NCBI GenBank assembly: GCA_000091205.1 | Contig: AP006494.2 | Strand: one strand, 5' to 3' | DNA: 64,000 nt | Source: Cyanidioschyzon merolae | Taxonomy: Eukaryota | Part shown: piece by piece, positions 1 to 64,000 of the stretch | Position numbering within the stretch: position 1 is the stretch's first letter | Layout: each line of letters starts with the position of its first letter | Notes under the pieces: model-generated | What the model was told of the DNA's origin: nothing | The model's database searches: none | Seen by the model: the letters and a program-made list of their open reading frames with translations, nothing else | Program-made: the position numbers and the translations under genes

Positions 1-700
1 GGAGGATTTCTGGTACATTATATCGTCTCCAAGGAAACACGTATCGGAAGGAAGATCCAAGCTGGAGAGCCAGTCGAGAAATTTGAACCCATCTACGCTC
101 CCTTCGTGCAAAGCGTGGCGCTGTCTCCACTGGCAGCGACCGCTGCAGTGACCGAAGTTGGATTCCACGGCTCTTCCCGATGCAAACAGAGGATACGAGA
201 GTTTCCGGGGGCATACCCATTGGAGATATCTCGACACAGCCGGATGCCGTTTCGTTGATGGAAACGAAAAGAGGAGGAGTCGTGTTGCGGAAGTAATCGA
301 TTATATGACATGAGACGATCAGTGAACTTTTGGCTCGAGCTCGTAAACAAGTCTGCAGCAGTCATCGTCAGGTATTTTCCGTCGTCAACCCAGCGGTGCA
401 AATTGCTGCGCGCACCATTGACCTTGAAACAGAGGCATAGAAAGCCTGGAGTGTGCGCGATGTGAGCATGCTATACGTAAGGAAAGGCCAAGCGAGGAGG
501 CGTTTAGTTATGATTTGGGTCATGACGTCGATTAATTTACGAAGCCTTGATTGAAGGCTTCACGAACCATCACGATTCCGCTAACATCAAGAGTTCCGGC
601 GGGAAGGAGTCGAAGGATCCGCAACGAAATGACAACCGAGAATCCTAAAGCGCATATGAATCTTGGTCCCTTATTGCTGCACTTGTGGTGTTGAGGTTGC
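1..700 (-). mobile_element. Degenerate IS630/Tc1-mariner-like (DDE_3) transposon copy, truncated by the window edge
   Basis: ORF 93..401(-) reads DDGKYLT..SSSQKFTDRLMS..NGYAPGNSRI, parallel to DDDKYST..SSCQKFTDCVIS..GYAPGGSRRF of the 12152..12901 transposase relic. Nucleotides 60-120 and 285-330 align to 7560-7660 and 7840-7990 of the IR1-L copy (gctcccttcgtgcaa; gtgaacttttgg). Confidence 0.55.
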
Positions 701-1672
701 GTATGTAAAGAGTGTTTGGAATAAATTGAAAGACGGGAGCAGAGCGCGCAATTCCATATCAAATTTTAATGCTATGCCAGTAAAGTGTGCGCTGGAACTG
801 CACGCGGGCGCATTGCGCAACCTCGAGAGCCTCGCAGGATGGCGATGACCGAAGTTGAAAATTGCTCGCTGACAATCAAAGAAAGAGAGTCCGTGACGTC
901 CACCGGTACAGGTGTCGAACACTTGTTCTGTTTCTGGGGCTTAATATTCGGTGCAATGCATCGATCTGGGGCTCTGTGAAATTCGATAGCATGAATTGCG
1001 GGAAATAGCGGTCTCGGATACAATTTTTTCCGTACCCCCAAGCGAGGACGCCTCTAGGCTGATGTGCGTCTCCTATCGCCTCTTAATGGACCGACGAAGC
1101 CTTAATAGTTGTGCAAGGGCCGTGCAACGCGGGTTCTCCCGCAGAGCACAGCGCAGGCGACGAGACGCAGCAATCGCTCCGAACAGAACCCGCAGCGGTG
1201 CCTCCAGTTTCGCAAAGAACGATTGAGCCAGGCTCTACACCATGGGCATGGATGAAACGATCAAACGCTTTCACTTCACGGGGTGGCTGCTCCGCAAGCA
1301 CTCGAAGCTGGGGACATGCAAAGCGGAGCCGAAATCTCCGCCCTGGTTGTAGAGAGCTGCGGCACGGCGGGAGGATGCCTCCGGTGAGCTCCATCGCTCT
1401 CGCCGAGCAGACAACATCACCGATTGTTTTGATAGGAGGACCTTTGGTTCCAATTACATAACTGCGAACTGGCGAATAATGTCGGCAATCGGGAGAATGT
1501 TCTCGATGGCGAACCGGTGCTGCCGCAAAGCTCACCGGTAGGTTAGTAGCCTCGGGCGGTGATTGCTGTTTCAATCGGAGCGATTGAGGACGCGCTTCCC
1601 GTGCTATCATTGCTACTAGAAGACCTTGTGTAGTTCCGCACGCGCTGTGCTGATTGCATAGCGTCATCAATC

Positions 1673-2878
1673 ATGGCTGTGGGAACCAGATGGTTCATTC
1701 TGAGCAGGAAACTTTCAGGACTGCCTCCGCAGCGTCCTCGCCTCGAGGCGCTGCGAGCGCTGCTCCAGTCTGAAACCCCGGCTTTTGAGTTAGCTACCGA
1801 TGTGCCTGCTCAAGCAAGCGACCAGCTCGAGTGCTCCAAGCCTCACCGCGTCGACGCATACGCAGTGCAGAAAAAGCCTGAATGGCTGCAGGTGCGTCCT
1901 GCTGGTGACCACAAGTCCGTGGCTGAGTACAGGCGGCTCTACCGTGCAGTGCGTGACTTGAACTTGCACACCGTATGTGAGGAGGCCCGGTGTCCTAACA
2001 TTGGCGAGTGTTGGGGCGGTGGAACTGCGACAATAATGCTTATGGGAGACACTTGTACCCGAGGTTGTCGATTTTGCAGCATTAAAACTTCTCGAAGCCC
2101 GCCACCACTCGACCCAGCCGAACCGGAGAATGTGAGCTCTACTATTTCTCGATGGGGTCTCCGCTACGTTGTTCTCACGAGCGTCGATAGAGACGACCTT
2201 ACTGACGGGGGCGCTGCGCACATTGCCTCAACCGTGAAGCTTTTGAAACAGAGAGTGCCTTCTATTTTGGTGGAGACGCTTACTCCGGATTTCGGCGGGT
2301 CTACGTCGGCTGTTCACACGGTCGTTGAGTCCGGAGTCGATGTTTTCGCGCATAACATTGAGACTGTTGAGCGACTTCAACATGTTGTTCGTGACCGGAG
2401 AGCCGGTTACAAGCAGAGCCTGTATGTTCTGGAACAAGCCAAGGCGCATCCACAGCGTGGCAAGGAGATAGTGACCAAGTCCAGCATCATGCTGGGCGTC
2501 GGAGAGACCCGAGCAGAAGTCAAGCAGAGTATGATGGATCTTTTAAATGCTGGGGTCCAGATTCTTACATTGGGACAATATCTGCGACCGTCTCGAAAAA
2601 ATATGAAAGTTGAAGAATGGATTCATCCTGATGAATTCGAGGAATGGAAACACGAAGGTGAGAAACTCGGCTTTCTTTACGTAGCATCGGGCCCACTTGT
2701 CCGTTCTTCGTATAGAGCAGGTGAATTTTTCATAGAGTCTTTGTTCCGGAAAGAGCACAAACAAAGCGCCTCCAGGGGAAGCACCTCCTGGGAGAAAAAT
2801 ATTGGGTCAGGCACAGTTGCTGAGGCGGAACGACAGTATCAAGAGAATTTATCGCAGAGACCCTCACCTGTCGCCTAG
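1673..2878 (+). CDS. LIAS: Lipoyl synthase (radical-SAM LipA/LIAS) with a ~35-aa N-terminal presequence
   Basis: ATG start. Diagnostic [34 protein letters not shown] motifs give both Fe-S cysteine clusters. KKPEWLQV region matches the lipoyl synthase N-terminus. Arg-rich amphipathic leader. Confidence 0.9.
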
Positions 2879-3286
2879 CTGGATCTCGAATCTTTGGAGT
2901 TGGCTCGGTAAGCCTAATAATGGCACCCGCACGCTCGAAGGCTTAGTACTCTTGTTCATAGCAATCTCTGCTTTTATCTTAAATTAGGTCTCTCGGAGCG
3001 GCCCGCGAGATTAAGCTCCCAGAATCGACCTGAAGGAACGATTCCCTTTCTTCATGCCTTAAACTACCTGAATATGAACGAGATTTCCCGAAAATATGCA
3101 CGCTACTGGCGAGCTAACGACGGTGTGAACCACATCACATTTGCTGTACGCTCTTCTGTTTCCAAAGCGGTGGGCATTGGGTTTGATTGAAAAGTGCTAC
3201 AAAATGAAGAAATACATAACAATAAGTTATGGATTTTTTGAATTCATCTAGTATTTATCTTCGATCCTAGCCTAAAACAAACGTGA

Positions 3287-3928
3287 ATGAGCGCTCAGGA
3301 GAGGTTAACTTGTCGGAACCATGAAACGATACAATCGCATCTCGGTACTCGTATCGCCTTGCGCAAAGCGCGTGGCTTCACAGTGCTCTGCAAGACTCAG
3401 TATAGCAGCGCTTACATGTCACATCGGAGTGCGTTCTTTGTGCTCCCCGGTGAGGTGACTGGAAACGCCGAAGAACTTGCTTATAATGCTTCTGGCGTGT
3501 TCTACAAGTGGGACTTGGAGCTGCGTTCGCTCTACGCTGGAGTCTTAACCTGCTCCGAGCAGTGCGCAACTTCTGCAAAGGCTGCGCAACGACTAGCAAC
3601 AGTGCAGTGTGACCTCGAAAACCCCAGGGGTGACCAAAAAGCTAGCGCACTTATACCGAGACCAGGAAAACGCGTCATTGCTGTTGTTTTGAGGGTCAAC
3701 AGACGCCAGGCGACTGCACTGATTCTTCATGTGGGGACAGTTCCAGCGAAAAGCGAATTTATAGGTGTTGTCCGTCAACAGGATATTCAGGAGGATAACT
3801 GGGACTCGGTGCGCGTCTACGACCATTTGCAACCGGGCGACCTTATTGCAGCGGTCGTGCTCTCAGATCTAGAGCAGAAGCACTATTACCTTCGCGTGGC
3901 ATCGATGCCTTTTTTAATTCGGCGATAA
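3287..3928 (+). CDS. CSL4: Exosome complex component CSL4-like (S1 domain)
   Basis: C-terminal VRVYDHLQPGDLIAAVVLSDLEQKHYYLRVAS resembles the CSL4 motif PGDIV-A-V-SLGD---YYLST. ATG start. Confidence 0.5.
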   Translation: MSAQERLTCRNHETIQSHLGTRIALRKARGFTVLCKTQYSSAYMSHRSAFFVLPGEVTGNAEELAYNASGVFYKWDLELRSLYAGVLTCSEQCATSAKAAQRLATVQCDLENPRGDQKASALIPRPGKRVIAVVLRVNRRQATALILHVGTVPAKSEFIGVVRQQDIQEDNWDSVRVYDHLQPGDLIAAVVLSDLEQKHYYLRVASMPFLIRR

Positions 3929-4364
3929 CGTCCCGGGGTCTGGCAACTTTTACGCTGTCGTGGAAGAGAAAAACTCTAGTCTTATATCCGCTTGCTGTTG
4001 CAGTGAGCAGGAGGATCGGGCTCGTGAGAGGAGTTCCAACGGTCCTCGTCACTATGAAAGCGACCTTTTCCAATGGAATGGAGTGACTGAAACGACGGAA
4101 ACGATCTTCGCTCACAGCGTTGGGCGCGGAGGCTGCGAGTGCCAGTACATTTTGGCAGCATCGAAGGCACACTTGTCGACGAGATCGACGCGTTAGCGGC
4201 CAGTTGTTTGCTAAGTTACAGGCAAAGCGAACAACGTTTGGAATCGAATCTAGATTTTCGAAAACCCCCAGCCTCTTTTCAAAAAAGTTTCTTGTTTTAC
4301 TGTTTACATCAGAATCGAAGCAAGTCATACCCATTACCAGGTTTTGCAAAGGCATGACGCTCAC
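3843..4364 (-). CDS. Hypothetical ORF (173 aa), doubtful
   Basis: GTG start overlapping the stop of the DP gene. 86-nt overlap with the CSL4 3' end. No recognisable motifs. Confidence 0.15.
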   Translation of the reverse strand: MSVMPLQNLVMGMTCFDSDVNSKTRNFFEKRLGVFENLDSIPNVVRFACNLANNWPLTRRSRRQVCLRCCQNVLALAASAPNAVSEDRFRRFSHSIPLEKVAFIVTRTVGTPLTSPILLLTATASGYKTRVFLFHDSVKVARPRDVIAELKKASMPREGNSASALDLRARPLQ

Positions 4365-5548
4365 ACGGAGGCAGTGCGCAAGGAGATGTTCCGCGCTGCT
4401 GATTCCCGTGATATGCGAAGCATCTGGTTGGTTGAATATGGGCCTCTCTCATGCAATTTCAGGAGCGTCACGGAATCGCCATCACTGAACACAGAGAATG
4501 GCTCGCTCATCCCTAGTGTCAATGAGGAGCGAGTTTCGTTCGTCTCTAGCCCGATGTTCGCCTTAACGCCTGTACGAAGCACCACAAATGGGTACTGAAC
4601 CCGAATGCCGTCCGTCCCCTTTGAAACGGATGCATCTTCTGGAACCATGCGATTCTCAGAAAGGCGCAAGGCTCTTACGCGTTTCGTGCCACTCGTATTG
4701 GAATTTTCGTCCCATAGTGTATATCCAGCATGTAATTCAGATTCCATGAGCTCGTGCTGTGCCTCGTGATTTTGGTCCAAACTCGTGGTCTCCTCTTGTC
4801 CAAACGCTGAGGCACCATTGCCGGCGGGAAATCTCTTGTGCGACGGAAGGCCATCAGGGCATATGTCTTTGTCGAGCGTCTCGCAAGACTTTTCTTGGCT
4901 GTTTCGTGTGATGAGATTCATAAATGCAGCCTGCTGCTCTGCCAAATCTCTGGCGATTTCCTGTTTTGTTTGAATGGAGGCCCTCAGTTCCTCGACGCGG
5001 AGTCGCAAACGCCGTATTTCGGTGTACCGAGGGTCGATGCGCTCGCCTGGAATCCCACGCCAGTGCACGCTACCATTTTCACCTTTTTCTATAGTTCCAG
5101 TGGCAAGAAGTACGTTGAATATATCATATATGCGGCGCCTAAGAGTCCGTTCAGCACAATTTCGCTCATCAGTGTAACCGTCTTCGCCGTACCTGGGGCT
5201 TGCAATGGTGCGTCCATTCCGCAATGGTGAGGCCTCGTGGGCCACTACGCACGCTAACCTATCTTTGCGCGCGGGCGACACCTCATGGAGTATGCCTTCC
5301 AGGTTTGCAGCGCTAGTTCGCTCTAATGTTTGCCCTTGCACAACGTCAGAACCAAGAAATTCTTCCACGAGCTCGTCAGCGATCCTAGCGTACGTCGCGA
5401 AACCAAGCAAACGAAGCTTCCGGCAGAAAGAAACGCTCAGTAACCGAAGTCCCTTGGAGGAGCGAGAAGGTGTCGGCTTTTCAGCCAAACAACCCCGCTG
5501 ACGCACAAGAGGTGTGCTTTGAGTGGCACGAACCGTTCGATTATCCAT
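4361..5548 (-). CDS. DP: E2F dimerisation partner (DP) family transcription factor
   Basis: KGLRLLSVSFCRKLRLLGFATYARIADELVEEF and ERTLRRRIYDIFNVLLATGTIEKGENGSVHWRGIP match the DP1 DNA-binding winged-helix region (KGLRHFSMKVCEKV / [34 protein letters not shown]). The track ORF extends to 5668 but begins with TTG; first in-frame ATG is near 5548. Confidence 0.7.
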   Translation of the reverse strand: MDNRTVRATQSTPLVRQRGCLAEKPTPSRSSKGLRLLSVSFCRKLRLLGFATYARIADELVEEFLGSDVVQGQTLERTSAANLEGILHEVSPARKDRLACVVAHEASPLRNGRTIASPRYGEDGYTDERNCAERTLRRRIYDIFNVLLATGTIEKGENGSVHWRGIPGERIDPRYTEIRRLRLRVEELRASIQTKQEIARDLAEQQAAFMNLITRNSQEKSCETLDKDICPDGLPSHKRFPAGNGASAFGQEETTSLDQNHEAQHELMESELHAGYTLWDENSNTSGTKRVRALRLSENRMVPEDASVSKGTDGIRVQYPFVVLRTGVKANIGLETNETRSSLTLGMSEPFSVFSDGDSVTLLKLHERGPYSTNQMLRISRESAARNISLRTASV

Positions 5549-6935
5549 GGCGTTCCTGAGCGAGGCACTGTAACCTCTACAGGTAACGATTACGGATGCT
5601 GCGTCTCGTTGGCTACGGTGTCTGAAAAGCGATAAAGACACCTTTTCAAGGGGCGGATGCTTCCGCAACCGTACCTTGGCGACAGCAGTCCAATAAGAAG
5701 CTGCGCTGGCTGGTCTTGCGGCACTGCAAACTACCCTCAGAGCACATTGGCAGGTAGAGCGCGCCCCTGCGACGTCCGAGAATCACCCGCCTCTGTACGC
5801 GCGCGAAAACAGAGCGCTGCGACCGGAGTTGCGATTTCGATGCCGCGCAGCGCCTCGACGGCAACGCGGGTTATCAGCGTAATCGTGCGCGGCAACTGTT
5901 CATGTGCGTAGTTCAACGCGATTCCTCATCGCTCAGGCGGGTGCGTCTACGCGGAGCGGTGTTTATTCGTTGCTCGATCATGCAGGGGAGTGCGAGCGGT
6001 GGCTTCCGAGTACGAGATGGAGCACAATTACGTTTTGCTTCTTGTGTGGGGCCCTTCGCACGGAAGATTTTGAAAGTTCACCGTTGAGAGCGGCCTACCG
6101 TTCGGATGTTGCCCTCAGAGTGTAGATGGTCATCGCTAGCGATAAATGTGGATGCTCCTCGCGTGTAGAGCTTGCTGGCATGGACGGAAACCTGAGTGTT
6201 TATCACGGTTTTCACATTCACGCTTCAACCTTGACTGTCGATCTTAGGGCGGGATTTGAAGAGATTGCAGCGCCGATTCGCGATAAGCGCTCAAGCGTCG
6301 TGTAATCCAATCTACCAAATAATTTGCAGCATTTCGGGACTGATGTTTCCTGCCAGGACACCTTGACAGGTGCTCGTCTAGAAACGTGCATGATGATTGG
6401 CTTCATTGCTGTTGCCACTGAGCAAACTTCGGGATAATAGTGCCCTCATGGTTTCTCTTCTGAGTCCAAACCGAAAAGGGATCCCGAAGCGGACAGCGTG
6501 CATCAATTGGTGCACTTTTTGGTTAGTAACGGATCTGGCGCGGGGCGTGGAACTCGAAACTTTCTGGCGCTCGTCTGGTTAACCACAATCGCAGCCGATC
6601 CCGATATGGGTACAGCAAAGCAGCTCAGTCTCCGCGAGGCGATCAAAGCAGGATGCGTCCGGCATAGCCGCACGTGCCCTCCTTTGTCTCGATGCCCAGA
6701 GAATCCTCGAATAAATCTATCCTTTTTTCTTAGGCAAATAATTACCTGGCGTCGTTGGAATGCACACGAGCTTGGATTGCAGCGGCAGTCGTTTTCCCAA
6801 TTTTCTTGCGAACCGCGCATCCTGGAATATGGTTACATGTACCGATTTCGCCTCAGGAAGAAAGCCGTCCGCTTTGACGAAATCATGCTCGTTATTTTGA
6901 CCACAATGGCGGCTTTGAAGGGCCTCACTTTTTCC

Positions 6936-8326
6936 GATTAACGCACCACACTTTGTCAGACAAGATTTTTACGGGTCCATCGATTTTCCTCCAGCGCCCG
7001 CTTCCGAGTTGGGGTTTCTTCGCACAATCATCGATACCTGCTGTTGGCGGCTTGTTCCGAGACTGCCTACCTTTCCCTTATCTTGTCTCTGGCTATGAGT
7101 ACACCGGTCTCTCGTGCCTCATCAACTCCCAGATCTGATGTCGATGGATGCTGATGGCAGTGCAAGTCCCGATTACACCGCACGGGGATATTGTCGACGC
7201 ATTTCGTGCATTGGCAAATGTTGCAATGTATGCTTCATTTGCCATATTCACCTTCTTTGTATACAGCCCCTGTGCTCGCTTCGTAACGGCAACACAAGGC
7301 TATGCGTAGATGAGACCTTATCCTCACCACAACTCATCCTCCAAGCGCCACCGCGTGGCGCGTGAGCACTTGATTCAGCGCTCGATACATGCCCCCGAAG
7401 GGCACAGAGTCCTCCCTGGATGCTCTTCGCGACATCTGCAACCAGTGCTGCACCGCACGACGACGGGTTTCTTCTAGGCGACAAACTCGGCGAGTACGCT
7501 GTCCAACGGGCGCGTAGGCGCACATTGTCCCATTCGATAGCGGATTTGTGGAGAGCGATGTCGTCTAGTGTGAAACAAGGACCAGAAGAAATATCGACGC
7601 TGGAGATCGAGTCCAGAATATTCTCTCCATCCGCGCTCCCTTCGTGCAATAGAGTTGCATAGTACCCATTGGAAGCGATCATTAGATAGCAAAGGCGAGT
7701 CCGAGACCATTTTGGATGCAAAGCGAAGCGACGGGAGCCTCCAGGAGCATATACCATGAAAGGTATCAGGCTGTGTGGAATCCCGCGACATCGATGGACA
7801 CAAGGCAACATGGTTTGTCTTTCTGACGGACATTATCATCGGATATGACACAATCTGTGAACTTTTGGCATGAGCTCCTGATCAAGTCGTCAAGGAACCT
7901 GGTCGAGTACTTATCATCGTCAATGCAGCGGAGCGCGTCCCTGTGCCCGCGAGCTGCCTTGAAACAGTCAGACCGAAAGCTTGGGGAACTCATGATTTGG
8001 ATATGCTTGATGCAGGAAAAGCGGAGGAATGGAGGCCTTTGGATAAGAACTGCATAATGGTATCGGTTATTTTACTGACGTGGGGTTGAGGGCGTCGCGA
8101 ATCATCGTGGTTTCGACGAATTAACGGATTCTAGCGACAGGAAGGGACTGCTCCGAAAAGATGACCAGTATCGTAAACCAAGGAAAGAGTGCGTAAGTCC
8201 GCATTGATGTGCTTCGAAGGTCAAGGCTGTTCATCTAGAAAAAGCTGGGGAAAGAACGGAAATACAGGAGGAGAGCGAAGAATTCCGTGTTCTGTTTTGA
8301 TCTGACATGAGAAGGAAGCGTAGCTT
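6936..8326 (-). mobile_element. IR1-L: ~1.39-kb copy of a degenerate DDE_3 (IS630/Tc1-like) element, inverted partner of 11824..13225
   Basis: Reverse-complement identity with 11824..13225 (coordinate sums 20145-20149, a few small indels). Identical ORFs 7845..8057(+)/12088..12300(-) and 7114..7365(+)/12784..13035(-). Outer junction near 6936 (taacgcaccacactttgtcagacaag). Inner end includes atctgacatg at 8300-8309. Confidence 0.75.
7248..7993 (-). pseudogene. DDE_3 transposase pseudogene (frameshifted relative to the right-arm copy)
   Basis: ORFs 7766..7993 and 7248..7811 together parallel 12152..12901 but are split by a frameshift, with small indels (HSLIPFMVYAPGG vs HNSLIPFMGYAPGG). Confidence 0.7.
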
Positions 8327-10376
8327 GGTTTTTGATTTGCGCGCTCATTTCTCTCCCCAGTTTCCTGCAGCTACACGTTTGGGAACAAACATGGCTCACC
8401 CTGTGAGTCTTCACTGGTTAAGACGGACGGATGACGTAGCACTTCACCGGGACGCTATCAATTCCGTGGTTTCAGTGCAATCGAGTGAATCGCAGCCTCA
8501 AGACGAGCTGTTGCTGTCAGAGAGTCGCGCTGGTGCTACGGCTTCGACGTTGGGAACGTCATCAAAGCCTTCGTTAGCTGAAGTTTCAACCGGAATTAAG
8601 CCGCAAACCAATATACAACGTGACTCACTTCGCTTACCTGAAACAGAGCGAGAGTATGAAAAGAGATCGCGTTCGAGCCAGTGGGCGAATGGAGACCTGA
8701 GTTTTCCCGAGAGAGAATGCCCGACTGTGGAAGTGAAACCTCGTTTCAGGCGAAGAATCATTTTTGGTGAGAGAAGGCAGTACGCGTTCTTTCAGGATGC
8801 TTTGTTTCCAGCTCTGTCTGACGCACCAGAGACGAGAGGTGCTATGGCCGATTCGCCCTCCGCGGACACTCCAAAACCCGCCTCCCTTGAAAGCTGTTCA
8901 GAAAGGGGAAACGGAGCCGCTTTGCACAAGACGAGAGACTCGTGCGACGTCGTTCCTGCGTTTCGGGAAAGCATTTGTTTGGGAGCTGATGCGAACAGAC
9001 TGAGCGCCGTATCCGGAGACTCTCTCAAGCTCGAAGATGATTCGAACCAGAAGCATTTTTCACTGGATAGCTCCCTAGGCCCGAACTCAAGGGCTGCCTT
9101 ATCTGATGAAATTAGCTTCCCAGGGGCACGGACGCATAGCTCAGAAGCGCTGCAGTTGGAGCTGAACAAAAGCGCCGAGAATGCGGAGTGCTCAACGATC
9201 TACGTCTATCTTTACCCCGATGGTTATTCATTTTCAGAAACAGGGTACCCTAGGTTCAGTTTCGATGGAAACTCTGATCGAATACTCTTTTGCTTAGATC
9301 AGGGTGTCCTGCCCTCTAGTTTTGAATTTCGCGCTCCGAAACGGGCTGACAGCATCAATAACGTTCGTGACGCGGTCATACTGGATTATACGCGGCCGAA
9401 GCCAAAGAAATTCCACATTACTTTGAGGCCTGACTATTTGAATATATGCCTCGCAATTGCAGAAAGTCCATACGCTCGGGAACTAAGACAAGCAGATAGA
9501 GTGCTGCAGTTGGAAGCAGAGCTACTTAAGCTTTTGCACGTTTTGGATGACTTGGAGCCTCGACTTGACCATCAAACGCTGTCGTCTCATACAGAATCCG
9601 CGCAGGTTCTTAACTTTGCTAGAACTGCAAGGCAGCATGTGGAGGTTACATTCACTAGATCACTTCCGCTTTTGCGGCTGTTTCTGACGAAACGTATGAA
9701 CAGAAATCGTCGATCCAGAGGAAAAGCAAACATCGATCTTGCATCACAGATGCTGCTTCTCGTGGCTGGCAACGAAAACCTTAACCGTTATCGTCGTACG
9801 CGAATGCGCAGCGTCACCGGTCTTCCAAGGCAGACTTCTTCCCTAGAGCTGAAGACGCCGGCAGACATTGCGGGCGCCCAACCTCTTCGAAGACCTAGTT
9901 TCTCAAACGTCATCGGGCGTTTGCTTCGGCAGCTTCGTTTCGTGTTGCATCGAGCGAGTGCAACCACGATCCAGCCAAAGTCCAACGAAGCCCCAGCTGT
10001 GACGAATGCGGACGAACCCTCTGGACAGTTGGATACCCCTACTGCGTCTGATCGAAACGCCCGACCTGCATCGAGATCGGGCGAACCAAGAATTGTATGT
10101 CTACTCGATATCATCGTCCGACCGCAACGCGGATGCGAATGTGTCATCCGCAGAGGTCAGGAAAAGAATCGAGATTTGGACATTCTACGCATCCCCGTTG
10201 GATCGGAAAGAAACGCTCACATTTTTGCGAACCAGTTTCGGCGCCTCATGCGTGGGGAAGGTTTCGTATGCGAGCAGGACTTGACGCTTCCGAGCGAGAA
10301 CAGGGTCACAGGGGAAGATAACGCTTCGGAGACGCCAGCGGCGGACGCTAGTGCTTTGCGGTTAACGAACGAGTAA
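8307..10376 (+). CDS. Hypothetical Ser-rich low-complexity protein (689 aa), orphan
   Basis: 2.07-kb uninterrupted ORF with ATG start, statistically unlikely by chance at this GC content. No recognisable domain. Its ATG (8307-8309) lies inside the inner end of IR1-L. Confidence 0.5.
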   Translation: MRRKRSLVFDLRAHFSPQFPAATRLGTNMAHPVSLHWLRRTDDVALHRDAINSVVSVQSSESQPQDELLLSESRAGATASTLGTSSKPSLAEVSTGIKPQTNIQRDSLRLPETEREYEKRSRSSQWANGDLSFPERECPTVEVKPRFRRRIIFGERRQYAFFQDALFPALSDAPETRGAMADSPSADTPKPASLESCSERGNGAALHKTRDSCDVVPAFRESICLGADANRLSAVSGDSLKLEDDSNQKHFSLDSSLGPNSRAALSDEISFPGARTHSSEALQLELNKSAENAECSTIYVYLYPDGYSFSETGYPRFSFDGNSDRILFCLDQGVLPSSFEFRAPKRADSINNVRDAVILDYTRPKPKKFHITLRPDYLNICLAIAESPYARELRQADRVLQLEAELLKLLHVLDDLEPRLDHQTLSSHTESAQVLNFARTARQHVEVTFTRSLPLLRLFLTKRMNRNRRSRGKANIDLASQMLLLVAGNENLNRYRRTRMRSVTGLPRQTSSLELKTPADIAGAQPLRRPSFSNVIGRLLRQLRFVLHRASATTIQPKSNEAPAVTNADEPSGQLDTPTASDRNARPASRSGEPRIVCLLDIIVRPQRGCECVIRRGQEKNRDLDILRIPVGSERNAHIFANQFRRLMRGEGFVCEQDLTLPSENRVTGEDNASETPAADASALRLTNE

Positions 10377-10554
10377 GACGGACCGTCATATTCCAAACCC
10401 AAAGATGGAAAATTCATGTTCCGATAGAATTTCTCATAGAGCATAGTGCATGTTGCTGCGCGAGGCGGCCGCATGTATAGGACTGGGGAGGCGTTCGACT
10501 GTTCCAGGCTGCATACAGGAGGTGAAGCAGCACGGCTGCTGAAATGACGCTTCT

Positions 10555-11709
10555 CTAAGCGCTTCGAACGGGCAATTTCCATGACGCGGCGATTTCATCG
10601 AGCGCAGGCTGAATTTCTTGATACTGAAACTTAAGACCGCTTTGCAACAGACGCTTTGGGAGCACGCGTTGGCCCTGGAGCACAAGTTCCGCCGCTTCGC
10701 CAAGAATCAGTTGAAGTGTGAAACTGGGTACCGGTAGCCAGTTCGGGCGTTTGAGCGCTCTTGCAAGTGAATCGCAAAACTTTTGAAACTGAACTGGGGT
10801 TGGCGCCGTGACGTTGTACACACCTTGAAAATCGGGTGATTCCAGCTCGTGCATGATAATGTTCACCAGATCTTGAATGTGTATCCACGATATCCACTGG
10901 CGTCCAGATCCAATCGTTCCACCTATGAACAAGTTAAAGAGCGGAAGCATTCGGCTCAAAGCCCCCCCATCCGGGCCGAGTACTATGCCAAATCGATTGA
11001 TGACTGTCCGGATTCCCGCATCTTGAGCAGCTGCTTCCCACTTCTTTGCGACTGATGCTAAAAAGTCCGTCCCTATCGAAGGCGAATCCTCGTCGAACGT
11101 TTCTACTTCAGATGTACCGTAGTAGCCAACAGCAGATGTGGAGATGAGAACCTTTGGTTTCCTATCAGCATGATGAACAGCTCGGACGAGCTGAAGGGTC
11201 CCGTTCACGCGGCTCTCCAGAATGCGCCTCTTGCGCTCTGCCGTCCACCTACCTTCTGAAATGGGTTCGCCAGCTAGATTAATTATAGCATCACTTCCAG
11301 CCACTGCCTCCACGACCTCCTTTGCCGGCGCATCGGCAGCAGTCGCTTCAAAGTATATTGCTTCCACCTTATAGTTAAAGGTTTTGCGGGCTTTCTCAGT
11401 ATCACGCGCCAAAAGCGTCACCGCCTTCCCCGAACCGAGAAGTTTGCGCACAAGCGCCCGGCCAACAAAGCCTGAGCCGCCACTCACAAGCACGGTTTTC
11501 GCCCTAGTATCGGATGCCTCAATGCGTAGACTATTTTTGAAAGCCCGTCGAGCACAGCGATTTGACGATTGAAGACAGTTTCTAGGCTCTTGTTTGCACC
11601 AGTCACCTACGAAGCTCGAGACACGAGGACATGCTCCAGCAAAAGCAGGCGCGTGCAAAAGCGGTCGCTGCTGATTTGGCAGAGCCAACAAGCAAAAGAA
11701 AGACAACAT
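10555..11709 (-). CDS. SDR39U1: Epimerase family protein SDR39U1 (NAD-dependent epimerase plus DUF1731, YfcH-like)
   Basis: N-terminal Rossmann motif TVLVSGGSGFVGRALVRKLL. Length (~384 aa) and C-terminal region typical of the TIGR01777 family. ATG start. Confidence 0.8.
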   Translation of the reverse strand: MLSFFCLLALPNQQRPLLHAPAFAGACPRVSSFVGDWCKQEPRNCLQSSNRCARRAFKNSLRIEASDTRAKTVLVSGGSGFVGRALVRKLLGSGKAVTLLARDTEKARKTFNYKVEAIYFEATAADAPAKEVVEAVAGSDAIINLAGEPISEGRWTAERKRRILESRVNGTLQLVRAVHHADRKPKVLISTSAVGYYGTSEVETFDEDSPSIGTDFLASVAKKWEAAAQDAGIRTVINRFGIVLGPDGGALSRMLPLFNLFIGGTIGSGRQWISWIHIQDLVNIIMHELESPDFQGVYNVTAPTPVQFQKFCDSLARALKRPNWLPVPSFTLQLILGEAAELVLQGQRVLPKRLLQSGLKFQYQEIQPALDEIAASWKLPVRSA

Positions 11710-11823
11710 TCTTTATCCAGTCCAACAAATCGGACGTGGCTATGCGCTCTGTTCACACACGAAAGATAAAGTGTACACCTGTGCAGGGTTAAGAAAAATT
11801 TGACGTTTGTTCACGCGCTTCAG

Positions 11824-13225
11824 GGAAGCTACTTCCATGTCAGATCAAAACAGAACACGGAATTCTTCGCTCTCCTCCTGTATTTCCGTTCTTTCCCCAG
11901 CTTTTTCTAGATGAACAGCCTTGACCTTCGAAGCACATCAATGCGGACTTACGCACTCTTTCCTTGGTTTACGATACTGGTCATCTTTTCGGAGCAGTCC
12001 CTTCCTGTCGCTAGAATCCGTTAATTCGTCGAAACCACGATGATTCGCGACGCCCTCAACCCCACGTCAGTAAAATAACCGATACCATTATGCAGTTCTT
12101 ATCCAAAGGCCTCCATTCCTCCGCTTTTCCTGCATCAAGCATATCCAAATCATGAGTTCCCCAAGCTTTCGGTCTGACTGTTTCAAGGCAGCTCGCGGGC
12201 ACAGGGACGCGCTCCGCTGCATTGACGATGATAAGTACTCGACCAGGTTCCTTGACGACTTGATCAGGAGCTCATGCCAAAAGTTCACAGATTGTGTCAT
12301 ATCCGATGATAATGTCCGTCAGAAAGACAAACCATGTTGCCTTGTGTCCATCGATGTCGCGGGATTCCACAACAGCCTGATACCTTTCATGGGATATGCT
12401 CCTGGAGGCTCCCGTCGCTTCGCTTTGCATCCAAAATGGTCTCGGACTCGGACTTTGCTCATCTCAATGATCGCTTCCAATGGGTACTATGCAACTCTAT
12501 TGCACGAAGGGAGCGCGGATGGAGAGAATATTCTGGACTCGATCTCCAGCGTCGATATTTCTTCTGGTCCTTGTTTCACACTAGACGACATCGCTCTCCA
12601 CAAATCCGCTATCGAATGGGACAATGTGCGCCTACGCGCCCGTTGGACAGCGTACTCGCCGAGTTTGTCGCCTAGAAGAAACCCGTCGTCGTGCGGTGCA
12701 GCACTGGTTGCAGATGTCGCGAAGAGCATCCAGGGAGGACTCTGTGCCCTTCGGGGGCATGTATCGAGCGCTGAATCAAGTGCTCACGCGCCACGCGGTG
12801 GCGCTTGGAGGATGAGTTGTGGTGAGGATAAGGTCTCATCTACGCATAGCCTTGTGTTGCCGTTACGAAGCGAGCACAGGGGCTGTATACAAAGAAGGTG
12901 AATATGGCAAATGAAGCATACATTGCAACATTTGCCAATGCACGAAATGCGTCGACAATATCCCCGTGCGGTGTAATCGGGACTTGCACTGCCATCAGCA
13001 TCCATCGACATCAGATCTGGGAGTTGATGAGGCACGAGAGACCGGTGTACTCATAGCCAGAGACAAGATAAGGGAAAGGTAGGCAGTCTCGGAACAAGCC
13101 GCCAACAGCAGGTATCGATGATTGTGCGAAGAAACCCCAACTCGGAAGCGGGCGCTGGAGGAAAATCGATGGACCCGTAAAAATCTTGTCTGACAGAGTG
13201 TGGTGCGTTAATCGAGAAGAGTGAA
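11824..13225 (+). mobile_element. IR1-R: ~1.40-kb copy of a degenerate DDE_3 (IS630/Tc1-like) element, inverted partner of 6936..8326
   Basis: See IR1-L. Inner end 11824 lies 115 bp upstream of the epimerase ATG (11709, minus). Outer end near 13225. Confidence 0.75.
12152..12901 (+). pseudogene. DDE_3 (IS630/Tc1-mariner-like) transposase relic, 249-aa ORF, catalytically degenerate
   Basis: LVSIDVAGFH (DExGF-like first Asp box, Glu replaced by Val). GYAPGGSRRFALHPKWSRTR (YGWapkGerp-like). CFTLDDIALHKSAIEW (vlDNasiHKs second Asp box). WTAYSPSLSPRRNP (LPPYSPDLNPIE box with the catalytic Glu lost). N-terminal HTH region absent or disrupted. Confidence 0.7.
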
Positions 13226-13299
13226 ATCCAAATTGCGCGCCAGTTTTCATGGCGCCCCTGCGCATGATTTCTGACACGCGTTCTGTATTTTCAATTCAG

Positions 13300-14700
13300 A
13301 GCTACAGATCCCCGATCTCCACGCACGCTCGGTCTTGGCTCTCTTCCAATGGTTTGTAGGCGCAAATGTTCGGCGACATCGACGTCCGCCGTTTGTGGGC
13401 TCTTGGGTGCTTACTTCGCAGACAGATTTGGTTCTCCGTTACATGCTAATTATTGTTAGCACAACGAAAAACGATCTACCACATTAGGGTGCATGAGAAC
13501 GCACATGTCCAGACGCCTCCCAACCATTTTTGACAGGGTGCTTGCTATCAGTTCCAGCTGCTCCTTGTACACCTCTGGAATGGTAGGCTGACCCGCAAAG
13601 TCGGATCTTGTCAGCTCTTCAGGTCTCGTCCTCATAACCAAACATCGTCTGAAATTGTTGGCGGCGATGATGGCCCGGTTCAGGAACTCCAAGCGTTTAT
13701 TGCCACTGGTGGAACGGACTTGTGCAAGGAGTCCTCGAACTCGCGCCCTCTGTGCCATTCGCTGCTCTTTCAGCTCGCCGTGCTTTCCTATCGTCCAAGT
13801 GCTCCGCTGGCTTCTCTCGATCTCGAACTCGTGAAGTGTATAACCCATTGCATTCCTTATTTTCGAAAATGAACGCACTCGTTTATGCCGTTGGGTAGGG
13901 ACCTTCTCGGATGGATAAGGACTTATGGAAGAAAGACAAATACGCCCCGGTATCACCGTGATGAACGCGTCAGCGATTCACCCAGTAGAGCGATCGTAAA
14001 GATTAAGATAGGAGACACTGCTCGAGGAGATGAAGCATAGAGCGTACGGAGGAATGCAAAGCAGGCCAAGACCTATAGAACTGGCAAGAGCTCGAACGTA
14101 AAGGATATGGTGTAACATCACAGTTTCCAATAGAGGGAAGTCCCAAGATGTCAGGGAAGAGTCATCTATGATTCGACGAATTGGGTGCTGCTGTATGGGC
14201 CTTGTCTACGAGCGAGACTGACGCCGCAAAATATACCCACTGCAGCTAGAATAGATAATGACTTCGTTCTCATCGAGTTCGATCGTACATACAACGGGCC
14301 TGCTCCCAGAATACCCATCTGCGCTCCGACCGTTTCTCCCGAAGAGAGTCTCATGGGCTGGAAAAAGAAACCGAAATCCATGCGCATTATACGAATAGGG
14401 ACGTTCGCGGAATTCAGTAGTTGGCATATCTGTGGAGATCACCGTCATTGAAATTGGACTTTTTATGCGACTGTGTCCGAATGTTCTCAGGACCACACGA
14501 AAAGGCCTTTTGAGAAACAGAGGTGTTTGCGTTGGATACGGTCTTCGCTTTTGCCTTCTCTAAGGTGATCAACGAGCCGTTTTCTACAGTTGACCCCCAG
14601 CACGATTTGAGCACGTCGTTTTCTGGCGCAGAGCGTGTATACTTCTTTCTTACAGTGTTTGACAATCACTCGAGTCCTGCAGTGTGACTGCCCTGAAGGA
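13300..14700 (-). mobile_element. TnpB/Fanzor-like (RuvC-type OMEGA nuclease) element relic, copy A, pseudogenised
   Basis: ORF 13456..13956(-) contains RVRGLL..STSGNKRLEFLNRAIIAANNFRRCLVMRTRPEELTR, a DRDxNAAxNI-like RuvC-III motif after a degenerate zinc-ribbon region. Upstream frames (14414..14665(-), 14185..14451) parallel copies C and B. Shared nucleotide blocks ctatgattcgacgaattgggtgctgctgta (14166) and ..tacttctttcttacagtgtttgacaatcactcgagtcctg.. (14600s). Confidence 0.5.
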
Positions 14701-15094
14701 TGAATGTAGTCCTCCTTGCACTTCTCAGTAAAGAGTATATCCTATGGGCAACTCGTCAACGATCTATGCTGTACACTGCATCATGATTTCGATCATCTGC
14801 TTTACACTGGGAAAAAGCATAGATTACGCATAGCGGGGGTGAAATATATTTGATTTGAAAGACTAATAAGATCGTTGTCTGGTGCCGATTGCAATTAAAT
14901 TTGAGTAATATTTCCACCCAACACTGGGTTCGCGTGAAGGTTGCGAGAAGGGCTACAAGAGTTAAGCTCTTTCGAACTGGAGATATTCACCGTGGATCTT
15001 TCAGGTCCAAAAGGATATAAAAGAGCGCTTGAAGACATCTCTTCGTGCTTGCTATATTTGAAAGAGTCAAATATGAGAACTAGTATTTAGTTTA

Positions 15095-16822
15095 CATTCA
15101 GAGTACTAAATTCTTGAACAAGTCTACCGGCAGGTTATTTTTGTGTTTGGTTGTTTTTCCCACAGGTATTGAACAATAAGGTTGTCCGTTGGTGAGAGAA
15201 TGGCGGTGGATAGAGTTCATGCCATCGCCGCTAGCATACCGACACGGATCTTACTTGTACAAGTCAGTCATTTTACATTCAGCAGGTGCACCAGCGACCC
15301 TTGTGGCAGTGCTTGTTCTGAACATTGCGTACCCAAAATACAACGTACTACAATGTATATATTCGACAATCTTCTGATTCGCTCATTGTATCACATAGAT
15401 CCTCTGAGAAATACCATCTGCGAAGCCACATGATGTGGGGCTTTCACATCTTTCATACTAGCGGTGATAAACAGACACCGATGAACAGAAAAGTGCGCTG
15501 CGATGCACGACGATTGCGTGTTGCCAGCAGATTGTCGAATTCGCAGCGCAAGGCGAAGGCCCGCTGCAGGACTGACTGGCGTTCGTGTCAGTCGGTGATG
15601 CTCCATTTTGCAGAAACGATCAACTCGTATATATGTCCTCACATAGGGGCGACACGAAGTTCTTAAAGAGGCGACAAGCGACATTGAAGGCGGCATGAGC
15701 CCTAGCGGTGATTTCTTCTGGTGATCTCTTACAAATCGCCGAACGAAAGGACATTCCAATACCTCATCCTCCGGCGAGGCACCTCCTGGATTCCTTCACC
15801 CACATTCCTTGGTAATGCCCTTAGACAGTATTGCTTTCCCTCGCTAAACAGCGCTCAGGCAGTATGCAGCTGTATCTGTCGTTGAGCTGCCCTACTTTTC
15901 CAGAGATCGGCAGTGTCGGGAGTCGGGCCCCAGAGACGCCAAGAGGCGTACCGACCAATGAAATGACAGCGTCCGGACCCGTCACGACGCTCTGAGACTC
16001 GTGTCGAACGGAGTGGATGCTGTGTGAGATCCATTCATAGACACGTGCGCGTCCACGTGGCTCGTGGGGACGCTCCCTCGCAGATGCACTTGAGACGTCG
16101 CTGTGGTCATCAACAGCTTGGCTCTCCGGAGGCAGGAAGCGTGCATTCTCCAGCATATTCAATGAGTTAGCAACGTATCGGACCGATAACTCGCAACGCG
16201 TGGAGGTAGCGAATGGCGCTGGACGTGCACTCGCGAGCAACGGCTGCACTCATGCTCGGTCGGCGAGAGCGTGCAACCACAGCAGGAATCGATTCTTCAC
16301 GGCTCCCGTGGATGCGTTCAGAGCGACAAACACGCGTGACCAGCGCGAGTGCGCACAGTGACCGGTAGAGAAGAAGAGTGTGAAACAGAGCTGCATGCAC
16401 GTGGTGGTGTACGGTGAGCTGATTGAGCGCCGGATGGCGAGAGAATCGAGCGAGACGTGCTTGCTGTGATGCGCTTCAACAATCCAAAATGCGCTCAGGC
16501 ACGTCCTGCACCGAGACTCGAACGCCCAATCGGTATCTGGAAATGTTTCGTGCGTTCGGAGCGTCCAGCGGTTTGTGTCATACGTACATTCGAGGCAACT
16601 GTTTCATACTGAGTGTGGGGATTGTGCTGGAATGCTGGAGACTTGCGCTGAGAAAATCAGAGGCTGGCAGCAATAGGAGCGGATTCCGGCATGTAGCAGG
16701 GCAATAGTATGGTACGGTTAGGAATCCAGACAGGATGTGGCACAGCGTATATAGAGAGGAACCTGTTTCCCATGGTAGTTGGTAGACGATGCTAGTGTTT
16801 CTCTCTTTAAGATGCTATTGAT
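15095..16822. repeat. IR2-L: 1.73-kb arm of a near-perfect inverted repeat (partner 23683..25410)
   Basis: Reverse-complement identity; coordinates sum to 40505 with no indels over all checked stretches. Four ORF-track ORFs are identical on opposite strands and a fifth differs by one residue (AAGL/AGGL). Boundaries are where similarity decays (15095/25410 outer, 16822/23683 inner). Confidence 0.85.
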
Positions 16823-17463
16823 TATAGAACAGTTTACAAAGCTTGGGTTCTGAAATTCTCACGTTGATTTGTTCATTAATTGTCTTGTCGACTCCAACGA
16901 GCTCTTCGAGTGCTGTGCTAAATGAATCGATACTTCTTCAAGACGAAACATAGCATAGTGCTTTCAAGATGCGAGGTCTAGTACACTATTCATGTACTTC
17001 TGCATACAATGGAACTCCAAGACCGTGGGCACTTTTGGAGGTATCTGATTTCATTTTCGAAGTACCCCTGGCGGCGAGGGTTGGTGTGATCCGATTCAAT
17101 ACCCGTTCTAAAACGTCATTCAGGAGAAAGTCTCGCGAGAGTATTTCAGGTGTTTGATCGGCTAGTTGCTCATGGGTGTTATTGGGTATGCAGCTGTCCC
17201 AGTGAAATCGTCTGTGAGCTCTCGAAACAACTAAAGAAGCGGAGTACTTCGTAGAGTCCCATGACGAAAAGCATGCCTTGTCAAGCTGTGTCCGATGCTT
17301 CCCTTCTTCTTTGCTCGGTAACCGGTGCTTTATACACAAGAAGTTCATGTTTTCTAATTCAGTCAACGATGCCCATTAAAAACCAGGGAAGCATACTGAA
17401 AACTAGCGCATTCTAGCATGGATAAACAATTATTGTTTGGAGCGAAACGACTTGAGAAAAAGT

Positions 17464-18636
17464 CTACCCCCTTCGATACCGATTGCCTTCCCCGCGGCGA
17501 TGGTCGTCTTTGAAAAGATCCCATTTCCGCTTTGCAGCTATAATCTGGTCCTCAAGCTGCGTATCCCGGGCGCCATGTGTATCATTCAAATCCGTCTCCA
17601 GTGGCTTCTTTTGCGGCTCAGGTTGCGAATTATGCTCATCACGATGTATGTGAGCAAGGCAGCAGTCACCGAAAGGAAGCTTTGTAGGTGGCTCCTCTGA
17701 AGTAATCGTGCGCCCCTGCAGAAATCGTCGAAACGCATGCGCGTTCTCAAAGTACCTCGTTCGCGAGCAATGGTTGTCTATATATACAATTTTCGGCTTT
17801 CTTCGACCTAGCGTCTCCGCATCACAAGCATGCTTTTCGTCTGCCCTTACCTCTTTGACGGATTGCTCGTACTGAGAAGCCAGGGCCTCGAGAGCTGACA
17901 TCTCGCGACCGAGTTCATACCCGCGGATAAAAGCCCACTCAGCTGCAACCGCTATAAAGCGCAGAACAAGGTTTCGCTGTTCCTCTTCAGTATCCGAATG
18001 CACGTCCGTAGGCAGTAAAGGGAACGGAAGCGCTTCAAAAGCTGTTTTTTCGTGCATGCTACCTTTCATACATATCCGTTTCGAAAAATTGCGAACAAGA
18101 TCGCACAGTCTCCGCAGATTCCTCGTGAAGTTGATTTTTGCTTCCCGCACGCCCATTGGCAATTCCGCCCCGAGTTCTTCTGAAGTTAAATTACGGATTG
18201 ACTCCAGAAATGGGCTATCCAGACCAAACGGCCCTAGCCACAGGCAGCCCTGCACCAGCTTCAGGTATTGCTGGTACAGCTGCCGAACTTCGGCGCAGGC
18301 GCCTCTTCTCTCTGCATAAGTGTTTCGTTCTGAAAGCTCACCGAAACCTTTTCTTTCAAGCAACTTATCCGCAAGAATTGCGATGTAAAAGGGAAAAAGA
18401 ATAAAACTCTGTAGTCTCCAAGTCGGAACATCCTCCAAAGCGGAGTATTCACCATGACAACCAAGTTGAGTCCGAGCTACTCGGAGCGTTTCGAGTGCGG
18501 AACTCAGCTCGGAATCATTCACAAAAACCTCTCTCGCCGAAAAAGCTGCGTCGTCTAACGCTAGCCTTATTGCCAGGTAAACACTTTCGATAAGCTTATG
18601 ACCGTTTGCGTTTGAGGCTCGTTCCTCTGTGTTCAT
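17464..18636 (-). CDS. Hypothetical protein (390 aa) with a Cys/His-rich C-terminal region
   Basis: Long ATG-initiated ORF, divergent (74-bp spacer) from DegP. C-terminal KIVYIDNHCSRTRYFENAHAFRRF..CCLAHIHRDEH suggests a possible metal-binding region. No family assignable. Confidence 0.45.
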   Translation of the reverse strand: MNTEERASNANGHKLIESVYLAIRLALDDAAFSAREVFVNDSELSSALETLRVARTQLGCHGEYSALEDVPTWRLQSFILFPFYIAILADKLLERKGFGELSERNTYAERRGACAEVRQLYQQYLKLVQGCLWLGPFGLDSPFLESIRNLTSEELGAELPMGVREAKINFTRNLRRLCDLVRNFSKRICMKGSMHEKTAFEALPFPLLPTDVHSDTEEEQRNLVLRFIAVAAEWAFIRGYELGREMSALEALASQYEQSVKEVRADEKHACDAETLGRRKPKIVYIDNHCSRTRYFENAHAFRRFLQGRTITSEEPPTKLPFGDCCLAHIHRDEHNSQPEPQKKPLETDLNDTHGARDTQLEDQIIAAKRKWDLFKDDHRRGEGNRYRRG

Positions 18637-18757
18637 TGTGGAAGGTTTTTACCACACCGATAACGAGCATGCTTAAAAGAATCTTCAGGTTGCGCAGCAG
18701 CGTCGCTCTGTGGCATCGCGAGCGCTCAGTGTAGTGGTATTGGTGTTCCCCGGAGGG

Positions 18758-20290
18758 ATGCGTTCCCGAAACGCTACTCCACCTTGTTTCGTGCAGAAAC
18801 TGTTTCGGTTTTCGCGTAAGTGCACTTCTTTTCAGCAATGCGCTAGTGTTCAAATTGTGAAACGGGAGGCGCCTGGTTCAAGAGTGGTGGTGGCGCTTGC
18901 GTTCAACTACCACAACTGCCAAGCTGCACCACACGTTGGTAGCGAATTCCGGCAGGGCGAGGTTGCTCAAAGGATCGTTAAGTACAGGACTTCAGACGGT
19001 GGGGAACGGGCGGTCTCTGTTAGAATATTTGGGAAAGCGAAAGAGAATAAACAACAACACGTGGAGCCGCCGTCGCAGCAACCACTGCAAAAGCTGCCCA
19101 CGCAGCAGCAGGAACAGAAACCTGAGGCCACCGCCAGTGACTTTACAGCTCAGAACCGACGTCTCAGCAGCTCTTTCGTTACCAAGGCTGTCAAACTCGT
19201 AGGTCCCGCAGTGGTTCGAATAGATACGGAACGGGTCGTGCAGCTACCTGCAGATCCAGTGCTGGAAGATCCGCTTTTCCGATACTTCTTTGGCGATGAG
19301 TTTCAGCGACAGTTGCCGAAGGAGCGCACGGAGCGAGGCCAGGGGTCTGGGTTCTTCATTTCCTCCGATGGTCTGCTTCTAACGAATGCCCATGTTGTTG
19401 CAAAAGCATCGAAGGTAACCGTCACCTTAATCGACGGGCGCTCGTATCCAGGAAAAGTCGTGGGCACCGATGATCTACTCGACTTGGCTGTCATCCGGAT
19501 CGATACACATTCGGAGAAGGTCCCAACTGCTCCCTTGGGCTCATCCGGAGAGCTCCAGGTGGGAGACTGGGTCATTGCACTGGGCAATCCAGTCGGTCTT
19601 GACAATACAGTCACGTTGGGCATCGTGAGTAGCCTTAATAGGTCGAGCGCGGAAGTTGGCATTCCGGATAAGAAAATCAACTTTATTCAGACTGACGCTG
19701 CAATAAACCCTGGTAACAGTGGTGGTCCGCTCGTCAATGAATTCGGTGAAGTCGTCGGGATCAGCACAGCGATTAGGCCAAACGCGGAGGGCATCGGTTT
19801 CGCGATACCAATTGACACAGCGAAAGCTGTCCTCGACATGCTCGCGAAGGGCGAAAAAGTTCAACACCCATTCATTGGGATTCAGATGGTAACGCTCACG
19901 CCGGAACTTGCCAAACAGAACAACCAAGACCCTAATGCGCTCGCTCTTATTCCGGAGGTTTCGGGTGTACTTGTCCTGAAAGTCTTGCCCAAAACCCCCG
20001 CTGCAGAATCGGGACTTCGCCGATTCGATGTCATTCTCGCGGTGAACGGCAATGCGATATCAAATGCGAGAGATATTCAAAAAATCGTCGACAGCTCGAG
20101 GGTCGGTCAGGAGTTGAAAATACGGGTCCTTCGCGGCGTCGATGGAAAGACGATCGATATCAGTATCCGGACGGCAGACATGACGCAGTTTAGGTTAGAA
20201 GAAGAGAAGAAACTGTCACCGGAGGAGGGGCAGGAGGCACCTCCCGGCATAGTGCCCATGCCCCGCCATCGAAGATTCTCAATTCCCTAA
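18758..20290 (+). CDS. DEG: DegP/HtrA-family trypsin-like serine protease with one PDZ domain and a long N-terminal presequence
   Basis: GSGFFISSDGLLLTNAHVV (His box), DLAVIRID (Asp), GNSGGPLVN (Ser box), followed by a PDZ-like region. The track ORF starts at a GTG (18710); first ATG is 18758. About 130 aa precede the protease core. Confidence 0.85.
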   Translation: MRSRNATPPCFVQKLFRFSRKCTSFQQCASVQIVKREAPGSRVVVALAFNYHNCQAAPHVGSEFRQGEVAQRIVKYRTSDGGERAVSVRIFGKAKENKQQHVEPPSQQPLQKLPTQQQEQKPEATASDFTAQNRRLSSSFVTKAVKLVGPAVVRIDTERVVQLPADPVLEDPLFRYFFGDEFQRQLPKERTERGQGSGFFISSDGLLLTNAHVVAKASKVTVTLIDGRSYPGKVVGTDDLLDLAVIRIDTHSEKVPTAPLGSSGELQVGDWVIALGNPVGLDNTVTLGIVSSLNRSSAEVGIPDKKINFIQTDAAINPGNSGGPLVNEFGEVVGISTAIRPNAEGIGFAIPIDTAKAVLDMLAKGEKVQHPFIGIQMVTLTPELAKQNNQDPNALALIPEVSGVLVLKVLPKTPAAESGLRRFDVILAVNGNAISNARDIQKIVDSSRVGQELKIRVLRGVDGKTIDISIRTADMTQFRLEEEKKLSPEEGQEAPPGIVPMPRHRRFSIP

Positions 20291-20501
20291 AGCAAAAGCG
20301 TCATAGGTGTTTTGCCAATCACGGCTTTCACTAATACGTGCAGATGAAACTGATTGGATATCGCGCCTCGGCACTTAGGCTCCCGTATATTACTTCGCTC
20401 GTGTGAGAGCGTTTGGAGGAGCCTCAACAATGTTCATCCTTGCGGATCGTAAAATTTTCTACACCATTCTCTCGTGCAAAACGTTCGGATCCACTTCGCG
20501 T

Positions 20502-21329
20502 TCATAGGCTGCTCTGGTCCATCCGAGCAATCCGCTGCTCTTCAGCCAGGATGCTTTCTGTCAAGAGATCTGGAGTAGGACACTGACGTATCCAAAAGCC
20601 TTCATGATCCATAAAACTGAAAAGGTCTGGAGCAGAACGTCCCGACTGGGCCTGCCGCAGCAAAGGAACGTATAGATCACAAAACTCATACAGGCTCTCG
20701 GAGAATCTTGCAGGTAATCCATCAGTATATGCAACCGTTTCCACTAGAGCGACTTTTTGATCCCTGCTTGCAAAACATAGCATGACTGGAAGAGCGTGCG
20801 CAGCGAGCAGTTCGTGAAGTTGACTGCATTGCTTGGCACTTCGCACACCAACTAACCACAACAGGAGCCGTTCACTGAAGAGAGCCGTAAGTTCAGAGAA
20901 AGAGGCAAGTTCCTGGCAAAGTGCGCAACTCCGTTCAAGATGTGATTCATGCTCGTCCACGCAAAGCAGTAGAGCTACTAGTGGCATACCTCGTTCCTCG
21001 CTCACGCCTAAGGCACTCACGAGGTCGCTGGCAGCCCTCCCAAGGTCTAAGACCTTCAGTTTGGCCAAATTATGTTCAAGATCATTTCGTTTCCGAGTGC
21101 ACTGCTCTTCCAGGAACTCGTGCAACTTCGCACCGCACATAGCTTCCTGTGAACGGAGGACGGTACTGAGCTCCTCGACTGTGGTGAAGCGTCCACCTGC
21201 ACCGGTTCCACCATTTAGCGACGACATGGCTGCTCGTGGTGCCTCTGCTCGCCGTAAAGCATCCAAACATACTTGTGTGCTTGTCGCGGAAGCTTTTGAG
21301 TGGCCGAGCGCTTCCCCACTATAGCGCAT
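20502..21329 (-). CDS. Hypothetical protein (275 aa)
   Basis: ATG-initiated long ORF. No recognisable motif. Confidence 0.4.
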   Translation of the reverse strand: MRYSGEALGHSKASATSTQVCLDALRRAEAPRAAMSSLNGGTGAGGRFTTVEELSTVLRSQEAMCGAKLHEFLEEQCTRKRNDLEHNLAKLKVLDLGRAASDLVSALGVSEERGMPLVALLLCVDEHESHLERSCALCQELASFSELTALFSERLLLWLVGVRSAKQCSQLHELLAAHALPVMLCFASRDQKVALVETVAYTDGLPARFSESLYEFCDLYVPLLRQAQSGRSAPDLFSFMDHEGFWIRQCPTPDLLTESILAEEQRIARMDQSSL

Positions 21330-21783
21330 CCGAGAAAGAGCTGCTGTAACCCGTCGCAGAGCAACAAATGCTATCCTTGTGTCGCAGACTTCTCGAACAC
21401 CAGCATGGGCTGTTCGAGCCGCCCTGGGTTGCTGCTCGCCCTGTGCGTCACAGAGTTCATCAGGTGTTCCGCCACGTGAGGTATAATGTGCTCTTCACAA
21501 CCAATATTCGGCCCGATCTATTCCCATGTTGTCCCTGCTGTACACTTCGTGCACATATGTGCACACAGGTTTTGTTCAACCAGCGCCCTCATTTTGAGAC
21601 GGACCTCCTTTTTCTGTAAGATGTTGACTTTCACGAACATGATCTGGAAGAATTCCTCTCAAAGACTGTGTATGTTAGCGTATTTCGAAGCGCCCCGGGA
21701 GAGAGGCTGACGGTTGTTTTGTTGCAGTACGCGGTGCCCAGTGAAAGCTTCTGCTTTGACTCGACTGGTGCCACGATACGCAC

Positions 21784-22284
21784 GTGGACACGTACTCCGA
21801 AAACAGTCGTTTCGTTTGGAGAAATATTGGAATTGTGATAGCTCTTCGCTATAGTGAGACAGGACTTTTGTTTGTGCTTGGAACAACCTACTTGCTCTGG
21901 GACACGTATGACTCTGATGTGAAGGCCGTTCACGCAGCAGATTGCGTGACACGGTCGGTGGAGTTTGCGCCGTGTACGGAAAGATCGTTTGTAACTTTAT
22001 CCGGAGATCTCAACTCAACGCCCGAATTGCATGAGATAGAGCTGCCTCTGAATGGTTCAACGATTCTGCCGAGCCTTGGAGCCAGTGCACCTTGCAGTGA
22101 TTCGAGGACCACGGAAGCCTCCCTATCCTCGCCAACAACTCCGAGCCCTGGAACGGCTTACTCGAAAGCAAGATTCGCTCGCTATCCCCGACTTCCAGAG
22201 GAACGTATTGTGCAGCTTCCAGAAAATCAAACTTTGTGCCATACGTACGATGCGATGGTAACGGATGTGCTCGAGCCTCTGTGA
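21784..22284 (+). CDS. Possible small membrane / Ser-Thr-Pro-rich protein (166 aa), doubtful
   Basis: Hydrophobic segment NIGIVIALRYSETGLLFVLGTTYLLW followed by an S/T/P-rich tail. Lies in an otherwise gene-free 2.3-kb stretch. Confidence 0.2.
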   Translation: MDTYSENSRFVWRNIGIVIALRYSETGLLFVLGTTYLLWDTYDSDVKAVHAADCVTRSVEFAPCTERSFVTLSGDLNSTPELHEIELPLNGSTILPSLGASAPCSDSRTTEASLSSPTTPSPGTAYSKARFARYPRLPEERIVQLPENQTLCHTYDAMVTDVLEPL

Positions 22285-22736
22285 GCGACTCGGAGGAAGA
22301 AGTTTTGTATAAGTTATTGACTCTATTCTCACTCAACCATCGCATGCCGCTGCGGAACAAATCCTTTGCTCTTCAGAGGGTTTCGAGGAAGAATCTTTTA
22401 GTCCAATGATGTATCCCCTTCGGGTCACTTCCCCGCTGTGGCACACACAAGCTTTATGTCGGATCTGAGTCAGTGCGATTTCTCGAACGTCATTGCTTGG
22501 TTTTATAAGAAAACAAAGGGGCACCACTTGCCCAGGGTTTGGTTCATCGCGAACACTTGATCGTGAACATCGGAACATCGCTCTATTGCGAAGCTGGTTG
22601 CACCGAGCCACAGAAGAGCGGTATTTCTAGCAAGAGGCTCGACCCGAAACTCTGAAGAACACCATCGGATGAAGTGAGAGCATTATCACACTGTCCGACG
22701 TGGCCTGTGAGCGCCGACACTCATCCAATATATTCG

Positions 22737-22780
22737 TGTTCACGAGCTGCTGTTGCATAGAAAAACCGCAACAGCAGCAG
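22737..22780. repeat. Perfect 11-bp-stem hairpin (gctgctgttgc ... gcaacagcagc, 11-nt loop)
   Basis: Read directly from the sequence at 22739-22779. Confidence 0.6.
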
Positions 22781-23682
22781 CTGCTACAACGAGCGTTCCT
22801 CTGGTGTGCGACACCGGCAGGATTTACATCGGGCGCAGAGCCTCTCAACAGCGTGAGGCGGTTTTATGTCTCAAATGCCGGTGCGAGCCGTTCAAAGCAA
22901 ACATTTTGCATTGAGGAATACTACACTGCCAGCATCTTGTTCATAATAGATTCATGACACCGAGGAGGTTTCGTAGAGAATACGTGATAAGAGTCTGAGC
23001 ACATTCCTGAGGAGTTTGCGCTACATCGGTGTGCCGTATGGAGCATTTTATGGACGGAAAAGTATGAGGGCACGAAACTTCAGAACCTCGAATCAAACTG
23101 CAACATATCTACAAACTGTCAAATAGGACGTCCACTTGCCTTGTCTCTATTCTTCTACAGGTAACAGGGACTGATGCAATGAATTTTTAGTGGCGTATTG
23201 GAATCCGGGCCGAATATCCAAAGAGGCGCTGGATGCTCGATTTCCAATCTGTAGCCGCGCATCCGGGCAAGGTTGCTCGGAAAACCGGTCTATTTCGGCA
23301 GCAGTCCGCAGTTCGCGACCTCAGACATTGCGCGCGGACTACACACTAGAGCAGAGCATGCGGCTGGCCGCCCTGCATCCTGATGCAACCACAGACGCAG
23401 TAGGTAGCCTCGACAACAATAGACCGAAGCGTTGCGCATCAAGGCACTTTTGGTGGTTGCTCGCGGACGAAAAATTTTATCCCAGTTTTTCCACTTAAGA
23501 TCGTATGAACACGAGATTCCCAACCAACATGCCTAATAACAACAAGAGATAGAGCAAATCTATCACAGAATTTGAATTATGAAGGTCTTCATTCGATGTG
23601 AAGCTTTTACAAGCGTTATAAACACCTGCGGATTCGAACGCATATACTGTTGCTATCAAAAGCGTCTGATACATATCCTACA

Positions 23683-25410
23683 CTCAATAGCATCTTAAAG
23701 AGAGAAACACTAGCATCGTCTACCAACTACCATGGGAAACAGGTTCCTCTCTATATACGCTGTGCCACATCCTGTCTGGATTCCTAACCGTACCATACTA
23801 TTGCCCTGCTACATGCCGGAATCCGCTCCTATTGCTGCCAGCCTCTGATTTTCTCAGCGCAAGTCTCCAGCATTCCAGCACAATCCCCACACTCAGTATG
23901 AAACAGTTGCCTCGAATGTACGTATGACACAAACCGCTGGACGCTCCGAACGCACGAAACATTTCCAGATACCGATTGGGCGTTCGAGTCTCGGTGCAGG
24001 ACGTGCCTGAGCGCATTTTGGATTGTTGAAGCGCATCACAGCAAGCACGTCTCGCTCGATTCTCTCGCCATCCGGCGCTCAATCAGCTCACCGTACACCA
24101 CCACGTGCATGCAGCTCTGTTTCACACTCTTCTTCTCTACCGGTCACTGTGCGCACTCGCGCTGGTCACGCGTGTTTGTCGCTCTGAACGCATCCACGGG
24201 AGCCGTGAAGAATCGATTCCTGCTGTGGTTGCACGCTCTCGCCGACCGAGCATGAGTGCAGCCGTTGCTCGCGAGTGCACGTCCAGCGCCATTCGCTACC
24301 TCCACGCGTTGCGAGTTATCGGTCCGATACGTTGCTAACTCATTGAATATGCTGGAGAATGCACGCTTCCTGCCTCCGGAGAGCCAAGCTGTTGATGACC
24401 ACAGCGACGTCTCAAGTGCATCTGCGAGGGAGCGTCCCCACGAGCCACGTGGACGCGCACGTGTCTATGAATGGATCTCACACAGCATCCACTCCGTTCG
24501 ACACGAGTCTCAGAGCGTCGTGACGGGTCCGGACGCTGTCATTTCATTGGTCGGTACGCCTCTTGGCGTCTCTGGGGCCCGACTCCCGACACTGCCGATC
24601 TCTGGAAAAGTAGGGCAGCTCAACGACAGATACAGCTGCATACTGCCTGAGCGCTGTTTAGCGAGGGAAAGCAATACTGTCTAAGGGCATTACCAAGGAA
24701 TGTGGGTGAAGGAATCCAGGAGGTGCCTCGCCGGAGGATGAGGTATTGGAATGTCCTTTCGTTCGGCGATTTGTAAGAGATCACCAGAAGAAATCACCGC
24801 TAGGGCTCATGCCGCCTTCAATGTCGCTTGTCGCCTCTTTAAGAACTTCGTGTCGCCCCTATGTGAGGACATATATACGAGTTGATCGTTTCTGCAAAAT
24901 GGAGCATCACCGACTGACACGAACGCCAGTCAGTCCTGCAGGGGGCCTTCGCCTTGCGCTACGAATTCGACAATCTGCTGGCAACACGCAATCGTCGTGC
25001 ATCGCAGCGCACTTTTCTGTTCATCGGTGTCTGTTTATCACCGCTAGTATGAAAGATGTGAAAGCCCCACATCATGTGGCTTCGCAGATGGTATTTCTCA
25101 GAGGATCTATGTGATACAATGAGCGAATCAGAAGATTGTCGAATATATACATTGTAGTACGTTGTATTTTGGGTACGCAATGTTCAGAACAAGCACTGCC
25201 ACAAGGGTCGCTGGTGCACCTGCTGAATGTAAAATGACTGACTTGTACAAGTAAGATCCGTGTCGGTATGCTAGCGGCGATGGCATGAACTCTATCCACC
25301 GCCATTCTCTCACCAACGGACAACCTTATTGTTCAATACCTGTGGGAAAAACAACCAAACACAAAAATAACCTGCCGGTAGACTTGTTCAAGAATTTAGT
25401 ACTCTGAGTA
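23683..25410. repeat. IR2-R: 1.73-kb arm of a near-perfect inverted repeat (partner 15095..16822)
   Basis: See IR2-L. Outer end is 52 bp upstream of the HIG1 ATG (25462). Confidence 0.85.
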
Positions 25411-25461
25411 TAACGCTGAGCACCTCCCTAACTATACTGGGAGCGAGCTGTTTTTCGAGAC

Positions 25462-25749
25462 ATGGTTGATTCACGTGAAAGCGAAGATGCTGGTGAGAGT
25501 CCACTGGAGAACTACACTCCAAACAGACCAACTCTAGACAAGTTCAAGAAGAACCCCTTGGTGCCCGCCGGCGCCCTCCTTACTGCTATAGTGCTTGCCG
25601 GTGGAATTACTGCTTTCCAGAGGGGAAACGTTATCTGGAGTCAAAGGATGATGCGGGCACGTGTTGCAGCGCAAGGCGCGACGTTGCTCATTTTGGCTGC
25701 TTCAGTGGGCGCGTTCAGAGGGGGGCCCTCCCCGCAGTCGACGAAGTGA
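25462..25749 (+). CDS. HIG1: HIG1 (hypoxia-induced gene 1 / Rcf1-like) domain protein, 95 aa
   Basis: KFKKNPLVPAGALLTAIVLAGGITAFQRGNVIWSQRMMRARVAAQGATLLILAA matches the HIG_1_N pattern (KxxENPLVPIG..., two TM helices, QRxxxxRVxAQG). Confidence 0.7.
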   Translation: MVDSRESEDAGESPLENYTPNRPTLDKFKKNPLVPAGALLTAIVLAGGITAFQRGNVIWSQRMMRARVAAQGATLLILAASVGAFRGGPSPQSTK

Positions 25750-25857
25750 GTGCTGCGTCGTGAGCAGCACTAGGAAGCCAAGGCTCCCTTTCGTCTGCTG
25801 TATTCCTGTGCGAATGAGTACTCGTCGGACGTGATTAAGCGCTTCGCGACTGGTTGT

Positions 25858-25925
25858 CTTTGGGTGTGCTTGCTTGTGTACGTGTCTGTCTGCCTGTCAG
25901 CCTGTCTGCCTGTTTGGTTTCTTGT
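25858..25925. repeat. Low-complexity (ctgtctgcctgt-like) tract
   Basis: gtgtctgtctgcctgtcagcctgtctgcctgtttgg. Confidence 0.5.
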
Positions 25926-26048
25926 CCAATGCCATGCTGAACTACAGCGACATACTGACTCGCAGCTTTGATGGTCTTTTACATTAAATGTACAGGCAGT
26001 GTGCGTGACGGGTATAGGCTGGTGGCATGTGCCGAATAAGCTCCGGGT

Positions 26049-27143
26049 CTATCGCGCAGGGGCGTTTCTATTCATGGGAAACACCACAGAGTCGCCAAGA
26101 GGTATTGATCTGGTGCTGATGGAGGCATATTCCCAGACGTCTCTGTCGATTTTCAGCGGACAGCCAGCGAGAAATGCAAAAACCGCACCGTCGCTGCCTC
26201 TCATCCGCACAAACCAGGGCTGTCTCTGTGAGCTACGCAGCTCAAGACACACGTATGCACGGAGCTGCTCAGGGTTCCTTCGCGATACGGGCGCGAGAAC
26301 CACCTGGAGTATGTCGCTTTGAAGCCGTTGACGAATTAAGTCCAGAAACAGCGCGTGAGCGCCCTGCAGCCTTTTGGATCGGATGGCATTCAGCAGGGCA
26401 GAAAAGAGCAAGTTCGACTCTCGTATTTCTGAGCTCTCTCGAGCCTGCATAAGCTTGTAAATGCTCTTCACTTCGGTGAATACGTCTCTACTTCTCCACA
26501 GATATTGTAAGAGCTTGAGCCGCATCTGAATGGAGAAGGATCCCGCAGACATTCGACTTCGAGGCTCTCGCTCAGCGAAAGCAGCAGGTGGCTCAGTGTG
26601 CACTATGCTCAGGACAATCATATCCCGCTCCAGCTTGTCCTCAAGGAATAAAGGGAGAAGCCTTTCCGTGGCCGGCGCCGAGAACTCATCCGCCCGACCC
26701 GTGGCCCGGCGTGATTCTGTAGAAATCAAGTCCTTATCGAAGTTATGGTCTTGTCGCTTATTCCAGCCCTGAAAGCGCTTGCCTGAGGTGGCCTGTTTCG
26801 AATCTAGCAGGGCGAGGTACAGTACGTAGACCTCAGGTGTCCCTGGAAGCGTAAGTGTCTCTGACCGCTCAAGCACAAGTTCTATGCCGTTGCTTTCATC
26901 AAACTGAAAAGTACTTAGCTTAGGCAAATCGAAGCTACTACGCAGATAGAAGGAGCGCTTGTGCTGCGCTGCAGACCGCACAATGGCAGGGCCTTTCCCC
27001 CGGACGGCTTCGAAACCGTGGGCCTTTCGCTTGCGAACGAGGAACAGTTCGCGCGTCGCTTCCGTAACAGTTGCGTGTGAGGCCAGCTTTCTTCGCTCAG
27101 CAAGACGTGAATTGCTTGCTAACGGGACAGGAAGACTCCACAT
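26049..27143 (-). CDS. Hypothetical protein (364 aa)
   Basis: ATG-initiated long ORF. No recognisable family. Confidence 0.4.
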   Translation of the reverse strand: MWSLPVPLASNSRLAERRKLASHATVTEATRELFLVRKRKAHGFEAVRGKGPAIVRSAAQHKRSFYLRSSFDLPKLSTFQFDESNGIELVLERSETLTLPGTPEVYVLYLALLDSKQATSGKRFQGWNKRQDHNFDKDLISTESRRATGRADEFSAPATERLLPLFLEDKLERDMIVLSIVHTEPPAAFAEREPRSRMSAGSFSIQMRLKLLQYLWRSRDVFTEVKSIYKLMQARESSEIRESNLLFSALLNAIRSKRLQGAHALFLDLIRQRLQSDILQVVLAPVSRRNPEQLRAYVCLELRSSQRQPWFVRMRGSDGAVFAFLAGCPLKIDRDVWEYASISTRSIPLGDSVVFPMNRNAPAR

Positions 27144-27479
27144 TCGATATTTGAGTCACTATACAGTCCAAGAAGAGAGATATAACGAACGGTGTTTGGA
27201 GAAATCAGCCGACCACACCGTGTAAGGCGACACCACGATCGAATTTGCTATCTATATATATTCAGTGGTTCAACCGTTTCCCGGTCTTGCGTGTCAATTT
27301 TCCGAAATTGTTTAGATGTAGTCTCGACATTCGATGTGCGACAACATTTGCATATGTGATTATACGCATTTTTCGAGCTCTCGGCGTTGTTTTCGTTGTG
27401 GCTCCTTCGTCTCTTTGCAGATGGTAACTTTACGTCACCAGAATAAAAATGAGTCGTGATGTGTTCGAACAAGAGTTCG

Positions 27480-28260
27480 TAAAACAATATATATCATGAA
27501 CCGAGTCGAACGCACACTGCATCACTCTTCGCTTTTTTCATGTACAGCAATCTCAAATCACACATTCTTCAAGTATTAGGTCGTTCTGTTTGAGGCCAAC
27601 TGGTATGTGCAGTGGTTCGCGCTGCCAGATCCACTACTGAAAAAACTTGACGTCGCCCCTTGACACGCTCCTCACGCGCTCATGCCAGGAGTTTTACTGA
27701 ATTTGTCACATTAAACAATCGATTCTGTTCGCAATGCAAATCCGCCTCTCTATTTGGTCGTCGACGAAACCGGATTCCCCATCAGGTTGATAGGTCTGAC
27801 GGGATATGCTCCCGGAGGCTCTCATCCGTTCCGCTTGCATGGAATAGAGCCTCAGACTCGCTCTTCAATCATCGCGAGGATCGCTTCCAGAGGAGCGTGC
27901 GCCACTGCTTTCCACGAAGAGAGCTTAGACAGATCGAATTTTCTCGAATTGTTTTGCAACCTGGATATTCCTTCTGTTCCATGTTTCATCATGGACGACA
28001 TTGCGTTCCACAAATCCTCGATCGACTGGTACAGTGTGCACATGCGCATGCTGCTGATAGAGTACTCGTCGATGTCATTGTATGCAAGAAGCTCTTGATC
28101 ATAGTGTACTGCGCCGTGCTTAGATACGAAGGAGCGTATTCGAAGAAGCCTTCTATACCCGTCAAGCGTATGCGCCGAGCGATGAAGCACGTGTTGATCC
28201 ACCATAGTGCTGTGCTCGGAGGAAGAGAGGCGGTGCATGTATGATTACGCCTGCCAACAG
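27480..28260 (+). mobile_element. Diverged DDE_3 (IS630/Tc1-like) transposase relic, copy 4
   Basis: ORF 27754..28098 reads MVVDETGFPIRL (classic DExGF), GYAPGGSHPFRLHGIEPQTR, CFIMDDIAFHKSSIDW. Aligns with the IR1 copy at about 50-60% aa identity. Confidence 0.6.
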
Positions 28261-29212
28261 CCGAGTGTCACCGTTGCGAAAGACGCGTAGAAGCACCATA
28301 CAGGGAAGATGAAATCGGCGAGCGAAGCTTAAATTGCAACTTCCGCCTGTAAAAGAAGTGCGTCACAAAAAGACGGAGGCGCAGAAGATGAGACTCTAAC
28401 GCAGCCATCAACATACTTCGACAGCTGACAACGGTGCCGGAGGGAGAAGAGAGACTGCCATATTTGAAGACCGGGGATGAGATAGGGTAAAAGGAAGCAA
28501 TGGGAAAAAGCCTAAAAAGGATGAAGATGTTAACGCTGGGAAGAAACCTAAAGTTTAGAGTGTGCGTCCGAGTTTGCAGATCTGTTCCAGTTCATTCTGA
28601 CATGGGTGTAATGATATATAGCTATTCCGCGATAATCGACTGCTGCTCCAGCGAATGCAGCTGTAGGACTCCTGCAATCGTTGCGGCATCTGCAGATTCC
28701 TTACGCTCAGTGCATCTTTAAAATTTCGTCCCCTGTACTCGACGTGTCCGCGCATGGCTCGCTCTTGTAACCAAAAGACGCGCTACAGGGGCCGAGTCAC
28801 AAGCCTCTGCAGAGTTGCTCCAAGCAAAGGTCGAGTCTGCGTACAAAGCGCACTACATCTGCGCGAGAAGACGCACCTACTTGGTGCCCAGATAGAGCGT
28901 TTCTTCCAACGGATGAAAGGCGCTCACAATCCTGAATCTCGAAAAGCGCGGCAGATATTAATCCAGTTGCCCAGCTTCGAAATTTGCCAAGCTTTATTGG
29001 TCCTCGTCGTGATGGCAAGAGCTCGCGGAATAGAGACAGCCCGATGAAAATAGACTGACTCTTCGTGCATTGTGATGCACCCTCTAGTGAACTTGTGCAC
29101 CGGGGCAGCAACCCGAGCCCGAGCCCGAACTCCTGCAGCACTAGTCCCGCAGCATCAATGCAAGGATGAAGCGCTGAACTAGCCAAATCCCATCAGAGAA
29201 TGGACGCTACCA

Positions 29213-30895
29213 TCAGAGTGCAGGGTCGGAGGCATCACATGCTAATTTTCGCATCGTCTCCCGCTTTTCAGCGCTTTCAACGGCCGTCATGTACTCGAGA
29301 TACTCGTTCGCAAGTTTGAGCTCACCTCGCTGCCTCAGATAGGTCATCATACGGACAACGACGTCGGCCTCGTCGGTGTCAATTGTCGCATGTGGCGCTC
29401 TAAGCGCCCTGCGGATCTCCAGGTACGTTGCGTAATGTTTTGCTGCCGAGTCGTATTGTCCAGTTTCCCAGAACAGATCTCCAGCTCTCTTTGCATAGCT
29501 CCAATTATCAGGATTCCAGGTCAATGCTTTTTCTAGACAGCGAACGGCGTCATCAAGCCGACCAATGTCTTGGAGTGCCTGGGAGACTGCCGCCCACATG
29601 CGATCGTCACATGGTCGCAGAGTTGCCGCTTTCTCAAAGTAATAGAGTGCATAGTGAGGCATGTGGAGCAGTTCGTAGGTCTGCCCCAAACCATAATAAG
29701 GACGAAAGTCCGCTGGGTCGAGATCGATAGCGCGTCGATAGGCCTCCACAGCTGCGGATGTGTTGCGCATCTCGAGGAACTCGTGACCCATCAGGATCCA
29801 AGCGGTGGTGTACGAACGGTTAAGGGTCAGCGCTCTTCGAAAGTACTGCACCGCTTTTTCATGGTTTTGACGTAAAGCAAAATAATTGCCCACAACGCAG
29901 CATGTTTCCGCCCGATACTTGTCGATCTGCACGCAATCACGAGCAAGGGTGCTTAATGTTGCCTGATCCTCCTGCACGAAGAGGATGTTCGAATAAAGGT
30001 CAACAGCGTCGAGAAAGTACGGGTCTAACTCGCGAAGGCGCCTGCACAGTTCTGCTGCAGTTTCAAAATCATGCGCACTGAAGTGAGCATGGGCCAACAG
30101 ATGCAGTAAAGTTACCGAGTCGGGAAACTCAGATGATAACGCCTGCAGCACTGGAATGATCGAAGTTTCCCCCGAAAAGGTTCCGGACTGCATGACGAGG
30201 AAGAATGCAAACATCCAGGCCTTACCGGTCTCCAGTAACGTACGCAGCGCCGAAATGATAGAGCTGTAGTCCTCTCCGAGTTCATGCAACGCCGTCCATG
30301 CTGCCCAGAGATGTGGTTTCCGCTGCAGCGCTTCGATAAAAGCACAAAGTGCCTCTTTTCGACAACCACAGGCCTTCAACGCAGTCCCGCGTAACCAGCA
30401 AATATAAGCGTCCTCGGGAAGGCTCGCATCGGACTGCACAGCTTTATCCATCTCCTGGACGATAGAGGCCGCCAGCGTGTTCTGTGGCTTGCAGGGGGCA
30501 GCACACCCCGCAGGAGACACTTCTAAAAGCATTTCCTCCTTGCGCTTTTCTCCATGGAGGAATAGCGAGTACCAACGCAGGAAACGACCGAGCTTCGAAG
30601 TGCAAGCCTCAAGGATAGAGGCTGCTCGCAGGTATTCGCGAGCATCGAACAGCGCTTTTCCATAAAAAAACAGATCGCTTTCTCCACGCTTCGTTCCAAC
30701 GGTTTCCGCATCGTTATCTAACAGCTGCGGTTCGAGCTTCCGGCCCAAGCTTGCAACCAACTCCCCTAGCCACCGCGCTGAAAGCACGAGGCCTCGATCG
30801 AGGCTCTCCCGCAGCGCTTCTTTGAGCTCCCTATATTTCTGCTCAGTGTGGACCTGGCGGAGCACAGCAAGCGCAACATCGACCTCCGATGTCAT
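29213..30895 (-). CDS. CDC23: Anaphase-promoting complex subunit 8 (Cdc23/APC8), TPR protein
   Basis: YRAETCCVVGNYFALRQNHEKAVQYFRRALTLNRSYTTAWILMGHEFLEMRNTSAAVEAYRRAIDLDPADFRPYYGLGQTYELLHMPHYALYYFEKAATLRP matches the Cdc23 TPR block (YRPETCCIIGNYYSLR..AWTLMGHEYMEMKNT..WYGLGQTYEILKMP). Track start 30907 is a GTG; ATG at 30895. Confidence 0.85.
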   Translation of the reverse strand: MTSEVDVALAVLRQVHTEQKYRELKEALRESLDRGLVLSARWLGELVASLGRKLEPQLLDNDAETVGTKRGESDLFFYGKALFDAREYLRAASILEACTSKLGRFLRWYSLFLHGEKRKEEMLLEVSPAGCAAPCKPQNTLAASIVQEMDKAVQSDASLPEDAYICWLRGTALKACGCRKEALCAFIEALQRKPHLWAAWTALHELGEDYSSIISALRTLLETGKAWMFAFFLVMQSGTFSGETSIIPVLQALSSEFPDSVTLLHLLAHAHFSAHDFETAAELCRRLRELDPYFLDAVDLYSNILFVQEDQATLSTLARDCVQIDKYRAETCCVVGNYFALRQNHEKAVQYFRRALTLNRSYTTAWILMGHEFLEMRNTSAAVEAYRRAIDLDPADFRPYYGLGQTYELLHMPHYALYYFEKAATLRPCDDRMWAAVSQALQDIGRLDDAVRCLEKALTWNPDNWSYAKRAGDLFWETGQYDSAAKHYATYLEIRRALRAPHATIDTDEADVVVRMMTYLRQRGELKLANEYLEYMTAVESAEKRETMRKLACDASDPAL

Positions 30896-31111
30896 AAAGG
30901 CCGTCACACTCGGTCCAGCGGTTGCAAATGTTCTGTGCGTAGTGACTAGTTTGCGTCAACGCTGGGTCAGAGCACTTGCACCGCCCTACGGCGCAAGCGT
31001 ACTTGTCCCGCCAAATGTCAGGCCACGACGCTTATTACGTTTGTGCATTTCGTGGCTCGCACTGCTACATAACTTGCCACGAAGTTCCTTTGAAGGTGAG
31101 AGTAGTTTTCC
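30896..31111. promoter_or_regulatory. Putative bidirectional promoter between CDC23(-) and the ABHD gene(+)
   Basis: 216-bp divergent intergenic spacer. Inferred from gene arrangement only. Confidence 0.3.
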
Positions 31112-32413
31112 ATGGAAGATATGGGAAGTTTTTTGACGGTAGACGAGGCCTGTAGAGCAGTCTCTGGGCCGCGGTCGTTCTTGAAACGGCTCCGCACCAT
31201 TCTCAGTGCTGAAGTGGCTCTGCTGAAGGCGCTCGTCAAGTCTCCTTTCGAAAAGCGGCTTGTGTCTCTACGGGACGGCGCTTTCATCAACACGCTGGTG
31301 CTAAACGAGCACCAGACTGAGAAACCAGTACTTGTTCTTGCGCACGGCTGGGGCTCTGGCTTGGGTTTCTTCGCCAAGAACCTTGACGCGCTCGCTGGTG
31401 CATACCGCATTTACTGTTTTGATTGGATTGGAAGCGGAGGTTCGTCACGTCCCAAGTTCGACACAAGCATGAACGTGGCCGAGTCCGAGGATTTCTTCTT
31501 GCGACGCTTTGATGAGTGGACGAAGCGAGTCGGTCTGGAGAACGAAAAGTTCATTCTCGCGGGTCACTCGCTTGGCGGCTACCTCGCCGCCGTCTACGCG
31601 CTCCAGCACCCAGAGCGTCTGCGTGGCTTGGCGCTCATCAGTCCGTTCGGAGTTCCGGATGGGAAAGAGTCACAGAAGCGATCAACGACAACTGTTAGCT
31701 CCCATCCGACGGGAGCACAGGCCCCTCGTCTGACGATGATCGCCACAGCGTCTGAGGCGACACCGAATAACTTGCAAAGCGAACCTGCGAACGATAGCCA
31801 CCCTACTGCCTCGGCGGATCGCTTGCCAACGAAATACCGAGTCTTGCGAGGCGTGCTTCGCACGTTTTGGAAATTGAATGTAACGCCTCAGAGAATTCTG
31901 CGATGGACGTCCACTGCTTCGACCTCCTGGAGCCATGACCTGATATCCAAGTACATCTCGCGTCGATTCGCATCTTCGATCACCAGTGTACGAGAGCGCC
32001 AACTCCTTGCCGATTATTTGTACGCGATTTCAGTTGCCCCAGGCTCTGCGGAGTATGCGATCAAGACGCTGATGCATCCCGGAGCCTGGGCCCGTGCACC
32101 CTTGATGGATCGCTTGACAGCGCTCTCACCGACGGTACCAGTGGTCTTTCTCTACGGAGCAAACGATTGGATGGATCCGGATGCTGCCAGGACCCTGATT
32201 GACAAGGCGCGGGAACTTGGAAACGGAAATATGTGCCTTCAAATCGTACCGAATGCGGGTCATTATCTATTTATAGATAATCCGCAAAAGTTCAATGAGA
32301 TATTTCTGCAGGCGCTGAGCCGTCAGATACTCGGATCCGCGGTCGTTTGTGCAGATGTTACCAACACGCAGCGCTCCATTTCCTCGTCCGTGCTGAACTC
32401 GTCGAAAGCATGA
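31112..32413 (+). CDS. Alpha/beta-hydrolase ABHD4/ABHD5 (CGI-58)-like protein
   Basis: HGWGSGLGFF; ILAGHSLGGYLAAVYALQHPERLRGLALISPFG (nucleophile elbow GHSLGG); ANDWMDPD; VPNAGHYLFIDNPQKFNEIFL. ATG start. 3' end overlaps the helicase 3' end by 91 nt. Confidence 0.75.
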   Translation: MEDMGSFLTVDEACRAVSGPRSFLKRLRTILSAEVALLKALVKSPFEKRLVSLRDGAFINTLVLNEHQTEKPVLVLAHGWGSGLGFFAKNLDALAGAYRIYCFDWIGSGGSSRPKFDTSMNVAESEDFFLRRFDEWTKRVGLENEKFILAGHSLGGYLAAVYALQHPERLRGLALISPFGVPDGKESQKRSTTTVSSHPTGAQAPRLTMIATASEATPNNLQSEPANDSHPTASADRLPTKYRVLRGVLRTFWKLNVTPQRILRWTSTASTSWSHDLISKYISRRFASSITSVRERQLLADYLYAISVAPGSAEYAIKTLMHPGAWARAPLMDRLTALSPTVPVVFLYGANDWMDPDAARTLIDKARELGNGNMCLQIVPNAGHYLFIDNPQKFNEIFLQALSRQILGSAVVCADVTNTQRSISSSVLNSSKA

Positions 32414-35400
32414 ACGGAGAGTTTTGTTGGCTTGCATGCGGCGACCTCGGGGATCTTCAAGCAAAATCTTTGCAGTCCAAATCGATAGAAAACGCGGTTC
32501 GCGTAGACAACCGTATCGGAGCCGGCATCACGGACGACGAGCCAAGCATGTCGCTTCCTGTACATATGCTCATCCACGGGTTTCTCGGTTCGCTGCCCCA
32601 ATGCTATGTCAATACAGTGAACGTCTATGACGCGTTTCCGTCTTGTCCCTTGCTGTATTGCTTGCTGGACCCGAAGGGAACCTCCTTGCCGAGGATGAAG
32701 ATGAAAGCAAGCATCGTTTCTGGATTGAATGCTCCCGCCAGAATCCACCATCCCCGCCGCTGCCGCCAGTTTTGCTTGCAGGTGACGTCCACGTGCGCGA
32801 CGTTCTATCCGGTGCGGCTCGTTTCCGAGATCCGCTTGGCGCTCATGCTGCTCATGCTGCTCATGCTGCTCATGCTGCTCGTGATCCATCTGATGCAGGT
32901 AACTCGTACAGCGCTCCCGGTATTCGGCACCCATGTGATGCTCAATCTGTGCTATGCGGCCATCGGGCTCCTCGCCAACAGCATCATCCAAATCGTCTGC
33001 AGGCTTAGTGAGGTGGCTCTGCTCTCGTGATCGCAACGGCGAGCCACTAACCATAAGCTCGAACGAAAGCGTTCGAGTGATCTTGTGGAACTGGCGGAAA
33101 GCGCTCCAACAAAGACGGGCGAGACCCGTAAACACCAGTGCCGGTAGTAGTCGCTCCCAAGCGCCACTGAGCTCCTCCAAAAGCCTCCGCCAGCAAAACT
33201 GTGACGTCGGTGGCGATCTCAGCAACCATATCAGCAGTGTGCGTACAAAGAGAACGGGCTGCACTTTCTTAGGACGCGCTTTTGGTCCTCGAATGGGCCA
33301 CAGCGAATGAGGGCGTCCAGCTTCATCGCTCGATGCGAGGTCGCGCGGCAACCAACCAGGACCGAGTTCGCTAACCAGTGTTTCAGCGAACATGTCCAAA
33401 AGCGCACTCCTGGTTATCACCCTACCTGAAAACCGATCTAAAATCGTACGCGCTGTCTGCACTTCGATACCGAAACAGAATGCCAGCCGGGGAGCGACGA
33501 CATCGCGACAATCAAAGCGCCCGTCATTGCGAATTCGGAGCAAGTTGCATTCGCTGATAAGTTTTTCTGTGACGAGTCTGGTCATTAGAGCTATTCTGTC
33601 GAGCTCGCTGCCCAGCGATATCACTTCGCACAGCGGCCTCGCAGCCGTATGCTGCAGGTAACGGTAGCGGTAGAGAGTGCGGCTCATGAGCTCAGCAACC
33701 TGCTCGGCAGTCTGCAGTGTGCCCCGTGCTACCTGATGAACAATAAATAACTCCCAGAATAGATCAGCGACAGAGTCTATGACTGGAGGCCAATTCGCCG
33801 GCAGCTGCATCAGTCCCTCAAGATGCGGTGGCACTAGGACCGAAACCGGACCTCTGCATATCCTGGCAAAGTAGCGACAACTCCAACGGAACAGGTTCTC
33901 CCGTGGGCGCGACGATGCCTGCGCAAAGCCGTTGCCCACCATGAATGCGAAGGCGTATTCATTGCCATCGCTCGGGAGCAGGAGTAATTCTCCGATCTCG
34001 ATGACTACGACGCGGACATTGGTGTGCCCCGGGGGTGCACCTGTCTCGTAGCTGGTACTCCTCGTGGGTAACCAGATGCCACGCTCGAGGAGCGCTCGCT
34101 CCGCGGCGGTTAACGACGCTGCCAAACGTGCAGGGCACTCACTGCGGTACGGACTCTGTCGCGCTAGCTCTGCCCCAAGTAAGAGCGCATCGCGCATGAC
34201 CGCGCAAACAGCGACGAATTGTGGTCCTCGAGGAGGCGCTATCCGACGAAATGCACGCCAGAAGCGCTTCGCCACCAGCCGAGGCCGGTTCAGAAGTGCC
34301 TCGTCCGCAGTGGTAATGAGCGGCGAAGCCTCACCCGGAGGTTGCCACTCAAACTGGAGCATTCGAGACGGATCCAGTCCAAGCCAGCGCAATACTTGGT
34401 CGACATTCTGGAAATGCTCCGAAAAAAGAACCTGCTCAGCTCTTGCCAGATTCATGAGCAAAAACTCGTAGCTTGGATCCCATGATACAGACTCGAGGTC
34501 GTCCAGAAGCCACAGTGGTGCTTGCACACGGAGCTGTTCCGACTGCATGCTATGCACGAGCGAGGCAAAGTGTTTGGGGTCACCGATCAGGAAGCGCGCT
34601 TCGTGCTCATCGTCGTCAGCGCATGAAAGTTTTCTATGCCACTGCGGATCAATGCTTAGCTCCGCACAGCGCAACTTGCAGCTTTGTACGAGTTGGCGAA
34701 AAACTTCACGATGCGAGCGATGTGGAGACACATAGCACACGAGGCGTTTTTCACGCGCTACCGTGAGGCAAGCCGCGAGGCACCGGATCCGTTCGGGCCG
34801 GAACGGTATCGCAAACAATACCCCAGGTCGCTGTCCCGGAGCGCAGTCCATCACCATTTTGAGATAGCCTGGAATCAGGGTCTCACAGGCCGCCGCTAGA
34901 CGACTAAAGTCGTGAAATACAAAGCGGCCGATCTCGGGGGCAATTCGGTTATCGTCAACTGGCCACGGGAGGTCGCGCAAACACTCAGCTTGCAGAAAGT
35001 CGTCAACCAGATGCTCTTCGGCGGCAATTCTCCAGAAAGCGACTGAGGTTCGCTGCCACGGTGGAACCGAACAGCATCCGACAAGGTGATATTTCGCTTC
35101 ACGGAGGACCAGGCGAGCAGCGAAAAAGGCTCTTTCACCAGTGGCATCCTCGAGGGATACCCAGAGCGCTTCCGTACTGTCGATACAGGAGCTATCCTGC
35201 AGCGCGATGCGACATTCGAAACGCAACGTGTCTGCTGAAACGGGTAGAAGCGCGCTCTCGAAGGCTATCCAGGAACGAACGGCACACTGCTGACGCCCCA
35301 GAGCGCTGCATAACACCGCGGGAGGCATCCAGTCGCCGACTGAAGGCGAAAAGCAACGCAGCGCCTCGGTTTCGCTGTGTTGCTCTGGCTGGCCTTTGCT

Positions 35401-37791
35401 GTTGTGCGTCTTACGGGGTTGCATGCCGGAGCTTGTGCTACCGCTCTGATCGTTGCTGCTTCCGCCCCTGAGGGCGCCTTGCAGAATACGCGTTTGTTGA
35501 TGCTCAAGTTTCTTGGCGAGTAGCAAGCTCAAACGCATGGGTACAGCCATTCCCAAGGTTGCAGAAAGCGCATGCACCGCACGCAGCATCCGCTGAGACT
35601 CTTCCAGTATCGAAGAGCAGTCCTGCGATAATGCGGGCGAAGAGCTTAGGCCCGTTGGCAGGACTGCGGCCTGCAACAATGCCGAGATTTTGAGGTCTCT
35701 GTCAGGATCCCAAAGCGGTATCAGTAGGCGCCAAGAGAACCTGCGCAACTCTCGGCTTTCGCTTTCCCGTGGTAGACTGAGGTTCCGAAGTGCAGGTGAG
35801 GCAACTGCGAGCAGATGGATCAACTCTGGGAGAGCGCCTGTTGGGTGAAGGTATGCCTCTATTGTCCGCAGCGTGTCGTAGGGAAGCATAAACGCAGAAG
35901 CCACGTTACCGCGAGCTGTTACAGTCATCTCTAGATTTTCGCCGTAGCGCAACAGCTCATTCCGGGCGAGCTCTTTCGCCACCGAATGGCAAAGTCGGAG
36001 CCGAACGCCCCAGAGGGAAACATCTTCTCCATCGGCAGGCCGCTTGCTCGCGAAATGCGGCATCCACTCGAGAGATGGATTCCGCAGCATTCGAACGAAG
36101 AGGAATGTGTATTTGAGCCACTCTGCTGCCTCTTCGACGGTGCTGAGGGAGCCGCCCGCAACTTCGGCCAACAAGCTATCTGCCAACTGCGGTATGAGAT
36201 GCGATTCTATGGGGGCCTTGTGCGCTACGACAGCAGCATACAGCGGCGCTTCCGGTTCGGTTGTGATGATCACGCCTACACCACGCTGGTGGAAGGGGTA
36301 GCGGCCCGCTCTGCCGAGCATCTGCAGGACGTGCAGCGGGGCGAGTTGGACAGTCTGACCCTCCTCACTGTCGTAGTACTGCGTGCCTTTGATGACGACC
36401 ACGTTCGCCGGCAGATTGACTCCCCATGCTAGCGTTGCGGTAGATATCATAATACGGAGGCTGCCCTGCAGAAACAATTGCTCCATGAGATGGCGGATTT
36501 CTCGCGGTAAACCGGCGTGATGGACTCCAATGCCTTTCTTCACCGTGGCGAGAATCTCACCAAAGTTTTTGAAATGCTCACGGATTGAAGGCGAAAGCCA
36601 TTCCGTTTCCCGCCTTTGTAGGATGGGAGCGTTTTCGCCGTCTGCAGCGTTAAGCAACCAGTGCGCGGTCTTCAGCGTATCTGCTCGCTCGTGAACGAAA
36701 ACCAAAACCTGCTCCATCTGCTGTACGGCAAATTTTTTGACCTGGAACCACAAAGCATGGTTCATAAGTTGATCGAACCGGGTCTTACTTAGAAGGCCAA
36801 CGCGATGGCGAAGTGCCACCAGGCGCAGCTCCAGGGGGCATGGACGTTCTCTCTCAGAGAAGACGAACACGCCCTCGTGAAGCCTGGCGCGAATGAAGAC
36901 CGCCACGTCATCGTAGTTTGGAAGCGTTGCGCTCAGGCCAACAAGCCGTACTCGATAGCCGAATAACGCTGTTTCATGGTGTAGACGAGCTACGCATCTC
37001 TCAAGGACGGGCCCTCTCTTTGGATCATCGAGAACGTGGATCTCATCAATGATGACAATCTTCAGAAAACGTAGCAAAGGACGTTCGTTGGCTCTTCTAG
37101 TGAGAACATCCCATTTTTCAGGAGTTGTCACCAGGATATGGGAGCGCCACAAGTCGCGATGACTCAGACGCTGCTCCCCGGTACACTCCGTTACCAAGAT
37201 TCCATAGGTTCGCAGGCGAGCGCTCAGCGAACGCTGAAGCTCCCCCACGAGCGCCCGCATTGGAGCAATATAAACACATTTGAACTCTTGCAGCTCGCCA
37301 CCGCATTCCTCGAATAGGGTGCGAAGAATCAGGGCAACGGCAATATCCGTCTTGCCGGACCCTGTTGGTGCGCAGACCAGAACGTTTCCATGCATCCGTA
37401 ACGCCCGAGCAAGAACGCTGGACTGGACAGGATTCAGGCTTGCTATATGCTGAAAGGCAGGTTTCATGTAACCCGCTAGATCATCGACAGCAAATGAACG
37501 ATCATTCAATAGCGCACTTTCAGTTGTCTCCGGCCTTTGAATGATCATTTCGCTCCACTCGGAAGCGTCACCGACCTGACCAAGAGCGCTCCGCGCCGCA
37601 GACTGTTCAGAGCATGTACCGCTGAACAAGTCGGCGCTAACAACAGGCAAAGCCGCCTTTCGTCGCACGGCTGCAGCACATATAACGCGGTATTCTGGAG
37701 TGTCTTGGAGTATAGCCTCCATGAAATGTGAGCTTTCGCCGGGAGTCGGGGGCGACACCTCGATACTTGCTAGTTCAGGTTCCTGAGGCAT
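32323..37791 (-). CDS. Ski2-like DExH-box helicase with Sec63 domain (Brr2/ASCC3/HFM1 family); one intact cassette plus a long degenerate C-terminal region
   Basis: APTGSGKT (Walker A), DEIHVLDD (DExH), LGRAGRYPFHQRGVGVIITT (motif VI), WLKYTFLFVRMLRNP (Sec63 signature). Track ORF starts with a GTG at 37818; first ATG is 37791. Confidence 0.85.
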   Translation of the reverse strand: MPQEPELASIEVSPPTPGESSHFMEAILQDTPEYRVICAAAVRRKAALPVVSADLFSGTCSEQSAARSALGQVGDASEWSEMIIQRPETTESALLNDRSFAVDDLAGYMKPAFQHIASLNPVQSSVLARALRMHGNVLVCAPTGSGKTDIAVALILRTLFEECGGELQEFKCVYIAPMRALVGELQRSLSARLRTYGILVTECTGEQRLSHRDLWRSHILVTTPEKWDVLTRRANERPLLRFLKIVIIDEIHVLDDPKRGPVLERCVARLHHETALFGYRVRLVGLSATLPNYDDVAVFIRARLHEGVFVFSERERPCPLELRLVALRHRVGLLSKTRFDQLMNHALWFQVKKFAVQQMEQVLVFVHERADTLKTAHWLLNAADGENAPILQRRETEWLSPSIREHFKNFGEILATVKKGIGVHHAGLPREIRHLMEQLFLQGSLRIMISTATLAWGVNLPANVVVIKGTQYYDSEEGQTVQLAPLHVLQMLGRAGRYPFHQRGVGVIITTEPEAPLYAAVVAHKAPIESHLIPQLADSLLAEVAGGSLSTVEEAAEWLKYTFLFVRMLRNPSLEWMPHFASKRPADGEDVSLWGVRLRLCHSVAKELARNELLRYGENLEMTVTARGNVASAFMLPYDTLRTIEAYLHPTGALPELIHLLAVASPALRNLSLPRESESRELRRFSWRLLIPLWDPDRDLKISALLQAAVLPTGLSSSPALSQDCSSILEESQRMLRAVHALSATLGMAVPMRLSLLLAKKLEHQQTRILQGALRGGSSNDQSGSTSSGMQPRKTHNSKGQPEQHSETEALRCFSPSVGDWMPPAVLCSALGRQQCAVRSWIAFESALLPVSADTLRFECRIALQDSSCIDSTEALWVSLEDATGERAFFAARLVLREAKYHLVGCCSVPPWQRTSVAFWRIAAEEHLVDDFLQAECLRDLPWPVDDNRIAPEIGRFVFHDFSRLAAACETLIPGYLKMVMDCAPGQRPGVLFAIPFRPERIRCLAACLTVAREKRLVCYVSPHRSHREVFRQLVQSCKLRCAELSIDPQWHRKLSCADDDEHEARFLIGDPKHFASLVHSMQSEQLRVQAPLWLLDDLESVSWDPSYEFLLMNLARAEQVLFSEHFQNVDQVLRWLGLDPSRMLQFEWQPPGEASPLITTADEALLNRPRLVAKRFWRAFRRIAPPRGPQFVAVCAVMRDALLLGAELARQSPYRSECPARLAASLTAAERALLERGIWLPTRSTSYETGAPPGHTNVRVVVIEIGELLLLPSDGNEYAFAFMVGNGFAQASSRPRENLFRWSCRYFARICRGPVSVLVPPHLEGLMQLPANWPPVIDSVADLFWELFIVHQVARGTLQTAEQVAELMSRTLYRYRYLQHTAARPLCEVISLGSELDRIALMTRLVTEKLISECNLLRIRNDGRFDCRDVVAPRLAFCFGIEVQTARTILDRFSGRVITRSALLDMFAETLVSELGPGWLPRDLASSDEAGRPHSLWPIRGPKARPKKVQPVLFVRTLLIWLLRSPPTSQFCWRRLLEELSGAWERLLPALVFTGLARLCWSAFRQFHKITRTLSFELMVSGSPLRSREQSHLTKPADDLDDAVGEEPDGRIAQIEHHMGAEYRERCTSYLHQMDHEQHEQHEQHEQHERQADLGNEPHRIERRARGRHLQAKLAAAAGMVDSGGSIQSRNDACFHLHPRQGGSLRVQQAIQQGTRRKRVIDVHCIDIALGQRTEKPVDEHMYRKRHAWLVVRDAGSDTVVYANRVFYRFGLQRFCLKIPEVAACKPTKLSVHAFDEFSTDEEMERCVLVTSAQTTADPSI
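32826..32882. repeat. 9-bp microsatellite (ctcatgctg) x5 inside the helicase CDS, encoding (QHE)n on the minus strand
   Basis: gctcatgctgctcatgctgctcatgctgctcatgctgctcgtg; translated track shows HEQHEQHEQHEQHE. Confidence 0.6.
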
Positions 37792-38684
37792 TCTGTTCGC
37801 CTCCAGCAAAGTTTCCACAAGGGAGCGTTTGGCAAGAGTCGAATAACAGCTGAAGCTTGCCGGCTTGTGCAGGCTGTCTGGAGCGTTTGCGCCGGGGTCC
37901 CGAATATGTGAACCGCTACGCCTCTGCGTTCGCAGAAAGCGGGCACTAGATCGCAGTCCCCGAGCAAGCTAAACGAGTTCCAATGATGTCTTTGAGAACG
38001 AATCACGAAGACTTTGTGTAAGTTGACTTCTAATCACGCCCCAACTTGAGCTGCAGGCGTGCCGCGCAGCGGCGAGTTTGTCCGAAACTGCGTACAGGCC
38101 CTAGCGTGCGTGCCAGTAAGCGCCGAACCCACAGTAGGACATGGAGCGTCCTCGCCGCATGTCCAAGGTTCACACACCGGACGTCGAACGCTTAAATTTT
38201 GCTATTTGCGTCCAGAACGTCGAATTTTCGTGCGAAGCGGCTCGTTTCAGTCACGGTAGCGTAAGACTGTTCTACGCACTTGAAGAGTACGTAGTTCTGC
38301 TGTGGGGGGCACTGCGCAAGAAAGCGCTCCAAAACTTGTGGGCTATTTAAGCCCATATAAGCTAATTTTAATCCCTAGAGTATATTATTGTCATAGAACG
38401 AGGATGCCCAGTAGCTGTTTGCCGGCATTTGCCGGCCGCTGATGATGACGTGCGTCGACAGCCGATTTCTTTCGATGCGCGGTGAGACAGCGTCATTGGG
38501 CAGTCGCGATTCATATTTTTCGAAGCAGTGTGTGGAGGTCACAGCGGCCCAGTGAGGCTGCCTCACGTCCCTAGGGTGACGCTTACTGCGAGCCTCGTAA
38601 GTACTTGAAGCGTGCGGCTGCTTTTTCAGGCGGGATACATACTGATTCTTGCAATTAGAGGACCTTCGCAAGTCGCTGTGGGCA

Positions 38685-39500
38685 ATGGTTCACGTCAGTG
38701 ACCAAGTTGTTTACCTTATGGAGACGACGGGGTTACCTCTTTCGGTCATCTGCTTCCTGGGGCACCTTTTTGTTTTTCATCTGGGGTGTTTCCTGTTCGA
38801 AGTAATGGATCAAAGTGGCTGGCTCCTTGATTATAAGGAGTTTCGAGGAGACCAACGGCGGTACTGGGCACTTTTGCCCCAGGTGTGTTTTAACCAATTT
38901 TTTATTCTGCTCCCGTCGATGTACCTATGCGAGAAACTTGGAGTTGCGTTCGACAGCATTGACTCGAGACAGCAGCAACTCCGTCAGACTATCTGGCACT
39001 ACCTCTTTTACGCGGTCTGGATGACCATAGGACACGATATATTCTTTTACCTCGGACACCGATTCTTGCTCCATTCCAGCTGGGGTTACCAGCTTCTGCA
39101 GCACGATCTGCATCATTCTACCAAAGCAAGTATCGCTCTCAGTAGCATGTACATGGCCCCGAGCGACTATGTCCTGGAAATTTGCGTGCCGTATCTGGTG
39201 CCTTTGTGCATGCTCAAGGCAGATGCTGCTTTCCATTTCGTTGCCATTGCTCTGGGTAGCCTCGGGGGTATGTACGAGCATTCGGGCTACAATTTTTGCC
39301 CCTATTTTCCTGGACTCAGCACAATGGCGCATGGCATGCACCATACGCGATACAACTGCAGCTTTAGCGACGGCGTCGGTAGCTCAAATCTCATGGATGG
39401 GCTATTTAGAACAAGCTATGAGTGTGTGTATCCGAAATGGTCTGGCAAGAAAAGCATCAGGGAGTCTAAGGATGCTCAATGCACGTATGGGCTCAACTGA
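38685..39500 (+). CDS. Fatty-acid hydroxylase superfamily protein (sterol desaturase / C4-methyl-sterol oxidase / sphingolipid hydroxylase-like)
   Basis: Histidine boxes HRFLLH, HDLHH, HGMHH in the characteristic spacing. Track start 38649 is a TTG; first ATG is 38685. Confidence 0.7.
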   Translation: MVHVSDQVVYLMETTGLPLSVICFLGHLFVFHLGCFLFEVMDQSGWLLDYKEFRGDQRRYWALLPQVCFNQFFILLPSMYLCEKLGVAFDSIDSRQQQLRQTIWHYLFYAVWMTIGHDIFFYLGHRFLLHSSWGYQLLQHDLHHSTKASIALSSMYMAPSDYVLEICVPYLVPLCMLKADAAFHFVAIALGSLGGMYEHSGYNFCPYFPGLSTMAHGMHHTRYNCSFSDGVGSSNLMDGLFRTSYECVYPKWSGKKSIRESKDAQCTYGLN

Positions 39501-39666
39501 GTCCCTGGCTTGAATCTTTTCTCCGTTCTTGTGGATGGTGAAGTAGTTGTAAAACAGTGAGAAATTGAATCGCCCGAGATGGCGCATTTCTGCGCTTTGA
39601 CGGAATCGCGTATAGCAGCGAGCCCATACACAAGCGATGAAACTGGTTCTCACGGAGCCTACGCCC

Positions 39667-39850
39667 GAGATGATCCATTACCTAGTCGCGGCGCTGTGAT
39701 CTTTCCGTCCCTCTGAGCTCCGATTAATGTGTTTTCTGCGGGGAATTTACGGGTACCTATTGCTGCGCCTTCGCAGAAGATGATCCAGTAACCACCCGCG
39801 ACGCTGTGATCTTCTTGTCCCTCTAGACTCCAATTCAGGTGTTTTTAATG
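39667..39850. repeat. Tandem duplication: two ~75-bp homologous units with 110-bp period
   Basis: agatgatccattacctagtcgcggcgctgtgatctttccgtccctctgagctccgattaatgtgttttc (39667) vs agatgatccagtaaccacccgcgacgctgtgatcttcttgtccctctagactccaattcaggtgttttt (39777), about 80% identity. Confidence 0.6.
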
Positions 39851-40487
39851 TATAGTTTTCGTGACTCGGAGCGCTTGCTGCTTCCGGTGCTCCTCGAGCT
39901 CTTTTCTCAGGTCGATGGTGAGACTTTTCATCGGAAAATTCTGTAGTATCTTGGTTCTCCGGTTGACCACCGTACTCTCCGATCATTAGAAGCTTACTCA
40001 ATCGCGCTTGCAGGATGTCCTTTGCAACTTCACTATGTCGTACATGACGAAACCCGGTGCTCTCCGCCGCACCAGTGCCGCCGTTTGGATACCGGACGCC
40101 GTACAAAGAGGGCACGCGTGCGTCGTCCAACTGCACGTTCCTTGGCAGCGCCGCGAAACTTTCCTCAGCATCCAGCAACTTCCGGACAACCTCAACGGAA
40201 CGTTCGTGGACTCGGTGCAGGAAGCGTTCTGCACAAGAACCAGCCTGTTCCTCCGGGGGCAGACTTTGAGGTGACGGTCCCGCCAGTTTTCGGGGCGTTA
40301 CCGGTCGCTCACCGTTCTCAGTTGCAGCTGCGGGACGTCGCTGGTCTATCAGCTCCAAGGCCACAATGTTCCCGGAAGCTGCTTCCATACACAGCCGGCA
40401 GAGCTGCACTGCACAAGTACTTACGCACACACGCCCCCGACAATCGCTGGACGCAGCAAGTGCTGTCTGCTGCAAACAGGTGTACAT
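39747..40487 (-). CDS. Hypothetical protein (246 aa) with N-terminal Cys cluster
   Basis: ATG start. CRGRVCVSTCAVQLCRLC suggests a possible zinc ribbon. C-terminal codons run through the second tandem-repeat unit. Confidence 0.3.
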   Translation of the reverse strand: MYTCLQQTALAASSDCRGRVCVSTCAVQLCRLCMEAASGNIVALELIDQRRPAAATENGERPVTPRKLAGPSPQSLPPEEQAGSCAERFLHRVHERSVEVVRKLLDAEESFAALPRNVQLDDARVPSLYGVRYPNGGTGAAESTGFRHVRHSEVAKDILQARLSKLLMIGEYGGQPENQDTTEFSDEKSHHRPEKRARGAPEAASAPSHENYTLKTPELESRGTRRSQRRGWLLDHLLRRRSNRYP

Positions 40488-40779
40488 GAAAATACGGGTT
40501 TTAGCGGTGCCCTCGTGGGTGCCCCGTTTGAACTAGAACAATCGATCTTTTTGATACAATCGTATACAGGGGTCTTACAATTTTTCAACTCGATCCTGTT
40601 TCACCTCCGTAGTGTTTTGCAGCAGGAGATCGAAATCTCTGTGCAATGTACCCTATAGGTCTTATACGAATCGCTTGTAGGATATATGCTTTACCATATG
40701 GTGCAAGGAGGCTTGGATTCCTCCAGCGGCTCAGTCATACCACAGTACTCTGATGCTCGAGGAAAACTGAAAGTAGCAA

Positions 40780-42060
40780 GTATATGCGCTCTGTGCGAAC
40801 TCCGATATTCTCAAAGACTGCTTGCGATCAACGGCACGGAAACAACCCGCTGATCACCTTAAGGAATGCAAGTATGATGACAGTAGCCGCCCTAGGTGTC
40901 TATGTTTCTCAACAGCATGTTCGTGTAGTCTGTAAAACACTGGGACAGAATCACAAAAAGTCTTGCTAAACGCACTGCCATCTTCCACCGGAATCGCAAC
41001 GACAGTGTTCCTGGAACGTCGCTATCCGTTTAAAGCGTAGGGATTTCGGTTTTGGTTTTACAGTCGACGAGACTTTTTTCGGGCGAAATGGACAGTACAT
41101 ATTTGAGTATTCGCGGAGAAGCGAGCCCGTTGTATACCCGACGGAACCCGAAGAGAACTCGGATATCATTATCTGTTCTAACTGCAGTGCATATACTTGG
41201 CGGCCTCAGTCCCGCCCTTAGACAAGGCTCAAATAATAGCACGCAATACGCCGAATCATAGAAGACTCTTCCCTGACATCTTGCGACGTTATTGTATTGG
41301 AAAACGTGGCATTGCGCCATTCCACTTGCGTTCGAGCTTTTGCAGAATCTATCGGGGTGGAGCTGTTTTTCATTCCGCCATTTACCCCGTGGCTCATCTC
41401 CATCGGAGGAGTGTTTTCTATCGTGAAACGGAATGACCGTTTCGCTGGGTGGATCGCTGAAGTGTTCAGCACACGGTAACACCGCGGCTATTTGTCTTTC
41501 TTCCACAAGTCCTTTTCCCTCCGGAAAGGTCTTCACGCCAGGACATCAACAAGTGCATTCATTCGAAGAAGTAAAAAATCCAAGAGAAAGCTATGGACAT
41601 GGAAGGCGAGGATCCTGGAAGCCGTGTGTCGCCGGCTTCGACCAAAAACGAAAAAATCCTCTCCTCGCCGACCATTGAGCGAAGAAGAGCAAATAACGAA
41701 GATGGAAAAGGGAGATATGCGAGAAATGGTGTTTGCCCAGCGGGACGATGACGAGGCTGTAGGCACACAAAGGGCATGAGTTTGAGGAGTCCTCGCAAAG
41801 ATGCGTTCAACCAGCGGCTAGAACCGCATGGAGTTCATGAACCGAGACTCGAAAGCTGCTACGAATATCAGGAGATATGCGGTGCTGAAGACGAGACCCG
41901 CGGGGCTGACAAGAGCGAGCCAACTTTCTGGGACAGCCTCTCAGACTCGAAGTGTGCAAGGAAAAGCTGAAGCCGATAGCAGGGACCCGGTCAAAGAAGG
42001 CCGGAACGCGTCTGTGAGTAAATATATACATTTATCCTCATTGTTCTTGGGACATTTTTG
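40780..42060 (+). mobile_element. TnpB/Fanzor-like element relic, copy B (inverted relative to copies A and C)
   Basis: 41828..42061(+) reads EFMNRDSKAATNIRRYAVLKTRPAGLTR, the RuvC-III D-x-NAA-x-NI motif. 41433..41678(+) ICLSSTSPFPSGKVFTPGHQQVHSFEEVKNP parallels copy A ICLSSISPYPSEKVPTQRHKRVRSFSKIRN. 41030..41536(-) EPCLRAGLRPPSICTAVRTDNDIRVLF parallels copy A GPCLRARLTPQNIPTAARIDNDFVLIEF. 41533..41766(-) RILAFHVHSFLLDFLLLRMNAL parallels copy C RVLEFHIHSFPLHFFLLQMNAI. Confidence 0.5.
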
Positions 42061-42186
42061 AACATTTTGATCCCTTACCTGCCGCCGCGGTGCAATTTCG
42101 CAGCTCGAAGCTTATCGGAGTCGCCTAAATTCGCGTGCGACGTTTTTTGCGCGAGGTGCAAGTAAACTTCAGAAAAGCCACGAGTA

Positions 42187-44034
42187 ATGCGTCATGATGC
42201 AGGACTTGCTCTTCCCTTCGTGACCACTGTCAACCATCTTTTCGCTGCAGACCATACCGCGCCAAAGTTGCGTTCGGGCTTAGCTTGCGCGCGGCTCAGC
42301 GGGCCTGCAGACCACCGGCGGCGGCGTTGCTCGCTGTCGCCTCGCGCGGCACGGACGCGTGCACCCAGCTTTGGACGGCATGCCAGCATGGACTTGGGGC
42401 AACCCTCAGACACGAAGACCGAGGACTCATTAGGGAAAGATAAGGCGGAGAAAGGACTACAAAAGATCCGTAGGGCTTTAGTTTCTGTATCGGACAAGGC
42501 ATCTTTGCGAGAGTTTGCGCAGTTTCTGGTTGGCCACAATGTTGAAATCATATCCACGGGCGGTACGGCAGAGAAACTCCGCGGCTATGATGTGCCCGTA
42601 ATAGATGTCAGTGAGTATACTAGCTTTCCAGAGATTCTTGACGGGCGCGTGAAGACCCTGGTTCCTAAAATTCACGGAGGTATCCTGGGTGTTCGCGGTA
42701 ACGCCTCACACGAAGAAGCGATGAAGCTCCACAGCATCGAGTACATTGATCTTGTTGTGGTGAATCTGTACCCTTTCGAAGAGACGGTGCGAAACGACGG
42801 GAGCTATGAAGCATGCATCGAGAATATTGACATTGGGGGACCAACGCTCATCCGAGCTGCTGCGAAGAACCACGCGAGCGTAACCGTCGTCACTGACGTC
42901 CACCAGTACTCAGACGTTATGGCTGATATGAATGATCATGATGGGTGTACAACTTTGTCCCTTCGGAAACGCCTTGCGGCTGTTGCGTTCTCTCTCTGTG
43001 CGTCGTATGACAGCTCGATTGCGGCGTGGTTCATGGAGGGTCTCGGGAAGCCGTTTCCGGACCGAATTACGATAAGCGGACGTTTGAAGCAGCGACTGCG
43101 TTATGGAGAGAATCCTCATCAGCCAGCTGCGTTTTATATGGACATGAGAGGAACGATCTGTCCAGGCGTTGCAACGGCCGAACAGGTTCAGGGCAAAGAG
43201 CTTAGCTACAATAACATCCTGGATACGGATGCGGCGTTCCGTCTCGTGAGCGAGTTTACAGAGCCCGCATGTGCGATTATTAAGCATTCTAATCCCTGCG
43301 GTTGCGCCACTGGTGTCTCGACCGAAGATGCCTACCTGAGGGCTCTTGCCTGTGACCCGATTTCTGCTTTTGGCGGTATCGTTGCGTTGAACAGAAAGAT
43401 TGATAAAGCAGTTGCAGAGCAGATCACCAAGGCGTTCACTGAGGTGGTGATCGCGCCAGATGCATCCGCGGAAGCTTTGGAGGTTCTTTCTGAGAAGAAG
43501 GCGACCAGAGTTCTTCTCACGGGAGCTATGCCGGATCCGCGGGCGCAACTGCAGAGTTTTCGATCAGTCATGGGAGGCTTTCTTGTCCAGGCTCTGGATA
43601 CGAAGATGGTTACAACGGAGGAGCTCAAGATTGTTACCAAACGCACCCCCACGGAAAACGAAATGCGCGATTTGCTTTTTGCCTGGAAAGTTTGCAAGCA
43701 CGTCAAATCGAACGCAATTGTTTATGCTAGAGATGGAGCCACTGTCGGCATTGGCGCGGGACAAATGAGTCGCGTAGATGCATCGAGAATTGCAGCCTGG
43801 AAAGCGCAGGAAGCCTCGCGCCAGGCCGAGGAGGATACTAGTCGCACGGCTGGATCTGTCGTCGCCTCTGATGCCTTCTTTCCTTTCGTGGATGGGCTTG
43901 TTGCCGCGGCGGATGCCGGCGCAACCGCCGTGATTCAACCAGGCGGGTCCAAGCGTGATGCGGAGGTTATCGCTGCTGCCGATGAACGAGGGATTGCGAT
44001 GGTCTTTACCGGTATTCGACACTTTTTACACTGA
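42187..44034 (+). CDS. purH: Bifunctional purine biosynthesis protein PurH/ATIC (AICAR transformylase / IMP cyclohydrolase) with ~95-aa N-terminal extension
   Basis: [64 protein letters not shown] (MGS-like IMPCH domain), then an AICARFT domain through the C-terminal GGSKRD..FTGIRHF. ATG start. Confidence 0.9.
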
Positions 44035-44057
44035 GATGCATTTCAAGGACTTGGTCC

Positions 44058-44651
44058 TCACCATTCCGTGAGGGCGTCATCTTCCGCATGGCTGCGCGCT
44101 TCCGTCGAGACGCTCGGAGGCTCGATACTCATACGCGCTGCGCGCAGTACGCGCAAAAGCGCCACTCGGGTCTGCAAGCATAAACGCTCTAGGTCATTTG
44201 TGTTGACGGCAACTGTTGTATCGTCCAATGGTATGTTTTGGATGTTGTCTGCCTCTCTGAGTCCATTCTCAAGGTCGTGCACAAGTCGCGCGTACGCAGA
44301 TTCCAGCTTTCTGTAGCTCGCTTGGAAGTTTCGCCATACTTTGGGAACGGTGGTTACTGCATTGTCTTCAGGCTCAGGCGCTTGAAAACTGGTCTCTCTA
44401 AAATCCCGAATCGAGCCGCAATTCTGAATCTCGCGTTGTAAGAGCGTGTGCATGTTTCGATAGAAGCCCACCTGGAACGCTAGATTGCGGCCTAGTTGAT
44501 GCCCATCTTGCCAGGCGCTTTCGAAAGCCAGTTCCCGTAGTTTTGCGTGCACGTTCCTAACACCTTGGACGATGGCATCCTGTTCCAAGCATCTTAGAGA
44601 GTCAAAGAACTCAAGCGACGCTTGCTGTTCGACAGCGTCGCTTCGGTTCAT
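44058..44651 (-). CDS. Hypothetical protein (197 aa)
   Basis: ATG-initiated ORF immediately downstream (convergent) of purH. No family assignable. Confidence 0.35.
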   Translation of the reverse strand: MNRSDAVEQQASLEFFDSLRCLEQDAIVQGVRNVHAKLRELAFESAWQDGHQLGRNLAFQVGFYRNMHTLLQREIQNCGSIRDFRETSFQAPEPEDNAVTTVPKVWRNFQASYRKLESAYARLVHDLENGLREADNIQNIPLDDTTVAVNTNDLERLCLQTRVALLRVLRAARMSIEPPSVSTEARSHAEDDALTEW

Positions 44652-45263
44652 GGTTCCACGGGTTTAGCGTCCAGGCACTCTTGGAACTCAAAGAGGCCAA
44701 GGTATTACCAGGACTGGTAATTCTTTCGGGAGATAGTTTCAGCAACTTGCACCACGCCTACGAACAGCAAGTTCTTCCGAGCCGGTGGGTTACCGGACAG
44801 GACTGGCAAGTCCAGCCAGACACGCCTGTCTGCGCCAACGCTCACAGTAGCCGGCGACTGGACCTCGGCTCCTCCACAGACGCTTTCTTGCGAGAGAAAC
44901 TGTCGAACAGGGTCCGGCTCCAAGTTATTTTGTGGTGTATAAATTTAGTGTACCTAGCCAGACTTTTCAGTTTGCTTGAACGCCAACAGTAACCAGGATA
45001 GAGAATCTAGCGCAATTGAAAAGGACCCTTGCACCTGAAACGCTGCAGCACGTTCGTAAACATGATATTATGAGCGATTCATCAACGGCCTCACGCTGAG
45101 CCTACGAGTCTAGAGTCCCTTTTATGAGCCGGATGCACAGACACTCGCACAAGTTGCAGCATCGTAAAACCGCTTATGTGCTCGATGGCATGCAAAACTC
45201 ATGAACATAGTGTCGACGGCGTGCAGTCTCAAACAGCGGCATTCGAAGAGCAGATTTTCGACT

Positions 45264-45836
45264 CTATCTTCTATACGATGCAGATACAAACGGCGTTTCC
45301 AGAAGGTTTTTTTGTAATGAGCCCGAATCGTGGTCGCTGGGTAGCGCTGGAAACGGCATTAAGCTCTGTCGATCATCCTGGTATCGTTTTAAGTACGTTG
45401 CTAAAGCTGTCGCCAGAATCCGCGGCACGTTCGAGCAGCGCATCATCTTGGATAACGTCCCTGGGACTGTTTGCACAAGCCCAGCACACGTTGCAGAAGC
45501 GAGTGGCATTGCGCAGAGCCGTGCAGCGTGTCGACTCCTCTGGATGCATTCAAGCAGGGGGGCTGTTGTAGGCCCTTGCCTTGAACTGATTGGAACACGA
45601 AGCGAAGGGTCGCAAGGCCGACGCTCGAGCATCTGGTTGACGGACAGGTAGCCCTGCTCCTGGCAGGGAAGCATTGGCGTCAATAAGCGCACTCGCTGAA
45701 CAAGGAAAGGCATAGCTTTCACGCGTGCGCCCTGTGTGCGATTTTTGACAGTCAGCATCTCAGCCGTATGCATCGAAGGCCAGAACACGAAGCGACGATC
45801 CATCCGTGGACGTGCTTCCAGCGTTGCATGAGACAA
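45264..45836 (-). CDS. Hypothetical ORF (190 aa), doubtful
   Basis: Only a long ORF. Overlaps an opposite-strand ORF of similar length. No motifs. Confidence 0.15.
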   Translation of the reverse strand: MSHATLEARPRMDRRFVFWPSMHTAEMLTVKNRTQGARVKAMPFLVQRVRLLTPMLPCQEQGYLSVNQMLERRPCDPSLRVPISSRQGPTTAPLLECIQRSRHAARLCAMPLASATCAGLVQTVPGTLSKMMRCSNVPRILATALATYLKRYQDDRQSLMPFPALPSDHDSGSLQKNLLETPFVSASYRR

Positions 45837-46139
45837 GGGCTGTGCGCTCGCGTAGGTCGATCCAGATAAGGCCGAGTTTAAAAGGGATTACATGCTGCTG
45901 ACGCTTTTATCGGAAAAATATCGCAATTCGAGCTCCTACCGAAAATAAGATGACCGGCGCTCTGAAGTTCATTGCTCGCGGAAGCTCCATAGTGGGTCGC
46001 TCGGGCGCAGCGATGTGCGATGCCCATCCAAAGACCACAACACGGACGCGAACCTTGAAGCCCGCCTCAAACCAAAGCACATGTAGTAGCTAAAGGTGTA
46101 ACATAACTTCGCGTCTATTCGCGCTCGTAACGTTGGCGA

Positions 46140-46688
46140 TCAGCGATGAACGATCCCATCGTACTGGGCCTGGAAGAAACGGATGGCGTCTTCCTTTGAT
46201 ACCCGCTGGAGCGGCCCGACCGTCGAGCGGCAGCGCCTTCGGCGAGCAACACGTGCCCCCCGTCGCTTCAACACAACAACAAAGTCCATCCCAAAGATAC
46301 CAGTGGCTGGATCATATTTCAAACCGAGGTCGATGTGTTCTTGGATGCCAAACCCAAAGCAACCTGTATCCGAGAAGTTTGATTCGTGCAACTCATACTC
46401 TCGCACCCGAAGACCACGTTCCAACAGATCTAAAGCCTTCTGCCCTCGAATTGTAACGTGCGCAGAAATGCGCTCGCCGCGACGGATCCCAAACTGCCTT
46501 ATAGTCAGGCGTGCTCGAGAGGTGACCACAGCCTGGCCGTCAGGGTTCTCCTCAGTTGCGGTCAGTTGCTGGAGCACTCTGCAGGCTTTGGTCAGAGGAT
46601 CACCACTTGAGCCGACGCAGCAGTTGATAACAAGCTTATCCACTCTCAACTCCCGCATCGGGTTCTCCAGCTTCTTTGGGTTTACCAT
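46140..46688 (-). CDS. RPL11: 60S ribosomal protein uL5 (RPL11), single exon
   Basis: [83 protein letters not shown] matches eukaryotic RPL11 nearly motif-for-motif. ATG start. Confidence 0.92.
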
Positions 46689-46743
46689 CTTGATAACAGT
46701 AGGAGCGGTATGCTAAAGCGTACGCTTACAACACAGGAGTATA

Positions 46744-47067
46744 CTAACGCCGCACGAGTCCGGGTAGCGACGATTCCCCGCCGATTGACTTTGGTACATA
46801 TCTTGACATTATGGTTTCATGGATCGGCACATGGCGCACAACGGAGGCGGCCGTAGCCGATCCGGCAGGTGCCTGATAGGAAGCGTCGACCTCAAAATTG
46901 CTGGTACACTGGCAGGCACCCGAAGTAGCTTCTGGATCCATGCGTTCTTTATCTGCCTTAACAGAAGGAACTTTATCGGGGTCGTTACCAGCGCATTCGC
47001 CCAATAGCTTGTACACATGTCCTGACGCTGTGATCACCAAGGTCTCGAAACGGAGCACGCGCGCCAT
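46744..47067 (-). CDS. Small hypothetical protein (107 aa)
   Basis: ATG-initiated ORF directly upstream (same strand) of RPL11. No family assignable. Confidence 0.25.
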   Translation of the reverse strand: MARVLRFETLVITASGHVYKLLGECAGNDPDKVPSVKADKERMDPEATSGACQCTSNFEVDASYQAPAGSATAASVVRHVPIHETIMSRYVPKSIGGESSLPGLVRR

Positions 47068-47699
47068 TCCTGTTTATTCGTGCTCGTGCGTCCGAAAGCA
47101 TACGCCAGAGCGCCCTCGGCGGTCATCGACTGGGTCGGAAACATCGTGCCCCATTTGTGGGTTTTGTTGCATTCGTTTTCGCACTTTTTGAGCGTCGTGC
47201 CGAAGCTACTCTGAAGACTGTCCCGCGATGCAGTCTTGCTTTGCACGCCAAGGCACACCGGATTCCGGCATCCAGCGGTTGCTGGCTCGACAAATGGTGC
47301 TAGCTAGTGCTTTTTCCGAACAAATTTTCGATCGGGGGCTTCTGCACCATCTCGTTTTGTAATGCGCGTCCGTCACCATGATTTGCAAAGGCATATCGTT
47401 TGGGATGCTGCGCTAGAAGCCCTTTTTCATCCGAGTACGAATAAACGGAACAACATGAACTACTCGCATTATTCCTACCTTGAGATACGTTTTCGACCCC
47501 TCTCGTTAAATTTACGGCCTCGATATTCGATATACAGCTGTGGCGGCTTACGGATTCAAGATGTGGGTTTACGATCCTAGGTCGTTATTACGGAACGGCT
47601 TGTTTGCCTCTTCGCCGCTGGAAACCTTGATGTCACAGGAATCGACAAGAAATAGCAACGCTCGAACAAGATTTCCTTAAATAACCGGTATCCTTATAA

Positions 47700-48260
47700 A
47701 ATCCATACTGGAAGCTTCCACTCTTCTAATTTCCTTACGTATACCATATGCAAAACGTGCATTATTCAGGATTTCGATCCTTCTGTTTCAAAGCAGCTCA
47801 TTGGTGTACGAATGCTCGCCACTGGATTGACAAAGAGAAAACTCGACGTCGATCCTCGATGCCTTGTTCACAAGCTCATGCCGAAAGCTCTCTGGACTTG
47901 TCTTGCAAAGTAATCCTTTCTACTTGAAAAATGAATCCTCCAATTTTTGCGGCATGCGACGAAACAGCGTTCTACAAGAGCATGTGGTCCTTCACAAAAA
48001 CTGCCCTCGGACGCTCTCGTCTCATCTGTTTGCGTCGAAAGCGCTCTGGGACTCGTACTTGAGTTATAGCAGCGATCGCTTCCAATGGAGAGTGCATCAC
48101 AGTTTTGTAAGTAGCGAGTGCAGACAGATGATTATATCCGAGTTGGTCTCCAGCCTTGATTTTGTCTGCGGTACTTTTTTTCATCGTGAACAGTATCGGG
48201 TAGAAAAAGCTTCTATCGAATGGGACATCGTACGCTTTTGAGTGCAGCGGATAATGCACT
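47700..48260 (+). mobile_element. Diverged DDE_3 transposase relic, copy 5 (C-terminal part)
   Basis: ORF 47864..48241 ends FHREQYRVEKASIEWDIVRF, parallel to ALHKSAIEWDNVRL / AFHKSSIDWYSV of the other copies. The antisense frame conserves HSPLEAIAAI vs HAPLEAILAMI of copy 4. Confidence 0.45.
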
Positions 48261-48957
48261 CTTGGAACGCATCGTCCAGAGGAAGTCGGTGATCAGACCT
48301 TATGCCTCTGGGCACGGAAACGGAGGAGGATATCGAGGTGAACCTTCCGTGCCGTTCAAGGGCATACATTGACCTCTGAAGCGAGTCTTGACGTGGCATG
48401 GGGAGCTCTCGGAGGAGAAGCACGTATTGCGGGCCTATTGGAACACCTGAATACAGTCAAGTGTCCCCGTTGTGAAAGGCATTCCGACGCTGTATACAAA
48501 GAAGAGGGAAATAGCAAGTGAAAAGGCAGTAACAACTTTCGTCTGTGCAGGTGAAGCGTAAACAGCAGTCGGATGCGGCGAGATCGAGACTCTGAGGCAG
48601 GTGCGAACAACCGTGGACTACTGACAATAGAGCTTCAGCAAAACAGGCGTCTAGCGCGTTCAGAGCCGAAGATATGAGAGAGGGAGTTGGGGCAGCCGCC
48701 GACAAAGCCGCCAGGGGCTGGTGTTGACAATTGTGAGAAGAGGCCCAAAGTTTGGCGTGTATGCCCGAGTAACTGGATATATTCAATCTTATTCTGCTAC
48801 GGGTGTCGTTTGGTGCATGTATTCTGAACAGCGAAATGTCATAGACGCTTCCATATGCATATGCATTCATGATTCAGTCGATTTGCCCATGACGACAGGA
48901 ACGTGTCAGTGCCCTTGCGAACGCACGCTCTGCACGAAAAGCTTCTACCTTATTCCT

Positions 48958-51285
48958 TTATGGTGCCACTCGAAGGGCGTTCCCGGATGCTTTAGCGGTT
49001 GCCCTCTCACCTGAGACGTACATTTCATCGATGACATGGGCGTACTTTTCTTGTACGACACGGCGCTTAACTTTCAGGGTTGGGGTGAGCTCGCCGCCTT
49101 CCACGGTAAGCTCGGTGGGAAGGATTCGAAAGTACTTGATCGTTGCATACGACGGCAGTGTCGCGTTCACTTCATCGATGTAATGCTGAATCACATCAAT
49201 GATTCGCTTATCTCTGGAGAGTATATCGGGGCGAGACTCCGTAGATTCTATGCCAATCTTAGAGGTCAACGCCGGGAGCGCACCCTCATCTAGCGTAATC
49301 AGTGCAGTGCAGTACGGTTTTCCGTCGCCAATAACCACTACTTGGGCTATGCCGTCGAACGTTTTAAGCCGCGCTTCTGTTGGCTGAGGCGCGATGAATT
49401 TCCCGCCTGATGTTTTAATCAGATCTTTCAGGCGATCGGTGACAACAAGATAGCCGTCCTCATCGAAACTCCCAACATCACCGGTGTGCAAGAACCCAGC
49501 ATTGTCAATAACTTGGGCAGTACCTCGTGCATCATTGTAGTAACCAGCGAAGACGTTATCGCCTTTCGCGAGGATTTCTCCATCCGCACCAAGAACTACT
49601 TGAATCCCACGGAGGGGCAGGCCCGCGGTCCCCGGCTTGATGGCGCCTTTTGGCGTCAGCGCGATGACACCCGTGCTCTCGCTCTGGCCATACAGCTCCG
49701 CGATGTCGATACCTATGCTCCGGAAGAAGCGTGAGATCTCTGGATTCAGCGGCGCTGCTCCCGAGGCGAACGTATGACATCGATCGAGCCCAAGCAGCGT
49801 CAGGATTTTGCCAATGATGTGCTTCTGGTAGAGGCGCCACTGGACGGTGGTCCAGATGGCTGGCCGTTGTCCGCGTATGCTGTTGCGACACTCACCAATG
49901 GATGCGCCGTTTCGGAGTGCCTGGCTGATGACGGCGCGTCGAAGGAGCGCCTCCGAGGCGAAGCGTTGCTTGAGCGCGGACGCAAACTTTTCCCATACCC
50001 TTGGCACGCACAGGAACAGGGTCGGACGCACCTCCGCCAGGTTGTTCTTCACTGTAGCAAAGCTCTCCGCAAAATAGACGGCATTCGCATCATAGATAGC
50101 AAGCAATTCACCTTGAATGCGCTCCGCGATATGGCAGAGTGGGAGAAACGACAGTGTAATATCGCCGCCGTTTGAACCTACACAACGGGATATTTCCTCT
50201 GCAATGAAATAAAGGTTGCGATGTCGATAGCATGCTCCCTTGGGTTTTCCCGTTGTCCCCGAAGTGTATACGGTCATGCAGATTGCCGACGGCAAAATGG
50301 CTCTCGCTTGGCGTTCAATGTTCGTTGCTGCGCTCTCAAAGTGCCGTCGGCCTTTTTTCAATAGTTCGCTCCACGAAATATTTTTCCAGTGTGGTTTCCG
50401 ACCGCATCGAGGCGAAACTTCTCGTGTGGTATCATTCATGAGCACGACGAGCTGAAGCTCCCCAAGCATTTCCGCAGTATCTAGCAGCTTTGCGTACTGC
50501 ATTTCAGAGTCCACGAAAACAACTTTCGCTCGAAAATTCTCACAGACAAACGCAACTTGCTCCGCTAGATCGTTCGGATATAGACCGGTGGTACAGCCTG
50601 CAAGACACATGACCGCCAGGTCCGCGATAAGCCATCTGGGTGAGTTCGAACCCAAGATGGCAGCGTGGTCGCCGGCCTCGAACCCGCATTGCCTCAGGCC
50701 GTTAGCGATTTGACAAACCAGTCTACCGTACTCCTTCCACGAGATGGATACCCATCCGTCGCCTTCTTTCGATGCCAGGGCAGCAGAATCCGCACAGTTT
50801 CTCCGAATCCCATGAGCATTATCGAAAAAAAGGTTCAATAAGGTTTTCGTTCTAGTCTCCTCTTGAGTAAGCGCGAGTTGTGGGGGCTGCTCTCCCTGTA
50901 AACCGGGAGAAAGGAACGAGTCGCTTGGAGACCCTTCAGGATTCTGCGTGAAGATTCCTGCAAGGAATGGAGCTGCATTATTCGGCTTCTTCGAATCTTC
51001 AACCTTGCCTAACGTTCGCTCACGAGTTACCCGATGCGCCATGTTGTACGACCTAGACGCTGAGCCCTGAGGCGTCTGGAACGTGTTCTGTGCCCTGGGC
51101 TGCAACCACAGCGACGCAAGCGTGTCATTGCCGTGCTGTTCGCAATTTCCCTGCACGCCCAGGTGAAGGTTGCTGCTGAGCGATCGCATAGGCGCCGGCC
51201 CCGGTGTCGGGCTTGCTGCAGGGGTAACAAAAGCATAACCAGAGTCACTTGGCACGTCACTGGTACGAAAATGTTTCATAACCAT
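48958..51285 (-). CDS. Long-chain fatty-acid-CoA ligase (acyl-CoA synthetase, AMP-binding superfamily) with low-complexity N-terminal extension
   Basis: YTSGTTGKPKGACY (AMP-binding P-loop), FLHTGDVGSFDEDGYLVVTDRLKDLIKTSGGKFIAPQPTE (motif II/III), length and linker typical of LACS. ATG at 51285; the true start could be a downstream Met (homology begins after ~aa 150). Confidence 0.85.
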   Translation of the reverse strand: MVMKHFRTSDVPSDSGYAFVTPAASPTPGPAPMRSLSSNLHLGVQGNCEQHGNDTLASLWLQPRAQNTFQTPQGSASRSYNMAHRVTRERTLGKVEDSKKPNNAAPFLAGIFTQNPEGSPSDSFLSPGLQGEQPPQLALTQEETRTKTLLNLFFDNAHGIRRNCADSAALASKEGDGWVSISWKEYGRLVCQIANGLRQCGFEAGDHAAILGSNSPRWLIADLAVMCLAGCTTGLYPNDLAEQVAFVCENFRAKVVFVDSEMQYAKLLDTAEMLGELQLVVLMNDTTREVSPRCGRKPHWKNISWSELLKKGRRHFESAATNIERQARAILPSAICMTVYTSGTTGKPKGACYRHRNLYFIAEEISRCVGSNGGDITLSFLPLCHIAERIQGELLAIYDANAVYFAESFATVKNNLAEVRPTLFLCVPRVWEKFASALKQRFASEALLRRAVISQALRNGASIGECRNSIRGQRPAIWTTVQWRLYQKHIIGKILTLLGLDRCHTFASGAAPLNPEISRFFRSIGIDIAELYGQSESTGVIALTPKGAIKPGTAGLPLRGIQVVLGADGEILAKGDNVFAGYYNDARGTAQVIDNAGFLHTGDVGSFDEDGYLVVTDRLKDLIKTSGGKFIAPQPTEARLKTFDGIAQVVVIGDGKPYCTALITLDEGALPALTSKIGIESTESRPDILSRDKRIIDVIQHYIDEVNATLPSYATIKYFRILPTELTVEGGELTPTLKVKRRVVQEKYAHVIDEMYVSGERATAKASGNALRVAP

Positions 51286-52640
51286 CGAGTATATATATAC
51301 CTACCCGCAGACGCCTCCCAGCCTTTTTACCTCTCGACTGTTATATCGGCTTCAGCCTGGCCTCGTAGATCCTGAGCCTGAGTCGCTGCCTCACAGCATC
51401 GGATCGCGTCAGCGCCGTAGGTCTCGTCTTCATCGGCTGAAATCGATGGTGGCGTTGAGGTCTCGGTTCACGAACTCTGTGCACTCATGGCCTCTGGTGG
51501 AACTCATCAGTGCAAGGAGTCCTCGAACGCATGCCCTCTGTGCGACTAGGGTCTCGTCATCGACCCGTCGGGCAAACGCTTTTTCTCGCCTATCTACTGC
51601 CTTCCTCTCCTTCGTGCTTTTCGTCACTTGCTACTTTTTGCCTTCGATGGGTGATGAGAAGAGGATTTTTCCGTTTGTTTTCGGCAGCGGGCGATACCGG
51701 CCCTCCAGGGTCCTCGAATTCCATATCCATTCCTTTCCCTTGCATTTTTTCTTACTGCAAATGAATGCAATTCCCTACGCCTTTAGGTGGGGACATTTCT
51801 GGAGGGGGGTGGCTTTTGCGGAAGAAAGATGAATTATAGCCCGCTGTCGCCGTGTGCTGAAAGCTTCAGCGATTCGCACAGTTGAGCGATCTTTACCTTT
51901 CTCGATATGAAAGACTTATCTGATGAGGTTTAATCACGTAGAGTACGGAGAAATGAAAAGCAGCTCTACCCCAACACATTCGTCGAAAGCTCGAACGCAA
52001 GAGGAATGGTGAAATGCTGCGTCTGACCGTAGAGGGACGCCGCCAAAGGTCAGAGGAAAGTCTTCTATGATTCGACAAAGTGGGTGCTGTTGTACGTGCC
52101 TGCTCTACGGGTGAAGCTGAAGGAGCCAAATCAATCCACCGCAGCTCGAACAGAGGATGATGTTGTCGTTCTCATCGTGCTCGATCGGACCTAGAACGAT
52201 CTCCCTCTCCGCGAATGCCCAAACATGCACCGGCCGTTCCGTCCGACGCACGTCTCATCGACTAAAACGCACGAACTGACGTCTCTCTGCTTTATACGGA
52301 TAGCGACGTTTCAGGAACGCTGTCGATGCAATCACGATGGACGATGCCCTTGGGTGAGTTAGGACTCTTCTGCGACAGTGTCCCAGGGTTTCCAGGACCA
52401 TAGGAACAAGCTGTTGAGAAAACGGAGACACCTGTGACGGCTATGACCATATCCTTTGCTTTTCTTAAGATGATCAACGTGTCGTTTTCTACCATTGACG
52501 GCAAGCAGTCTCTAAAAATATCTGTATTTGCCACAGAGCGCACATACTTGTTTCTTCCATTGTTCCTCAATCATCAGAGTCCTGTGGTATGACGGACCTG
52601 AAGGAGGAATGCTGTCCTCCATGGACACTTCAGTAACGAA
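51262..52640 (-). mobile_element. TnpB/Fanzor-like element relic, copy C
   Basis: 51430..51627(-) RACVRGLLALMSSTRGHECTEFVNRDLNATIDFSR (C-x-x-C then D-x-NA-x-I). 52292..52570(-) MVIAVTGVSVFSTACSYGPG (RuvC-I-like hhIGVDLGVxxFATLSDG with Asp lost). Blocks at 52066 (ctatgattcgacaaagtgggtgctgttgta) and 52480-52630 align to copy A. The 3' tail (rc of 51262-51440) aligns to the tails of copies B and D. Confidence 0.5.
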
Positions 52641-52924
52641 CATACCCCACAGGCAATTCGTCTAGAATCTGCAGAGTATATTACATAGGGATCCCGATCT
52701 GCTGCGATGCAACGCACCAGGAGTGAAACAGAATCGAGTTGACAGTCTCCAGTTCTGGGACGGGGATAACCAGCGGCTATGGTCTAAGCTGTTGCAGCTG
52801 CGACTGCGTTCCAAATACCTATAAGCTCGGAGGCCGCCCTGGAACGTGCTACTGAATGAGCGCTTTAGAGGTAAGCTGAATGATTTGTTACGAGTCTGTT
52901 CCCTGTTGCGCTCTGTAGCGCCTC

Positions 52925-54268
52925 ATGCGCGTTGTGTTACACCAAGCTGGGCGCACCAAGGTAAACGTGCACAGCGCCGCAAGGCACTGGAAACGAAGTT
53001 ACCGATCACGCCCTGGTGCAGGTCACTGGGGAAACTCAATCGATCGTAAAAAGTTGTTTTCCGAACAGAATAGACGCTCCTCGAACCAGTGTATGAGCCT
53101 GGCTGGCGACTTACCACGTGTGCAAGCGTACACTTCGTCGAAGCTCTGGCGAGCCACGTACACCGTTGTCCTCAGCGCTGAGCGCGATGCAAGCGCGTCA
53201 GCAGCCAAGCTTGCTGCCTTTTCCAACGCCTGCAGCGATTCGACTTTATTGAAACTCGACTGTCTAGACGCATCGGAAACCTATCTTGCTGACGAACCCG
53301 AGCTCCGCAGGGCGGTCGAGGTCGAGCGCGGCCAAAGGGCCACTACCCTGGAGTCGTACTACACGAAACACTGGGAATGGAGCGGTGCGAAACATCTGCA
53401 TGTGGCTGAAGGGCCGGAGTTCTCAACGCAGCGGGACGGATTGCCTTGCGCCCATGCAGCCAGTCTGCCCGCAGACTGGCAAGTACAACCACCGCGAAAG
53501 TTGTTTGAGGACGATGAATTTATCGCGTACTCTAAACCCGCTGGGGTCCTGTCATCGACAGTTCTGTACATGGCCATGATGTCTGAGTCGCCAGAGCACC
53601 GACAAAGTGCACAGGCCTGGCGCCTAGCGAACCGACTCGACCGGGATACGAGCGGCATCTTACTCTTTGGAAAAACGCCTTTGGCGAATCAAGTCTGTAA
53701 TGCCCTGACCACAAGACGCTCAGGCAGCCTAGAGAAGCTCTATATCGCAAACTTGCACCAAGTGCAATGGAAACATATGCAGCATGATGATCAAATGCCA
53801 CCCATGTTTCAAGTTGGGTGTGTGCTACGGGTCATAAGTGGGCACGGCACCACAAGGCGGGGACTGCACCGTCTCTACCCTCTTGAATGCGTCGGGCAAC
53901 GTCTGCACGATCGAATGCGCCGTCCAGTTCGTATTGCAGAGACTTGGTTTCGCATCGAAAACAGGACGCCGCTTAAATCCGAGAATAGTCTTGTCGGTGA
54001 CTTGGAAGCACATCCAGCGATGTTGTACCGTGTTCTGTGTGCACCTGTCACGGGGCGGACACACCAGATCCGTCTCCATGCACATGCTCTGGGTATGCCT
54101 GTTCACGGCGACGTTCGTTACGGCTCTCTGAGTGATTTACAGGGAACAAACTGTCACCATTTGCATGCAGTCGCGCTCGCATTCACCACTTCAGAAGGCA
54201 GGAAAATTTATATCGAGGCGGAAAGCCCTGCGTGGTTAGATTTTTCGGGTGAGGTAGAGCATCCTTAA
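52925..54268 (+). CDS. RluA-family pseudouridine synthase (catalytic domain in the C-terminal ~250 aa)
   Basis: RLDRDTSGILLFGKTP (catalytic Asp motif HRLDxxTSG), HQIRLHAHALGMPVHGDVRYG (motif III). ATG start. N-terminal ~190 aa has no recognisable homology. Confidence 0.8.
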   Translation: MRVVLHQAGRTKVNVHSAARHWKRSYRSRPGAGHWGNSIDRKKLFSEQNRRSSNQCMSLAGDLPRVQAYTSSKLWRATYTVVLSAERDASASAAKLAAFSNACSDSTLLKLDCLDASETYLADEPELRRAVEVERGQRATTLESYYTKHWEWSGAKHLHVAEGPEFSTQRDGLPCAHAASLPADWQVQPPRKLFEDDEFIAYSKPAGVLSSTVLYMAMMSESPEHRQSAQAWRLANRLDRDTSGILLFGKTPLANQVCNALTTRRSGSLEKLYIANLHQVQWKHMQHDDQMPPMFQVGCVLRVISGHGTTRRGLHRLYPLECVGQRLHDRMRRPVRIAETWFRIENRTPLKSENSLVGDLEAHPAMLYRVLCAPVTGRTHQIRLHAHALGMPVHGDVRYGSLSDLQGTNCHHLHAVALAFTTSEGRKIYIEAESPAWLDFSGEVEHP

Positions 54269-56053
54269 ATGCCTTGCCTACGATGCGCGATGCTACGTGT
54301 AGACTGGAACGAGAGACGCTCTACGCGCTCAGCGTCCAGAGTGGCATTCGGGGTACGATCTGCTTCGAACTCGATCAGTGGGAATGGATTGGGGTCAAGC
54401 GGCAAGCGACATCGTGCATGCAAGCCGCTTCCCTGGAAGCAGATAAACTTCGCGCATGCCCGGGATTCCTGGTAAGACTCATCGATCTCATGTGGTAAAT
54501 ATCGTGAACACAAGGTCTATCGCTGGCCGACCGCCTTTGACGCATACGAGACGTGGATGTGTCTCATAGATTGGAGACGTGGACGAAAAACTTCACTCGT
54601 AAGTGTTTTGTGCAGCAGGCTCAACATCGAGCTGCCTCATATTTAGTAAGTTTGTCTGGTATGCAGACAGGTGCGAACCGCTTCAAAAATTCCAGCAATT
54701 GTCGCGTCGGACCTCGAGGCGTTTTGATGCGAACTGCACGAAGCTCTGATCAGCTTGTCGCAGCGTTGAATGGGCGTCATTGAACAGGGATTTCCAAAAC
54801 GCGTCATTGCTGTTGGCAACCAGAGCAGTGATCACCTCTCGCCCATAGATTCCCCCATGCTCTACCGACTCCAAACCAGTCTCTGCATTGGATAGAGGCC
54901 AGATCGACCTAGCAATGTCCCGAGCGCGACGCTCAAGTCGAACGCTTGCGGGTACGCTCCATGCGCCGCTGTTGGCGCTGCTGCCCTCGTGCAGACACAG
55001 AACAGCTTTGGATTGCCTTGAGAGGCATCGGCTCGTGGCACACCGGTCAGGGTGCGCATCCGGGATCCATGCGAGTGCTCTGTCTGACAGAAGTGCGCAC
55101 GTTTAGCCTGTGAACGTTTGACTGGCTCAGTGTTCTGGAACGGCTCGCCAGTGCGCCGCAGTGTTTCCTGTTCACGACCACGTATGGCTCATTGAGACTG
55201 AAAGCGCATGTAATTAAATGTTCTGAGCTCACCCGCACGAGTGAATAGCTGATACTTGGTGGCAAATGAGAGCCACGGCACAAGCCGGCGGCCGTGAGCG
55301 CGCCTGGACCGAACCCCGTCCTCGCGCCAAACCAGTCGCAATCATATTCTAAGCTTGTGTAAAGGCGGTTTTGTGACAAGTTGCACCTTAATGTGTATTT
55401 TCAAGCGGGAACGCTCGAAAATGCGCGTGGGAACAGCGAAAGATTTTGCGGCTGAATCGAGCACACTTCTCGCGTAGCACGAAGTAAGTGTCCACGATTC
55501 GCGTTCTGCCGGTGGAATGTTTTGACGCGGCAGTTTTTCATATCGAATTCAAACTGGAATACAGACGATGCTCCAGCGTCATTCTACCCATTTTAGATTA
55601 AAATGGGACGCGCTCCTTACTCGGGTGTCCAGGAGAAACGTTCGCTTTCATTCAATTATCGCAAGCCAGACATTTTGGGACAGTTTTGGAAGCAGATATC
55701 TTTTTCTCTCGCTCATATCCGAGTTTCCATCGCCGCTCTCTCCTCTCGCCGCGGCATCGTTATCGGCATTCAAAGGATGTCGGTGGTGAGTTTGAAGTTT
55801 CAACTTGGTTCTTTCCTGCTGTTTTTCACAGGTTTGATGCGCAGATGGTGGTCGCCATCTACGCTTCGCTTGCCCGTTTGATCGCCTTGTTATATAGCAT
55901 ACGTTTGCCTTTCGCAGCGGGTACACTTGGCTCAGTTCAGACGTTCCCGTACTTCCACCCCATTTCCTACACCCCGGGGGCTTCCTTGTGGTGCATAAAC
56001 GCTCACCTCATCGCTCAGCAAAAGTAGTTGACTGGTGCAATGGGCTTCCTGTG

Positions 56054-56488
56054 ATGCGCTCCTCTGTTTCATGCCCAGTATTGTACGCTCCAATCACCGG
56101 CTTCTTCGCGCGAGCCATTTGGCGAGTACTCTGTCGGAGGCACCGTAAAGAGCATGGTTTCGCATTTGATACGGAATTTGTGGAACTCGATGTTGCCCAA
56201 AATGAAAAAGCACCGGAAGGAAGCCATAGGCTGGAGATCAAGTCGACATATCTCGATCCGTCTGCGCCCGTATCAGACAAAACGGTTGCGCATTATCCAC
56301 AGGAAGCCAGCGCTGCGATAACTCAACTCCGAGCGCGGGACCTGTTTGCTTTCAAACAGAGGAGGCGGATGCCTTTGGAAGCGTATCTCAAGACAGGCAT
56401 CGTGCTGCCGTTGAATGCCGTCTCCTTGGTGGCCAAAAATAAACAAATCTTGGTCCTTCTGAGCAGAATCGATTATTTGACGCGATAG
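56054..56488 (+). CDS. Hypothetical protein, possibly L7Ae/L30e-like fold
   Basis: PLEAYLKTGIVLPLNAVSLVAKNKQILVLL weakly resembles the L30e/L7Ae core (GKxVLGxxxxxKxIxxGKAKLVILA). Track start 55988 is a GTG. Confidence 0.25.
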   Translation: MRSSVSCPVLYAPITGFFARAIWRVLCRRHRKEHGFAFDTEFVELDVAQNEKAPEGSHRLEIKSTYLDPSAPVSDKTVAHYPQEASAAITQLRARDLFAFKQRRRMPLEAYLKTGIVLPLNAVSLVAKNKQILVLLSRIDYLTR

Positions 56489-58462
56489 TTTTAGAGAACT
56501 TTCAGTAAGAGTTCTTGAATATGTCCCCAATGGAGCAGGTCGAAGTTTTTCCTCGTCAATCCAGTGACGTGCATTGCTGCGTCCGTGGATCACATTGAAA
56601 GAGAAAGATCCAAAACTTGAAACGTATTTGATTTAAGCATGCCAAACCTGAGAAAAGGAGAAGCGTGGAGACTTGTACGTAAGCATTGAATGCTCGATTT
56701 CGGTCATTCGACGAGCCCTCCTTTGGGGGCATCGCAAATCATCTCGGATCCCGCAAATGAAAGAGTTCCGGCGGCTACAAGTCCAGGGAGCCACCCAAAA
56801 ACGCCTCCGAGAATCCCAAAACTATTATTGAATTCGTAAGCACGCATGGCTTCACTTCGAATGCCGAGGCCTTACATCCGAACAGAGTTCGAGAAATCGA
56901 AAACCATGAAGAGAGCGAGCAGTGCTCTCTTCCATTTTGATAGAACCCGGGTCATCGATGCCAAAAACTCGGTGCAGCACTTTCGGATTGTATGCAGCTA
57001 TGCACCCAGTTGCTTTCGAGAAAGCGTCCATTATGCTGCACTCTACCCTAAGGTTCCATTACCCATATTTTCTCTCGGAGGTAATGGTCGTTTTGTACGT
57101 TCTATGTGCGCCAAGTGCATGCCGTGAACATCCGCTGTATGGCCTAAACCGCTAGTGCGGATGCAGCATCGGGACAGTACGGCTTTGCCTTACAACTGAG
57201 GTCGTCGGCTCGAGGCGTGCTGCTCTTGACACAAGGTCGGGATTCATAATCATTCTGGGAGCCTGCAATCTGCGCTGATAGACGTCCTGCCTGCGACAGC
57301 GCGAAGCGATATACTAGGAGATGACTGCATCGTGGGCGACGCCCAGACGCAGCACATCCGCTCCTTGCCCCAGTATAAACGGCTTCGCAGACGAGCTGCT
57401 CAGGTCTCACTATAGCGCAAGCCACTGCCGAGTCTCACTGTAGCGCGAGCCAGGCAGCCTCGTCCGGGTTGCGGGATCTCCCTACTGGAAGGTATACTTT
57501 CGCGAATGCGGCAAACTTTTTCCTCTTCTCACTTTTACCGAAGAGGTGGGGATTGTTATCTCGTCGCTAGTTTGTGCCTAGTTTCTGTTCTTTTTTCTAT
57601 AATGCGCTCGATACGTGCACATCCATATCTCGCAGGCATTAGACACGACGCATATCTCACCGCTGATGGGAAACGCGACCCCTCTCAGATGTAGACTCGC
57701 ACCGGAAACACGCGAAGCAGCATGTGGAGCATGCACTGTTGCTGGGGACGAGGTCCATGTACGACAACATCATGGTCTACCGATATTAAGCGTGTTGCTC
57801 TAACGCATGCTTTCTATTTGCGTTCAAGTCCTAGCAAAATATAGTGTTTGTTCGGAATTCTGCTTCAGCCCACATGCGAGCGTGTCCAAGAGTTTTTTCG
57901 TTTTTTTAGCATACGCGTTCGAAGTGCGCTCACTTTCAAAAATCAAAATTCAAGGAAAAGTTACGGACATACAAGTCCAGGATCCTGGAGGCCCAGTGTC
58001 GCCAGGTTCGACACGAAATGAAAAACAATGCTGAGTCCAGAGGAACAGGAGAAGACGAAGAAGCAGATGCAGGAGGCCAGGCGTCAAAAGCTGCATGAGA
58101 AGCGACAGTATGACGAGATGGCAATGGAAGCCTTTCTTCTACGTCAAATAAATGATCCGTACGAACAAAAGTTGCGAGAGGCTATCAGAAACCGTGTCGA
58201 GTCGTACTCCATGAGTATTATCAAGGCTTCGTCTTGGCTAATGCGTAAGGTGAGTAAGATGTACCATGACGTTACGGGCATCAAAATAGTCGAGGTTCCG
58301 GAGGAATTTTTCAACAAGACATTTGCTCGCCACCCCATGTTTGGCACAGAGTAGGCGTCGACGAGAAATGAGCGAGTGCATGCCCTCTACGAAAACCACG
58401 CTGAGTACCGCTTCAACGGTATTCGATACAGGGGTGATTCGCGTATTCACGAATAGGGAGCA

Positions 58463-59137
58463 ATGCAGTGCGCTACGAACCTGAGGCACCAAATGATTAT
58501 GAACCTCGAACGTTTCGTGATTCGCTCCATCTTTGCGCTGTACCCGGGCCTCCCTCGTAACGGGATATGGAACACTACCAATGCCATCACAAACGGTTGC
58601 CAGCATGAAGATGAGATCGAATTCTTCAGCAAGCAGACATTGCACATTATCAGGAATGAAGATTCTGTTATCCGTGGGGCTGTTCAAGAGCACCGTGCGG
58701 TTCTTTGGCTGGTCAACCAAATAGAAAAGGTATCAGATATGAGAAAAGATGGAGAAGGATGTCGTCCCCTCATCCTCTGCTTTTTCGTGTTTTTGGACCG
58801 AGAAATCGAACGCAAGGCGGAGATGGAGCTGGGTGTGGGTAAAAAGGAAGAAGCAGAGAAACGGAAGGTTGCGCTTCTGAGGAAGCGCCTCAGTGTCGTT
58901 CCGTTGTTCAACATCAAGTCACATTTTGTGACAATCGACTCCGCAGCCCTTTACGTCACCATGAAGGAGATCAGTCCGGAGTTCGATGTGAGGAAGATAG
59001 AATTCACCGGTGAAAACCGGGAGACGTACTGTAAGAATATCTTTGATTTCAAACGTCTGAAAAAAATACGAAAAAGATATTCACAGGGACGATCGACAGC
59101 GATGGAGTATCCATATGCGTACCCTTTCGGCGCTTGA
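58463..59137 (+). CDS. Hypothetical protein (224 aa) in an AT-richer stretch
   Basis: ORF only. The competing antisense ORF 58238..58720 makes strand assignment uncertain. Confidence 0.2.
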
Positions 59138-59599
59138 AGACAGATTGTCCTATTCCACCCTCGATATCGCCCGTGACGAAGCATGAGGATAGGAAGGAGG
59201 CGAATCTGGCGACGCAGGAGGTGCAGGAGAACGACTTTGTTGGAGGCGCGGGCCCTAGGAACATGAATATCATAACCACCGCTGCACCCAAGTGTGCGGA
59301 AGATGGAATCGACGGCAACATACGTTAGAAAGACATGCGTCTGTTAAAGCTCTCAAGAGCGAGATATTACCGAGATTCGGGAATAATGAATACGAGGAAA
59401 AAGACTGAGACGTGAAATGCAGGAGGGAATGAGCACTTGGAGGCGCTCAGCCCGGTACCTCTCAACGGAGCGGACTTTCAAGCTTTTCTAGAGTTCATGG
59501 AAACTCGTGCTGCTCATGACGAGGAGCTGTGGAAAGAGTGTACAGAGCACCGGCGGGCTCGTCAGCGTATGAACCTGTATAGAGGGGGCAGCATGCATT

Positions 59600-60185
59600 C
59601 GCCAAGATCATGAGTCAGTTGAGCGCCCTCAAGGAAGACGAGAGTCAAAAGCTCGTAGTAGCATATCTAGCAGGGCGCTGGGCACCCAACAAAGGTAGCA
59701 TACCCACTTCGTCGACGCGTGCCTACGTGAAGTGCGCACGCCGTTTTTTCCCAGTACCGATGGATGACTTTCGAAAATCCGACCCACACTACGAGTTGGG
59801 GGTGCATACTTCAGAGCTTAGGGATGGAGCGCAAGCAGCAGTGCACGAGAGCGATAGAAAAGTACGAAGAGCTGACGGAGCAGGAAACTGCACCGAGGAC
59901 CCGAGTTCGAGGTCTCCTTCCAACGGCGCGTTCAACCAGCAGCAATTAAATCAAGGAGTTCGTGAACCGTGACTTTCATGCTGCTATCAATTTAAGACGA
60001 TGTTCGGTGTTAAAGACGAGACCCGTAGGGCTGACACGCGCGATCCAACTCTGTGGGGCACCCTCTTAGTCTCAAGATGGTACAAGGAGAAGCAGGAACC
60101 GATCGCAAGCGCCTTGTCAAAAATGGCCGGAAATCGTCTTTGAGTGGGCGTGTCTAAATATACTCCATGATTGTAGAACGTTTAT
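59600..60185 (+). mobile_element. TnpB/Fanzor-like element relic, copy D (3' part, frameshifted)
   Basis: 59764..59949 frame gives TRVRGLLPTARSTSSN; manual translation of 59950-60056 gives EFVNRDFHAAINLRRCSVLKTRPVGLTRAIQLCGAP. The 3' tail aagacgagacccgtagggctgacacgcgcgatccaactctgtgggg...caaggagaagcaggaaccgatcgcaag...ggccgg aligns at ~75% to copies B (41880-42050), A (rc 13400-13650) and C. Confidence 0.5.
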
Positions 60186-60219
60186 CGTTTTGCAGAACAA
60201 GCTGAACAAACCTCACGGG

Positions 60220-61071
60220 ATGCCGTCCCCGCTCCACGACTACGGACATACGTCAAGGCCGCAGCGGTTTGCGCGTTACCACTGCGCGTACTGCAAGTGC
60301 GTGCGCGACGGAGTCTGCACGACGCTTTGCGAACACGTTGGAGCTCTCTGCGTTCTATTGCTTCTCTCTGAAGGTGTTCACCTCACTATCGTTCTTTCCG
60401 AAAGTTTTCGCAGCAGCCTCTTGTTGCCTTTGAGAATGAGTCGGGATAACCAAGGTTTGCAACCACAAAGTCACAGCACGGCGTTCTGTGTGTTTGCGCC
60501 GTGGCCTCGAAACCGGAGTGCGGCCGGGACGCAGCGCGACCTGCGAGTCGGATGTCAGCGCTGGCCCCGTTTTTCCGCAGGTGGTGTCTCCATCTCCGCA
60601 GAACACGCCCAAAGGGAGAGGACGCTGAGGTCTCTGAAAATGGCTGACATTGGCCGTAAAGGACCCGGCAAGATTGGAGGCAAGCCAGCAGAGTTCGCCC
60701 CGGGCACGGGAGCAGGTGCTCCCGGCGGTGACGAGTCCGGGGAACGAGAACGAGAAGGTGGGGGCGTTGCTGTCATCACAAAGACGAAGCCAGCCGTTCG
60801 AGAAAAAGAAAAGACGGCAAAAGAGCCGATGTGGCGTGTTTTACTGCACAACGATAATATTCACACGTTCGACTATGTTACACATACGCTCGTCAAAGTG
60901 GTGAAGACGTTGACCCGCTACAAGGCCCACCGTATTACAGTGCATGCTCACAAAGCCGGCGTCGCAACGGTTACAACGACCTGGAAACAACTCGCAGAAG
61001 AGTACTGCCAGGGACTACAACGCGAGGGCCTCACAAGCAGCATCATGCCGGACCACTCAGGTACACAGTGA
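60220..61071 (+). CDS. clpS: ClpS-domain protein (ATP-dependent Clp protease adaptor ClpS-like) with long N-terminal extension
   Basis: C-terminal [64 protein letters not shown] matches the ClpS core ([43 protein letters not shown]). Track start 60190 is a TTG; first ATG is 60220. Confidence 0.75.
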
Positions 61072-61084
61072 AAGTGTCCCTTGG

Positions 61085-61357
61085 CTAGTTTGAACTGAGC
61101 GACTGCCGTTTCTGTAGTTCACGCTGTTTTTGAACTAAAAGCTCCTGTGTTTTTCGAAGGGCCTCCCGGCCGTTGACAAGCAACTCCAGGATTCTATCCG
61201 GTTGCGTTTCAAGACGACCCGCTTCAAACTCCTTACGGAGCGTCTCCGCAAGGATCTCTCGCCACGCCTTGCCCGATGGATGTTGCCAGGTGAAAGCTTT
61301 ACAAGTGCGGAGGCTTTCTCTGTACAAGCTTAGTGCTTCGTGCCGAAGTAGGCGCAT
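61085..61357 (-). CDS. LYR-motif protein (Complex1_LYR family, 90 aa)
   Basis: N-terminal LSLYRESLRTCKAF gives the L-x-x-Y-R-x-x-L-R...F tripeptide signature. Small basic helical protein. ATG start. Confidence 0.6.
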   Translation of the reverse strand: MRLLRHEALSLYRESLRTCKAFTWQHPSGKAWREILAETLRKEFEAGRLETQPDRILELLVNGREALRKTQELLVQKQRELQKRQSLSSN

Positions 61358-61988
61358 ACCGCTTGCTGCGCAACGCGAACGCAGATGGCATTGCGCGCCC
61401 TTTCGTTACGTGACGACGAGCGGGCCCGAGCAGCGCCATACGGATTCGCGACACTTAGACATAGCTGCCCCACGTAATTACATGCGCGTTGGGGCGGCGG
61501 CATGTTTGCGCGGCGGCAGGAAATCGGTTATGGCCGCAAAATGCCTCTGCCGGGAGCTCGAGGGTAGAAATCGCGCATGCCTGAGCCGCACGCTCGCTGC
61601 TGCCGAGACGCGATTGAATGCCCGGCGAGACGCGCGGCGGCCTCGGTGCCAACCCAGGTTCAGAATTCAGAGTGCAAGCGCACGAGCGCGAAAAGCAATA
61701 TACACTTTTCTTTGGCAGTTTGACGCGCGGCTCCAGCGAGTTTGGGCGACTCTCTTGAAAGATTCACCCTCTTTGCACTAGCAGCCTTGGCACGTAGAGG
61801 TGTCAACAGTCGACTAAAGAGTAGTGCTGGCCGCTTGCACTAGAGTTCGTCGCGCCGCGAACGCACTCGGAGGAGTTCTATTGGCTTGGGCAGCCCGTTC
61901 GGTGTTGTTGGGGTTTTCGCGTTTCTCAGCGTGGAACTAGGGCCGTAAGCCTTCAAAATCATCGACTTTTGTTCGCGAGTTTACGGCT

Positions 61989-62573
61989 ATGAGTGGTAAC
62001 GAGGCACTTTCGTCAGCTCCACCGAGCTCGACAGGCGACGGTGCCCACGGGGGAGACTCCCTCAGCCACACTGCAAAGGATTCCCCGAGCGGAGCGACCT
62101 TAATAGGAGAAACGACAGAGCAGGGCGCCGCGAAACCCAAATCAAGTAGGCCGTTCCCGAATAGACCGAGCGAAAGTGAGCTGCAAAACTCCGTAGGCCT
62201 CATGGTGCGAAATATTCCCTTTGGAACGAGACAGGAGGACTTACTCGAGCTCTTTCGCCCATATGGTGATGTCATAGACATATTCATTCCCTGGGATCGA
62301 CAGCTTAGGCGGATCCGCGGTTTCGCTTTCGTTCGGTTGCAAACGCTCGAACAAGCGGAGGCAGCGATCGCGGCGTTAGACGGATCCACCATGCGTGAGC
62401 GCATCATTGCGGTGAAACGAGCCGAGTACGAGCGCGGTGAGGGCCCGGTCTCACAACACGCTGGGGCCAGTGACGGTCGAAGGGGACAAAGTAGACGCCC
62501 CAGGAGAAGTGACGGAAGAAGCACCCGTCGGCGTAGACCGAGGTCACGTAGTTTTGAAGGCGGGAATACGTAA
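61989..62573 (+). CDS. RRM-domain SR-like RNA-binding protein
   Basis: LMVRNIPFGTRQEDLLELFRPYGDVIDIFIPWDRQLRRIRGFAFVRLQTLEQAEAAIAALDGSTMRERIIAV (RNP2 and RNP1-like GFAFV), followed by an RS/RR-rich tail RRGQSRRPRRSDGRSTRRRRPRSRSF. ATG start. Confidence 0.75.
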   Translation: MSGNEALSSAPPSSTGDGAHGGDSLSHTAKDSPSGATLIGETTEQGAAKPKSSRPFPNRPSESELQNSVGLMVRNIPFGTRQEDLLELFRPYGDVIDIFIPWDRQLRRIRGFAFVRLQTLEQAEAAIAALDGSTMRERIIAVKRAEYERGEGPVSQHAGASDGRRGQSRRPRRSDGRSTRRRRPRSRSFEGGNT

Positions 62574-64000
62574 GCAACGAATGCCGCGCGCAGTCCAGGA
62601 CAAGCGGGTGATATTGCCACCGCTTCGTAGAAAAATGATTAGAAACTTCGTATGGGTTTGCTGAGGAAAATCCGTCACAAGCAGTTTAGGAAAGCCACCA
62701 TGGGTGAAAACGTCATGGTTCGGGCGTTTTGCATGCACTTTCAAAACTAGACAAGTGGATACATGTTGAAGCCGTTTCATAAAGAGCAATGGTCGACGTT
62801 TGGAGAATTTTCACTCGAGCCGCAGGAGATAACCTCCTCATGGGGGGTTGGGGTAATTCTGTTGAGTTTGCAGGGTGTATCGCAAGCGACAGCTTACAGG
62901 AGTGCCAGGACACGCGCATGTATGATGGGCATCACCCTCACCGCACATGTTGCTCCATCAAGGTGCAGTTTCTGTTTGAGGGAAACGAACACGTCGAGCG
63001 AACAACTAATGGAGGTGTATTTCATGATCGTGCTTTCGTCAAGGGCAAATGTTGCTGCCATTTGCAGCTCGTTCATGCGCTTTTGCACGTTCTAGAGTAT
63101 GCGCCGTCCTTTAAGCGGTATTTGTACTGTGCAGAGAGGATACACTGAAGAGTGCGCGCCCCTGTTTTTCAATGCGAGGCGTGCTCGTTTGCTGCACTTG
63201 AACAGTTCAGTGTAACGGGAAGACATTTGGAATCCATCTCAAGGGGATGCTAAACGCGTCCGTCCAGCACTCGCTTTTTGACCTGCTGACAAGGTCGCCG
63301 ATGCATCGAAAATCGCATAGATAGAGCTCGGCAAAGCGTTCACCGATTCTCTGTTAGCCGCCTAGTGGAATCCTCTTCCTCGCGTTTCCGTGACCAGTCG
63401 AGCGACCCCTGCATATGATGCTCAAAATCTGCACGTGTCTGCTGGTTCACGGTAGTGCATCTGGGCTGCACAGAAACGGTCTCCATGACAGATGGAGCGA
63501 ATTTTTCCGACGATGCCTGAGATTCGTTCGTGTCCGCTGCTTCAAGATTGTACATTTGCGTTCTCCGGAATCTGGCTCAGGGAAATTCGCTCTGCGGGGC
63601 TACAGAGAAGAAACGGAGCTGGCAAACGCCAGCGCTCCCGCGTCGCGAACGCCTCTCGTGCGATCCCAACACACGCTTGTGACTCGAAACTTCTCGGGCA
63701 CCCTGGTTTCGTGCCCGCTCGGCAGGGAGCCTTTATGGCTCAAGAACCTGTCTCCTCTGCAGAGCATGCTTCGTTCGTTGCTCGCCATCAAAAATGTTCC
63801 AACTGATGCGCTTTGCAGATCTATGCATAATGCACTGTTATAACTGCTTCGACTGTGCTGACATCGACGAAGAAAACATACCTGCGGAGGTACGTGCTGT
63901 ATTGTGGCTTCCCCAGCATTCTGCTTCCTCGTGTGACCTCGCAGTGCGAACCCTGGAATTGCACGCTTTGTGGCGAGCGACCTCGAGGGCAATGGTGCAT

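What the first reader, a model, noticed from the sequence alone, without database searches (positions are those of the whole stretch)
13300..14700. A dispersed family of pseudogenised TnpB/Fanzor-like (RuvC) elements in a eukaryotic nuclear locus (4 copies in 64 kb)
Copies at 13300-14700(-), 40780-42060(+), 51262-52640(-) and 59600-60185(+) share nucleotide blocks and, in shifted frames, peptide relics. One relic reads TRVRGLL-x-STSxN followed by EF(V/L)NRDxxAAxN(I/L)RRCxVLKTRPxGLTR. This fits the zinc-ribbon plus RuvC-III D-x-NAA-x-NI motif at the C-terminus of TnpB/Fanzor/Cas12-type nucleases. Further upstream, copy C reads VIAVTGVSVFSTACSYG, resembling the RuvC-I IGVDLGVxxFATLSDG block. All copies carry stops and frameshifts and lost catalytic residues, so the family is dead here. 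Its density, about one per 16 kb, suggests it was once very active. Eukaryotic TnpB homologues (Fanzors) are known from scattered protists, fungi and algae. A relic family of this density in a compact intron-poor genome would be notable.
Basis: partly seen in the sequence, partly recalled or inferred. Interest (0 to 1): 0.75.

Follow-up and report, generated by a model that had tools for sequence, protein, structure and literature searches.

The report
Dead Fanzor1 transposon copies, already described
The repeats are real but decayed copies of CMe-1, a Fanzor1-carrying transposon family of the red alga Cyanidioschyzon merolae that was described in 2013. Three of the four copies are mostly a dead Tc1/mariner-type transposase gene with only the tail of the Fanzor gene attached.

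Summary
The window is Cyanidioschyzon merolae 10D chromosome 12 (nine exact protein matches).

**The repeat family is real.** It has four members at 67-74% nucleotide identity.

**The Fanzor reading of the C-terminal relic is correct.**
- A Fanzor1 profile built here hits solved Fanzor1 structures (E=3e-23, 4e-16, 2e-11).
- The same profile hits every copy in the window (E=5e-10 to 1e-50).
- hhalign of the relic tails against this profile gives 98.3% probability.

**The anatomy needs correcting.**
- "Copy D" is the 3' end of a near full-length element at 56956-60203. It is 78.8% identical to the published 3169-bp CMe-1A consensus and carries at least 7 frameshifts and 6 in-frame stops.
- Copies A, B and C are about 1.45-kb chimeras. 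Each is a complete pseudogene of a Tc1/mariner-type DDE_3 transposase, followed by the Fanzor ORF start region and its last ~80-120 codons.
- The supposed RuvC-I peptide lies in the N-terminal DNA-binding (helix-turn-helix) part of that transposase.

**The family is already known.** Bao & Jurka 2013 (PMC3627910) reported about 150 CMe-1A copies in this genome.

**The one possibly new point** is the transposase-Fanzor1 linkage. It is supported by intact two-gene elements in metagenomes.

The parts
56956..60203 (+). Near full-length CMe-1A element, a pseudogene.
   Evidence: A global alignment to the published 3169-bp CMe-1A consensus covers consensus positions 1-3169 at 78.8% identity. There are at least 7 frame-shifting indels and 6 in-frame stops. 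P0018 residues 3-747 align by tblastn. The Fanzor1 profile scores E=1e-49 and 1e-50.
57012..57681 (+). 5' module of the full-length copy. It corresponds to TE-N2_CMe (consensus 55-726). A 99-bp insertion follows at 57679-57778.
   Evidence: blastn gives 80.2% identity over 677 nt, E=6e-172. The equivalence with TE-N2_CMe comes from PMC3627910.
57963..60160 (+). Fanzor1 ORF relic of the full-length copy. The start ATG is now ACG. RuvC-I D is now G (GADPGN>GAGPRN). RuvC-II E is now D (VDEFRTS>MDDFRKS). The RuvC-III D is kept (NRDFHAA).
   Evidence: Read from the sequence against the consensus ORF. The catalytic positions follow the alignment to SpuFz1 and PpFz1, and D383/E541/D606 in PMC11423790.
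13507..14801 (-). Copy A: chimeric deletion derivative (transposase pseudogene plus Fanzor tail).
   Evidence: blastn to copies B and C. The content is resolved.
14032..14776 (-). Copy A: DDE_3 (Tc1/mariner-type) transposase pseudogene.
   Evidence: tblastn of P0306 residues 1-248 gives E=1.6e-14.
13507..13879 (-). Copy A: Fanzor leader (consensus 870-889 at 13860-13879), joined directly to the Fanzor tail (consensus 2743-3086 at 13507-13847). The RuvC-III Asp is lost (NRAIIAA).
   Evidence: blastn to the CMe-1A consensus. The CMe-1 protein residues 607-726 align at 50% identity, E=1.5e-28. Fanzor1 profile E=4.6e-10.
40585..42031 (+). Copy B: chimeric deletion derivative.
   Evidence: blastn to copy C gives 69.9% over 1477 nt, E=2.5e-174.
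40646..41536 (+). Copy B: DDE_3 transposase pseudogene, complete from Met to the C-terminus. It stays almost entirely in one frame, with a few stops.
   Evidence: tblastn of P0306 residues 1-295 gives E=4.6e-27, and P0305 residues 1-262 gives E=7.5e-27. Pfam DDE_3 scores E=1.4e-4, below threshold.
41573..41770 (+). Copy B: Fanzor ORF leader and first ~47 codons (MDMEGEDPGSRVSPA..., matching MEKEVEDPGGPVSPA of CMe-1).
   Evidence: blastn to consensus 885-969 at 80%. The extension to about codon 47 is my reading of frame f2 against the CMe-1 protein; this part is inference.
41771..42014 (+). Copy B: Fanzor tail (consensus 2841-3083) with NRDSKAATNIRRY.
   Evidence: Fanzor1 profile E=3e-9.
51291..52742 (-). 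Copy C: chimeric deletion derivative with the same deletion junction as copy B.
51859..52681 (-). Copy C: DDE_3 transposase pseudogene.
   Evidence: tblastn of P0306 residues 1-272 gives E=4.3e-18. The peptide is in ORF 52292-52570.
51302..51772 (-). Copy C: Fanzor leader and first codons (consensus 869-969 at 51667-51772), and Fanzor tail (consensus 2850-3084 at 51307-51528).
   Evidence: tblastn of P0005. Fanzor1 profile E=3.2e-6.
15887..16526 (+). Relic of a second, more divergent Fanzor1 lineage (C-terminal third). It lies inside the left arm of a perfect 1736-nt inverted repeat.
   Evidence: tblastn of P0021 residues 427-639 gives 42% identity, E=1e-26. The CMe-1 protein gives 36%. Fanzor1 profile E=6e-11.
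23979..24618 (-). Identical second copy of the divergent Fanzor1 relic, in the right arm of the inverted repeat.

Best explanation
**What it is.** The window holds dead copies of one known transposon family of Cyanidioschyzon merolae: CMe-1, a Fanzor1-bearing element.
- One copy (56956-60203) is a near full-length CMe-1A element. It has a TE-N2_CMe-like 5' module followed by a 734-codon Fanzor1 ORF, now wrecked by stops, frameshifts and the loss of two of the three RuvC catalytic residues.
- Copies A, B and C belong to a ~1.45-kb non-autonomous derivative. Here the Fanzor module, starting ~37 bp upstream of its ATG, sits directly downstream of a Tc1/mariner-type DDE_3 transposase gene on the same strand. 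Most of the Fanzor ORF has been deleted.

**Inferred history.** The parent was a two-gene cut-and-paste transposon laid out as transposase, then Fanzor1. The same layout is seen in intact metagenomic elements and in Pythium PUl-1.

**Inferred mechanism when alive** (from established work on Fanzor and TnpB).
- The DDE transposase moved the element.
- Fanzor1 was an omega-RNA-guided RuvC endonuclease. Its guide RNA is encoded at the element's 3' end. It cut element-free target sites so that repair would restore or spread the element.

**State now.** Internal deletions arose at least twice, because A has a different junction from B and C. The products spread and have since decayed neutrally. Nothing in this window is functional as a nuclease or a transposase.
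For: **Shown here.**
- Organism.
- Identity with the published CMe-1A consensus and CMe-1 protein.
- The family is Fanzor1. Profile A4 hits solved Fanzor1 structures 9cf0 (3e-23), 8gkh (4e-16) and 9cer (2e-11), with the DPG / DEFRT / NRD motifs aligned to the RuvC triad. 14 of 54 members hit PF07282. hhalign of the relic tails against the family gives 98.3% probability, E=1e-14.
- Transposase identity: intact homologues P0305 and P0306 (E=5e-19 and 1e-17) carry Pfam DDE_3 at 84-88 bits plus Tc3-type HTH domains. They align full-length to copies A, B and C.
- The transposase-to-Fanzor junction at consensus ~869 is shared by A, B, C and by two copies in other contigs (L006, L008). All have different flanking sequence.
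- Deletion junctions differ: A joins consensus 889 to 2743; B and C join about 969-1045 to 2841-2850.
- Intact two-gene relatives exist. L005 has a 298-aa transposase, then a 624-aa Fanzor1 39% identical to CMe-1 (E=4e-150), with 34-nt terminal inverted repeats. L002-L004 have a transposase followed by a Fanzor-like ORF.
- Neutral decay.

**From the literature.**
- About 150 CMe-1A copies, no TIRs, classification unknown, and Mariner-Fanzor1 elements such as PUl-1 (PMC3627910).
- Fanzor is an omega-RNA-guided endonuclease with a D/E/D RuvC triad (PMC11423790).
Against: - No full-length copy with both a transposase and a complete Fanzor ORF was found in the window or in the few related contigs examined. 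The two-gene parent in C. merolae is therefore inferred, not seen.
- No terminal inverted repeats or TA duplications could be identified at the ends of A, B or C.
- The transposase relic is only weakly similar to the PUl-1 Mariner transposase. It scores below Pfam's DDE_3 threshold on its own (22-23 bits against 28.6).
- RNAalifold on the five 3' ends gave no covariation support for an omega-RNA.
Confidence: 0.88

Rival explanations
1. All four copies are plain pseudogenes of one TnpB/Fanzor gene. The upstream 1 kb would be the decayed N-terminal and RuvC-I part of that nuclease.
For: The C-terminal motif is truly Fanzor1. Copy D really is a Fanzor pseudogene.
Against: - The upstream 1 kb of A, B and C has no match to the CMe-1A consensus or protein.
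- It aligns end-to-end with intact DDE_3 transposases instead.
- The Fanzor1 profile hits only the last ~55 residues in A, B and C.
Confidence: 0.03
2. The transposase relic and the Fanzor tail are unrelated neighbours. A CMe-1 fragment happened to land beside an old mariner copy once. That composite was then copied by segmental duplication or mobilised as a unit. No two-gene transposon ever existed in this lineage.
For: - No full-length two-gene copy was seen.
- No TIRs or TSDs were found.
- CMe-1A itself has a different 5' module.
- Bao & Jurka note that Fanzor elements are often chimeric.
Against: - Copy A and copies B/C share the same upstream junction (consensus ~869-870) but have different internal deletion end-points within the Fanzor ORF. 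This is most simply explained by a parent with the whole ORF behind the transposase.
- The closest intact relatives of both genes occur together in the same order, on the same strand and at short spacing (40-223 bp) in L002-L005.
- The flanks of the five or more copies are unrelated.
Confidence: 0.08
3. The copies are not dead. They would be expressed through frameshifting, introns or editing, or retained for a new role, for example as promoter or 5' sequence of the downstream genes or as an omega-RNA source.
For: - The 3' ends of B, C and D point into downstream same-strand ORFs (42187, 51285, 60190).
- The annotated start of the acyl-CoA ligase lies in TE-derived sequence.
- Independent deletions both kept the 3' ~250-340 bp.
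Against: - Stops occur in all frames.
- Substitution rates are equal at all codon positions.
- Identity between copies is only 67-74%.
- There is no covariation signal.
- No annotated gene lies between BAM80783 and BAM80784, where copy A sits.
- C. merolae has very few introns (general knowledge).
Confidence: 0.04

Closest known systems
CMe-1A / CMe-1 Fanzor1 family of Cyanidioschyzon merolae (Bao & Jurka 2013, Mobile DNA 4:12; PMC3627910)
   Same: - Same genome.
- The element at 56956-60203 aligns over the whole 3169-bp published consensus at 78.8% identity. The paper states copies are about 80% identical to the consensus.
- The tails of A, B and C match consensus 2743/2841-3086 and consensus 869-969.
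- No TIRs were found, as published.
   Different: - Copies A, B and C carry a DDE_3 transposase pseudogene where CMe-1A has its TE-N2_CMe-type 5' module, and they lack ~1.8 kb of the Fanzor ORF.
- The paper lists no associated transposase for CMe-1A and calls its classification unknown.
- I could not check Repbase for a separately named entry (for example a CMe-1B or a Mariner_CMe).
Mariner/Tc1-Fanzor1 two-gene elements (for example PUl-1 and PUl-2 of Pythium ultimum, PGv-1; PMC3627910)
   Same: - The order is transposase then Fanzor1, on one strand.
- L005, the intact metagenomic relative, is 3.38 kb with terminal inverted repeats ending TATACTC.../...GAGTATA. PUl-1 is 3.62 kb with 24-bp TIRs and TA duplications.
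   Different: - The window copies have no recognisable TIRs or TA duplications.
- Their transposase is only marginally similar to the PUl-1 transposase: 28% identity over 54 aa around the DDE motif.
- The Fanzor gene is internally deleted.
Solved Fanzor1 nucleases SpuFz1 (8gkh), PpFz1 (9cf0) and GtFz1 (9cer)
   Same: - The family profile aligns with them at E=4e-16, 3e-23 and 2e-11.
- This includes the DPG (RuvC-I), DEF/YxT[ST] (RuvC-II) and NRD (RuvC-III) motifs and the trailing RP..L.R segment.
   Different: - The CMe-1 family has only one Cys (WC.ST) or none (ALVSTT) where SpuFz1 and PpFz1 have a Cys-containing TNB/zinc-ribbon segment.
- The window copies lack catalytic residues and open reading frames.
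- No omega-RNA has been identified.
Prokaryotic TnpB (IS200/IS605, IS607; Pfam OrfB_IS605 and Cas12f1-like_TNB/OrfB_Zn_ribbon)
   Same: It shares the RuvC-III 'RD.NAA.NI' signature. 14 of 54 family members hit PF07282, best E=2e-8.
   Different: - The window relics and the CMe-1-like proteins themselves give only E~0.2 to PF07282 and no PF01385 hit.
- The partner transposase here is a DDE enzyme, not a TnpA Y1 or serine recombinase.

Membership tests
CMe-1A transposon family (Repbase / Bao & Jurka 2013) | Nucleotide homology to the published 3169-bp consensus over its length | tested here: met
   56956-60203 aligns to consensus 1-3169 at 78.8% identity. A, B and C match only consensus ~869-969 and 2743/2841-3086. 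They are therefore derivatives, not full members.
Fanzor1 | Protein homology to experimentally characterised Fanzor1 nucleases | tested here: met
   Profile A4 (54 family members) against PDB sequences hits 9cf0 at 3e-23, 8gkh at 4e-16 and 9cer at 2e-11. The window copies against A4 score 1e-50 to 3e-6. hhalign of the relic tails against A4 gives 98.3% probability.
Fanzor1 | Motif D-X(125,275)-[TS][TS]-X-X-[zinc finger]-X(5,50)-RD, that is, the RuvC D/E/D triad | tested here: not met
   The intact family members have GADPG, VDEFRTS and NRDFNAA. In the window's full-length copy the first D is G and the E is D; only the last D is kept. A, B and C hold only the RD part, and in A it is lost (NRAIIAA). 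The motif is inherited but not intact, so these are pseudogenes.
Fanzor1 | An intact open reading frame encoding the nuclease | tested here: not met
   The full-length copy has at least 7 frameshifts, 6 in-frame stops and an ATG>ACG start. A, B and C lack ~600 codons.
Fanzor1 / OMEGA systems | An omega-RNA encoded at or overlapping the 3' end of the nuclease gene and the transposon end | tested here: inconclusive
   RNAalifold on the five 3' ends gave a covariation term of +1.92 kcal/mol (unfavourable) and few compensatory pairs. There are too few sequences and they are decayed. No RNA data were available.
Tc1/mariner-IS630 (Pfam DDE_3) transposase | Homology over the HTH and DDE domains to bona fide DDE_3 transposases | tested here: met
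   P0305 and P0306 carry DDE_3 at 84-88 bits plus HTH_Tnp_Tc3_2, HTH_23 and HTH_33. They match the relic profile at 5e-19 and 1e-17. They align to residues 1-295 on copy B at E~5e-27. The relics alone score 22-23 bits, below the 28.6-bit cut-off.
Tc1/mariner-IS630 (Pfam DDE_3) transposase | Intact catalytic D, D, E | tested here: not met
   The first D is kept in B and C (VDET). The second D is E or lost (LLENVA, LRSDAA, LLETVM against LLDNVAFHH). The NPIE motif has decayed (LISIG, LNLIR, FISSS).
Tc1/mariner transposon | Terminal inverted repeats and TA target-site duplication | tested here: not met
   No terminal inverted repeats were found in A, B or C. The ends, defined with six copies, show no TIR or TA pattern. 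The intact relative L005 does have 34-nt imperfect TIRs with TA-containing ends.
Prokaryotic TnpB (OrfB_IS605 + OrfB_Zn_ribbon) | Significant match to PF01385 or PF07282 | tested here: not met
   There are no hits for the relics or their consensus. The CMe-1-like proteins score E=0.15-0.23 to PF07282. Only more distant family members reach 2e-8.

The most novel reading that the evidence does not exclude
**Claim.** The ~1.45-kb chimeras (A, B, C, plus copies in related strains) show that the CMe-1 Fanzor1 module was once carried by a Tc1/mariner-type DDE transposon. Bao & Jurka left the transposon class of CMe-1 as 'unknown'.

**Supporting observations.**
- Two independent internal deletions both spared the last ~250-340 bp.
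- This hints that the 3' end, where Fanzor/TnpB guide RNAs and the right transposon end lie, was needed in cis for spread.
- A second, more divergent Fanzor1 lineage (15887-16526) also exists in this genome, although the 2013 survey listed only one Fanzor1 family for it.

**Caveat.** These points may be unreported, but Repbase could not be checked.
Probability: 0.45. Interest if true: 0.35.

Novelty: already known. Interest (0 to 1): 0.22.

Why it matters
- As a discovery it matters little. Fanzor1 elements in C. merolae have been in the literature and in Repbase since 2013, and the copies here are inactive.
- The value of this check is corrective. It identifies the locus, fixes the boundaries, and shows that most of each short copy is a mariner-type transposase pseudogene rather than a nuclease.
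- It also documents a transposase-Fanzor1 linkage. If that is unreported, it would classify a previously unclassified transposon family.
- That linkage would add one more case to the pattern that Fanzor1 nucleases travel with cut-and-paste DDE transposons.

Tried and rejected
- **Pfam on the 166-aa ORF of copy A, on all three frames of A-D, on stitched consensus sequences and on the tail alignment.** No OrfB/TnpB hit; only a sub-threshold DDE_3 hit.
- **PDB sequence search with the tail-only profile (A2) and with the narrow 14-sequence profile (A3).** Nothing relevant was found. Only the broader 54-sequence profile reached the Fanzor structures.
- **Exhaustive search with my stitched relic alignment.** I ran it with A3 instead.
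- **Exact look-up of the purH ORF to identify the organism.** Not on record. This was solved with ten other ORFs.
- **Terminal inverted repeats and TSDs for A, B and C.** None were found.
- **Comparison of the transposase relic with the PUl-1 Mariner transposase.** Only a marginal match at the DDE motif.
- **Conserved RNA structure at the 3' ends.** No covariation support.
- **Search for a full-length transposase plus Fanzor copy in related-strain contigs (L006-L008).** Only the same deletion derivative, separate CMe-1A copies and TE-N2_CMe copies were found.
- **My first manual stitching of the transposase N-terminus mixed reading frames.** The alignment to P0305 and P0306 shows it lies in a single frame.
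- **RIP-like mutation as the source of the stop codons.** Considered but not pursued. Three of the six stops are transitions of the kind RIP produces (CGA>TGA, CAG>TAG, TGG>TGA; the latter two are in a CpA context). The other three are transversions, and GC content is normal.
Full report
**1. Observation**

Self-comparison of the window confirms a dispersed repeat family.
- The repeat finder and blastn link 13510-14801(-), 40585-42031(+), 51291-52742(-) and 59808-60145(+). Identities are 67-74% and E-values reach 1e-174.
- Between copies, all three reading frames match about equally.
- Substitutions are evenly spread over codon positions: 0.28/0.29/0.30 for B against C in the transposase frame, p=0.90.
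- The copies have therefore diverged without protein-level constraint.

**2. Where the window comes from**

- Nine of ten long ORFs are identical to annotated proteins of Cyanidioschyzon merolae strain 10D (BAM80779-BAM80797).
- The locus tags shown are CML184C, CML186C and CML189C. All lie on one 859,119-bp record, chromosome 12 by the CML tags.
- No annotated protein lies between BAM80783 and BAM80784, where copy A sits.

**3. What the C-terminal relic is**

Direct tests failed.
- Pfam found no OrfB/TnpB domain in the ORF of copy A, in any frame of any copy, or in the consensus.
- A profile of the four tails hit nothing in the PDB.

A database search with a stitched consensus found intact relatives.
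- It returned 25 proteins, mostly 425-752-aa proteins from JGI metagenomes.
- They end ...VVAYGAGRW..TPAPTTR.YKECARRFVTIPVDEFRTSYTHHELGC...RRAKVRGLLALVSTTNDGKKRMEFVNRDFNAAINIRRCAVLETRPPELTRENFVGQPLKVELY... and contain FVVGADPGNTNI.
- Some carry only a domain of unknown function, PF26935/DUF8286.

The family was then shown to be Fanzor1.
- An exhaustive profile search found 2256 cluster representatives at E<=1e-3.
- A 54-member alignment of these (A4) hits the solved Fanzor1 nucleases as an HMM: Parasitella parasitica (9cf0, E=3e-23), Spizellomyces punctatus (8gkh, 4e-16) and Guillardia theta (9cer, 2e-11).
- The family's DPG, DEFRT and NRD motifs align to the corresponding segments of those proteins.
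- The SpuFz1 catalytic triad is D383/E541/D606 (PMC11423790).
- 14 of 54 members hit Pfam Cas12f1-like_TNB, formerly OrfB_Zn_ribbon, best E=2e-8.

Scanning the six-frame translation of the window with this profile gives:

| Region | E-value |
|---|---|
| 58040-60051 | 1e-49 and 1e-50 |
| Copy A | 4.6e-10 |
| Copy B | 3e-9 |
| Copy C | 3e-6 |
| 16128-16526 and 23979-24377 (an identical pair) | 6e-11 |

hhalign of the four relic tails against A4 gives 98.3% probability, E=1e-14.

**4. It is a published family**

Bao & Jurka 2013 (PMC3627910) list one Fanzor1 family for C. merolae.
- CMe-1A has a 3169-bp consensus and about 150 copies, each about 80% identical to the consensus.
- It has no TIRs, its TSDs are undetermined and its TE class is unknown.
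- It encodes a 734-aa Fanzor1 protein.
- Its first 635 bp equal another repeat, TE-N2_CMe, which has about 70 copies.

I took the consensus from their Additional file 2 and aligned it to the window.
- Positions 1-3169 align to 56956-60203(+) at 78.8% identity.
- There are at least 7 frame-shifting indels and six in-frame stops.
- The start codon is ACG. The RuvC-I Asp is Gly (GAGPRN). The RuvC-II Glu is Asp (MDDFRKS).

**5. What copies A, B and C really are**

Only small parts of A, B and C match CMe-1A.

| Copy | Match to ORF start region | Match to 3' end |
|---|---|---|
| A | consensus 870-889 | consensus 2743-3086 |
| B | consensus 885-969 | consensus 2841-3083 |
| C | consensus 869-969 | consensus 2850-3084 |

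Their other ~1 kb is absent from the CMe-1A consensus.
- By eye it reads like a Tc1/IS630 transposase (VDETFFGRNG...; ...LLENVALHHS.CVRAFAESIGVELLFIPPY.P...).
- Pfam DDE_3 gives E~1e-4, below the curated threshold.
- A profile of the relics plus P0001 (a decayed copy from a related genome) retrieved intact proteins P0305 (E=5e-19), P0306 (1e-17) and P0307.
- These carry DDE_3 at 84-88 bits and Tc3-type HTH domains.
- They align from Met1 to residue ~295 on copy B (40646-41536, E~5e-27), and on A and C.

The junctions tell the history.
- The transposase-to-Fanzor junction, about 37 bp upstream of the Fanzor ATG, is the same in A, B and C. It is also the same in two copies from other contigs (L006 5461-6868, L008 5293-6774). 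All have unrelated flanks.
- The internal deletion differs. A joins consensus ~889 to 2743. B and C keep the first ~20-47 codons and rejoin at ~2841-2850 (the upper bound is my reading of the translation).
- The simplest history is a parent with the transposase gene followed by the whole Fanzor1 gene, deleted internally at least twice.

**6. Support from living relatives**

The intact transposases sit immediately upstream of Fanzor genes on the same strand.
- In L005 (3384 bp), the 298-aa transposase (102-998) is followed by a 624-aa ORF (1222-3096).
- That ORF scores 721 bits on the Fanzor1 profile and is 39% identical to the CMe-1 protein over 666 aa (E=4e-150).
- The contig ends in 34-nt imperfect inverted repeats, TATACTC.../...GAGTATA.
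- L002-L004 show a transposase followed 40 bp later by a more divergent Fanzor-like ORF (E=6e-14).
- This is the architecture that Bao & Jurka described for Mariner-Fanzor1 elements such as PUl-1.

**7. Mechanism: shown and inferred**

Shown here:
- the homology;
- the architecture;
- the deletions;
- the loss of catalytic residues;
- the neutral decay.

Inferred from established work on Fanzor and TnpB:
- When alive, the DDE transposase moved the element.
- Fanzor1, guided by an omega-RNA encoded at the 3' end, cut element-free sites to favour retention or spread.
- That both deletion classes kept the 3' ~250-340 bp fits a cis requirement for that end.
- RNAalifold on five decayed sequences gave no covariation support, so this remains conjecture.

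**8. Limits**

- No full-length two-gene copy was seen in C. merolae sequence.
- No TIRs or TSDs were found for A, B or C.
- Repbase could not be consulted, so I cannot say whether the chimera is already catalogued.

**9. Verdict**

- It is wrong about the bulk of three copies and about novelty.
- The family is already known.
- The transposase linkage and a second divergent Fanzor1 relic are modest possible additions.

Noticed in passing
window 15092-16827 and 23678-25413: A 1736-nt inverted repeat with 100% identical arms, 6.85 kb apart, brackets several genes (including CML184C and CML186C). Each arm contains a relic of a divergent Fanzor1 lineage. It is ~42% identical at the protein level to P0021 and 36% to CMe-1. 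Perfect arm identity contrasts with the 67-80% identity of the other TE copies. This suggests recent duplication or ongoing gene conversion.
   Followed up: partly
window 6925-8314 and 11832-13224: A second inverted-repeat pair (1394 nt, 99.2% identity) flanks two convergent genes, 8307-10376(+) and 10555-11709(-). Both genes therefore have the same upstream sequence. The arms carry a DDE_3-like ORF (12152-12898, 249 aa, Pfam DDE_3 E=7.6e-5). Copy A lies between this pair and the 1736-nt pair.
   Followed up: partly
window 1-452(-), 7251-7993(-), 12152-12898(+), 27721-28068(+), 47745-48209(+), 56121-56460(-): A second family of DDE_3 transposase relics, distinct from the one in copies A, B and C. 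Members are 32-47% identical to each other at the protein level and 64-70% at the nucleotide level. The window is unusually rich in transposon debris for this compact genome.
   Followed up: partly
window 28392-28457(+): A weak 'DSNAAINILRQ' peptide lies ~300 bp downstream of a second-family DDE_3 relic on the same strand (Fanzor1 profile E=0.44, not significant). It may hint that this family also once had a Fanzor tail.
   Followed up: no
window 51245-51291(-): The annotated start codon (51285) and first ~8 codons of the long-chain acyl-CoA ligase (BAM80796, 775 aa) lie in sequence homologous to the 3' terminus of the TE copies. Orthologues in related strains are called at 694 aa. The annotated N-terminus may be over-extended into the relic.
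   Followed up: partly
L005 1-3384 (Logan SRR32481250): An apparently complete, intact two-gene transposon: a DDE_3/Tc3-HTH transposase plus a 624-aa Fanzor1, with 34-nt imperfect terminal inverted repeats. It is a candidate active Fanzor1 element from an unidentified organism.
   Followed up: partly
L006 9787-11303 and 6887-7520; L008 5293-10078: In related-strain contigs, TE-N2_CMe copies abut a transposase relic and the end of a chimera. In L008 a chimera lies ~0.9 kb upstream of a full-length CMe-1A whose Fanzor ORF is 62.5% identical to CMe-1 in a single reading frame. These families appear to cluster or nest.
   Followed up: no
window 39657-39735 and 39767-39845: A 79-nt direct repeat (76% identity, spacing 110 nt) lies upstream of copy B and within or near ORF 39747-40487(-). 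It is unexplained.
   Followed up: no

Follow-up and report, generated by a model that had tools for sequence, protein, structure and literature searches.

On chromosome 12 of Cyanidioschyzon merolae 10D, an ancestral block of four genes is flanked by two oppositely oriented copies of a 1.72-kb unit that contains a Fanzor1 relic, and the two copies are probably kept alike by gene conversion. The repeat is real, its content is derived in part from a transposable element (TE), it occupies two sites in the recovered data, and a related species (the outgroup) carries the same genes without it. Furthermore, the two arms found within a genome resemble each other more closely than orthologous arms of different lineages do. 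The features discussed here are collected in Table 1, where positions refer to the window, that is, the whole stretch of 64,000 nucleotides that was analysed.

Table 1. Features of the inverted repeat, the enclosed block, and the adjoining sequence (positions in the window)
Feature	Position	Strand	Remarks
Separate Fanzor1-type element fragment, left flank	13504..14801	-	Head-to-head with left-arm relic
AGTTTACA, left copy of perfect 8-bp direct repeat	15089..15096	+	Candidate target-site duplication
Left arm	15092..16827	+	Core 15098-16821 (1724 nt)
Fanzor1/TnpB-like relic, left arm	15655..16654	+	tblastx, HMMER, tblastn, comparison with L031
AGTTTACA, right copy of 8-bp direct repeat	16831..16838	+	9 nt past left-arm core
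Enclosed block	16828..23677		6850 nt; gene order and orientation as in outgroup
TAP42-like gene, 390 aa	17464..18636	-	Pfam PF04177, E 1.3e-8; outgroup orthologue 42% identity
HtrA/DegP-type serine protease, CML185C (BAM80785.1), 510 aa annotated	18758..20290	+	Pfam Trypsin_2 and PDZ
Conserved hypothetical gene, 275 aa	20502..21329	-	Outgroup orthologue 239 aa, 42% identity, E 4e-51
Exo_endo_phos (CCR4/nocturnin-like) pseudogene	21425..22455	+	In-frame stops and frameshift
Right arm	23678..25413	-	Reverse complement of left arm; core 23684-25407
Fanzor1-like relic, right arm (mirror copy)	23851..24850	-	tblastn matches 24609-24496, 24383-23979
HIG1-domain gene, CML188C (BAM80787.1)	25462..25749	+	Directly outside right arm

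A repeat search of the window returned the locus as one inverted pair whose arms are separated by 6850 nt. Base-by-base comparison confirmed an initial annotation of this DNA in that the arms are reverse complements without any indel, their paired coordinates adding up to 40505. The arms differ at 6 of 1736 nt (15095, 15097, 15544, 15563, 16822, and 16824), and the core, with 2 mismatches and no indels over 1724 nt, is 99.88% identical; outside the left-arm core, partial matches of 3-6 nt remain at either side. An identity of at least 99.8%, as previously given, thus holds for the core but not for the interval 15095-16822 to which it had been applied (5 mismatches in 1728 nt, 99.71%). At the outer end the homology breaks off abruptly; towards the enclosed block it decays across approximately 20 nt (10 of 19 positions match, p=0.009). 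About 50 bp separate the outer end of the right arm from the HIG1 start codon downstream, in line with the 52 bp noted before. The claim that the arms far exceed the other repeats in identity did not stand, as the window contains a second inverted pair, IR-1 (6925-8314 and 11832-13224), with an identity of 99.2% (6 mismatches plus 5 gapped columns over approximately 1390 nt). An Rfam search of 14500-26000 gave zero matches at E<=1, and hence no known structured RNA family in the arms, and a tRNA search of the window found none.

In each arm we find the relic of a Fanzor1 (TnpB-like) interspersed element, riddled with stops and shortened by an internal deletion. It is related to four further copies in the window, whereas the arms had initially been described as devoid of coding capacity and TE similarity. 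An exhaustive HMMER search of 1.8 billion proteins with the arm pseudo-ORF delivered 27 homologues (best E 1.3e-12), and in tblastn residues 453-490 and 528-661 of a 699-aa protein (P0049) match the arm with 41% identity (E 1.5e-22). Protein-level homology of the left relic covers 15896-16009 and 16122-16526; with a longer relative (L031), homology at the nucleotide or tblastx level reaches the limits given in Table 1, and the same comparison identifies the arm as an internal-deletion derivative. Because stops interrupt its ORF, the relic is a pseudogene. Other family members share only about 65-75% nucleotide and 35-49% protein identity with the arm or with each other. Neither the outermost ~560 nt of the arm (15098-15654) nor its innermost ~170 nt (16655-16821) gave any Fanzor similarity, and element termini common to other family copies were not found, the similarity being limited to the relic itself. 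As these arm ends match nothing, part of the unit may be of non-TE origin, with its transposon termini undefined.

The family is assigned to Fanzor on the basis of the literature, sequence motifs, and two sub-threshold HMM matches, and the assignment should be read as a probable one. The family proteins contain the motifs VVAYGAGR, VDEFRTTYTH, and NRDLNAAxNIRRC, which we take to be RuvC-II/III-like motifs of TnpB/Fanzor proteins, and the HMM matches are to Cas12f1-like_TNB (PF07282, E 0.011) and guided_TnpB (NF040570, E 0.022). A search of solved structures (PDB) by sequence gave no match for the family protein, and its AlphaFold model (pLDDT 48) is too poor for testing the TnpB fold. Approximately 150 copies of CMe-1A have been described in C. 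merolae and assigned to Fanzor1; the family has no defined terminal repeats, and its target-site duplication could not be defined (Bao and Jurka 2013, PMC3627910). The 253-copy 'WSV486-like' repeat of C. merolae (Nozaki et al. 2007) is equated here with CMe-1A. With 150-253 copies, CMe-1A is the commonest repeat family in the C. merolae genome.

In the outgroup, the same enclosed and flanking genes are found in the same order and orientation, with no repeat and no arm-like DNA. Both arms were thus gained in the C. merolae lineage, and the block lies in its ancestral orientation in the window. Pfam matches in and around the block are to TAP42, a trypsin/PDZ protease, and HIG1, with a DDE_3 transposase in the other repeat. 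Neither of two genes formerly regarded as orphans is one: the 390-aa gene is TAP42-like, and the 275-aa gene, whose product has no Pfam match, possesses an orthologue in the related species. Likewise, what had been taken for a 2.3-kb gene-free tract harbours the Exo_endo_phos pseudogene, to which the intact outgroup gene aligns in tblastn (E 5e-54) with stops in the alignment. The TAP42-like and DegP genes diverge from a 120-bp spacer, and the enclosed genes have their own intergenic promoter regions. The HIG1 protein encoded in the window is identical to BAM80787.1, and a 364-aa protein is identical to CYME_CML189C. CML185C and CML188C are both covered by a published orthogroup table (PMC13353863).

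A perfect 8-bp direct repeat brackets the left arm (p ~0.003 over the offsets scanned), and its left copy is kept in all left-junction contigs. This suggests that the left arm was inserted with an 8-bp target-site duplication, a mechanism that we infer. Since no such duplication was found at the right arm, and since gaps of 1 nt and 9 nt separate the one at the left arm from the exact core, the repeat may also be a chance occurrence or a repair footprint.

All four arm junctions were recovered in independent metagenome assemblies (MEGAHIT, JGI, and Logan) of many samples. The junction of left flank and left arm is present in contigs L013, L016, and L022-L027, and that of right arm and HIG1 flank in L001-L010, L014, L017-L019, and L021. 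The inner block forms a contig of its own (L011, 7198 nt) with reverse-complementary ends that comprise 168-174 nt of arm on each side, and arm-only contigs of 1724 nt and 1699 nt exist. Moreover, L001 and L021 begin at the inner edge of the arm, JGI contigs end 124-130 nt into it, and the 1.87-kb left-flank segment is a separate contig of 2.0-2.25 kb in many samples. An assembly artefact, which the initial annotation had left as an option, would imply that the reference sequence contains a chimeric palindrome, or a repeat that was collapsed or joined wrongly. Assemblers are known to fail on long perfect inverted repeats, and the orientation of the inner block varies among assemblies. However, the 10D genome is a telomere-to-telomere finished sequence (PMC1955436), the contig breaks sit where a genuine two-copy repeat predicts, and the junctions, L011, and the stand-alone 1724-nt arm were assembled independently, so that the artefact is rejected with near certainty. 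It is also very unlikely that the arms are two members of an ordinary high-copy dispersed repeat that came to lie nearby in opposite orientation by chance. Although their ancestry lies in the genome's commonest repeat family and four more members lie inside the window, those relatives are far too divergent from the arm. Within the recovered data the 1.7-kb unit was found at these two sites only: an exact 26-mer from its outer end occurs in just 4 JGI contigs, all from the present locus, all contigs carrying arm ORFs map there as well, and the arms have two outer contexts, apart from one odd contig (L010). The whole 10.3-kb unit might alternatively be a mobile composite element, with the arms as long terminal inverted repeats and four captured genes as cargo. 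The geometry would fit, the arms are TE-derived, and the adjacent IR-1 resembles a composite too, but the synteny of genes and flanks with the arm-less outgroup shows the block to be resident rather than imported. In addition, no duplication of at least 5 bp was found around the arm-block-arm unit, a Pfam scan revealed no transposase, integrase, or polymerase encoded inside, and the Fanzor relic is dead, which makes this explanation extremely improbable.

The near-identity of the arms could, in principle, reflect a very recent inverted duplication or second transposition in the 10D lineage, for which no gene conversion would be needed. The mere 2 differences in 1724 nt and the still perfect 8-bp repeat are in favour of this option. 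However, both outer junctions recur without a single base change in lineages 1-3% from 10D, in which the flanks have diverged from 10D by 1-2.5% and the orthologous arms by 0.9-3% (L001 16/1716, L015 21/1700, L002 9/356, and L016 6/199), which means that the structure predates the lineage split. Within a genome, on the other hand, arm divergence is at most 0.12% (10D 2/1724; L013 versus L017 0%). Four variants (arm positions 19, 40, 88, and 129) are common to the left (L016 and L022) and right (L002 and L005) arms of the divergent lineage, these arms originating from different samples. At positions 447 and 466, the right-arm alleles of 10D are common to other lineages, and the left-arm alleles occur in the right arm of another strain; such a mix of alleles is the patchwork typical of conversion. 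Two differences (positions 94 and 98) are private to the divergent left arm, so the homogenisation is incomplete. Since the arms are near-identical and yet the structure predates the split, repeated intrachromosomal gene conversion, and not recency, is the preferred explanation, and the comparison of these sequences indicates that concerted evolution is probably behind the arm identity. Among the options initially proposed, gene conversion hence gains support, and a purely recent duplication is unlikely.

The enclosed block is flipped in L013, L017, and L019 (L017 and L019 being essentially one population) and unflipped in L018 and the window. These are short-read contigs, whose assemblers cannot phase a 1.7-kb identical repeat, and flip-flop is therefore not demonstrated by them. 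The orientation of a contig may be an arbitrary assembler path; the same samples leave the left-flank segment as a separate contig. A flip-flop inversion of the 6.85-kb block is plausible. In the neighbouring IR-1, the arms bear a DDE_3 transposase and enclose a pair of genes lying inverted with respect to the outgroup, with both flanks collinear. A tentative, somewhat unlikely extension of our model is that the four-gene block truly exists both ways in natural, perhaps clonal, populations, turned over by general homologous recombination between the TE-derived arms. With IR-1 having already inverted, the two repeats would make up a small cluster of invertible cassettes within one of the simplest genomes among eukaryotes. 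More speculatively, active Fanzor copies elsewhere might cut the arm ends via guide RNAs and thereby stimulate recombination. A programmed switch, in which a site-specific recombinase or a nuclease-triggered flip alters the expression of HIG1 or the enclosed genes, would agree with the two orientations among environmental contigs and with the right arm adjoining the HIG1 start codon. We nevertheless give it hardly any credence: Pfam searches with every long ORF of the block and its surroundings uncovered neither a tyrosine nor a serine recombinase, the structure has no recombinase gene inside or next to it, and no short recombination-site architecture is evident, the homology being uniform over 1.7 kb. 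Besides, the enclosed genes have promoter regions of their own, and with identical arms a flip leaves the junction sequence unchanged.

According to the model we favour, the block was once contiguous and comprised the TAP42-like gene, DegP, the 275-aa gene, and the Exo_endo_phos gene, since degraded to a pseudogene. The unit would correspond to 1.72 kb around an internally deleted, non-functional Fanzor1 element of the CMe-1A family, whose left copy may have generated the 8-bp target-site duplication upon insertion. Repeated intrachromosomal gene conversion would then maintain the near-identity of the arms, and crossover resolution of the same homologous recombination would invert the block without altering the junction sequences. 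Such a flip-flop would be passive and involve no dedicated recombinase.

The model organism C. merolae 10D combines a minimal, fully finished genome with efficient homologous recombination. A near-perfect inverted repeat of kilobase scale at DegP and HIG1 affects gene targeting, PCR design, and read mapping. The locus offers a clean natural case in which dead transposon copies of a haploid nuclear genome evolve in concert, and together with the adjacent IR-1 it is a tractable site for measuring mitotic inversion and conversion rates. It reveals no new kind of element or mechanism.

Compared with its parent family CMe-1A, the arm relic corresponds to the C-terminal third of the family's TnpB-like protein, with order and orientation as expected; like the family, the arms have no terminal inverted repeats, and internal-deletion derivatives are known in CMe-1A. 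In contrast to the family, the arm copy is dead and highly divergent at the protein level, occurs in the recovered data as just two near-identical copies, bears no detectable resemblance to CMe-1A over about 40% of its length, and has an 8-bp flanking repeat where CMe-1A has no definable target-site duplication.

Large inverted repeats with concerted evolution and flip-flop recombination are known from plastids, the yeast 2-micron plasmid, and the inverted-repeat centromeres of Komagataella phaffii. There, as here, two kilobase-scale inverted arms are alike within a genome and diverge between lineages, and recombination between the arms would invert the interval with unaltered junctions. The 2-micron plasmid, however, relies on the FLP recombinase, whereas the present locus is a single-copy nuclear chromosomal one without a dedicated recombinase. 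Its content suggests no role in replication, centromere function, or copy control, and the coexistence of both isomers is plausible only. In the mating-type switching of Ogataea polymorpha and K. phaffii, inversion between inverted repeats of approximately 2 kb places a locus beside silencing chromatin. Shared features are a nuclear gene block between kilobase-scale inverted repeats, inverted there and possibly here by general homologous recombination, and one repeat-rich side; the genes enclosed here, however, are of the housekeeping type with no mating-type content, and silencing or regulated switching is without support. Finally, ectopic recombination between opposed transposon copies inverts chromosome segments in Drosophila, between yeast Ty elements, and between bacterial IS elements. 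The present arms differ from these in being non-autonomous relics kept identical by conversion, and inversion of the block is merely suggested. The likeness is nonetheless close, as two opposed copies of one transposon-derived sequence flank resident genes and the neighbouring IR-1, with its transposase-bearing arms, holds a segment that is inverted with respect to the outgroup.

A repeat search of positions 13000-27500 returned one inverted pair only, with a spacer of 6850 nt between its arms. Base-by-base comparison of the arms gives no indels, partner coordinates that add up to 40505, and six mismatches (at 15095, 15097, 15544, 15563, 16822, and 16824), whose positions define the exact core. 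Pairing continues at four of the six next bases on each edge of the core; at the inner edge, 10 of 19 bases pair (p=0.009), and chance level is reached further in. The near-identical, indel-free inverted repeat described in the initial annotation is confirmed and lies far beyond chance. Its identity is not unique in the window, as had been claimed, since the arms of a neighboring inverted repeat (IR-1) are 99.2% identical.

Coordinates of the repeats, gene relics, and Fanzor1-type copies in the window
Feature	Coordinates	Strand	Remarks
Arms of the inverted repeat (left / right)	15092-16827 / 23678-25413		
Core of the arms (left / right)	15098-16821 / 23684-25407		1724 nt, two internal mismatches, 99.88% identity
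Inner block	16828-23677		
8-bp direct repeat AGTTTACA	15089-15096 / 16831-16838		perfect; brackets the left arm
Arm pseudo-ORF	16041-16358	+	
Exo_endo_phos pseudogene	21425-22455	+	CCR4/nocturnin-like; several in-frame stops and a frameshift
IR-1 arms	6925-8314 / 11832-13224		inverted; 6 mismatches, 5 gapped columns
IR-1 inner segment	8315-11831		
Fanzor1-type interspersed copy	13504-14801	-	about 67-77% mutual identity among the four copies
Fanzor1-type interspersed copy	40585-42059	+	
Fanzor1-type interspersed copy	51265-52742	-	
Fanzor1-type interspersed copy	57945-60189	+	

The inverted repeat is real, and an assembly artefact, raised earlier as an alternative, is ruled out. Searches for exact protein matches and a single scan of metagenome DNA yielded about 30 independent contigs from C. 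merolae-like populations. All four junction sequences recur in them base for base, and the contigs break where a true two-copy repeat predicts. A MEGAHIT contig of 7198 nt (L011) consists of the inner block with 168-174 nt of arm on both ends, which are therefore reverse complements of one another. The arm inner edge lies 9-25 nt from the starts of L001 and L021, several JGI contigs that enter the arm from HIG1 end after 124-130 nt of it, and in many samples the unique 1.87-kb stretch separating this repeat from IR-1 forms a contig of its own, 2.0-2.25 kb long. Arm-only contigs measure either 1724 nt, the exact core length (Logan, ENA, and JGI), or 1699 nt (L015). The 10D genome itself has been finished telomere-to-telomere, including chromosome 12, to which the window belongs (PMC1955436).

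An exact 26-mer from the arm outer end occurs in four JGI contigs only, all of this locus. Among the contigs recovered, every one with an arm ORF maps here, and the arm has two outer contexts only, L010 excepted. In L010 (jgi 3300052695 Ga0506597_010862), the right arm contributes its outermost 83 nt, followed by the HIG1 flank; joined to these 83 nt at window position 25325 are nucleotides 1-107, which have no match in the window or any fetched locus. The contig may be chimeric, or the arm end may have a third context or a structural variant. L001 (ENA ERZ27247235 k141_521875; MEGAHIT) corresponds to window 23692-35753, crossing the outer arm boundary unbroken and stopping at the inner one. 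Its continuity is unexpected because two identical arms in a sample predict a break at the outer boundary; the strain may be without the left junction or carry it at low coverage.

Gene conversion, one of the explanations proposed for the high identity, is supported by the comparison of lineages. The arms of 10D differ from one another by 0.12%, whereas orthologous arms differ from those of 10D by 16/1716 (0.9%, L001), 21/1700 (1.2%, L015), 9/356 (2.5%, L002), and 6/199 (3%, L016). At arm positions 19, 40, 88, and 129, with short arm fragments placed by their coordinates, both 10D arms carry G, A, T, and C; the divergent lineage carries T, G, C, and A in the left (L016, L022) as well as the right arm (L002, L005), its left and right arms being taken from different samples. 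Two changes, at positions 94 and 98, are private to the divergent left arm. The internal 10D mismatches (positions 447 and 466) form a patchwork: L001 and L015 share the right-arm alleles, and those of the left arm are found in the right arm of L014/L017. Over the core, the left arm of L013 equals the right arm of L017, both from one Yellowstone population. Because the arms within a genome are closer than orthologous arms and share derived variants, the pattern is, on sequence comparison, a signature of gene conversion. Divergence from 10D amounts to 2.5% in the left flank (L016) and about 1% in the HIG1 flank (L002-L010) of the divergent lineage, in which both outer junctions are identical to those of 10D; the structure thus predates the lineage split. 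Polymorphism against the Yellowstone contigs L017/L018 is uneven, at about 0.2% in the inner block and arm and about 0.5-0.7% in the HIG1 flank (25414-34680).

The arms had been described as without coding capacity or kinship to the transposable elements of the window, which was wrong. Rfam (E<=1) and a tRNA scan found no match in the arms, so that the structured-RNA reading, for which a check had been suggested, was dropped; likewise, Pfam has no match to the pseudo-ORF or to the long ORFs of the arm (142, 122, and 113 aa). A relic was exposed only by exhaustive HMMER and tblastn searches. With the former, the pseudo-ORF has 27 homologues (best E 1.3e-12); with the latter, the longest of these (P0049, 699 aa) matches the arm at 15896-16009 and 16122-16526 (41% identity, E 1.5e-22), and the match is mirrored in the right arm. 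By tblastx, arm positions 16137-16331 match 59589-59783 (E 7e-8), within one of four diverged interspersed-repeat copies. The copy at 58043-60063 spans residues 31-687 of the 699-aa family protein; it is broken by stops and frameshifts, and a RuvC-III-like motif, FVNRDFHAAINLRRC, is still legible. Family proteins carry VVAYGAGR, VDEFRTTYTH, RGLLWC, and NRDLNAAxNIRRC, which we take to be TnpB/Fanzor RuvC-II/III-like motifs. They also match two independent TnpB-type models, both below threshold (PF07282, E 0.011; NF040570, E 0.022). P0049 and the family profile found no Fanzor or TnpB match among PDB sequences, the AlphaFold model of P0049 has a pLDDT of 48, and PHROGs returned nothing useful.

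CMe-1A is a Fanzor1 element of C. merolae of roughly 3 kb with about 150 copies, lacking terminal inverted repeats and target-site duplication (Bao and Jurka, PMC3627910). Nozaki et al. (PMC1955436) reported a 3.2-kb element with 253 copies, whose ORF resembles WSV486 of WSSV, a virus listed among the Fanzor1 carriers by Bao and Jurka (PMC3627910). Judging from these matches, the arms descend from the CMe-1A family, whose proteins have a putative TnpB-type fold. In the arm, the Fanzor relic is riddled with stop codons. A longer relative, L031, from another Cyanidiales genome, matches the arm at 15655-15751 and 15861-15893 and, beyond an extra 1.68 kb of its own, at 15896-16564 (65% nucleotide identity), so the arm is an internally deleted derivative. 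For the outer ~560 nt and the inner ~170 nt of the arm, no match was found. In L031 (Logan SRR5248875_1010958; 1-311 and 393-3071), the arm-element relative directly follows a CMe-1A-like copy at its 3' end, an arrangement that suggests Fanzor1 elements inserted in tandem or into one another, as in the left flank of the window.

Inside and beside the repeat, the ORFs are eukaryotic and encode a protein similar to TAP42, an HtrA-type protease with trypsin and PDZ domains (DegP), and a HIG1-domain protein. The HIG1 protein is identical to BAM80787.1 and the neighboring 364-aa protein to CYME_CML189C, both of C. merolae 10D; an orthogroup table lists DegP as CML185C and HIG1 as CML188C (PMC13353863). 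Exact-protein look-ups of the 390-aa, 275-aa, 122-aa, and 83-aa ORFs gave no match. A tract of the inner block taken to be gene-free holds a decayed Exo_endo_phos gene, whose orthologue is intact (375 aa) in a related species, between a 239-aa gene and HIG1. TAP42-like and DegP diverge from start codons only about 120 bp apart (18637-18757) and likely share a bidirectional promoter, which would move with the block if the block inverts.

That related species, probably Cyanidiococcus (L028-L030; DegP 82% identical), serves as outgroup. Its genes run E2F/DP(-), epimerase(+), 668-aa(-), TAP42-like(-), DegP(+), 239-aa(-), Exo_endo_phos(+), HIG1(+), and 354-aa(-), and its contigs lack an inverted repeat as well as any DNA resembling the arms or Fanzor. 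In the window, TAP42-like, DegP, the 275-aa gene, and Exo_endo_phos have the same order and orientation; therefore, the arms were both added around a block already in place, and the unit as a whole did not arrive from elsewhere as a composite element. The 10.3-kb unit has no flanking target-site duplication, which together with the conserved synteny rules out its transposition as a whole. Between the arms and outgroup intergenic DNA, compared to tell which of the two arms is ancestral, there is no alignable similarity. The direct repeat around the left arm, with p about 0.003 over the offsets scanned, is found conserved in every strain and suggests an insertion as the origin of the left copy; the empty site would have read ...TATTTAGTTTACAAAGCTT... 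with a single AGTTTACA. Since the AGTTTACA pair is intact in the window orientation only, that orientation is ancestral, in agreement with the outgroup.

Flip-flop inversion of the inner block, initially raised as a possibility, is plausible but unproven. Both orientations are present among the assemblies: L013 runs from the left flank through the arm into the reverse complement of 23682-22603, the 54-kb L017 consists of 110 nt of arm, the entire inner block in reverse complement, the arm, and the HIG1 flank, L019 is arranged as L017, and the 28-kb L018 is collinear with the window. On the other hand, these orientations may be arbitrary assembler paths, because short reads cannot span 1.7 kb, inversion within identical arms leaves junction sequences unchanged, the left-flank segment is an unresolved separate contig in the samples of L017, L018, and L019, and L017 and L019, which differ at 1 of 8359 nt, represent the same population. 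In C. merolae, homology arms of comparable length allow efficient integration of DNA by homologous recombination, so general recombination between the two repeat arms would suffice to invert the inner block. No recombinase gene lies near the structure.

Independent support for the principle of inversion between such arms comes from IR-1. Its 1.39-kb arms, each with a DDE_3 (IS630/Tc1-like) transposase ORF, enclose two host genes, encoding a 689-aa protein (668 aa in the outgroup) and an epimerase/DUF1731 protein. These genes are inverted relative to the outgroup, with the flanking E2F/DP and TAP42-like genes collinear, and lie in the outgroup-like orientation in L013. The two arms thus account for two of only eight class II elements reported genome-wide.

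No description of a repeat or inversion at this locus was found in the literature searched, and published rearrangements that distinguish 10D from MS1 lie on chromosomes 3 and 19. Within that literature, the locus is an example, not described before, of a known kind of structure; its mechanism is not new and its interest is modest, while it is useful for workers on the C. merolae genome and offers a place for measuring conversion and inversion. Comparison with a site-specific invertible element fails, as such an element requires a recombinase and none is present, and comparison with a mobile composite element fails because there is no flanking duplication and the cargo is syntenic with the outgroup. 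The structure is similar to transposon-mediated inversions and resembles plastid inverted repeats, the 2-micron plasmid, and yeast flip-flop loci in having kilobase-scale repeats that evolve in concert and would be able to isomerize.

Follow-up and report, generated by a model that had tools for sequence, protein, structure and literature searches.

Six loci in a 64-kb stretch of chromosome 12 of Cyanidioschyzon merolae 10D (hereafter the window) are very probably the neutral fossils of one non-autonomous IS630/Tc1-mariner family. This ~1.38-kb repeat family, which we named family A, appears to derive from an element that carried both a transposase and a Fanzor1 gene. It would have been amplified in a single burst, and the near-identical inverted pair formed by the second and third of the window copies, numbered c1 to c6, would have been copied later.

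The C. merolae genome is reputed to be almost free of transposons. Its class I (n = 26) and class II (n = 8) elements together account for 0.7%, and the class II elements most resemble bacterial transposases, at weak E-values (0.071 to 6e-7; Nozaki 2007, PMC1955436). A 3.2-kb "WSV486-like" repeat was found in 253 copies (PMC1955436) and was later identified as a Fanzor1 element, CMe-1A, that lacks terminal inverted repeats (TIRs) and is unclassified (Bao & Jurka 2013, PMC3627910). Three ORFs of the window are identical to the C. merolae 10D proteins BAM80783, BAM80793 and BAM80796. Gene content is dense and includes lipoyl synthase, DP/E2F, a TIGR01777 epimerase-like protein, APC8/Cdc23, a Brr2-like helicase, PurH and an acyl-CoA ligase. 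The six copies of family A occupy 7636 bp, or 11.9%, of this window.

An earlier note made from the sequence alone had described five decayed copies with DDE-like motifs. The repeated relics are real and far beyond chance by tblastn, blastn and a DNA profile, but they number six, the copy at 55585-56953 on the minus strand having been missed. With a copy-4 peptide as the query, tblastn recovered the other loci at E-values of 1e-5 to 1e-22, among them a minus-strand locus at ~56.1-56.4 kb. A copy-3 query returned the same six loci by blastn and tblastx, with DNA identities of 64-70%, and an nhmmer profile of the family matched the window at these six places and no others (E ≤ 4e-210 for each). 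The loci in the note were correctly placed but too short, each copy being ~1.37 kb in size; the interval 27480-28260, for example, is only the middle of copy 4 (27236-28608). The copies, and the parts of the focal copy c4, are as follows.

1-782, minus strand: c1, which runs off the start of the window at its second aspartate box and has its left TIR at 757-782
6949-8313, minus strand: c2, one arm of the inverted pair, near-identical to c3 over 6925-8314, with 10D-specific frameshifts relative to c3
11832-13200, plus strand: c3, the other arm of the pair, near-identical to c2 over 11832-13224
11832-11857 and 13176-13200, plus strand: TIRs of c3, with TA at 11830-11831
12152-12901, plus strand: chance 249-codon ORF in c3
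27236-28608, plus strand: c4, placed by mapping the consensus to the window; nhmmer match 27218-28681
28583-28608, plus strand: right TIR of c4, from end alignment; the left TIR is mostly deleted
27314-28020, plus strand: transposase-derived part of c4, from translation and mapping; contains the ORF start region
27484-27632, plus strand: putative HTH2 of c4
27763-27777, plus strand: first aspartate box of c4, DETGF
27802-27825, plus strand: GYAPGGS of c4
27991-28020, plus strand: second aspartate box of c4, MDDIAFHKS
28041-28558, plus strand: Fanzor/TnpB-derived part of c4, from hhalign to Fanzor1, per-copy translations and mapping; the consensus scores 33 bits against Pfam Cas12f1-like_TNB
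28095-28118, plus strand: AYGxG region of c4
28230-28259, plus strand: RuvC-II region of c4
28266-28277 and 28350-28361, plus strand: zinc-ribbon CxxC pairs of c4
28386-28415, plus strand: RuvC-III of c4, DSNAAINILR
47428-48805, plus strand: c5, with TIRs at 47428-47454 and 48780-48805
55585-56953, minus strand: c6, with TIRs at 56928-56953 and 55585-55610

Two host genes have their 5' ends directly next to c2 and c3. A gap of 58 bp separates c6 from a CMe-1A copy, and the window holds a second near-identical inverted pair at 15092-16827 and 23678-25413.

We built a majority consensus from 13 paralogs, the six window copies and seven from hot-spring metagenomes. Contigs from these metagenomes are 99-99.9% identical to the window and thus represent the same species; the seven extra paralogs come from other places in such genomes. 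All 13 align end to end with one architecture throughout. The consensus is 1381 nt long and ends in 26-bp TIRs that match at 23 of 26 positions (CACCCGTGTCAGATTAAAATGGAACA); the TIRs are discernible in individual copies as well. TA flanks 9 of the 22 scorable element ends against a dinucleotide background of 3.6% (p = 3e-8), with 3/11 on the left and 6/11 on the right, and a single copy, L030, has TA intact on both sides. Judged by these flanks, family A appears to have made the TA target-site duplication of its superfamily. An apparent homology of ~40 nt past the right TIR in c3, c4 and c5 vanished when more copies were included.

The 5' part of the consensus encodes a recognizable transposase. 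Frame 1 is free of stops for 261 codons and reads MYSLDIRSAAIRAYGF, followed by DETAF, GYAPGGSR and MDNIAFHKSS. This ORF matched Pfam DDE_3 with 41.4 bits (E = 1.6e-10; threshold 28.6) and the NCBIfam IS630 model (NF033545) with E = 8e-17, at 61.6 bits against an equivalog cut-off of 100 bits. Single copies reached only ~23 bits against DDE_3 (E ~5e-5), under the threshold; for c4 the match came from a 114-aa ORF (E = 5.2e-5). The ORF at 27754-28098 in c4 reads VVDETGF...GYAPGGS...MDDIAFHKS, so that the canonical DETGF box reported for this copy is indeed there. Over its N-terminal 130 residues the consensus ORF is colinear with intact relatives and, from model position 20 onward, with the IS630 model. 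A search of the reconstructed consensus against Pfam, which the earlier note had proposed as a check, thus placed DDE_3 above threshold, while the helix-turn-helix profiles stayed below theirs (HTH_Tnp_Tc3_2, E = 4e-4 to 5e-3; HTH_33, E = 4e-3 to 4e-2).

A profile made from the window fragments alone retrieved 301 matches among 1.84 billion proteins. They include intact proteins of 300-340 aa with DDE_3 E-values of 1e-26 to 1e-29. Closest among the intact relatives are P0107 and P0153, which exceed the NCBIfam IS630 cut-off with 142 and 127 bits and both have DD35E spacing. The assignment of the relics to the IS630/Tc1-mariner (DDE_3) superfamily, as originally proposed, is therefore supported at the sequence level by the two curated models, by this retrieval of intact IS630-type transposases, and by the 26-bp TIRs and TA flanks.

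None of the copies encodes a whole transposase, as had been noted; stops or frameshifts interrupt the transposase frame of every one. The 249-codon ORF of c3 is no transposase but a chance read-through that switches between ancestral frames. The consensus itself is incomplete. The first (DETAF) and second (MDNIAFHK) aspartates are present, and the alignment to the 299-position IS630 model extends no further than consensus residue 236 (...FHKSS), at model position 238. Neither the consensus nor any of the 13 copies has the PPYSPxxNPIE region, which holds the third catalytic residue of the D, D, E/D triad. Since the ancestral sequence of family A already lacked this residue, the family was never autonomous; it is a non-autonomous derivative rather than an autonomous member of the superfamily.

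Downstream of the second aspartate box the transposase homology stops. The rest, which makes up the 3' third of every copy (~520 nt), is a remnant of a Fanzor/TnpB nuclease gene and encodes its last ~170 residues. Here a different frame (frame 0) is open at consensus nt 808-1326 and reads LARAADSVLAEGIVQKKPVIVAYGTGRGNGGGHRGEPSVPVKGMYRAMKQ...VVDIREHLTTVKCHRCEGH...FRLCMKCVDNSRKRRNRDLNAAINILRLL. This tail matched Pfam Cas12f1-like_TNB (PF07282) with 33.2 bits (threshold 26.3), and NCBIfam guided_TnpB with E = 2.7e-4 over model positions 329-388 of 389, that is, at its extreme C-terminus. A zinc ribbon and RuvC-III are discernible in the consensus (CHRC...CMKC...NRDLNAAINILR), the latter with the motif RDxNAAxNI. 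By hhalign, the tail aligned with the Fanzor1 C-termini of CMe-1 and PUl-1, taken from the supplement of Bao & Jurka 2013 (PMC3627910), with probabilities of 92-95% and E-values of 6e-7 to 7e-8; a direct comparison with CMe-1 gave E = 2e-4. When PUl-1 proteins were compared with the consensus by tblastn, a method too insensitive here, only the RD..NAA motif was detected (E = 0.006). Searches of PDB sequences with the Fanzor-like part, as a single sequence and as a profile, returned chance matches and no Fanzor or TnpB chain. The RuvC-I aspartate and the N-terminal WED/REC half of a complete Fanzor are absent, the homology starting only at consensus nt 808-853. Going by these alignments, the tail is best described as the remnant of a Fanzor gene and not as a Fanzor gene.

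The junction between the two parts lies between consensus nt 787 and 853. The earlier note had listed YSPSLSP among the transposase motifs; this stretch, however, is at or beyond the end of the transposase homology, where the Fanzor-derived sequence starts. The YSP itself falls at nt 830-838, inside the junction zone and four residues too near the second aspartate box. Although a genuine box with a four-residue shortening is conceivable, the YSP is probably not the third catalytic one. A reading of PEEARD... as the NPIE helix of the transposase was rejected as a frame artefact, because the Fanzor frame proved continuous once 13 copies were aligned.

Both halves of family A have counterparts in one extant element. 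On a metagenome contig with 38% GC (Ga0643544_0006760), nt 5246-8386 hold a 3141-bp element, L032, that consists of TA, the TIR CACCCTTGTTCATCCAAAATGGAAAC, a transposase gene, a Fanzor gene, the inverted TIR and TA, with both ORFs open. Its transposase (P0171) is among the intact proteins retrieved by the family profile, and its Fanzor is a 686-aa ORF with a TNB domain, located 31 nt after the transposase on the same strand. The L032 transposase matched the family-A consensus with E = 6e-29 and shares the N-terminus MYS(I/L)(E/D)xRxAA; residues 560-680 of the L032 Fanzor matched the family-A tail with E = 2e-17 and 38% identity. These two matches together indicate that the halves of family A represent two adjacent genes of one extant type of element. 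The TIRs of L032 agree with those of family A at 19 of 26 positions, as many as they agree with each other, and the spacing between TIR and gene is the same and compact in both. Nevertheless, the protein identity is only 26-38% and L032 comes from an organism or virus that is not a red alga. Given so low an identity, L032 is a cousin of family A and not its parent.

We propose that the parent of family A was a ~3-kb composite with the order TIR, IS630-type transposase, Fanzor1 (TnpB-like) gene, TIR. In the simplest reading, a single internal out-of-frame deletion of ~1.9 kb would have created the founder. It would have taken away the C-terminus of the transposase, third catalytic residue included, along with about 530 residues from the N-terminal end of the Fanzor. 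The founder would have kept both 26-bp TIRs, the HTH-D-D portion of the transposase gene and, from the Fanzor, the ~170 residues at the C-terminal end. Since the founder lacked a complete DDE triad, it would have been mobilized in trans, with the parental transposase binding the TIRs and inserting the element at TA. A single amplification burst may then have been followed by neutral decay to ~26% from the consensus. The c2/c3 pair would have arisen without later transposition, when a decayed copy was duplicated in inverted orientation or when two arms were kept alike by gene conversion.

The divergence among copies is consistent with such a single burst. Every copy is 25.2-28.2% from the consensus, and pairwise distances are 0.39-0.45 for all pairs except c2/c3 (0.01), giving a star-like pattern. 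The frequency of substitution is flat over the three codon positions (0.245, 0.237 and 0.257 in the transposase part) and likewise even in the Fanzor part. Uniform distances to the consensus, star-like pairs and even codon positions together indicate, as far as sequences can tell, one old burst and then neutral decay, and neither a range of ages nor domestication. The wide age range claimed by the earlier note is thus contradicted by copies that all, both pair arms included, are 25-28% from the consensus, and its suggestion of at least two waves of activity finds no counterpart in the pairwise distances. Conserved antisense frames, which the note had ascribed to similarity at the DNA level only, are explained in just that way, as tblastx with copy 3 detected protein similarity about equally in all six reading frames.

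The inverted pair is the one exception to the star. c2 and c3 are 99.2% identical over 1394 nt, closer than the ~97% previously estimated, while their protein identity to the other copies is 33-50% by tblastn and not 50-60%. Each arm is 26-27% from the consensus, and the lesions of decay are common to the two. Their identity extends beyond the element, 6-7 nt (AAGCTA) past the left TIR and ~24 nt past the right one, and neither arm has TA on both sides. Because the identity passes both TIRs, the two arms are probably not the products of two transpositions. The alternative that the earlier note had offered for this pair, one recent segmental copying event, fits. At site 12363, all metagenome arms have C at both positions and both 10D arms have G, and site 13036 is similar. 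This pattern suggests gene conversion between the arms, with the caveat that short-read assemblers may collapse the two. The frameshifts of c2 were found in 10D only. The metagenome arms are internally identical, and the diagnostic sites are therefore uninformative for phasing inverted isomers. The pair may have originated by inverted duplication of an already decayed copy, or it may go back to two insertions that gene conversion homogenized afterwards. One rather unlikely possibility is that near-identical inverted pairs containing relics of this sort (c2/c3 and 15092-16827/23678-25413) are flip-flop inversion switches kept alike by gene conversion.

Other histories were weighed against this one. 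The contrast between 99.2% identity for c2/c3 and ~57% for all other pairs, together with limits of identity that lie near the element ends, could be taken to mean two or more waves, with c2/c3 as a recent transposition and the other copies far older. We consider this very unlikely in view of the shared lesions and the ordinary distance of both arms from the consensus, the overrun of the TIRs and the lack of a TA-flanked arm. Moreover, a consensus without a complete DDE triad would have needed a transposase, for which no source was found in the protein searches, and the lineage-specific substitutions common to both arms (site 12363) point to gene conversion instead. Selection on a host gene family derived from the transposase, or at least on the 249-codon ORF of c3, is less credible still. 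Several metagenome assemblies do have this ORF called as a gene, one paralog is annotated in 10D as CYME_CME048C, and c2 and c3 stand at the very 5' ends of host genes; but all three codon positions are substituted equally often, similarity is equal in six frames, the transposase frame is broken in all copies and the ORF itself switches ancestral frames. Its retention among the compared strains carries no weight because they are ~99.5% identical.

The composite nature of the family could also be questioned. If the copies were autonomous IS630/Tc1-like elements that decayed independently, the Fanzor likeness would be due to chance or to a normal transposase C-terminus. The tripeptide YSP after the second aspartate box of several copies and the failure of PDB sequence searches to return a Fanzor/TnpB chain would agree with this. 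It is nonetheless a highly improbable account of an IS630 alignment that stops at model position 238/299, of 13 copies and a consensus that all lack PPYSPxxNPIE, and of a 3' part that scores above threshold for Pfam's TnpB/Cas12f TNB domain, can be aligned with Fanzor1 by hhalign and matches the C-terminus of the L032 Fanzor (E = 2e-17), which adjoins a related transposase. Finally, family A might be a fragment or subfamily of CMe-1A, the WSV486-like repeat. Both have Fanzor-type C-termini, both are ~20-26% from their own consensus, a copy of CMe-1A is next to c6, and one metagenome ORF reads from the 3' end of CMe-1A into a family-A copy. However, the best blastn match between the two consensuses is 30 nt (E = 0.014), the Fanzor C-termini are ~30% identical over 70 residues, and family A is bounded by 26-bp TIRs and TA, whereas CMe-1A lacks TIRs. 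Blastn of the published 3169-nt CMe-1A consensus against the window detected a copy of 79-80% identity at 57012-60066 and family-B fragments, and no match in the family-A copies. We rejected family A as a member of CMe-1A for want of nucleotide similarity between the consensuses, and regard this relationship as the least probable of those considered. A family of non-autonomous derivatives of a transposase-Fanzor1 element, amplified once, remains the reading that we favor.

The size of the family was estimated from public data. Searches of protein databases found no intact member of the Cyanidioschyzon type. Word-indexed protein searches that started from the c3 ORF or from the consensus Fanzor tail brought back no more than the cluster of the query itself or a single short relic; with an 11-row alignment as the query, 14 short relic ORFs were recovered but no full-length Fanzor. 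Among the 150 best representative matches listed, 108 share 42% identity or more with the consensus, and within this group 81 cover one and the same 30-residue segment. Because these 81 represent separate clusters at 50% protein identity, they suggest dozens of family-A paralogs in public data, a count that may be inflated if several related species were sampled. The hypothetical protein CYME_CME048C of 10D is the annotation of one such paralog.

We also considered an omega-RNA, which in Fanzor1/TnpB systems is associated with the 3' end of the gene or the right end of the transposon. The 3' 241 nt of the consensus fold with z = -2.4 relative to shuffled sequences (-0.05 for an internal control), and this is weak evidence, from modelling, compatible with a former omega-RNA region; an Rfam search of the window gave no match. 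It is conceivable, though rather unlikely, that the deletion derivative kept exactly the Fanzor guide (omega) RNA region and the right end. Family A would in that case not have been simply parasitic on the transposase; such a "guide-only" satellite could have had its copies retained or re-copied by the parental Fanzor cutting empty sites in trans. If true, this would help explain dozens of 1.38-kb copies in a very transposon-poor eukaryotic genome.

The layout proposed for the parent has precedents. Mariner/Tc1-type Fanzor1 transposons are known from Pythium ultimum (PUl-1, PUl-2 and PUl-4) and Phaeocystis globosa virus (PGv-1); they have TIRs of 24-33 bp, a TA target duplication and a Mariner/IS630-type transposase followed by Fanzor1 on the same strand, and PUl-4 is an example of a derivative without one of the two genes (PMC3627910). 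For C. merolae, the same survey lists CMe-1 only and no mariner-type Fanzor element (Bao & Jurka 2013, PMC3627910). Family A resembles PUl-1 and PGv-1 in having both coding remnants in the same order, 26-bp TIRs and TA flanks. It differs from the PUl families as a 1.38-kb derivative in which one internal deletion would have truncated both genes, and in its many copies, compared with 1-8; its transposase gave no close match to that of PUl-1 by tblastn, an insensitive comparison. With bacterial IS630 it shares the TA target, the best match among curated models and nearest intact relatives that pass the cut-off. Unlike bacterial IS630, it has a eukaryotic nuclear host and a Fanzor-type passenger, and its consensus is below the equivalog cut-off. 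CMe-1A is alike in genome, in age (~80% identity to consensus) and in Fanzor1-type content, but it lacks TIRs and a transposase remnant, shows no similarity to family A in DNA sequence and belongs to a different Fanzor1 lineage.

The eight class II elements of Nozaki 2007 are probably the best-preserved members of family A. Their weak E-values to bacterial transposases are like those that single family-A copies give against IS630 and DDE_3. The family is much larger than eight, with six copies in the 64-kb window alone and at least 13 distinct paralogs read. As family A makes up 12% of the window and has dozens of paralogs in public data, the class II content of C. merolae has probably been understated, likely because single copies are too decayed to score.

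In substance, the present analysis corrects the earlier description to six copies of a single age that were never autonomous, and adds a Fanzor remnant and a full-length cousin. The loci are ordinary neutral fossils for which no function is indicated, and their consensus can be used for masking and dating. They suggest that C. merolae was once host to a second Fanzor lineage, a mariner/IS630-associated one beside the unclassified CMe-1A, and they connect this lineage with a full-length element that still exists and whose TIRs are homologous. Family A would thereby provide a red-algal data point for the association of Tc1/mariner transposons with Fanzor.

The 3.5 kb that separate c2 from c3, the 99.2% identical inverted pair of family-A relics, were found in either orientation relative to the flanks among metagenome contigs of different samples. 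The comparison covered window regions 6925-13224 and 15092-25413 and set contigs L004 (ENA k141_884667) and L007/L012 (JGI20133J14441_1004524) against L005/L011, L006 and L009. The second of these regions is bounded by an additional inverted pair:

15092-16827 and 23678-25413, arms of 1736 nt, at least 99.6% identical

These arms enclose 6.85 kb of unique genes, including those for a TAP42-like protein and an HtrA-like protease, and they hold a diverged Fanzor-like relic that matches nt 2529-2903 of CMe-1A, the published C. merolae Fanzor1 repeat, by tblastx (35% over 125 codons). The inverted isomer of this second pair is present in L007 as well. The two orientations may reflect either a true flip-flop inversion via the repeats or the path chosen by the assembler through identical arms.

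The left terminal inverted repeat of c2 encloses the first ATG (8307) of a 689-codon ORF, and a TIGR01777-family gene starts at 11709, 123 nt from the left end of c3 (11832), which lies upstream of it. Since both of these inner genes face the same arm end, an inversion would keep their upstream context as it is. Within the arms, position 12363 and its c2 counterpart are G in both arms of strain 10D and C in all seven metagenome arms; at position 13036 and its counterpart an A occurs in L006 (c2 position) and in L007 (c3 position). Such lineage-specific bases common to both arms are the pattern expected under arm-to-arm gene conversion.

Metagenome contig L001 tracks the window in descending direction, starting at 11990 and leaving it at 9639, a point within the 689-codon ORF; at nt 2353-3436 it then enters an unrelated context with a gene for ATP-synthase subunit c. 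Either the strain is rearranged or the contig is chimeric. At nt 4001-5417 of L026, a family-A copy beginning at consensus position 455 adjoins the 3' end of a CMe-1A element, and the junction creates a 342-codon read-through ORF (protein P0072). The 5' part of this family-A copy was looked for upstream of the junction and gave no match. L032, from a contig of 38% GC, carries two transposase-plus-Fanzor units that differ from each other:

nt 5246-8386, + strand, full-length relative of family A
nt 1-2205, opposite (-) strand, second unit

The latter encodes a DDE_3 protein of 327 aa; the next ORF is Fanzor-like, and its 690-aa product extends past the end of the locus and matches TNB faintly.

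The window itself contains an almost full-length CMe-1A copy, which has 58 bp between it and c6 of family A and includes a 224-codon ORF (58463-59137), and a further repeat family with a unit of ~1.45 kb and identity of ~70%:

57012-60066, + strand, CMe-1A copy, 79-80% identical to the consensus of Bao & Jurka
13510-14801, + strand, ~1.45-kb family
40585-42031, - strand, ~1.45-kb family
51291-52742, + strand, ~1.45-kb family
59808-60145, - strand, ~1.45-kb family match, formed by the CMe-1A copy's own 3' end

The ~1.45-kb family has nt 2743-3083 and 869-969 of CMe-1A in common with that element, and it appears to be a non-autonomous element related to it.

Follow-up and report, generated by a model that had tools for sequence, protein, structure and literature searches.

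Fanzor1 relics of a Cyanidiophyceae red alga point their right ends at host gene starts

Why should the decayed copies of a transposon end, one after another, in front of host genes? The 64-kb stretch of DNA analyzed here (the window) contains four copies, A to D, of one repeat family, as originally predicted, and in four of four the tail points to the 5' end of the next open reading frame (ORF) on the same strand. To account for this arrangement we consider what the element is, what its tail is made of, how far the placement extends beyond this locus, and whether the tail might act as a promoter or 5' leader of the genes that it faces.

Identity and layout of the relics

The window comes from the nuclear genome of a red alga of the Cyanidiophyceae that is poor in introns, since the host genes for E2F/DP, APC8, TAP42 and Brr2 are ORFs without interruption; Cyanidium caldarium is its nearest named relative. 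Copies B (40585 to ~42072) and D (57945 to ~60195) lie on the plus strand, and copies A (14801 to ~13457) and C (52742 to ~51260) on the minus strand. Copy D is a Fanzor1 relic that has kept its full length in spite of decay; in copy B the body, a probable DDE_3 transposase relic, precedes a Fanzor1 remnant, and A and C likewise combine a probable DDE_3 relic with a deleted Fanzor remnant. B and C are 69.9% identical over 1477 nt, and the pairwise identity of the tails is 66.8-74.1% (B-D 74.1%, A-D 72.8%, B-A 71.1%, C-D 66.8%). Two segments of B, 41575-41655 and 41778-42019, align with 57945-58025 and 59903-60145 of D, and are separated by 120 nt in B as against ~1.9 kb in D. We trace A, B and C to a derivative that had undergone an internal deletion and was joined to a DDE_3 transposase, and read D as the full-length relic.

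A profile of 46 relatives found significant matches in the PDB only among Fanzor1 structures (PpFz1 9cf0, E=2.7e-22; SpuFz1 8gkh, 1.2e-17; GtFz1 9cer, 1.8e-11), and a narrower profile retrieved 8gkh alone (E=0.042). By this sequence homology the relics are Fanzor1 elements, the eukaryotic TnpB. Their earlier description as TnpB-like is right for the Fanzor parts and is not supported for the bodies of A, B and C. The ORF remnants of copy D (58028-60140, plus strand, in three frames, with a stop at 60141-60143) give a conceptual translation with 44 homologs (best E=1.2e-196), the closest of which are 49-56% identical. Intact relatives contain RuvC-I, RuvC-II and RuvC-III as GADPGNTNII, VDEFRTS and FVNRDFNAAIN; the equivalents of GxDPG, VDEFRTS and NRDxNAAxN in copy D are decayed to GGAGPRNMNII, MDDFRKS and FVNRDFHAAIN. 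Between RuvC-II and RuvC-III, where a C4 zinc finger would be expected, the family shows THHELGC...EKC and VRGLLALVSTT instead of the usual CxxC pairs, and its more distant members have RGLLWC. An AlphaFold model from the family alignment (mean pLDDT 43, pTM 0.26) was too poor for fold comparison. The Fanzor1 remnant of copy B (41575..41879, plus strand) consists of ~25 N-terminal codons joined by the internal deletion to the C-terminal part, in which the RuvC-III motif (FMNRDSKAATNI, ~41834-41869), decayed to FMNRDSKAATN, aligns with FVNRDFNAAIN of intact homologs.

Comparison of the A/B/C consensus with Pfam DDE_3 makes the body of copy B (40585..41575, plus strand) a probable decayed Tc1/mariner-type transposase relic. 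The frame-2 translation of this consensus reads ...VDETFF...LLENVALHHS...GVELLFIPPYTPW..., has discernible PPY.PW and VDETFF motifs, and matches PF13358 with E=1.8e-5 and 25.1 bits, which is below the Pfam cutoff of 28.6. A search of A, B and C for terminal inverted repeats (TIRs) found none; their left and right ends are unrelated, and a target site duplication (TSD) could not be determined. Among described elements, PGv-1 and PUl-1 are Mariner/Tc1 elements that carry Fanzor1 and have TIRs and TA duplications (PMC3627910). Copies A, B and C resemble these in the succession of a mariner-type DDE transposase gene and a Fanzor1 gene within one unit, but differ in the lack of TIRs and in a DDE_3 match under the Pfam cutoff.

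A younger Fanzor1 family, here called the sister family, provided a set of 47 unique insertions on metagenome contigs, which may mix species and may derive from another organism than the window; gene models in this set are derived from ORFs, and repeat coverage served to place the left ends. At the DNA level, sister-family copies and copy D share 72-77% identity. The sister family resembles CMe-1A of Cyanidioschyzon merolae, from the same Cyanidiophyceae lineage, the two being likened by description and not by the CMe-1A sequence. CMe-1A is ~3 kb long, has a Fanzor1 ORF alone and no TIRs or TSDs, and is present in many old copies ~80% identical to the consensus (Bao & Jurka 2013, PMC3627910); no placement relative to host genes was reported for it (PMC3627910). 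C. merolae, an experimental model, has a complete genome assembly, and an assembly also exists for Cyanidiococcus yangmingshanensis. Unlike CMe-1A, copies A, B and C have internal deletions and stand behind a DDE_3 relic, and their right end differs after GCGTCTG.

Composition, conservation and folding of the tail

The tail had been described as non-coding, which does not hold for most of its length. In copy B the first part of the tail (41880..42017, plus strand) closes the ancestral Fanzor1 ORF, with its last ~45 codons and the TGA stop at 42015-42017; the stop of copy D is also TGA. The translation, LKTRPAGLTR..GQPLRLEV.KEKLKPIAG.RSKKAG.RL, shows that 41880-42014 matches codon for codon the C-terminal coding sequence of intact relatives (...LETRPPESTRENFLGQPLKVELYE..GRSKKTGRRL), and a tblastn search with the C-terminus of one relative (P0012) matched 41807-42014. 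The truly non-coding part is only the right end of ~55 nt (42018..42072, plus strand), with a TATA-like taaatatatac at 42019-42029 and the terminal sequence ..GGACATTTTTGAACATTTTGAT. It aligns with the right ends of A, C and D and of old-subfamily relics in metagenome loci, the common pattern being GCGTCTG..ATAT..ATGATTG..GAAC.TTT.TCGTTTTGCTG, and an ancestral TATATA common to B, C and D stands ~35-45 nt before the right end. On the minus strand, the tail of copy C (51432-51305) is followed by a right end at 51304-51260 with TATATATATA at 51291-51300; that of copy D occupies 60144-60195 on the plus strand, with taaatatac at 60155-60163. As judged from these alignments, the window tail combines what was once coding sequence with a short transposon end, and is no non-coding module under special conservation.

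The sister-family tail has a mild codon-position bias, with non-consensus fractions of 0.120, 0.080 and 0.155 at codon positions 1, 2 and 3, and 33/47 copies keep its frame intact. We rejected the idea that the stretch past a variable TNG codon (TAG in 12/47 copies) is non-coding RNA only, given the persistence of this codon-position pattern and the intact frames. Nor is conservation stronger outside the ORF than inside it, as had been proposed: windowed identity among the window copies is 0.49-0.67 in the tail against 0.57-0.76 in the body, and identity to the sister-family consensus is 0.81-0.84 in the tail against 0.89-0.90 in the body. Sister-family tails that abut genes showed no extra conservation; their ratio of tail to body identity was 0.913, compared with 0.937 for the others (p=0.04), so that they are slightly less conserved than other tails.

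From what is known of the wider family, the tail does correspond to the ωRNA/right-end region, the element end where Fanzor and TnpB guide RNAs are encoded, reading outward. In TnpB of IS200/IS605 and in Fanzor the 3' end of the nuclease gene encodes the guide RNA, which overlaps the right end and continues into the flank, and in Chlamydomonas the RNA crosses the 3' terminal repeat into the flank. By comparison, the ends described here are known from DNA, with a putative structure supported in the sister family and not in the window relics. The sister-family right end has four sub-terminal hairpins, which contain G-U pairs on the sense strand and in which 77% of cells are paired, against 40-50% in slid controls, as counted from a manually specified structure and not from RNAalifold; their covariation score was reached by 25/500 shuffles. 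Given the 47-copy MAFFT alignment, RNAalifold produced no structure, the inner hairpin arms apparently being out of register. The left end of this family has a hairpin, CGTTTT..AAAACG, followed by TTTA. Both the position of the tail and the sister-family hairpins are what one would expect had the window tail been kept as a functional structured RNA, either an omega RNA or a regulatory RNA derived from it. We regard this as very improbable, since the tail folds no more stably than shuffled sequences (z=+1.45), the consensus fold of the four copies is weak and has 3 compensated pairs, no Rfam match occurs anywhere in the 64-kb window, tail identity is at or under that of the body, and the Fanzor ORFs of the window are dead.

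Placement of tails relative to host gene starts

The distance of 0-130 bp first given between tails and start codons uses the most upstream possible starts; likely starts are 70-350 nt away. Copy B faces purH (AICARFT/IMPCHase; 42187..44034, plus strand; PF01808 at 7.8e-126), which starts at ATG 42187 or ATG 42388, 114 or 315 nt from the end of the copy. The purH ORF has Met at positions 1 and 68 and a low coding score over codons 1-80, and an exact-protein look-up with both candidate starts returned no match. On the head side of copy B, the ORF is not the NuA4 neighbour that purH has in Cyanidium caldarium. Copy C faces a gene for a long-chain acyl-CoA synthetase (48958..51285, minus strand; Pfam AMP-binding). 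The overlap predicted between the two exists, in that homology spans the first 8 codons of the ORF and the copy contains its first two ATGs (51285, 51279), but the true start is probably M33 (51189), 70 nt from the copy end, because orthologs in C. caldarium and relatives have 731-736 aa against 775 aa for the window ORF. Copy D faces a ClpS ORF (60190..61071, plus strand; Pfam ClpS at residues 211-278) whose TTG at 60190 falls within the terminal CGTTTTGCAG of the copy. ATG candidates are 60220, 60436 and 60640; the coding score is positive only past ~codon 160, the ClpS of C. caldarium has 204 aa, and the start is probably M83 (60436), 240 nt from the copy end. Copy A faces an epimerase gene (10555-11709, minus strand) whose first 220 codons include just one Met. 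Between the two lies a young 1.4-kb DDE_3 element (11832-13224), and after its removal the start is ~354 nt from the copy end. This young element abuts two gene starts head-first (8307 and 11709), and promoter-proximal lodging is to this extent not confined to Fanzor. No relic homology was found upstream of the orthologous genes in a related species (L089) or in C. caldarium (L090); at this divergence non-coding DNA is unalignable, and the absence of the relics there does not date the insertions.

The arrangement had been called unlikely by chance, an argument that the window alone does not sustain. Its chance probability is ~0.25, because B and C occupy divergent spacers in which either orientation faces a start (head-side starts at 98 and 183 nt). 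In a compact genome insertions may last nowhere but in spacers that hold promoters, so that any end comes to lie near some start; the four of four would then be a coincidence, and a difference between tails and heads an artefact of boundaries or gene calling. Some window spacers measure merely 3-205 nt, and the head-first young DDE_3 element fits this account as well.

The pattern extends to the 47 sister-family sites, which are independent, as the genes downstream of them are ordinary host genes with no relation to each other. In 32 of these sites the tail faces a gene start (p=0.019), and in the other 15 a gene 3' end. Twenty-two of 47 tails lie within 131 nt of a start codon, compared with 2 of 23 heads (Fisher p=0.0014), and tails have a median distance to the start of 86 nt, as against 362 nt for heads (Mann-Whitney p=0.0005), where repeat-free spacers have a median of ~460-490 nt. 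Occupied spacers are divergent, tandem and convergent in a ratio of 12:8:3 (p=0.01), and sense and antisense insertions in tandem spacers number 5:3, both as expected from mere tolerance in a compact genome. With the tandem ratio at only 5:3, the signal is an asymmetry of proximity and not purely one of orientation. That asymmetry persists in full-length copies with left ends aligned by eye, and in 13 of the 16 sites with a tail-side start the distance on that side takes up under one quarter of the spacer. For old-subfamily relics elsewhere, the next downstream ORF is on the same strand in 5/5 with readable flanks, which together with the window copies makes 9/9. In view of these asymmetries we consider it unlikely that tolerance alone explains the placement.

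The start codons themselves are well anchored at several sites. Many downstream ORFs have no Met other than the first ATG within 120 codons, together with a positive coding score. A COPI_assoc and a TPT domain start at residues 15-16 of ORFs whose ATGs lie 25 and 41 nt from the right end, and the ATG of a bicarbonate transporter (L036) lies 12 nt from it; the N-terminus of this transporter matches Cyanidiococcus orthologs, whose upstream DNA is without the element. With right ends 12-41 nt from starts validated by orthologs or domains (L036, L011, L023), we infer that transcripts of these genes, unless the genes are silent, must begin in the element or cross it.

Promoter donation and oriented insertion

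The original prediction offered co-option of the tail as a promoter or 5' UTR, or biased insertion at gene 5' ends, and the difference between tails (22/47) and heads (2/23) lends support to both. The close placement of sister-family tails to starts suggests that they may supply the promoter or 5' leader of these genes. As our tentative preference, held with a little less than even confidence, Fanzor1 elements placed with the tail towards a gene would have become its de facto core promoter or 5' leader. The elements occupy short spacers that hold promoters in a compact genome, and their right end adjoins the downstream gene. The right end would transcribe outward, in the window family from the TATA-like box near the end, and in the sister family from an omega-RNA promoter or by read-through. 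An insertion between a gene and its own promoter would then survive only when the tail faces the gene, which it would serve from then on, and an insertion hugging the tail-side gene would spare the rest of a shared divergent spacer for the other gene. That promoter activity is the cause of the placement bias is hypothetical.

The order of cause and effect would be reversed if the transposition machinery itself chose the 5' end of a transcribed gene and always inserted in one orientation, as an HUH-like or rolling-circle single-strand mechanism might do on the non-template strand displaced at promoters; whatever promoter function the tail has would then follow from the insertion. Several properties of the sister family agree with such targeting. 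It is without TIRs or TSDs (cf. PMC3627910), its sub-terminal right-end hairpins and left-end hairpin are typical of single-strand transposons with strand-specific insertion, and its insertion points cluster at -15 to +60 nt of the ATG. Two elements are stacked before one gene at one sister locus (L027), as are copy A and the 1.4-kb element in the window. Against it, a Rep/Y1 transposase was not found alongside the family and has not been reported from red algae; what the window family carries is a probable DDE_3 transposase. Nor could a target motif or TSD be defined, and at 15 of 47 sites the tail is turned to a gene 3' end. Host genes would in any case still have to be transcribed from the element. 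We hold oriented targeting to be rather unlikely. Identification of the family as a Replitron or Helitron was rejected, with no Rep protein linked to it and no Replitrons reported in red algae.

Promoter donation can be stated more broadly, and here we are more doubtful though not dismissive: Cyanidiophyceae Fanzor1 elements may preferentially fix or integrate with the guide-RNA end a few to ~100 nt upstream of starts, and dozens of host genes may be transcribed from or through that right end, the omega-RNA promoter or scaffold being the host promoter or 5' leader. Transposons that donate promoters or target them are known from Tf1/Ty in yeasts, Helitrons and LTR promoters. As in those cases, insertions crowd just upstream of genes and the element may supply transcription initiation; unlike them, the element here is a Fanzor1 DNA element, its gene-proximal end is specifically the guide-RNA end, and both its targeting and its promoter role are putative. 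If true, this would connect RNA-guided-nuclease transposons with host gene expression in a way not described before, and would give a clue to how eukaryotic omega RNAs are transcribed. Should the right end fire into host genes, it would reveal where the omega-RNA promoter lies, and would indicate that a compact algal genome tolerates, and perhaps uses, such elements as replacement promoters.

Host genome and identity of the repeat family

The long ORFs of the window (E2F/DP, APC8/Cdc23, TAP42, a Brr2-type helicase, plastid-type ClpS, DegP, PurH and others) run uninterrupted, which identifies it as part of an intron-poor eukaryotic nuclear genome. Short contigs from a number of metagenomes and sequencing runs carry identical genes. 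Identity of the acyl-CoA synthetase is 60% to its Cyanidium caldarium counterpart and 47% to the Galdieria one, and synteny with C. caldarium is kept in part; we assign the host to the Cyanidiophyceae red algae. On one metagenome contig (L004) matching window 8155-11990, an identical epimerase gene is followed by other genes than in the window, among them an ATP-synt_C gene, which points to a strain-level rearrangement or to a second genomic context. The host genome is extremely compact. Several divergent gene pairs of the window have start-to-start gaps of just 3-205 nt, and the convergent genes for an alpha/beta hydrolase (31112-32413, plus strand) and an 1831-aa Brr2-like helicase (32323-37818, minus strand) overlap at their 3' ends by ~90 nt (32323-32413).

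Self-comparison of the window aligned four repeat copies: A (14801 to ~13457, minus strand), B (40585 to ~42072, plus), C (52742 to ~51260, minus) and D (57945 to ~60195, plus). B and C are 69.9% identical across 1477 nt, and the tails, the 3' ends facing host genes, are 66.8-74.1% identical in pairs, confirming that the repeat is real. The consensus translation of the ~1-kb body of A, B and C is a probable Tc1/mariner-type transposase (VDETFF...PPYTPW...) that matches Pfam DDE_3 at E=1.8e-5, slightly below the curated cutoff. On its 3' side lies a short segment matching the DNA that flanks the start of D's long decayed ORF, and the tail-bearing segment comes next, after a gap of ~1.9 kb relative to D. 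Conceptual translation of D matched 44 metagenomic proteins (best E=1.2e-196; closest 49-56% identical), which contain GADPG, VDEFRTS and FVNRDFNAAIN motifs and whose only precomputed Pfam label is DUF8286. An exhaustive profile search gathered 3381 relatives, and the PDB matches of a 46-member diverse profile were confined to the three solved Fanzor1 nucleases (E=2.7e-22, 1.2e-17 and 1.8e-11). On the strength of these matches we assign the relics to Fanzor1, the eukaryotic TnpB; D is full-length, and B and C, as well as A with its additional gaps, are descendants of an internally deleted, still mobile copy. Mariner-plus-Fanzor1 chimeras have been described by Bao & Jurka (PMC3627910). The same authors described CMe-1A of Cyanidioschyzon merolae, a ~3-kb Fanzor1 family with neither TIRs nor TSDs and ~150 old copies (PMC3627910). 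Cyanidiophyceae Fanzor1 relics and mariner-Fanzor chimeras are already known kinds, of which the window element is an ordinary example.

Other repeats accompany these relics. A young element of 1.4 kb, whose DDE_3 ORF spans 12152-12901, has related fragments, 65-73% identical (1-432, 7487-7783, 12360-12662, 27772-28072, 47745-48163 and 56121-56420), which indicate several generations of mariner-like relics across intergenic spacers. The element itself is present in two inverted copies, 99.2% identical (6925-8314 and 11832-13224), and is a breakpoint of metagenome contigs. The 5' side of its transposase adjoins a host start codon in both copies; the 689-aa ORF starting at 8307 has its ATG within the last 8 nt of the element, and the epimerase start (11709) lies 123 nt away. 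Two inverted copies of a 1.7-kb repeat, 99.65% identical and with no Pfam match (15092-16827 and 23678-25413), flank TAP42, DegP and other genes (~17-23.6 kb), so this pair could mediate an inversion.

Anatomy of the window tails and their distance to start codons

Codon for codon, 41880-42014 aligns with the coding sequence for the C-terminus in intact relatives (...LETRPPESTRENFLGQPLKVELYE..GRSKKTGRRL), and the ancestral stop, a TGA, occupies 42015-42017 of copy B and 60141-60143 of copy D. The tail, originally predicted to be non-coding and better conserved than the decayed ORF, is thus non-coding only for the ~55-nt right end of B (42018-42072), the remainder being former codons, and its identity is 0.49-0.67 versus 0.57-0.76 in the body (100-column windows, three-copy alignment). 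This right end is common to all four copies and to relics of the same old subfamily at other loci; in B, C and D it includes TATATA. The window tail showed no folding advantage over shuffled sequence (z=+1.45), the consensus fold of the four tails was weak, and an Rfam search of the window gave no match.

In the sister family of younger, CMe-1A-like Fanzor1 elements from metagenome contigs, the C-terminal stretch has a mild codon pattern (non-consensus fraction 0.120/0.080/0.155 at positions 1/2/3) and an intact frame in 33/47 copies. A hypervariable TNG codon (codon 12 of 47, alignment A7) lies 36 codons ahead of where the conserved RRLH stretch ends, among neighbours more than 90% conserved; 12 copies have TAG here, 10 have TGG, 7 TCG, 6 TTG and 6 CTG. 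Many copies therefore share a premature stop at one position.

All four window tails face a same-strand ORF, as predicted; the accompanying distances of 0-130 bp rely on the most upstream possible starts and were not confirmed. The purH start is either Met1 (42187) or Met68 (42388). The first two ATGs of the acyl-CoA synthetase ORF fall within C, and the length of orthologs (731-736 aa) favours Met33 (51189), 70 nt from the end of that copy. The ClpS TTG at 60190 falls within D's terminal CGTTTTGCAG; here the coding score and the length of the C. caldarium ortholog (204 aa) favour Met83 (60436). Subtracting the inserted 1.4-kb element, ~354 nt separate copy A from the epimerase start. As B and C are located in divergent spacers, where a start is faced in either orientation, four of four has a chance of ~0.25 and was wrongly considered improbable; pure chance or compact-genome tolerance accounts for the window alone.

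Placement of sister-family insertions

Scanning metagenomes with the Fanzor alignment yielded 80 loci, in which 48 unique sister-family insertion sites were counted once allelic duplicates had been merged; ORFs that were not repetitive and had 150 aa or more served as gene proxies, and element ends were set by repeat coverage. The host gene beside one insertion shares 82% identity with the Cyanidiococcus yangmingshanensis ortholog. Tails faced a gene start at 32/47 sites (p=0.019). A start codon lay within 131 nt of 22/47 tails and 2/23 heads, the opposite ends (Fisher p=0.0014), with median distances of 86 and 362 nt (Mann-Whitney p=0.0005), an asymmetry for which chance or tolerance does not account. 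Repeat-free spacers have a median of ~460-490 nt. Occupied spacers were divergent, tandem and convergent in the ratio 12:8:3 (p=0.01), and the bias is in part a preference for promoter-bearing spacers. Its orientation-specific part is the proximity asymmetry between tail and head: near-start insertions were tail-first in 14 cases and head-first in 4 (p=0.03), while sense to antisense in tandem spacers was only 5:3. For old-subfamily relics in metagenome loci, the next downstream ORF was on the same strand in 5/5 cases with readable flanks.

The called starts are credible. Many downstream ORFs have a positive coding score and no Met other than the first ATG in the first 120 codons; two genes have Pfam domains from residues 15-16, with ATGs 25 and 41 nt beyond the right end; and the N-terminus of a bicarbonate transporter (L036), whose ATG follows the right end at a distance of 12 nt, matches orthologs of two related species in which the upstream DNA has no element. 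The downstream genes are ordinary, mutually unrelated host genes. At another locus (L048:870-900), a 660-aa RING-finger host ORF has a single Met among its first 120 codons, an ATG within the terminal Fanzor hairpin, produced by a C-to-T change (GAACGGCG to GAATGGCG), and this start codon may be element-derived.

Proposed outward transcription and possible oriented insertion

At sites where 12-41 nt separate the right end from a validated start, and where the gene persists as an intact long ORF, the geometry implies that the mRNA must start in or cross the element. We favor outward transcription combined with selection as the cause of tail placement. Guide RNAs of Fanzor and TnpB are made at the right end and read into the flank; were the tail to transcribe outward, an element that separates a gene from its promoter would survive tail-first only, and one that hugs its tail-side gene would leave the remaining spacer to the neighbour. 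The best-conserved block in the last 245 nt of the sister family, GAACTATATGAG, lies ~165 nt before the end, and the window TATATA 35-45 nt before it; both are candidate TATA boxes only. Gene-abutting sister-family tails were no better conserved than other tails, which is evidence against a co-opted, constrained module.

The main rival is oriented targeting of gene 5' ends by the element's own machinery. The sister family has neither TIRs nor TSDs, and sub-terminal hairpins with sense-strand G-U pairs at its right end, with a similar hairpin at the left, so that it resembles single-strand transposons with strand-specific insertion; however, no single-strand-type transposase was found for it. 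In the longer (3.3-kb) sister-family elements the ~75-100-nt hairpin region of the right end is repeated directly ~3.3-3.6 kb upstream of that end (L024:928-1002, L032:4196-4257, L052:682-757 and L085:1239-1305); the repeat could represent a second, internal right end, or tandem or one-ended transposition could have left it behind. Stacked elements precede one host gene at L027 (4258-4413 and 4718-7565) and in the window (13457-14801 and 11832-13224), in the order old Fanzor relic, younger element, gene, suggesting repeated use of one promoter-proximal site.

Full-text searches of a limited literature found no published account of a preference of Fanzor right ends for host gene starts. The anatomical and conservation argument behind the predicted placement of tails near gene starts was partly wrong. 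The placement itself generalises to the sister family and gives rise to a testable, moderately surprising hypothesis.

Follow-up and report, generated by a model that had tools for sequence, protein, structure and literature searches.

Evidence that the annotated start codon of a Cyanidioschyzon merolae acyl-CoA synthetase gene comes from the tail of a Fanzor1 relic

In the stretch of 64,000 nucleotides from contig AP006494.2 of Cyanidioschyzon merolae that we analysed (the window), the annotated N-terminus of a long-chain acyl-CoA synthetase appears to be a chimera, composed of a transposon tail, a former leader and an ancestral transit peptide. Judged from sequence comparison, codons 1-11 of the ORF, and with them the two in-frame ATGs at 51285 and 51279, derive from the 3' tail of a transposon relic (relic C, Table 1). 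The relic is recognisable as an internally deleted, non-autonomous member of CMe-1, a published family of Fanzor1 elements (eukaryotic homologues of TnpB), and lies upstream of this plastid-type synthetase gene, in sense orientation. What is at stake is how a lipid-metabolism enzyme is annotated in an alga that is widely used as a model; given a chimeric N-terminus, constructs and targeting predictions that start from the annotated ATG rest on a putative start. The locus also offers an unusually legible trace of repair after a transposon insertion beside a start codon, because the former start codon, the loss of one base and the replacement start can each still be read in the sequence.

Table 1. 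Positions in the window of the synthetase ORF, its candidate start codons and the CMe-1 copies
Feature	Position	Strand	Remarks
Long-chain acyl-CoA synthetase ORF	48958..51285	-	775 aa; BAM80796.1; probably locus CML197C
Annotated ATG	51283..51285	-	context tactcgATGg; inside tail; pyrimidine at -3
Second in-frame ATG, codon 3	51277..51279	-	context atggttATGa; also transposon-derived; purine at -3
In-frame Met33	51187..51189	-	context gcgcctATGc; possible alternative start
In-frame Met82	51040..51042	-	context tacaacATGg; best context, with A at -3 and G at +4
Codons 1-11 (MVMKHFRTSDV)	51253..51285	-	homologous to CMe-1 3' tails; HMM E=7e-7
Presumed former 5' UTR, ~16 nt	51237..51252	-	no match to other copies; codons 12-17 (PSDSGY)
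Vestigial ancestral ATG	51234..51236	-	frame +1; heads 69-codon junk ORF
Conserved AFVTPAAS codons, residues 18-25	51211..51234	-	transit-peptide-like start of orthologues
GGTATATATATAC, TATA-like palindrome in tail	51289..51301	-	4-16 nt upstream of ATG 51285
GGCTGGGAGGCGTCTG anchor	51308..51323	-	final conserved Fanzor1 codons (..AGRRL)
RuvC-III remnant EFVNRDLNATIDF of Fanzor1 ORF	51439..51477	-	relic C
Fanzor1 N-terminus remnant MDMEFEDPGGPVSPAA	51702..51730	-	consensus MEKEVEDPGGPVSPAA
Copy A, partial	13455 to about 14436	-	tail block present; similarity to CMe-1A
Copy B, internally deleted like C	40585-42073	+	tail end ~115 nt upstream of PurH (ATG 42187)
Relic C, degenerate internally deleted CMe-1 (Fanzor1)	51253-52742	-	fills nearly whole divergent intergenic region
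Copy D, near full-length CMe-1A	56956-60198	+	same tail block, at 60156-60187

The synthetase and its N-terminal extension

The ORF is identical to C. merolae 10D BAM80796.1/XP_005536832.1 and encodes an AMP-forming long-chain acyl-CoA synthetase, in which both the AMP-binding domain (PF00501, residues 162-583, 5.4e-60 in Pfam) and the C-terminal domain (PF23562, AMP-binding_C_3, 1.6e-12) are found. The same two domains occur in bacterial FadD15-type and plant LACS enzymes, and Variovorax FadD-like enzymes are 36-38% identical to the synthetase from residue ~150 to the end, whereas the Cyanidiophyceae proteins differ from the FadD15-type and plant LACS enzymes by an additional N-terminal region of 100-150 aa. 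The original prediction described the first 150 residues as lacking AMP-binding homology, which agrees with the onset of PF00501 at residue 162 but is incomplete, in that the Cyanidiophyceae orthologues share the N-terminal extension. In all of them it amounts to ~100-130 aa and opens with a transit-peptide-like M-x-[A/G]-F-[V/L], represented by MGFV in Cyanidium, MNAAFL in Galdieria and MVFQPGFV in Cyanidiococcus. Red-algal plastid transit peptides are defined by a Phe motif near the N-terminus. The [A/G]-F-[V/L] is kept in this place in the orthologues and is present in C. merolae as YAFV at residues 17-20, within an N-terminal region that, alone among the Cyanidiophyceae synthetases, carries a chimeric prefix of 17 residues. 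Such a displaced F-motif appears to be tolerated, since the PurH orthologues have [A/P/S]FV at about residues 10-17.

From its place on the 859,119-bp chromosome, the synthetase gene is probably CML197C. GFP carrying the N-terminal extension of CML197C was seen in both plastid and cytosol (Mori et al. 2016, PMC4928187 supplement), a localisation that would apply to the synthetase if the two are the same gene.

CMe-1 copies and homology through the start codon

Within the window, copy D matches positions 55-3010 of the published CMe-1A consensus at 79-80% identity, and relic C matches positions 2850-2950 at 73% identity through 51431-51528; copy B corresponds to 885-969 and 2841-3083, and copy A to 2743-3008. 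The N-terminal MEKEVEDPGGPVSPAA and the C-terminal EFVNRDFNAAINI are features of the Fanzor1 ORF, and both are found in relic C as remnants (MDMEFEDPGGPVSPAAENKRK and EFVNRDLNATIDF). Owing to frameshifts, stops and the internal deletion, relic C has no intact 734-aa ORF with the D...[TS][TS]..Zn-finger..RD motif; the RD segment is the only part of this motif to survive, the stop TGA of copies B and D has become CGG, and the relic would be dead as a nuclease. The CMe-1 consensus protein gives a sub-threshold match to PF07282 (E=0.52, residues 669-679 only), a PDB sequence search with the same protein returned no match, and the relic fragments had no match in Pfam; the Fanzor1 classification follows Bao & Jurka 2013.

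We found no guide RNA (omega RNA/fRNA) structure at the 3' end: RNAalifold predicts zero pairs across nine tails, the fold of 51440-51200 is no better than that of shuffled sequences (z=+0.9) and no Rfam family scores above threshold for the tail region. A small hairpin directly 5' of the ATG, which seemed to covary by eye, was dropped after these three results. CMe-1-type copies make up ~12% of the window, and two short divergent intergenic regions (those of copies B and C) are mostly taken up by Fanzor1 relics. The transposon content usually quoted for the C. merolae genome is 0.7%, and the share in the window exceeds what this figure would suggest. The tail of copy D was considered as a neighbour of the true ClpS start, but it is not obviously adjacent, the ClpS start likely being further downstream.

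Reading the minus strand from 51300 to 51262 gives gtatatatatactcgATGGTTATGAAACATTTTCG, as the original prediction had it, and the alignment that it proposed between this segment and the terminal blocks of copies D and B is borne out by a model built from independent copies. Five further copies lie outside the window on other contigs (one in L050 and two each in L066 and L089); the metagenome scan with GAGTTCNTGAACCGNGNC was unspecific, in that the matches listed were mostly from unrelated contigs, with L050, L061, L066 and L089 being useful. The HMM was trained on the five non-window tails past the conserved GGCGTCT anchor, with zero window sequence in the training set, and its top match in the window is 51311-51252 (25.0 bits, E=7e-7), in an alignment that crosses ATG 51285. 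A sub-model restricted to the ATG onward, run untargeted on both strands (128 kb), has its top match exactly at 51285-51253 (8.5 bits, E=0.2). Together, the four window copies and the five others give nine tails that align through the ATG block, six of which have an ATG at this position; identity between the tails is only ~65-75%. The transposon origin proposed for the ATG and the first codons thus stands, but its proposed extent of ~8 codons is too short, as the homology extends past 51262 to ~51253, at codon 11. The exact 3' end of the element, at 51258-51253 in relic C, is supported by 4 of the 9 tails. Comparison of the published consensus 3' end with the window tails is ambiguous, because two placements suit the block, one at TTGGAGACGTTTTGTC in the ORF end and one at GGCAGCGTTTTTCTTTTG in the terminus. 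Capture of a tail ATG shows no sign of recurrence in the L050 and L089 copies: the ATG in L050 opens an ORF of ~70 codons that is not gene-like, and the ORF in L089 stops after 18 codons.

The ancestral start and competing histories

The original prediction turned on whether orthologues in related species share the same N-terminal sequence with no relic upstream. They do not: the Cyanidiococcus (MVFQ[P/A]GFVVPSAA) and Cyanidium (MGFVAAGSS) proteins begin without MVMKHFRTSDVPSDSG, and at these two loci, which were checked at the DNA level, no relic matches were found upstream, which argues that the insertion is lineage-specific. The DNA at the start reads gcgtATGGGTTTTGTG in Cyanidium (encoding MGFV) and agttATGGTTTTCCAAGCAGGCTTTGTT in Cyanidiococcus, and C. 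merolae has ggttATG-CTTTTGTT at the old start; if one G is restored, the latter becomes MAFVTPAASPTPGPAP and encodes MAFVTPAAS. The old ATG and the AFVTPAAS codons are offset by a single base. The DNA downstream (TTTGTT..CCT..GCNGCAAGC) is ~79% identical to Cyanidiococcus with one in-frame 3-nt indel, and the presumed former 5' UTR shows a loose match (CAAG..TCT..GTTATG) to the Cyanidiococcus leader.

The frame is closed by a TAG 6 codons upstream of ATG 51285, and no further ATG occurs within 113 nt upstream, so that the conserved N-terminus is in frame only with ATG 51285 or 51279. Initiation would thus take place at a transposon-borne ATG, with Met33 or Met82 as live rivals. Against use of the transposon ATGs stand the pyrimidine at -3 of ATG 51285 and the position of GGTATATATATAC, which, if it acted as a core promoter, would put the transcript start downstream of both transposon ATGs. 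The 694-aa forms in the databases were rejected as distinct sequences, since they reflect choices of gene callers on the same sequence.

To account for this arrangement, we favour, with some reservation, a history in which the element inserted upstream of the old start and a subsequent 1-nt deletion fused the transposon ATG to the ORF. The insertion point would have been ~17 nt 5' of the original start codon, between divergent genes then separated by only ~200 nt, and the tail ATGs would first have opened a 53-codon uORF, overlapping and out of frame with the true start. The deletion would then have changed codon 2 of the synthetase from ATG GCT TTT GTT to ATG-CT TTT GTT, so that the old ATG lost the frame and the transposon ATGs gained it. 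Translation from 51285 or 51279 would now add 17 residues before AFVTPAAS, 11 from the transposon and 6 from former-leader codons. An intermediate haplotype was not found among nine C. merolae-type contigs; the segment 50600-51449 is invariant in all nine, and population data therefore say nothing on constraint. A more far-reaching version, which we offer tentatively, would make relic C the entire 5' module of the gene, with its tail providing the leader, the initiator ATG and promoter-proximal sequence; the compensatory deletion would have been selected for turning a harmful uORF into a chimeric transit peptide, and the choice between the transposon ATG and Met33 or Met82 would explain the dual localisation reported for CML197C.

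It may instead be, although we are inclined to doubt it, that the tail serves only as 5' UTR, that the deletion destroyed the N-terminus, and that a mostly cytosolic enzyme starts at Met33 or Met82, the 775-aa annotation being simply the longest ORF. Of the candidate starts, Met82 lies in the most favourable context (tacaacATGg) and is the one picked by the metagenome gene callers that yielded the 694-aa forms; M82T, on the other hand, occurs as one natural variant. The TATA-like element 4-16 nt upstream of ATG 51285 is also compatible with a downstream start, but a transcript that begins between the transposon ATGs and Met33 meets the out-of-frame ATG 51236 first, and the 69-codon junk ORF that it opens overlaps Met33 and ends 15 nt past the Met82 ATG, so that translation of the enzyme would be depressed. 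The absence of stops through codons 18-81 is statistically unremarkable (p about 0.15-0.18), and BLASTP aligns none of residues 1-81 to the Cyanidiococcus N-terminus, with only a short block clearly conserved; that block, AFVTPAAS, nevertheless sits in the frame of the long ORF. The GFP fusion cuts both ways, being partly cytosolic and, if the gene is CML197C, partly plastid by way of the N-terminal extension. Between the two alternatives left by the original prediction, a transposon-derived extension and a downstream Met, the evidence leans to the former, because AFVTPAAS is in the frame of the transposon ATG and the old ATG appears to have been put out of frame by the 1-nt deletion.

Two further explanations concern the block itself. 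It could be a site favoured for insertion, or host sequence carried from the synthetase locus into other copies by transduction, in which case the start codon would be host-derived. No TIRs or TSDs are known for CMe-1, whose ends are poorly defined (PMC3627910); the CMe-1A 5' terminus, CGATGMCAAAAC, is loosely like the block, and the 9-mer CAGTGACGT is found upstream of the Cyanidiococcus gene too. We nonetheless regard a host origin as very improbable: the block is continuous with the end of the Fanzor ORF in nine copies at unrelated loci and absent from the Cyanidiococcus and Cyanidium loci, copy C, with its internal deletion, could not have given rise to the near full-length copy D, and the divergence of the tails implies that the block is old in the family. 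Its tentative alignment to the last codons of the consensus ORF, itself ambiguous, points the same way. Chance resemblance between the ORF start and the other tails could be entertained from the 24 coding bases alone, for which pairwise local alignment is marginal (p=0.19, 0.023 and 0.029 for copies A, B and D), but it is effectively refuted by the independent-copy HMM, whose alignment runs across the ATG, and by the ATG-onward sub-model, with its top match in 128 kb at the exact predicted coordinates; moreover, CTCGATGGTTAT is identical in L050.

Comparison with known systems

Relic C and copies A, B and D match the 3169-bp CMe-1A consensus (Bao & Jurka 2013, Mobile DNA 4:12; PMC3627910) at 72-80% identity, a divergence within the range given there (about 80% identity to consensus), and the window copies carry the CMe-1 features, namely the Fanzor1 N-terminus MEKEVEDPGGPVSPAA and the C-terminal EFVNRD.NA motif. 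They differ from the consensus in the 5' region of copies A, B and C (~1.1 kb), in the internal deletion that joins the N-terminus of the ORF to its C-terminus in B and C, in ~20 extra nt (..TATATACTCnATG..) after GGCGTCTG, and in lacking the terminal hairpin (TGCCGCCA..TGGCGGCA). A host start codon drawn from the element is not described in Bao & Jurka 2013 (PMC3627910).

The case is a new example of an already known kind of transposon exaptation and reveals no new mechanism. Transposon-derived start codons and N-terminal extensions, arising through exaptation or exonisation, are known mainly from animals and plants. As in those cases, the host ORF would begin within a transposon and the transposon-free orthologues use the ancestral ATG, but here the donor is the 3' tail of a Fanzor1 element, the extension precedes a plastid-transit-peptide-like motif, and the ancestral ATG can still be seen, 1 nt out of frame. 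The 16-Mb genome of C. merolae is almost intron-free, and splicing plays no part. The proposed history also resembles the fusion of a uORF to a coding sequence, in that the transposon ATG would have headed an overlapping uORF of 53 codons before the deletion and be in frame with the main ORF after it, the order of events here being reconstructed from one genome and two outgroups.

Fanzor1-type copies and the tail at the synthetase start

Four CMe-1-type (Fanzor1) transposon copies, A to D, occur in the window, with relic C upstream of the acyl-CoA synthetase gene (see the table below). The C. merolae Fanzor1 element CMe-1A is present in about 150 copies that are ~80% identical to a 3169-bp consensus, without TIRs and with TSDs undetermined (Bao & Jurka 2013, PMC3627910). 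We aligned the consensus from Additional file 2 of that study to the window: copy D is near full-length (consensus 55-3010, 79-80% identity), and the matches of A, B and C are restricted to the first ~85 nt of the ORF and/or the last 100-270 nt. Non-autonomous, decayed derivatives are represented by B and C, both of which have the same internal deletion and, over about 1.1 kb, a common 5' region unlike that of the consensus. Protein remnants kept by the copies include EFVNRD.NA.N (RuvC-III-like) and MD/EKE.EDPGGPVSPAA. Judged from its sequence, relic C is a non-functional member of the published CMe-1/Fanzor1 family; because the TnpB-type Pfam match of the consensus protein is sub-threshold (E = 0.52), the Fanzor/TnpB assignment itself rests on Bao & Jurka 2013. 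Together the four copies occupy about 7.5 kb, roughly 12% of the 64-kb window; reviews quote a TE content of 0.7% for the genome (PMC8504449). B and C each almost fill a short divergent intergenic region. The window also holds two inverted duplications, 15092-16827/23678-25413 (1736 nt, 100% identity, arms 6.85 kb apart) and 6925-8309/11836-13224 (about 1.4 kb, 99-100% identity, arms about 3.5 kb apart).

Transposon copies, tails and synthetase start sites
Feature	Coordinates	Strand	Basis or size	Tail or start-site DNA
Copy A	13455 to about 14436	-	repeat finding and alignment	
Copy B	40585-42073	+	repeat finding and alignment	
Relic C	51253-52742	-	repeat finding and alignment	..ATACTCGATGGTTATGAAACATTTTCGTACCAGTGACGTG
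Copy D	56956-60198	+	repeat finding and alignment	..ATACTCCATGATTGTAGAACGTTTATCGTTTTGCAGAAC
Tail, contig L050				..AACCTCGATGGTTATAGAGCTGCTCAGTTTCACTGATAGG
Tail, L089a				..CACTCTATGGTTGAGGGACATTTTTTTGCTTCATTGACATG
Tail, L066a				..CTCTCCATATTCNGAAACCGCTGTTCGCTTCACTGACGTG
Synthetase ORF, C. merolae	48958..51285	-	775 aa	ggttATG-CTTTTGTT
Synthetase start, Cyanidiococcus				agttATGGTTTTCCAAGCAGGCTTTGTT
Synthetase start, Cyanidium				gcgtATGGGTTTTGTG

The Fanzor ORF ends, in the consensus as in every copy, by running into a conserved ..GG(A/G)AGGCGTCTG, followed directly by a TGA stop in B and D, and the terminal block of the original prediction lies 20-30 nt past this motif. Compared pairwise with other tails, the 24 bases that code for the start of the synthetase show no more than marginal similarity (p = 0.02-0.19). 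An over-broad metagenome scan yielded, among the matches listed, at least four C. merolae-type contigs carrying at least five further copies with the window-type tail and at least two near the CMe-1A consensus. An HMM built solely from the post-anchor tails of five non-window copies had its top match in the whole window at 51311-51252 (25.0 bits, E = 7e-7), in an alignment that crosses the ATG, and a sub-model beginning at the ATG again placed its top match exactly at 51285-51253. Because of these two matches, we take the block at the ORF start to be transposon sequence, as the original prediction had proposed for the ATG and first ~8 codons; the homology does cover those codons, but its limit is not 51262, since it reaches codon 11. 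For the tail, no RNA structure common to the copies was predicted, the folding energy was not unusual and no Rfam family matched.

Two copies on the metagenome contig L061 (5397-5828 and 10335-10735) are 84-88% identical to the consensus up to the 3' end, terminal hairpin region included, indicating that consensus-type and window-type tails are two co-existing subfamilies. The CMe-1A 5' terminus, CGATGMCAAAAC... (consensus position 1; 56956-56972 in D), bears a loose resemblance to the block in the 3' tail (CGATGGTTATGAAAC..., 51289-51267). The motif AACGTTTATCG is found again in the loop of a hairpin around consensus position 570, not far from where the TE-N2_CMe-like part ends; an unclassified transposon may have these as its direct terminal motifs. 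Downstream of copy D, a ClpS-domain ORF (60190-61071) is open from 60190, and comparison with a 204-aa Cyanidium protein suggests a later Met as its real start, rather than the first ATG close to the tail of the transposon.

The synthetase and its ancestral start

The translated synthetase ORF and BAM80796.1/XP_005536832.1 have identical sequences; that protein is annotated as 'probable long-chain fatty acid coenzyme A ligase' (C. merolae 10D, 859,119-bp chromosome), hence the annotated start is indeed ATG 51285-51283, as originally assumed. Its Pfam domains are AMP-binding (PF00501, E = 5.4e-60 over residues 162-583) and AMP-binding_C_3, as in any AMP-forming long-chain acyl-CoA synthetase, and the only special part is an N-terminal region specific to Cyanidiophyceae. 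The gene is probably CML197C, because among the five LACS loci (chromosomes 5, 7, 12, 15 and 20) only that on chromosome 12 is compatible with 859 kb. Supplementary material of Mori et al. 2016 (PMC4928187) reports GFP fusions for every C. merolae LACS, made with its 'N-terminal extended sequence'; the CML197C fusion gave a dual plastid/cytosol signal.

Red-algal orthologues measure 723-736 aa, against about 618 aa in bacterial relatives, so that all of them carry an N-terminal extension. Their N-termini are transit-peptide-like: MGFVAAGSS in Cyanidium, MNAAFL, MNVAFL or MNTAFL in Galdieria and MVFQ[P/A]GFVVPSAA in Cyanidiococcus. The C. merolae counterpart, AFVTPAAS, occupies residues 18-25. 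At the Cyanidiococcus and Cyanidium loci, where the downstream synteny (L5, PurH) is conserved, we found no relic homology; these orthologues also lack the N-terminal prefix of the C. merolae protein, and thus do not refute the original prediction. The ancestral ATG is retained at 51236-51234, one base short of the TTT GTT frame, and now starts a 69-codon junk ORF; putting one G back gives MAFVTPAASPTPGPAP... Only about 16-17 nt (51252-51237) separate it from the transposon end. Relic C makes up 1490 of the present 1640 nt of the divergent intergenic region, whose original length would have been no more than about 200 nt.

On the minus strand there are two copies of the 8-mer TGGTTATG, 43 nt apart. 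The one at 51284-51277 belongs to the transposon tail and spans both transposon ATGs, and the one at 51241-51234 is host sequence and includes the vestigial ATG; chance or insertion-site microhomology could account for the repeat. Cyanidiococcus (L011 9920-9935) has CAGTGACGT some 60 nt before the ATG of its synthetase, and the 9-mer recurs at the end of the relic C tail (51262-51254), probably by coincidence, because bZIP-type TGACGT motifs are common in promoters.

Where translation begins

The element would have inserted in sense orientation just upstream of the start codon, its tail ATGs (51285 and 51279) creating on the ancestral sequence a 53-codon uORF that overlapped the true start. 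A 1-nt deletion in codon 2 would then have swapped the frames, bringing the transposon ATGs in and putting the old ATG out, to yield MVMKHFRTSDV (transposon), PSDSGY (former leader) and AFVTPAAS... (ancestral). No in-frame ATG other than 51285 and 51279 leaves the conserved N-terminus intact; upstream of 51285 a TAG lies 6 codons away and there is no other ATG within 113 nt. We regard translation from a transposon ATG, with an N-terminal extension, as reasonably probable. The 17-residue prefix need not abolish targeting, since PurH, whose gene is a neighbour, and its orthologues (42187-42250; L011 17634-17813; L012 11721-11900) have the motif [A/P/S]FV[T/S] at about residues 10-17 (e.g. ..PAATAFVTPIGG); the Phe motif of putative Cyanidiophyceae transit peptides can therefore lie further in than residues 2-4.

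Initiation downstream of these ATGs is less likely but a serious alternative. The initiation context is best at Met82 (51040-51042), and position -3 of ATG 51285 is a pyrimidine. BLASTP finds no similarity for residues 1-81, and for sequence this GC-rich the open frame over codons 18-81 is not unusual (p about 0.15). The tail also has a TATA-like GGTATATATATAC, a mere 4-16 nt before 51285; should it determine where transcription begins, the mRNA would include neither transposon ATG. However, the first ATG encountered in such an mRNA would be the out-of-frame 51236, and Met82 is replaced by Thr in one natural variant (M82T, metagenomic P0134). Other variants in the N-terminal region are L61V and K99N, with no frameshifts or stops among the sequences examined, and 50600-51449 shows no variation among nine natural C. 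merolae-type contigs. A host origin of the block, or chance resemblance, retains the small remaining probability, being opposed by the consensus alignment, the tail alignment, the tail HMM and the ATG-onward model alike.

The transposon-derived start bears in practice on the synthetase gene model and on the interpretation of its localisation. We found no published description of a Fanzor1 3' tail acting as start-codon donor, with no splicing and with the frameshifted ancestral ATG still visible; exaptation in which a transposon supplies the start codon of a host gene is already known.
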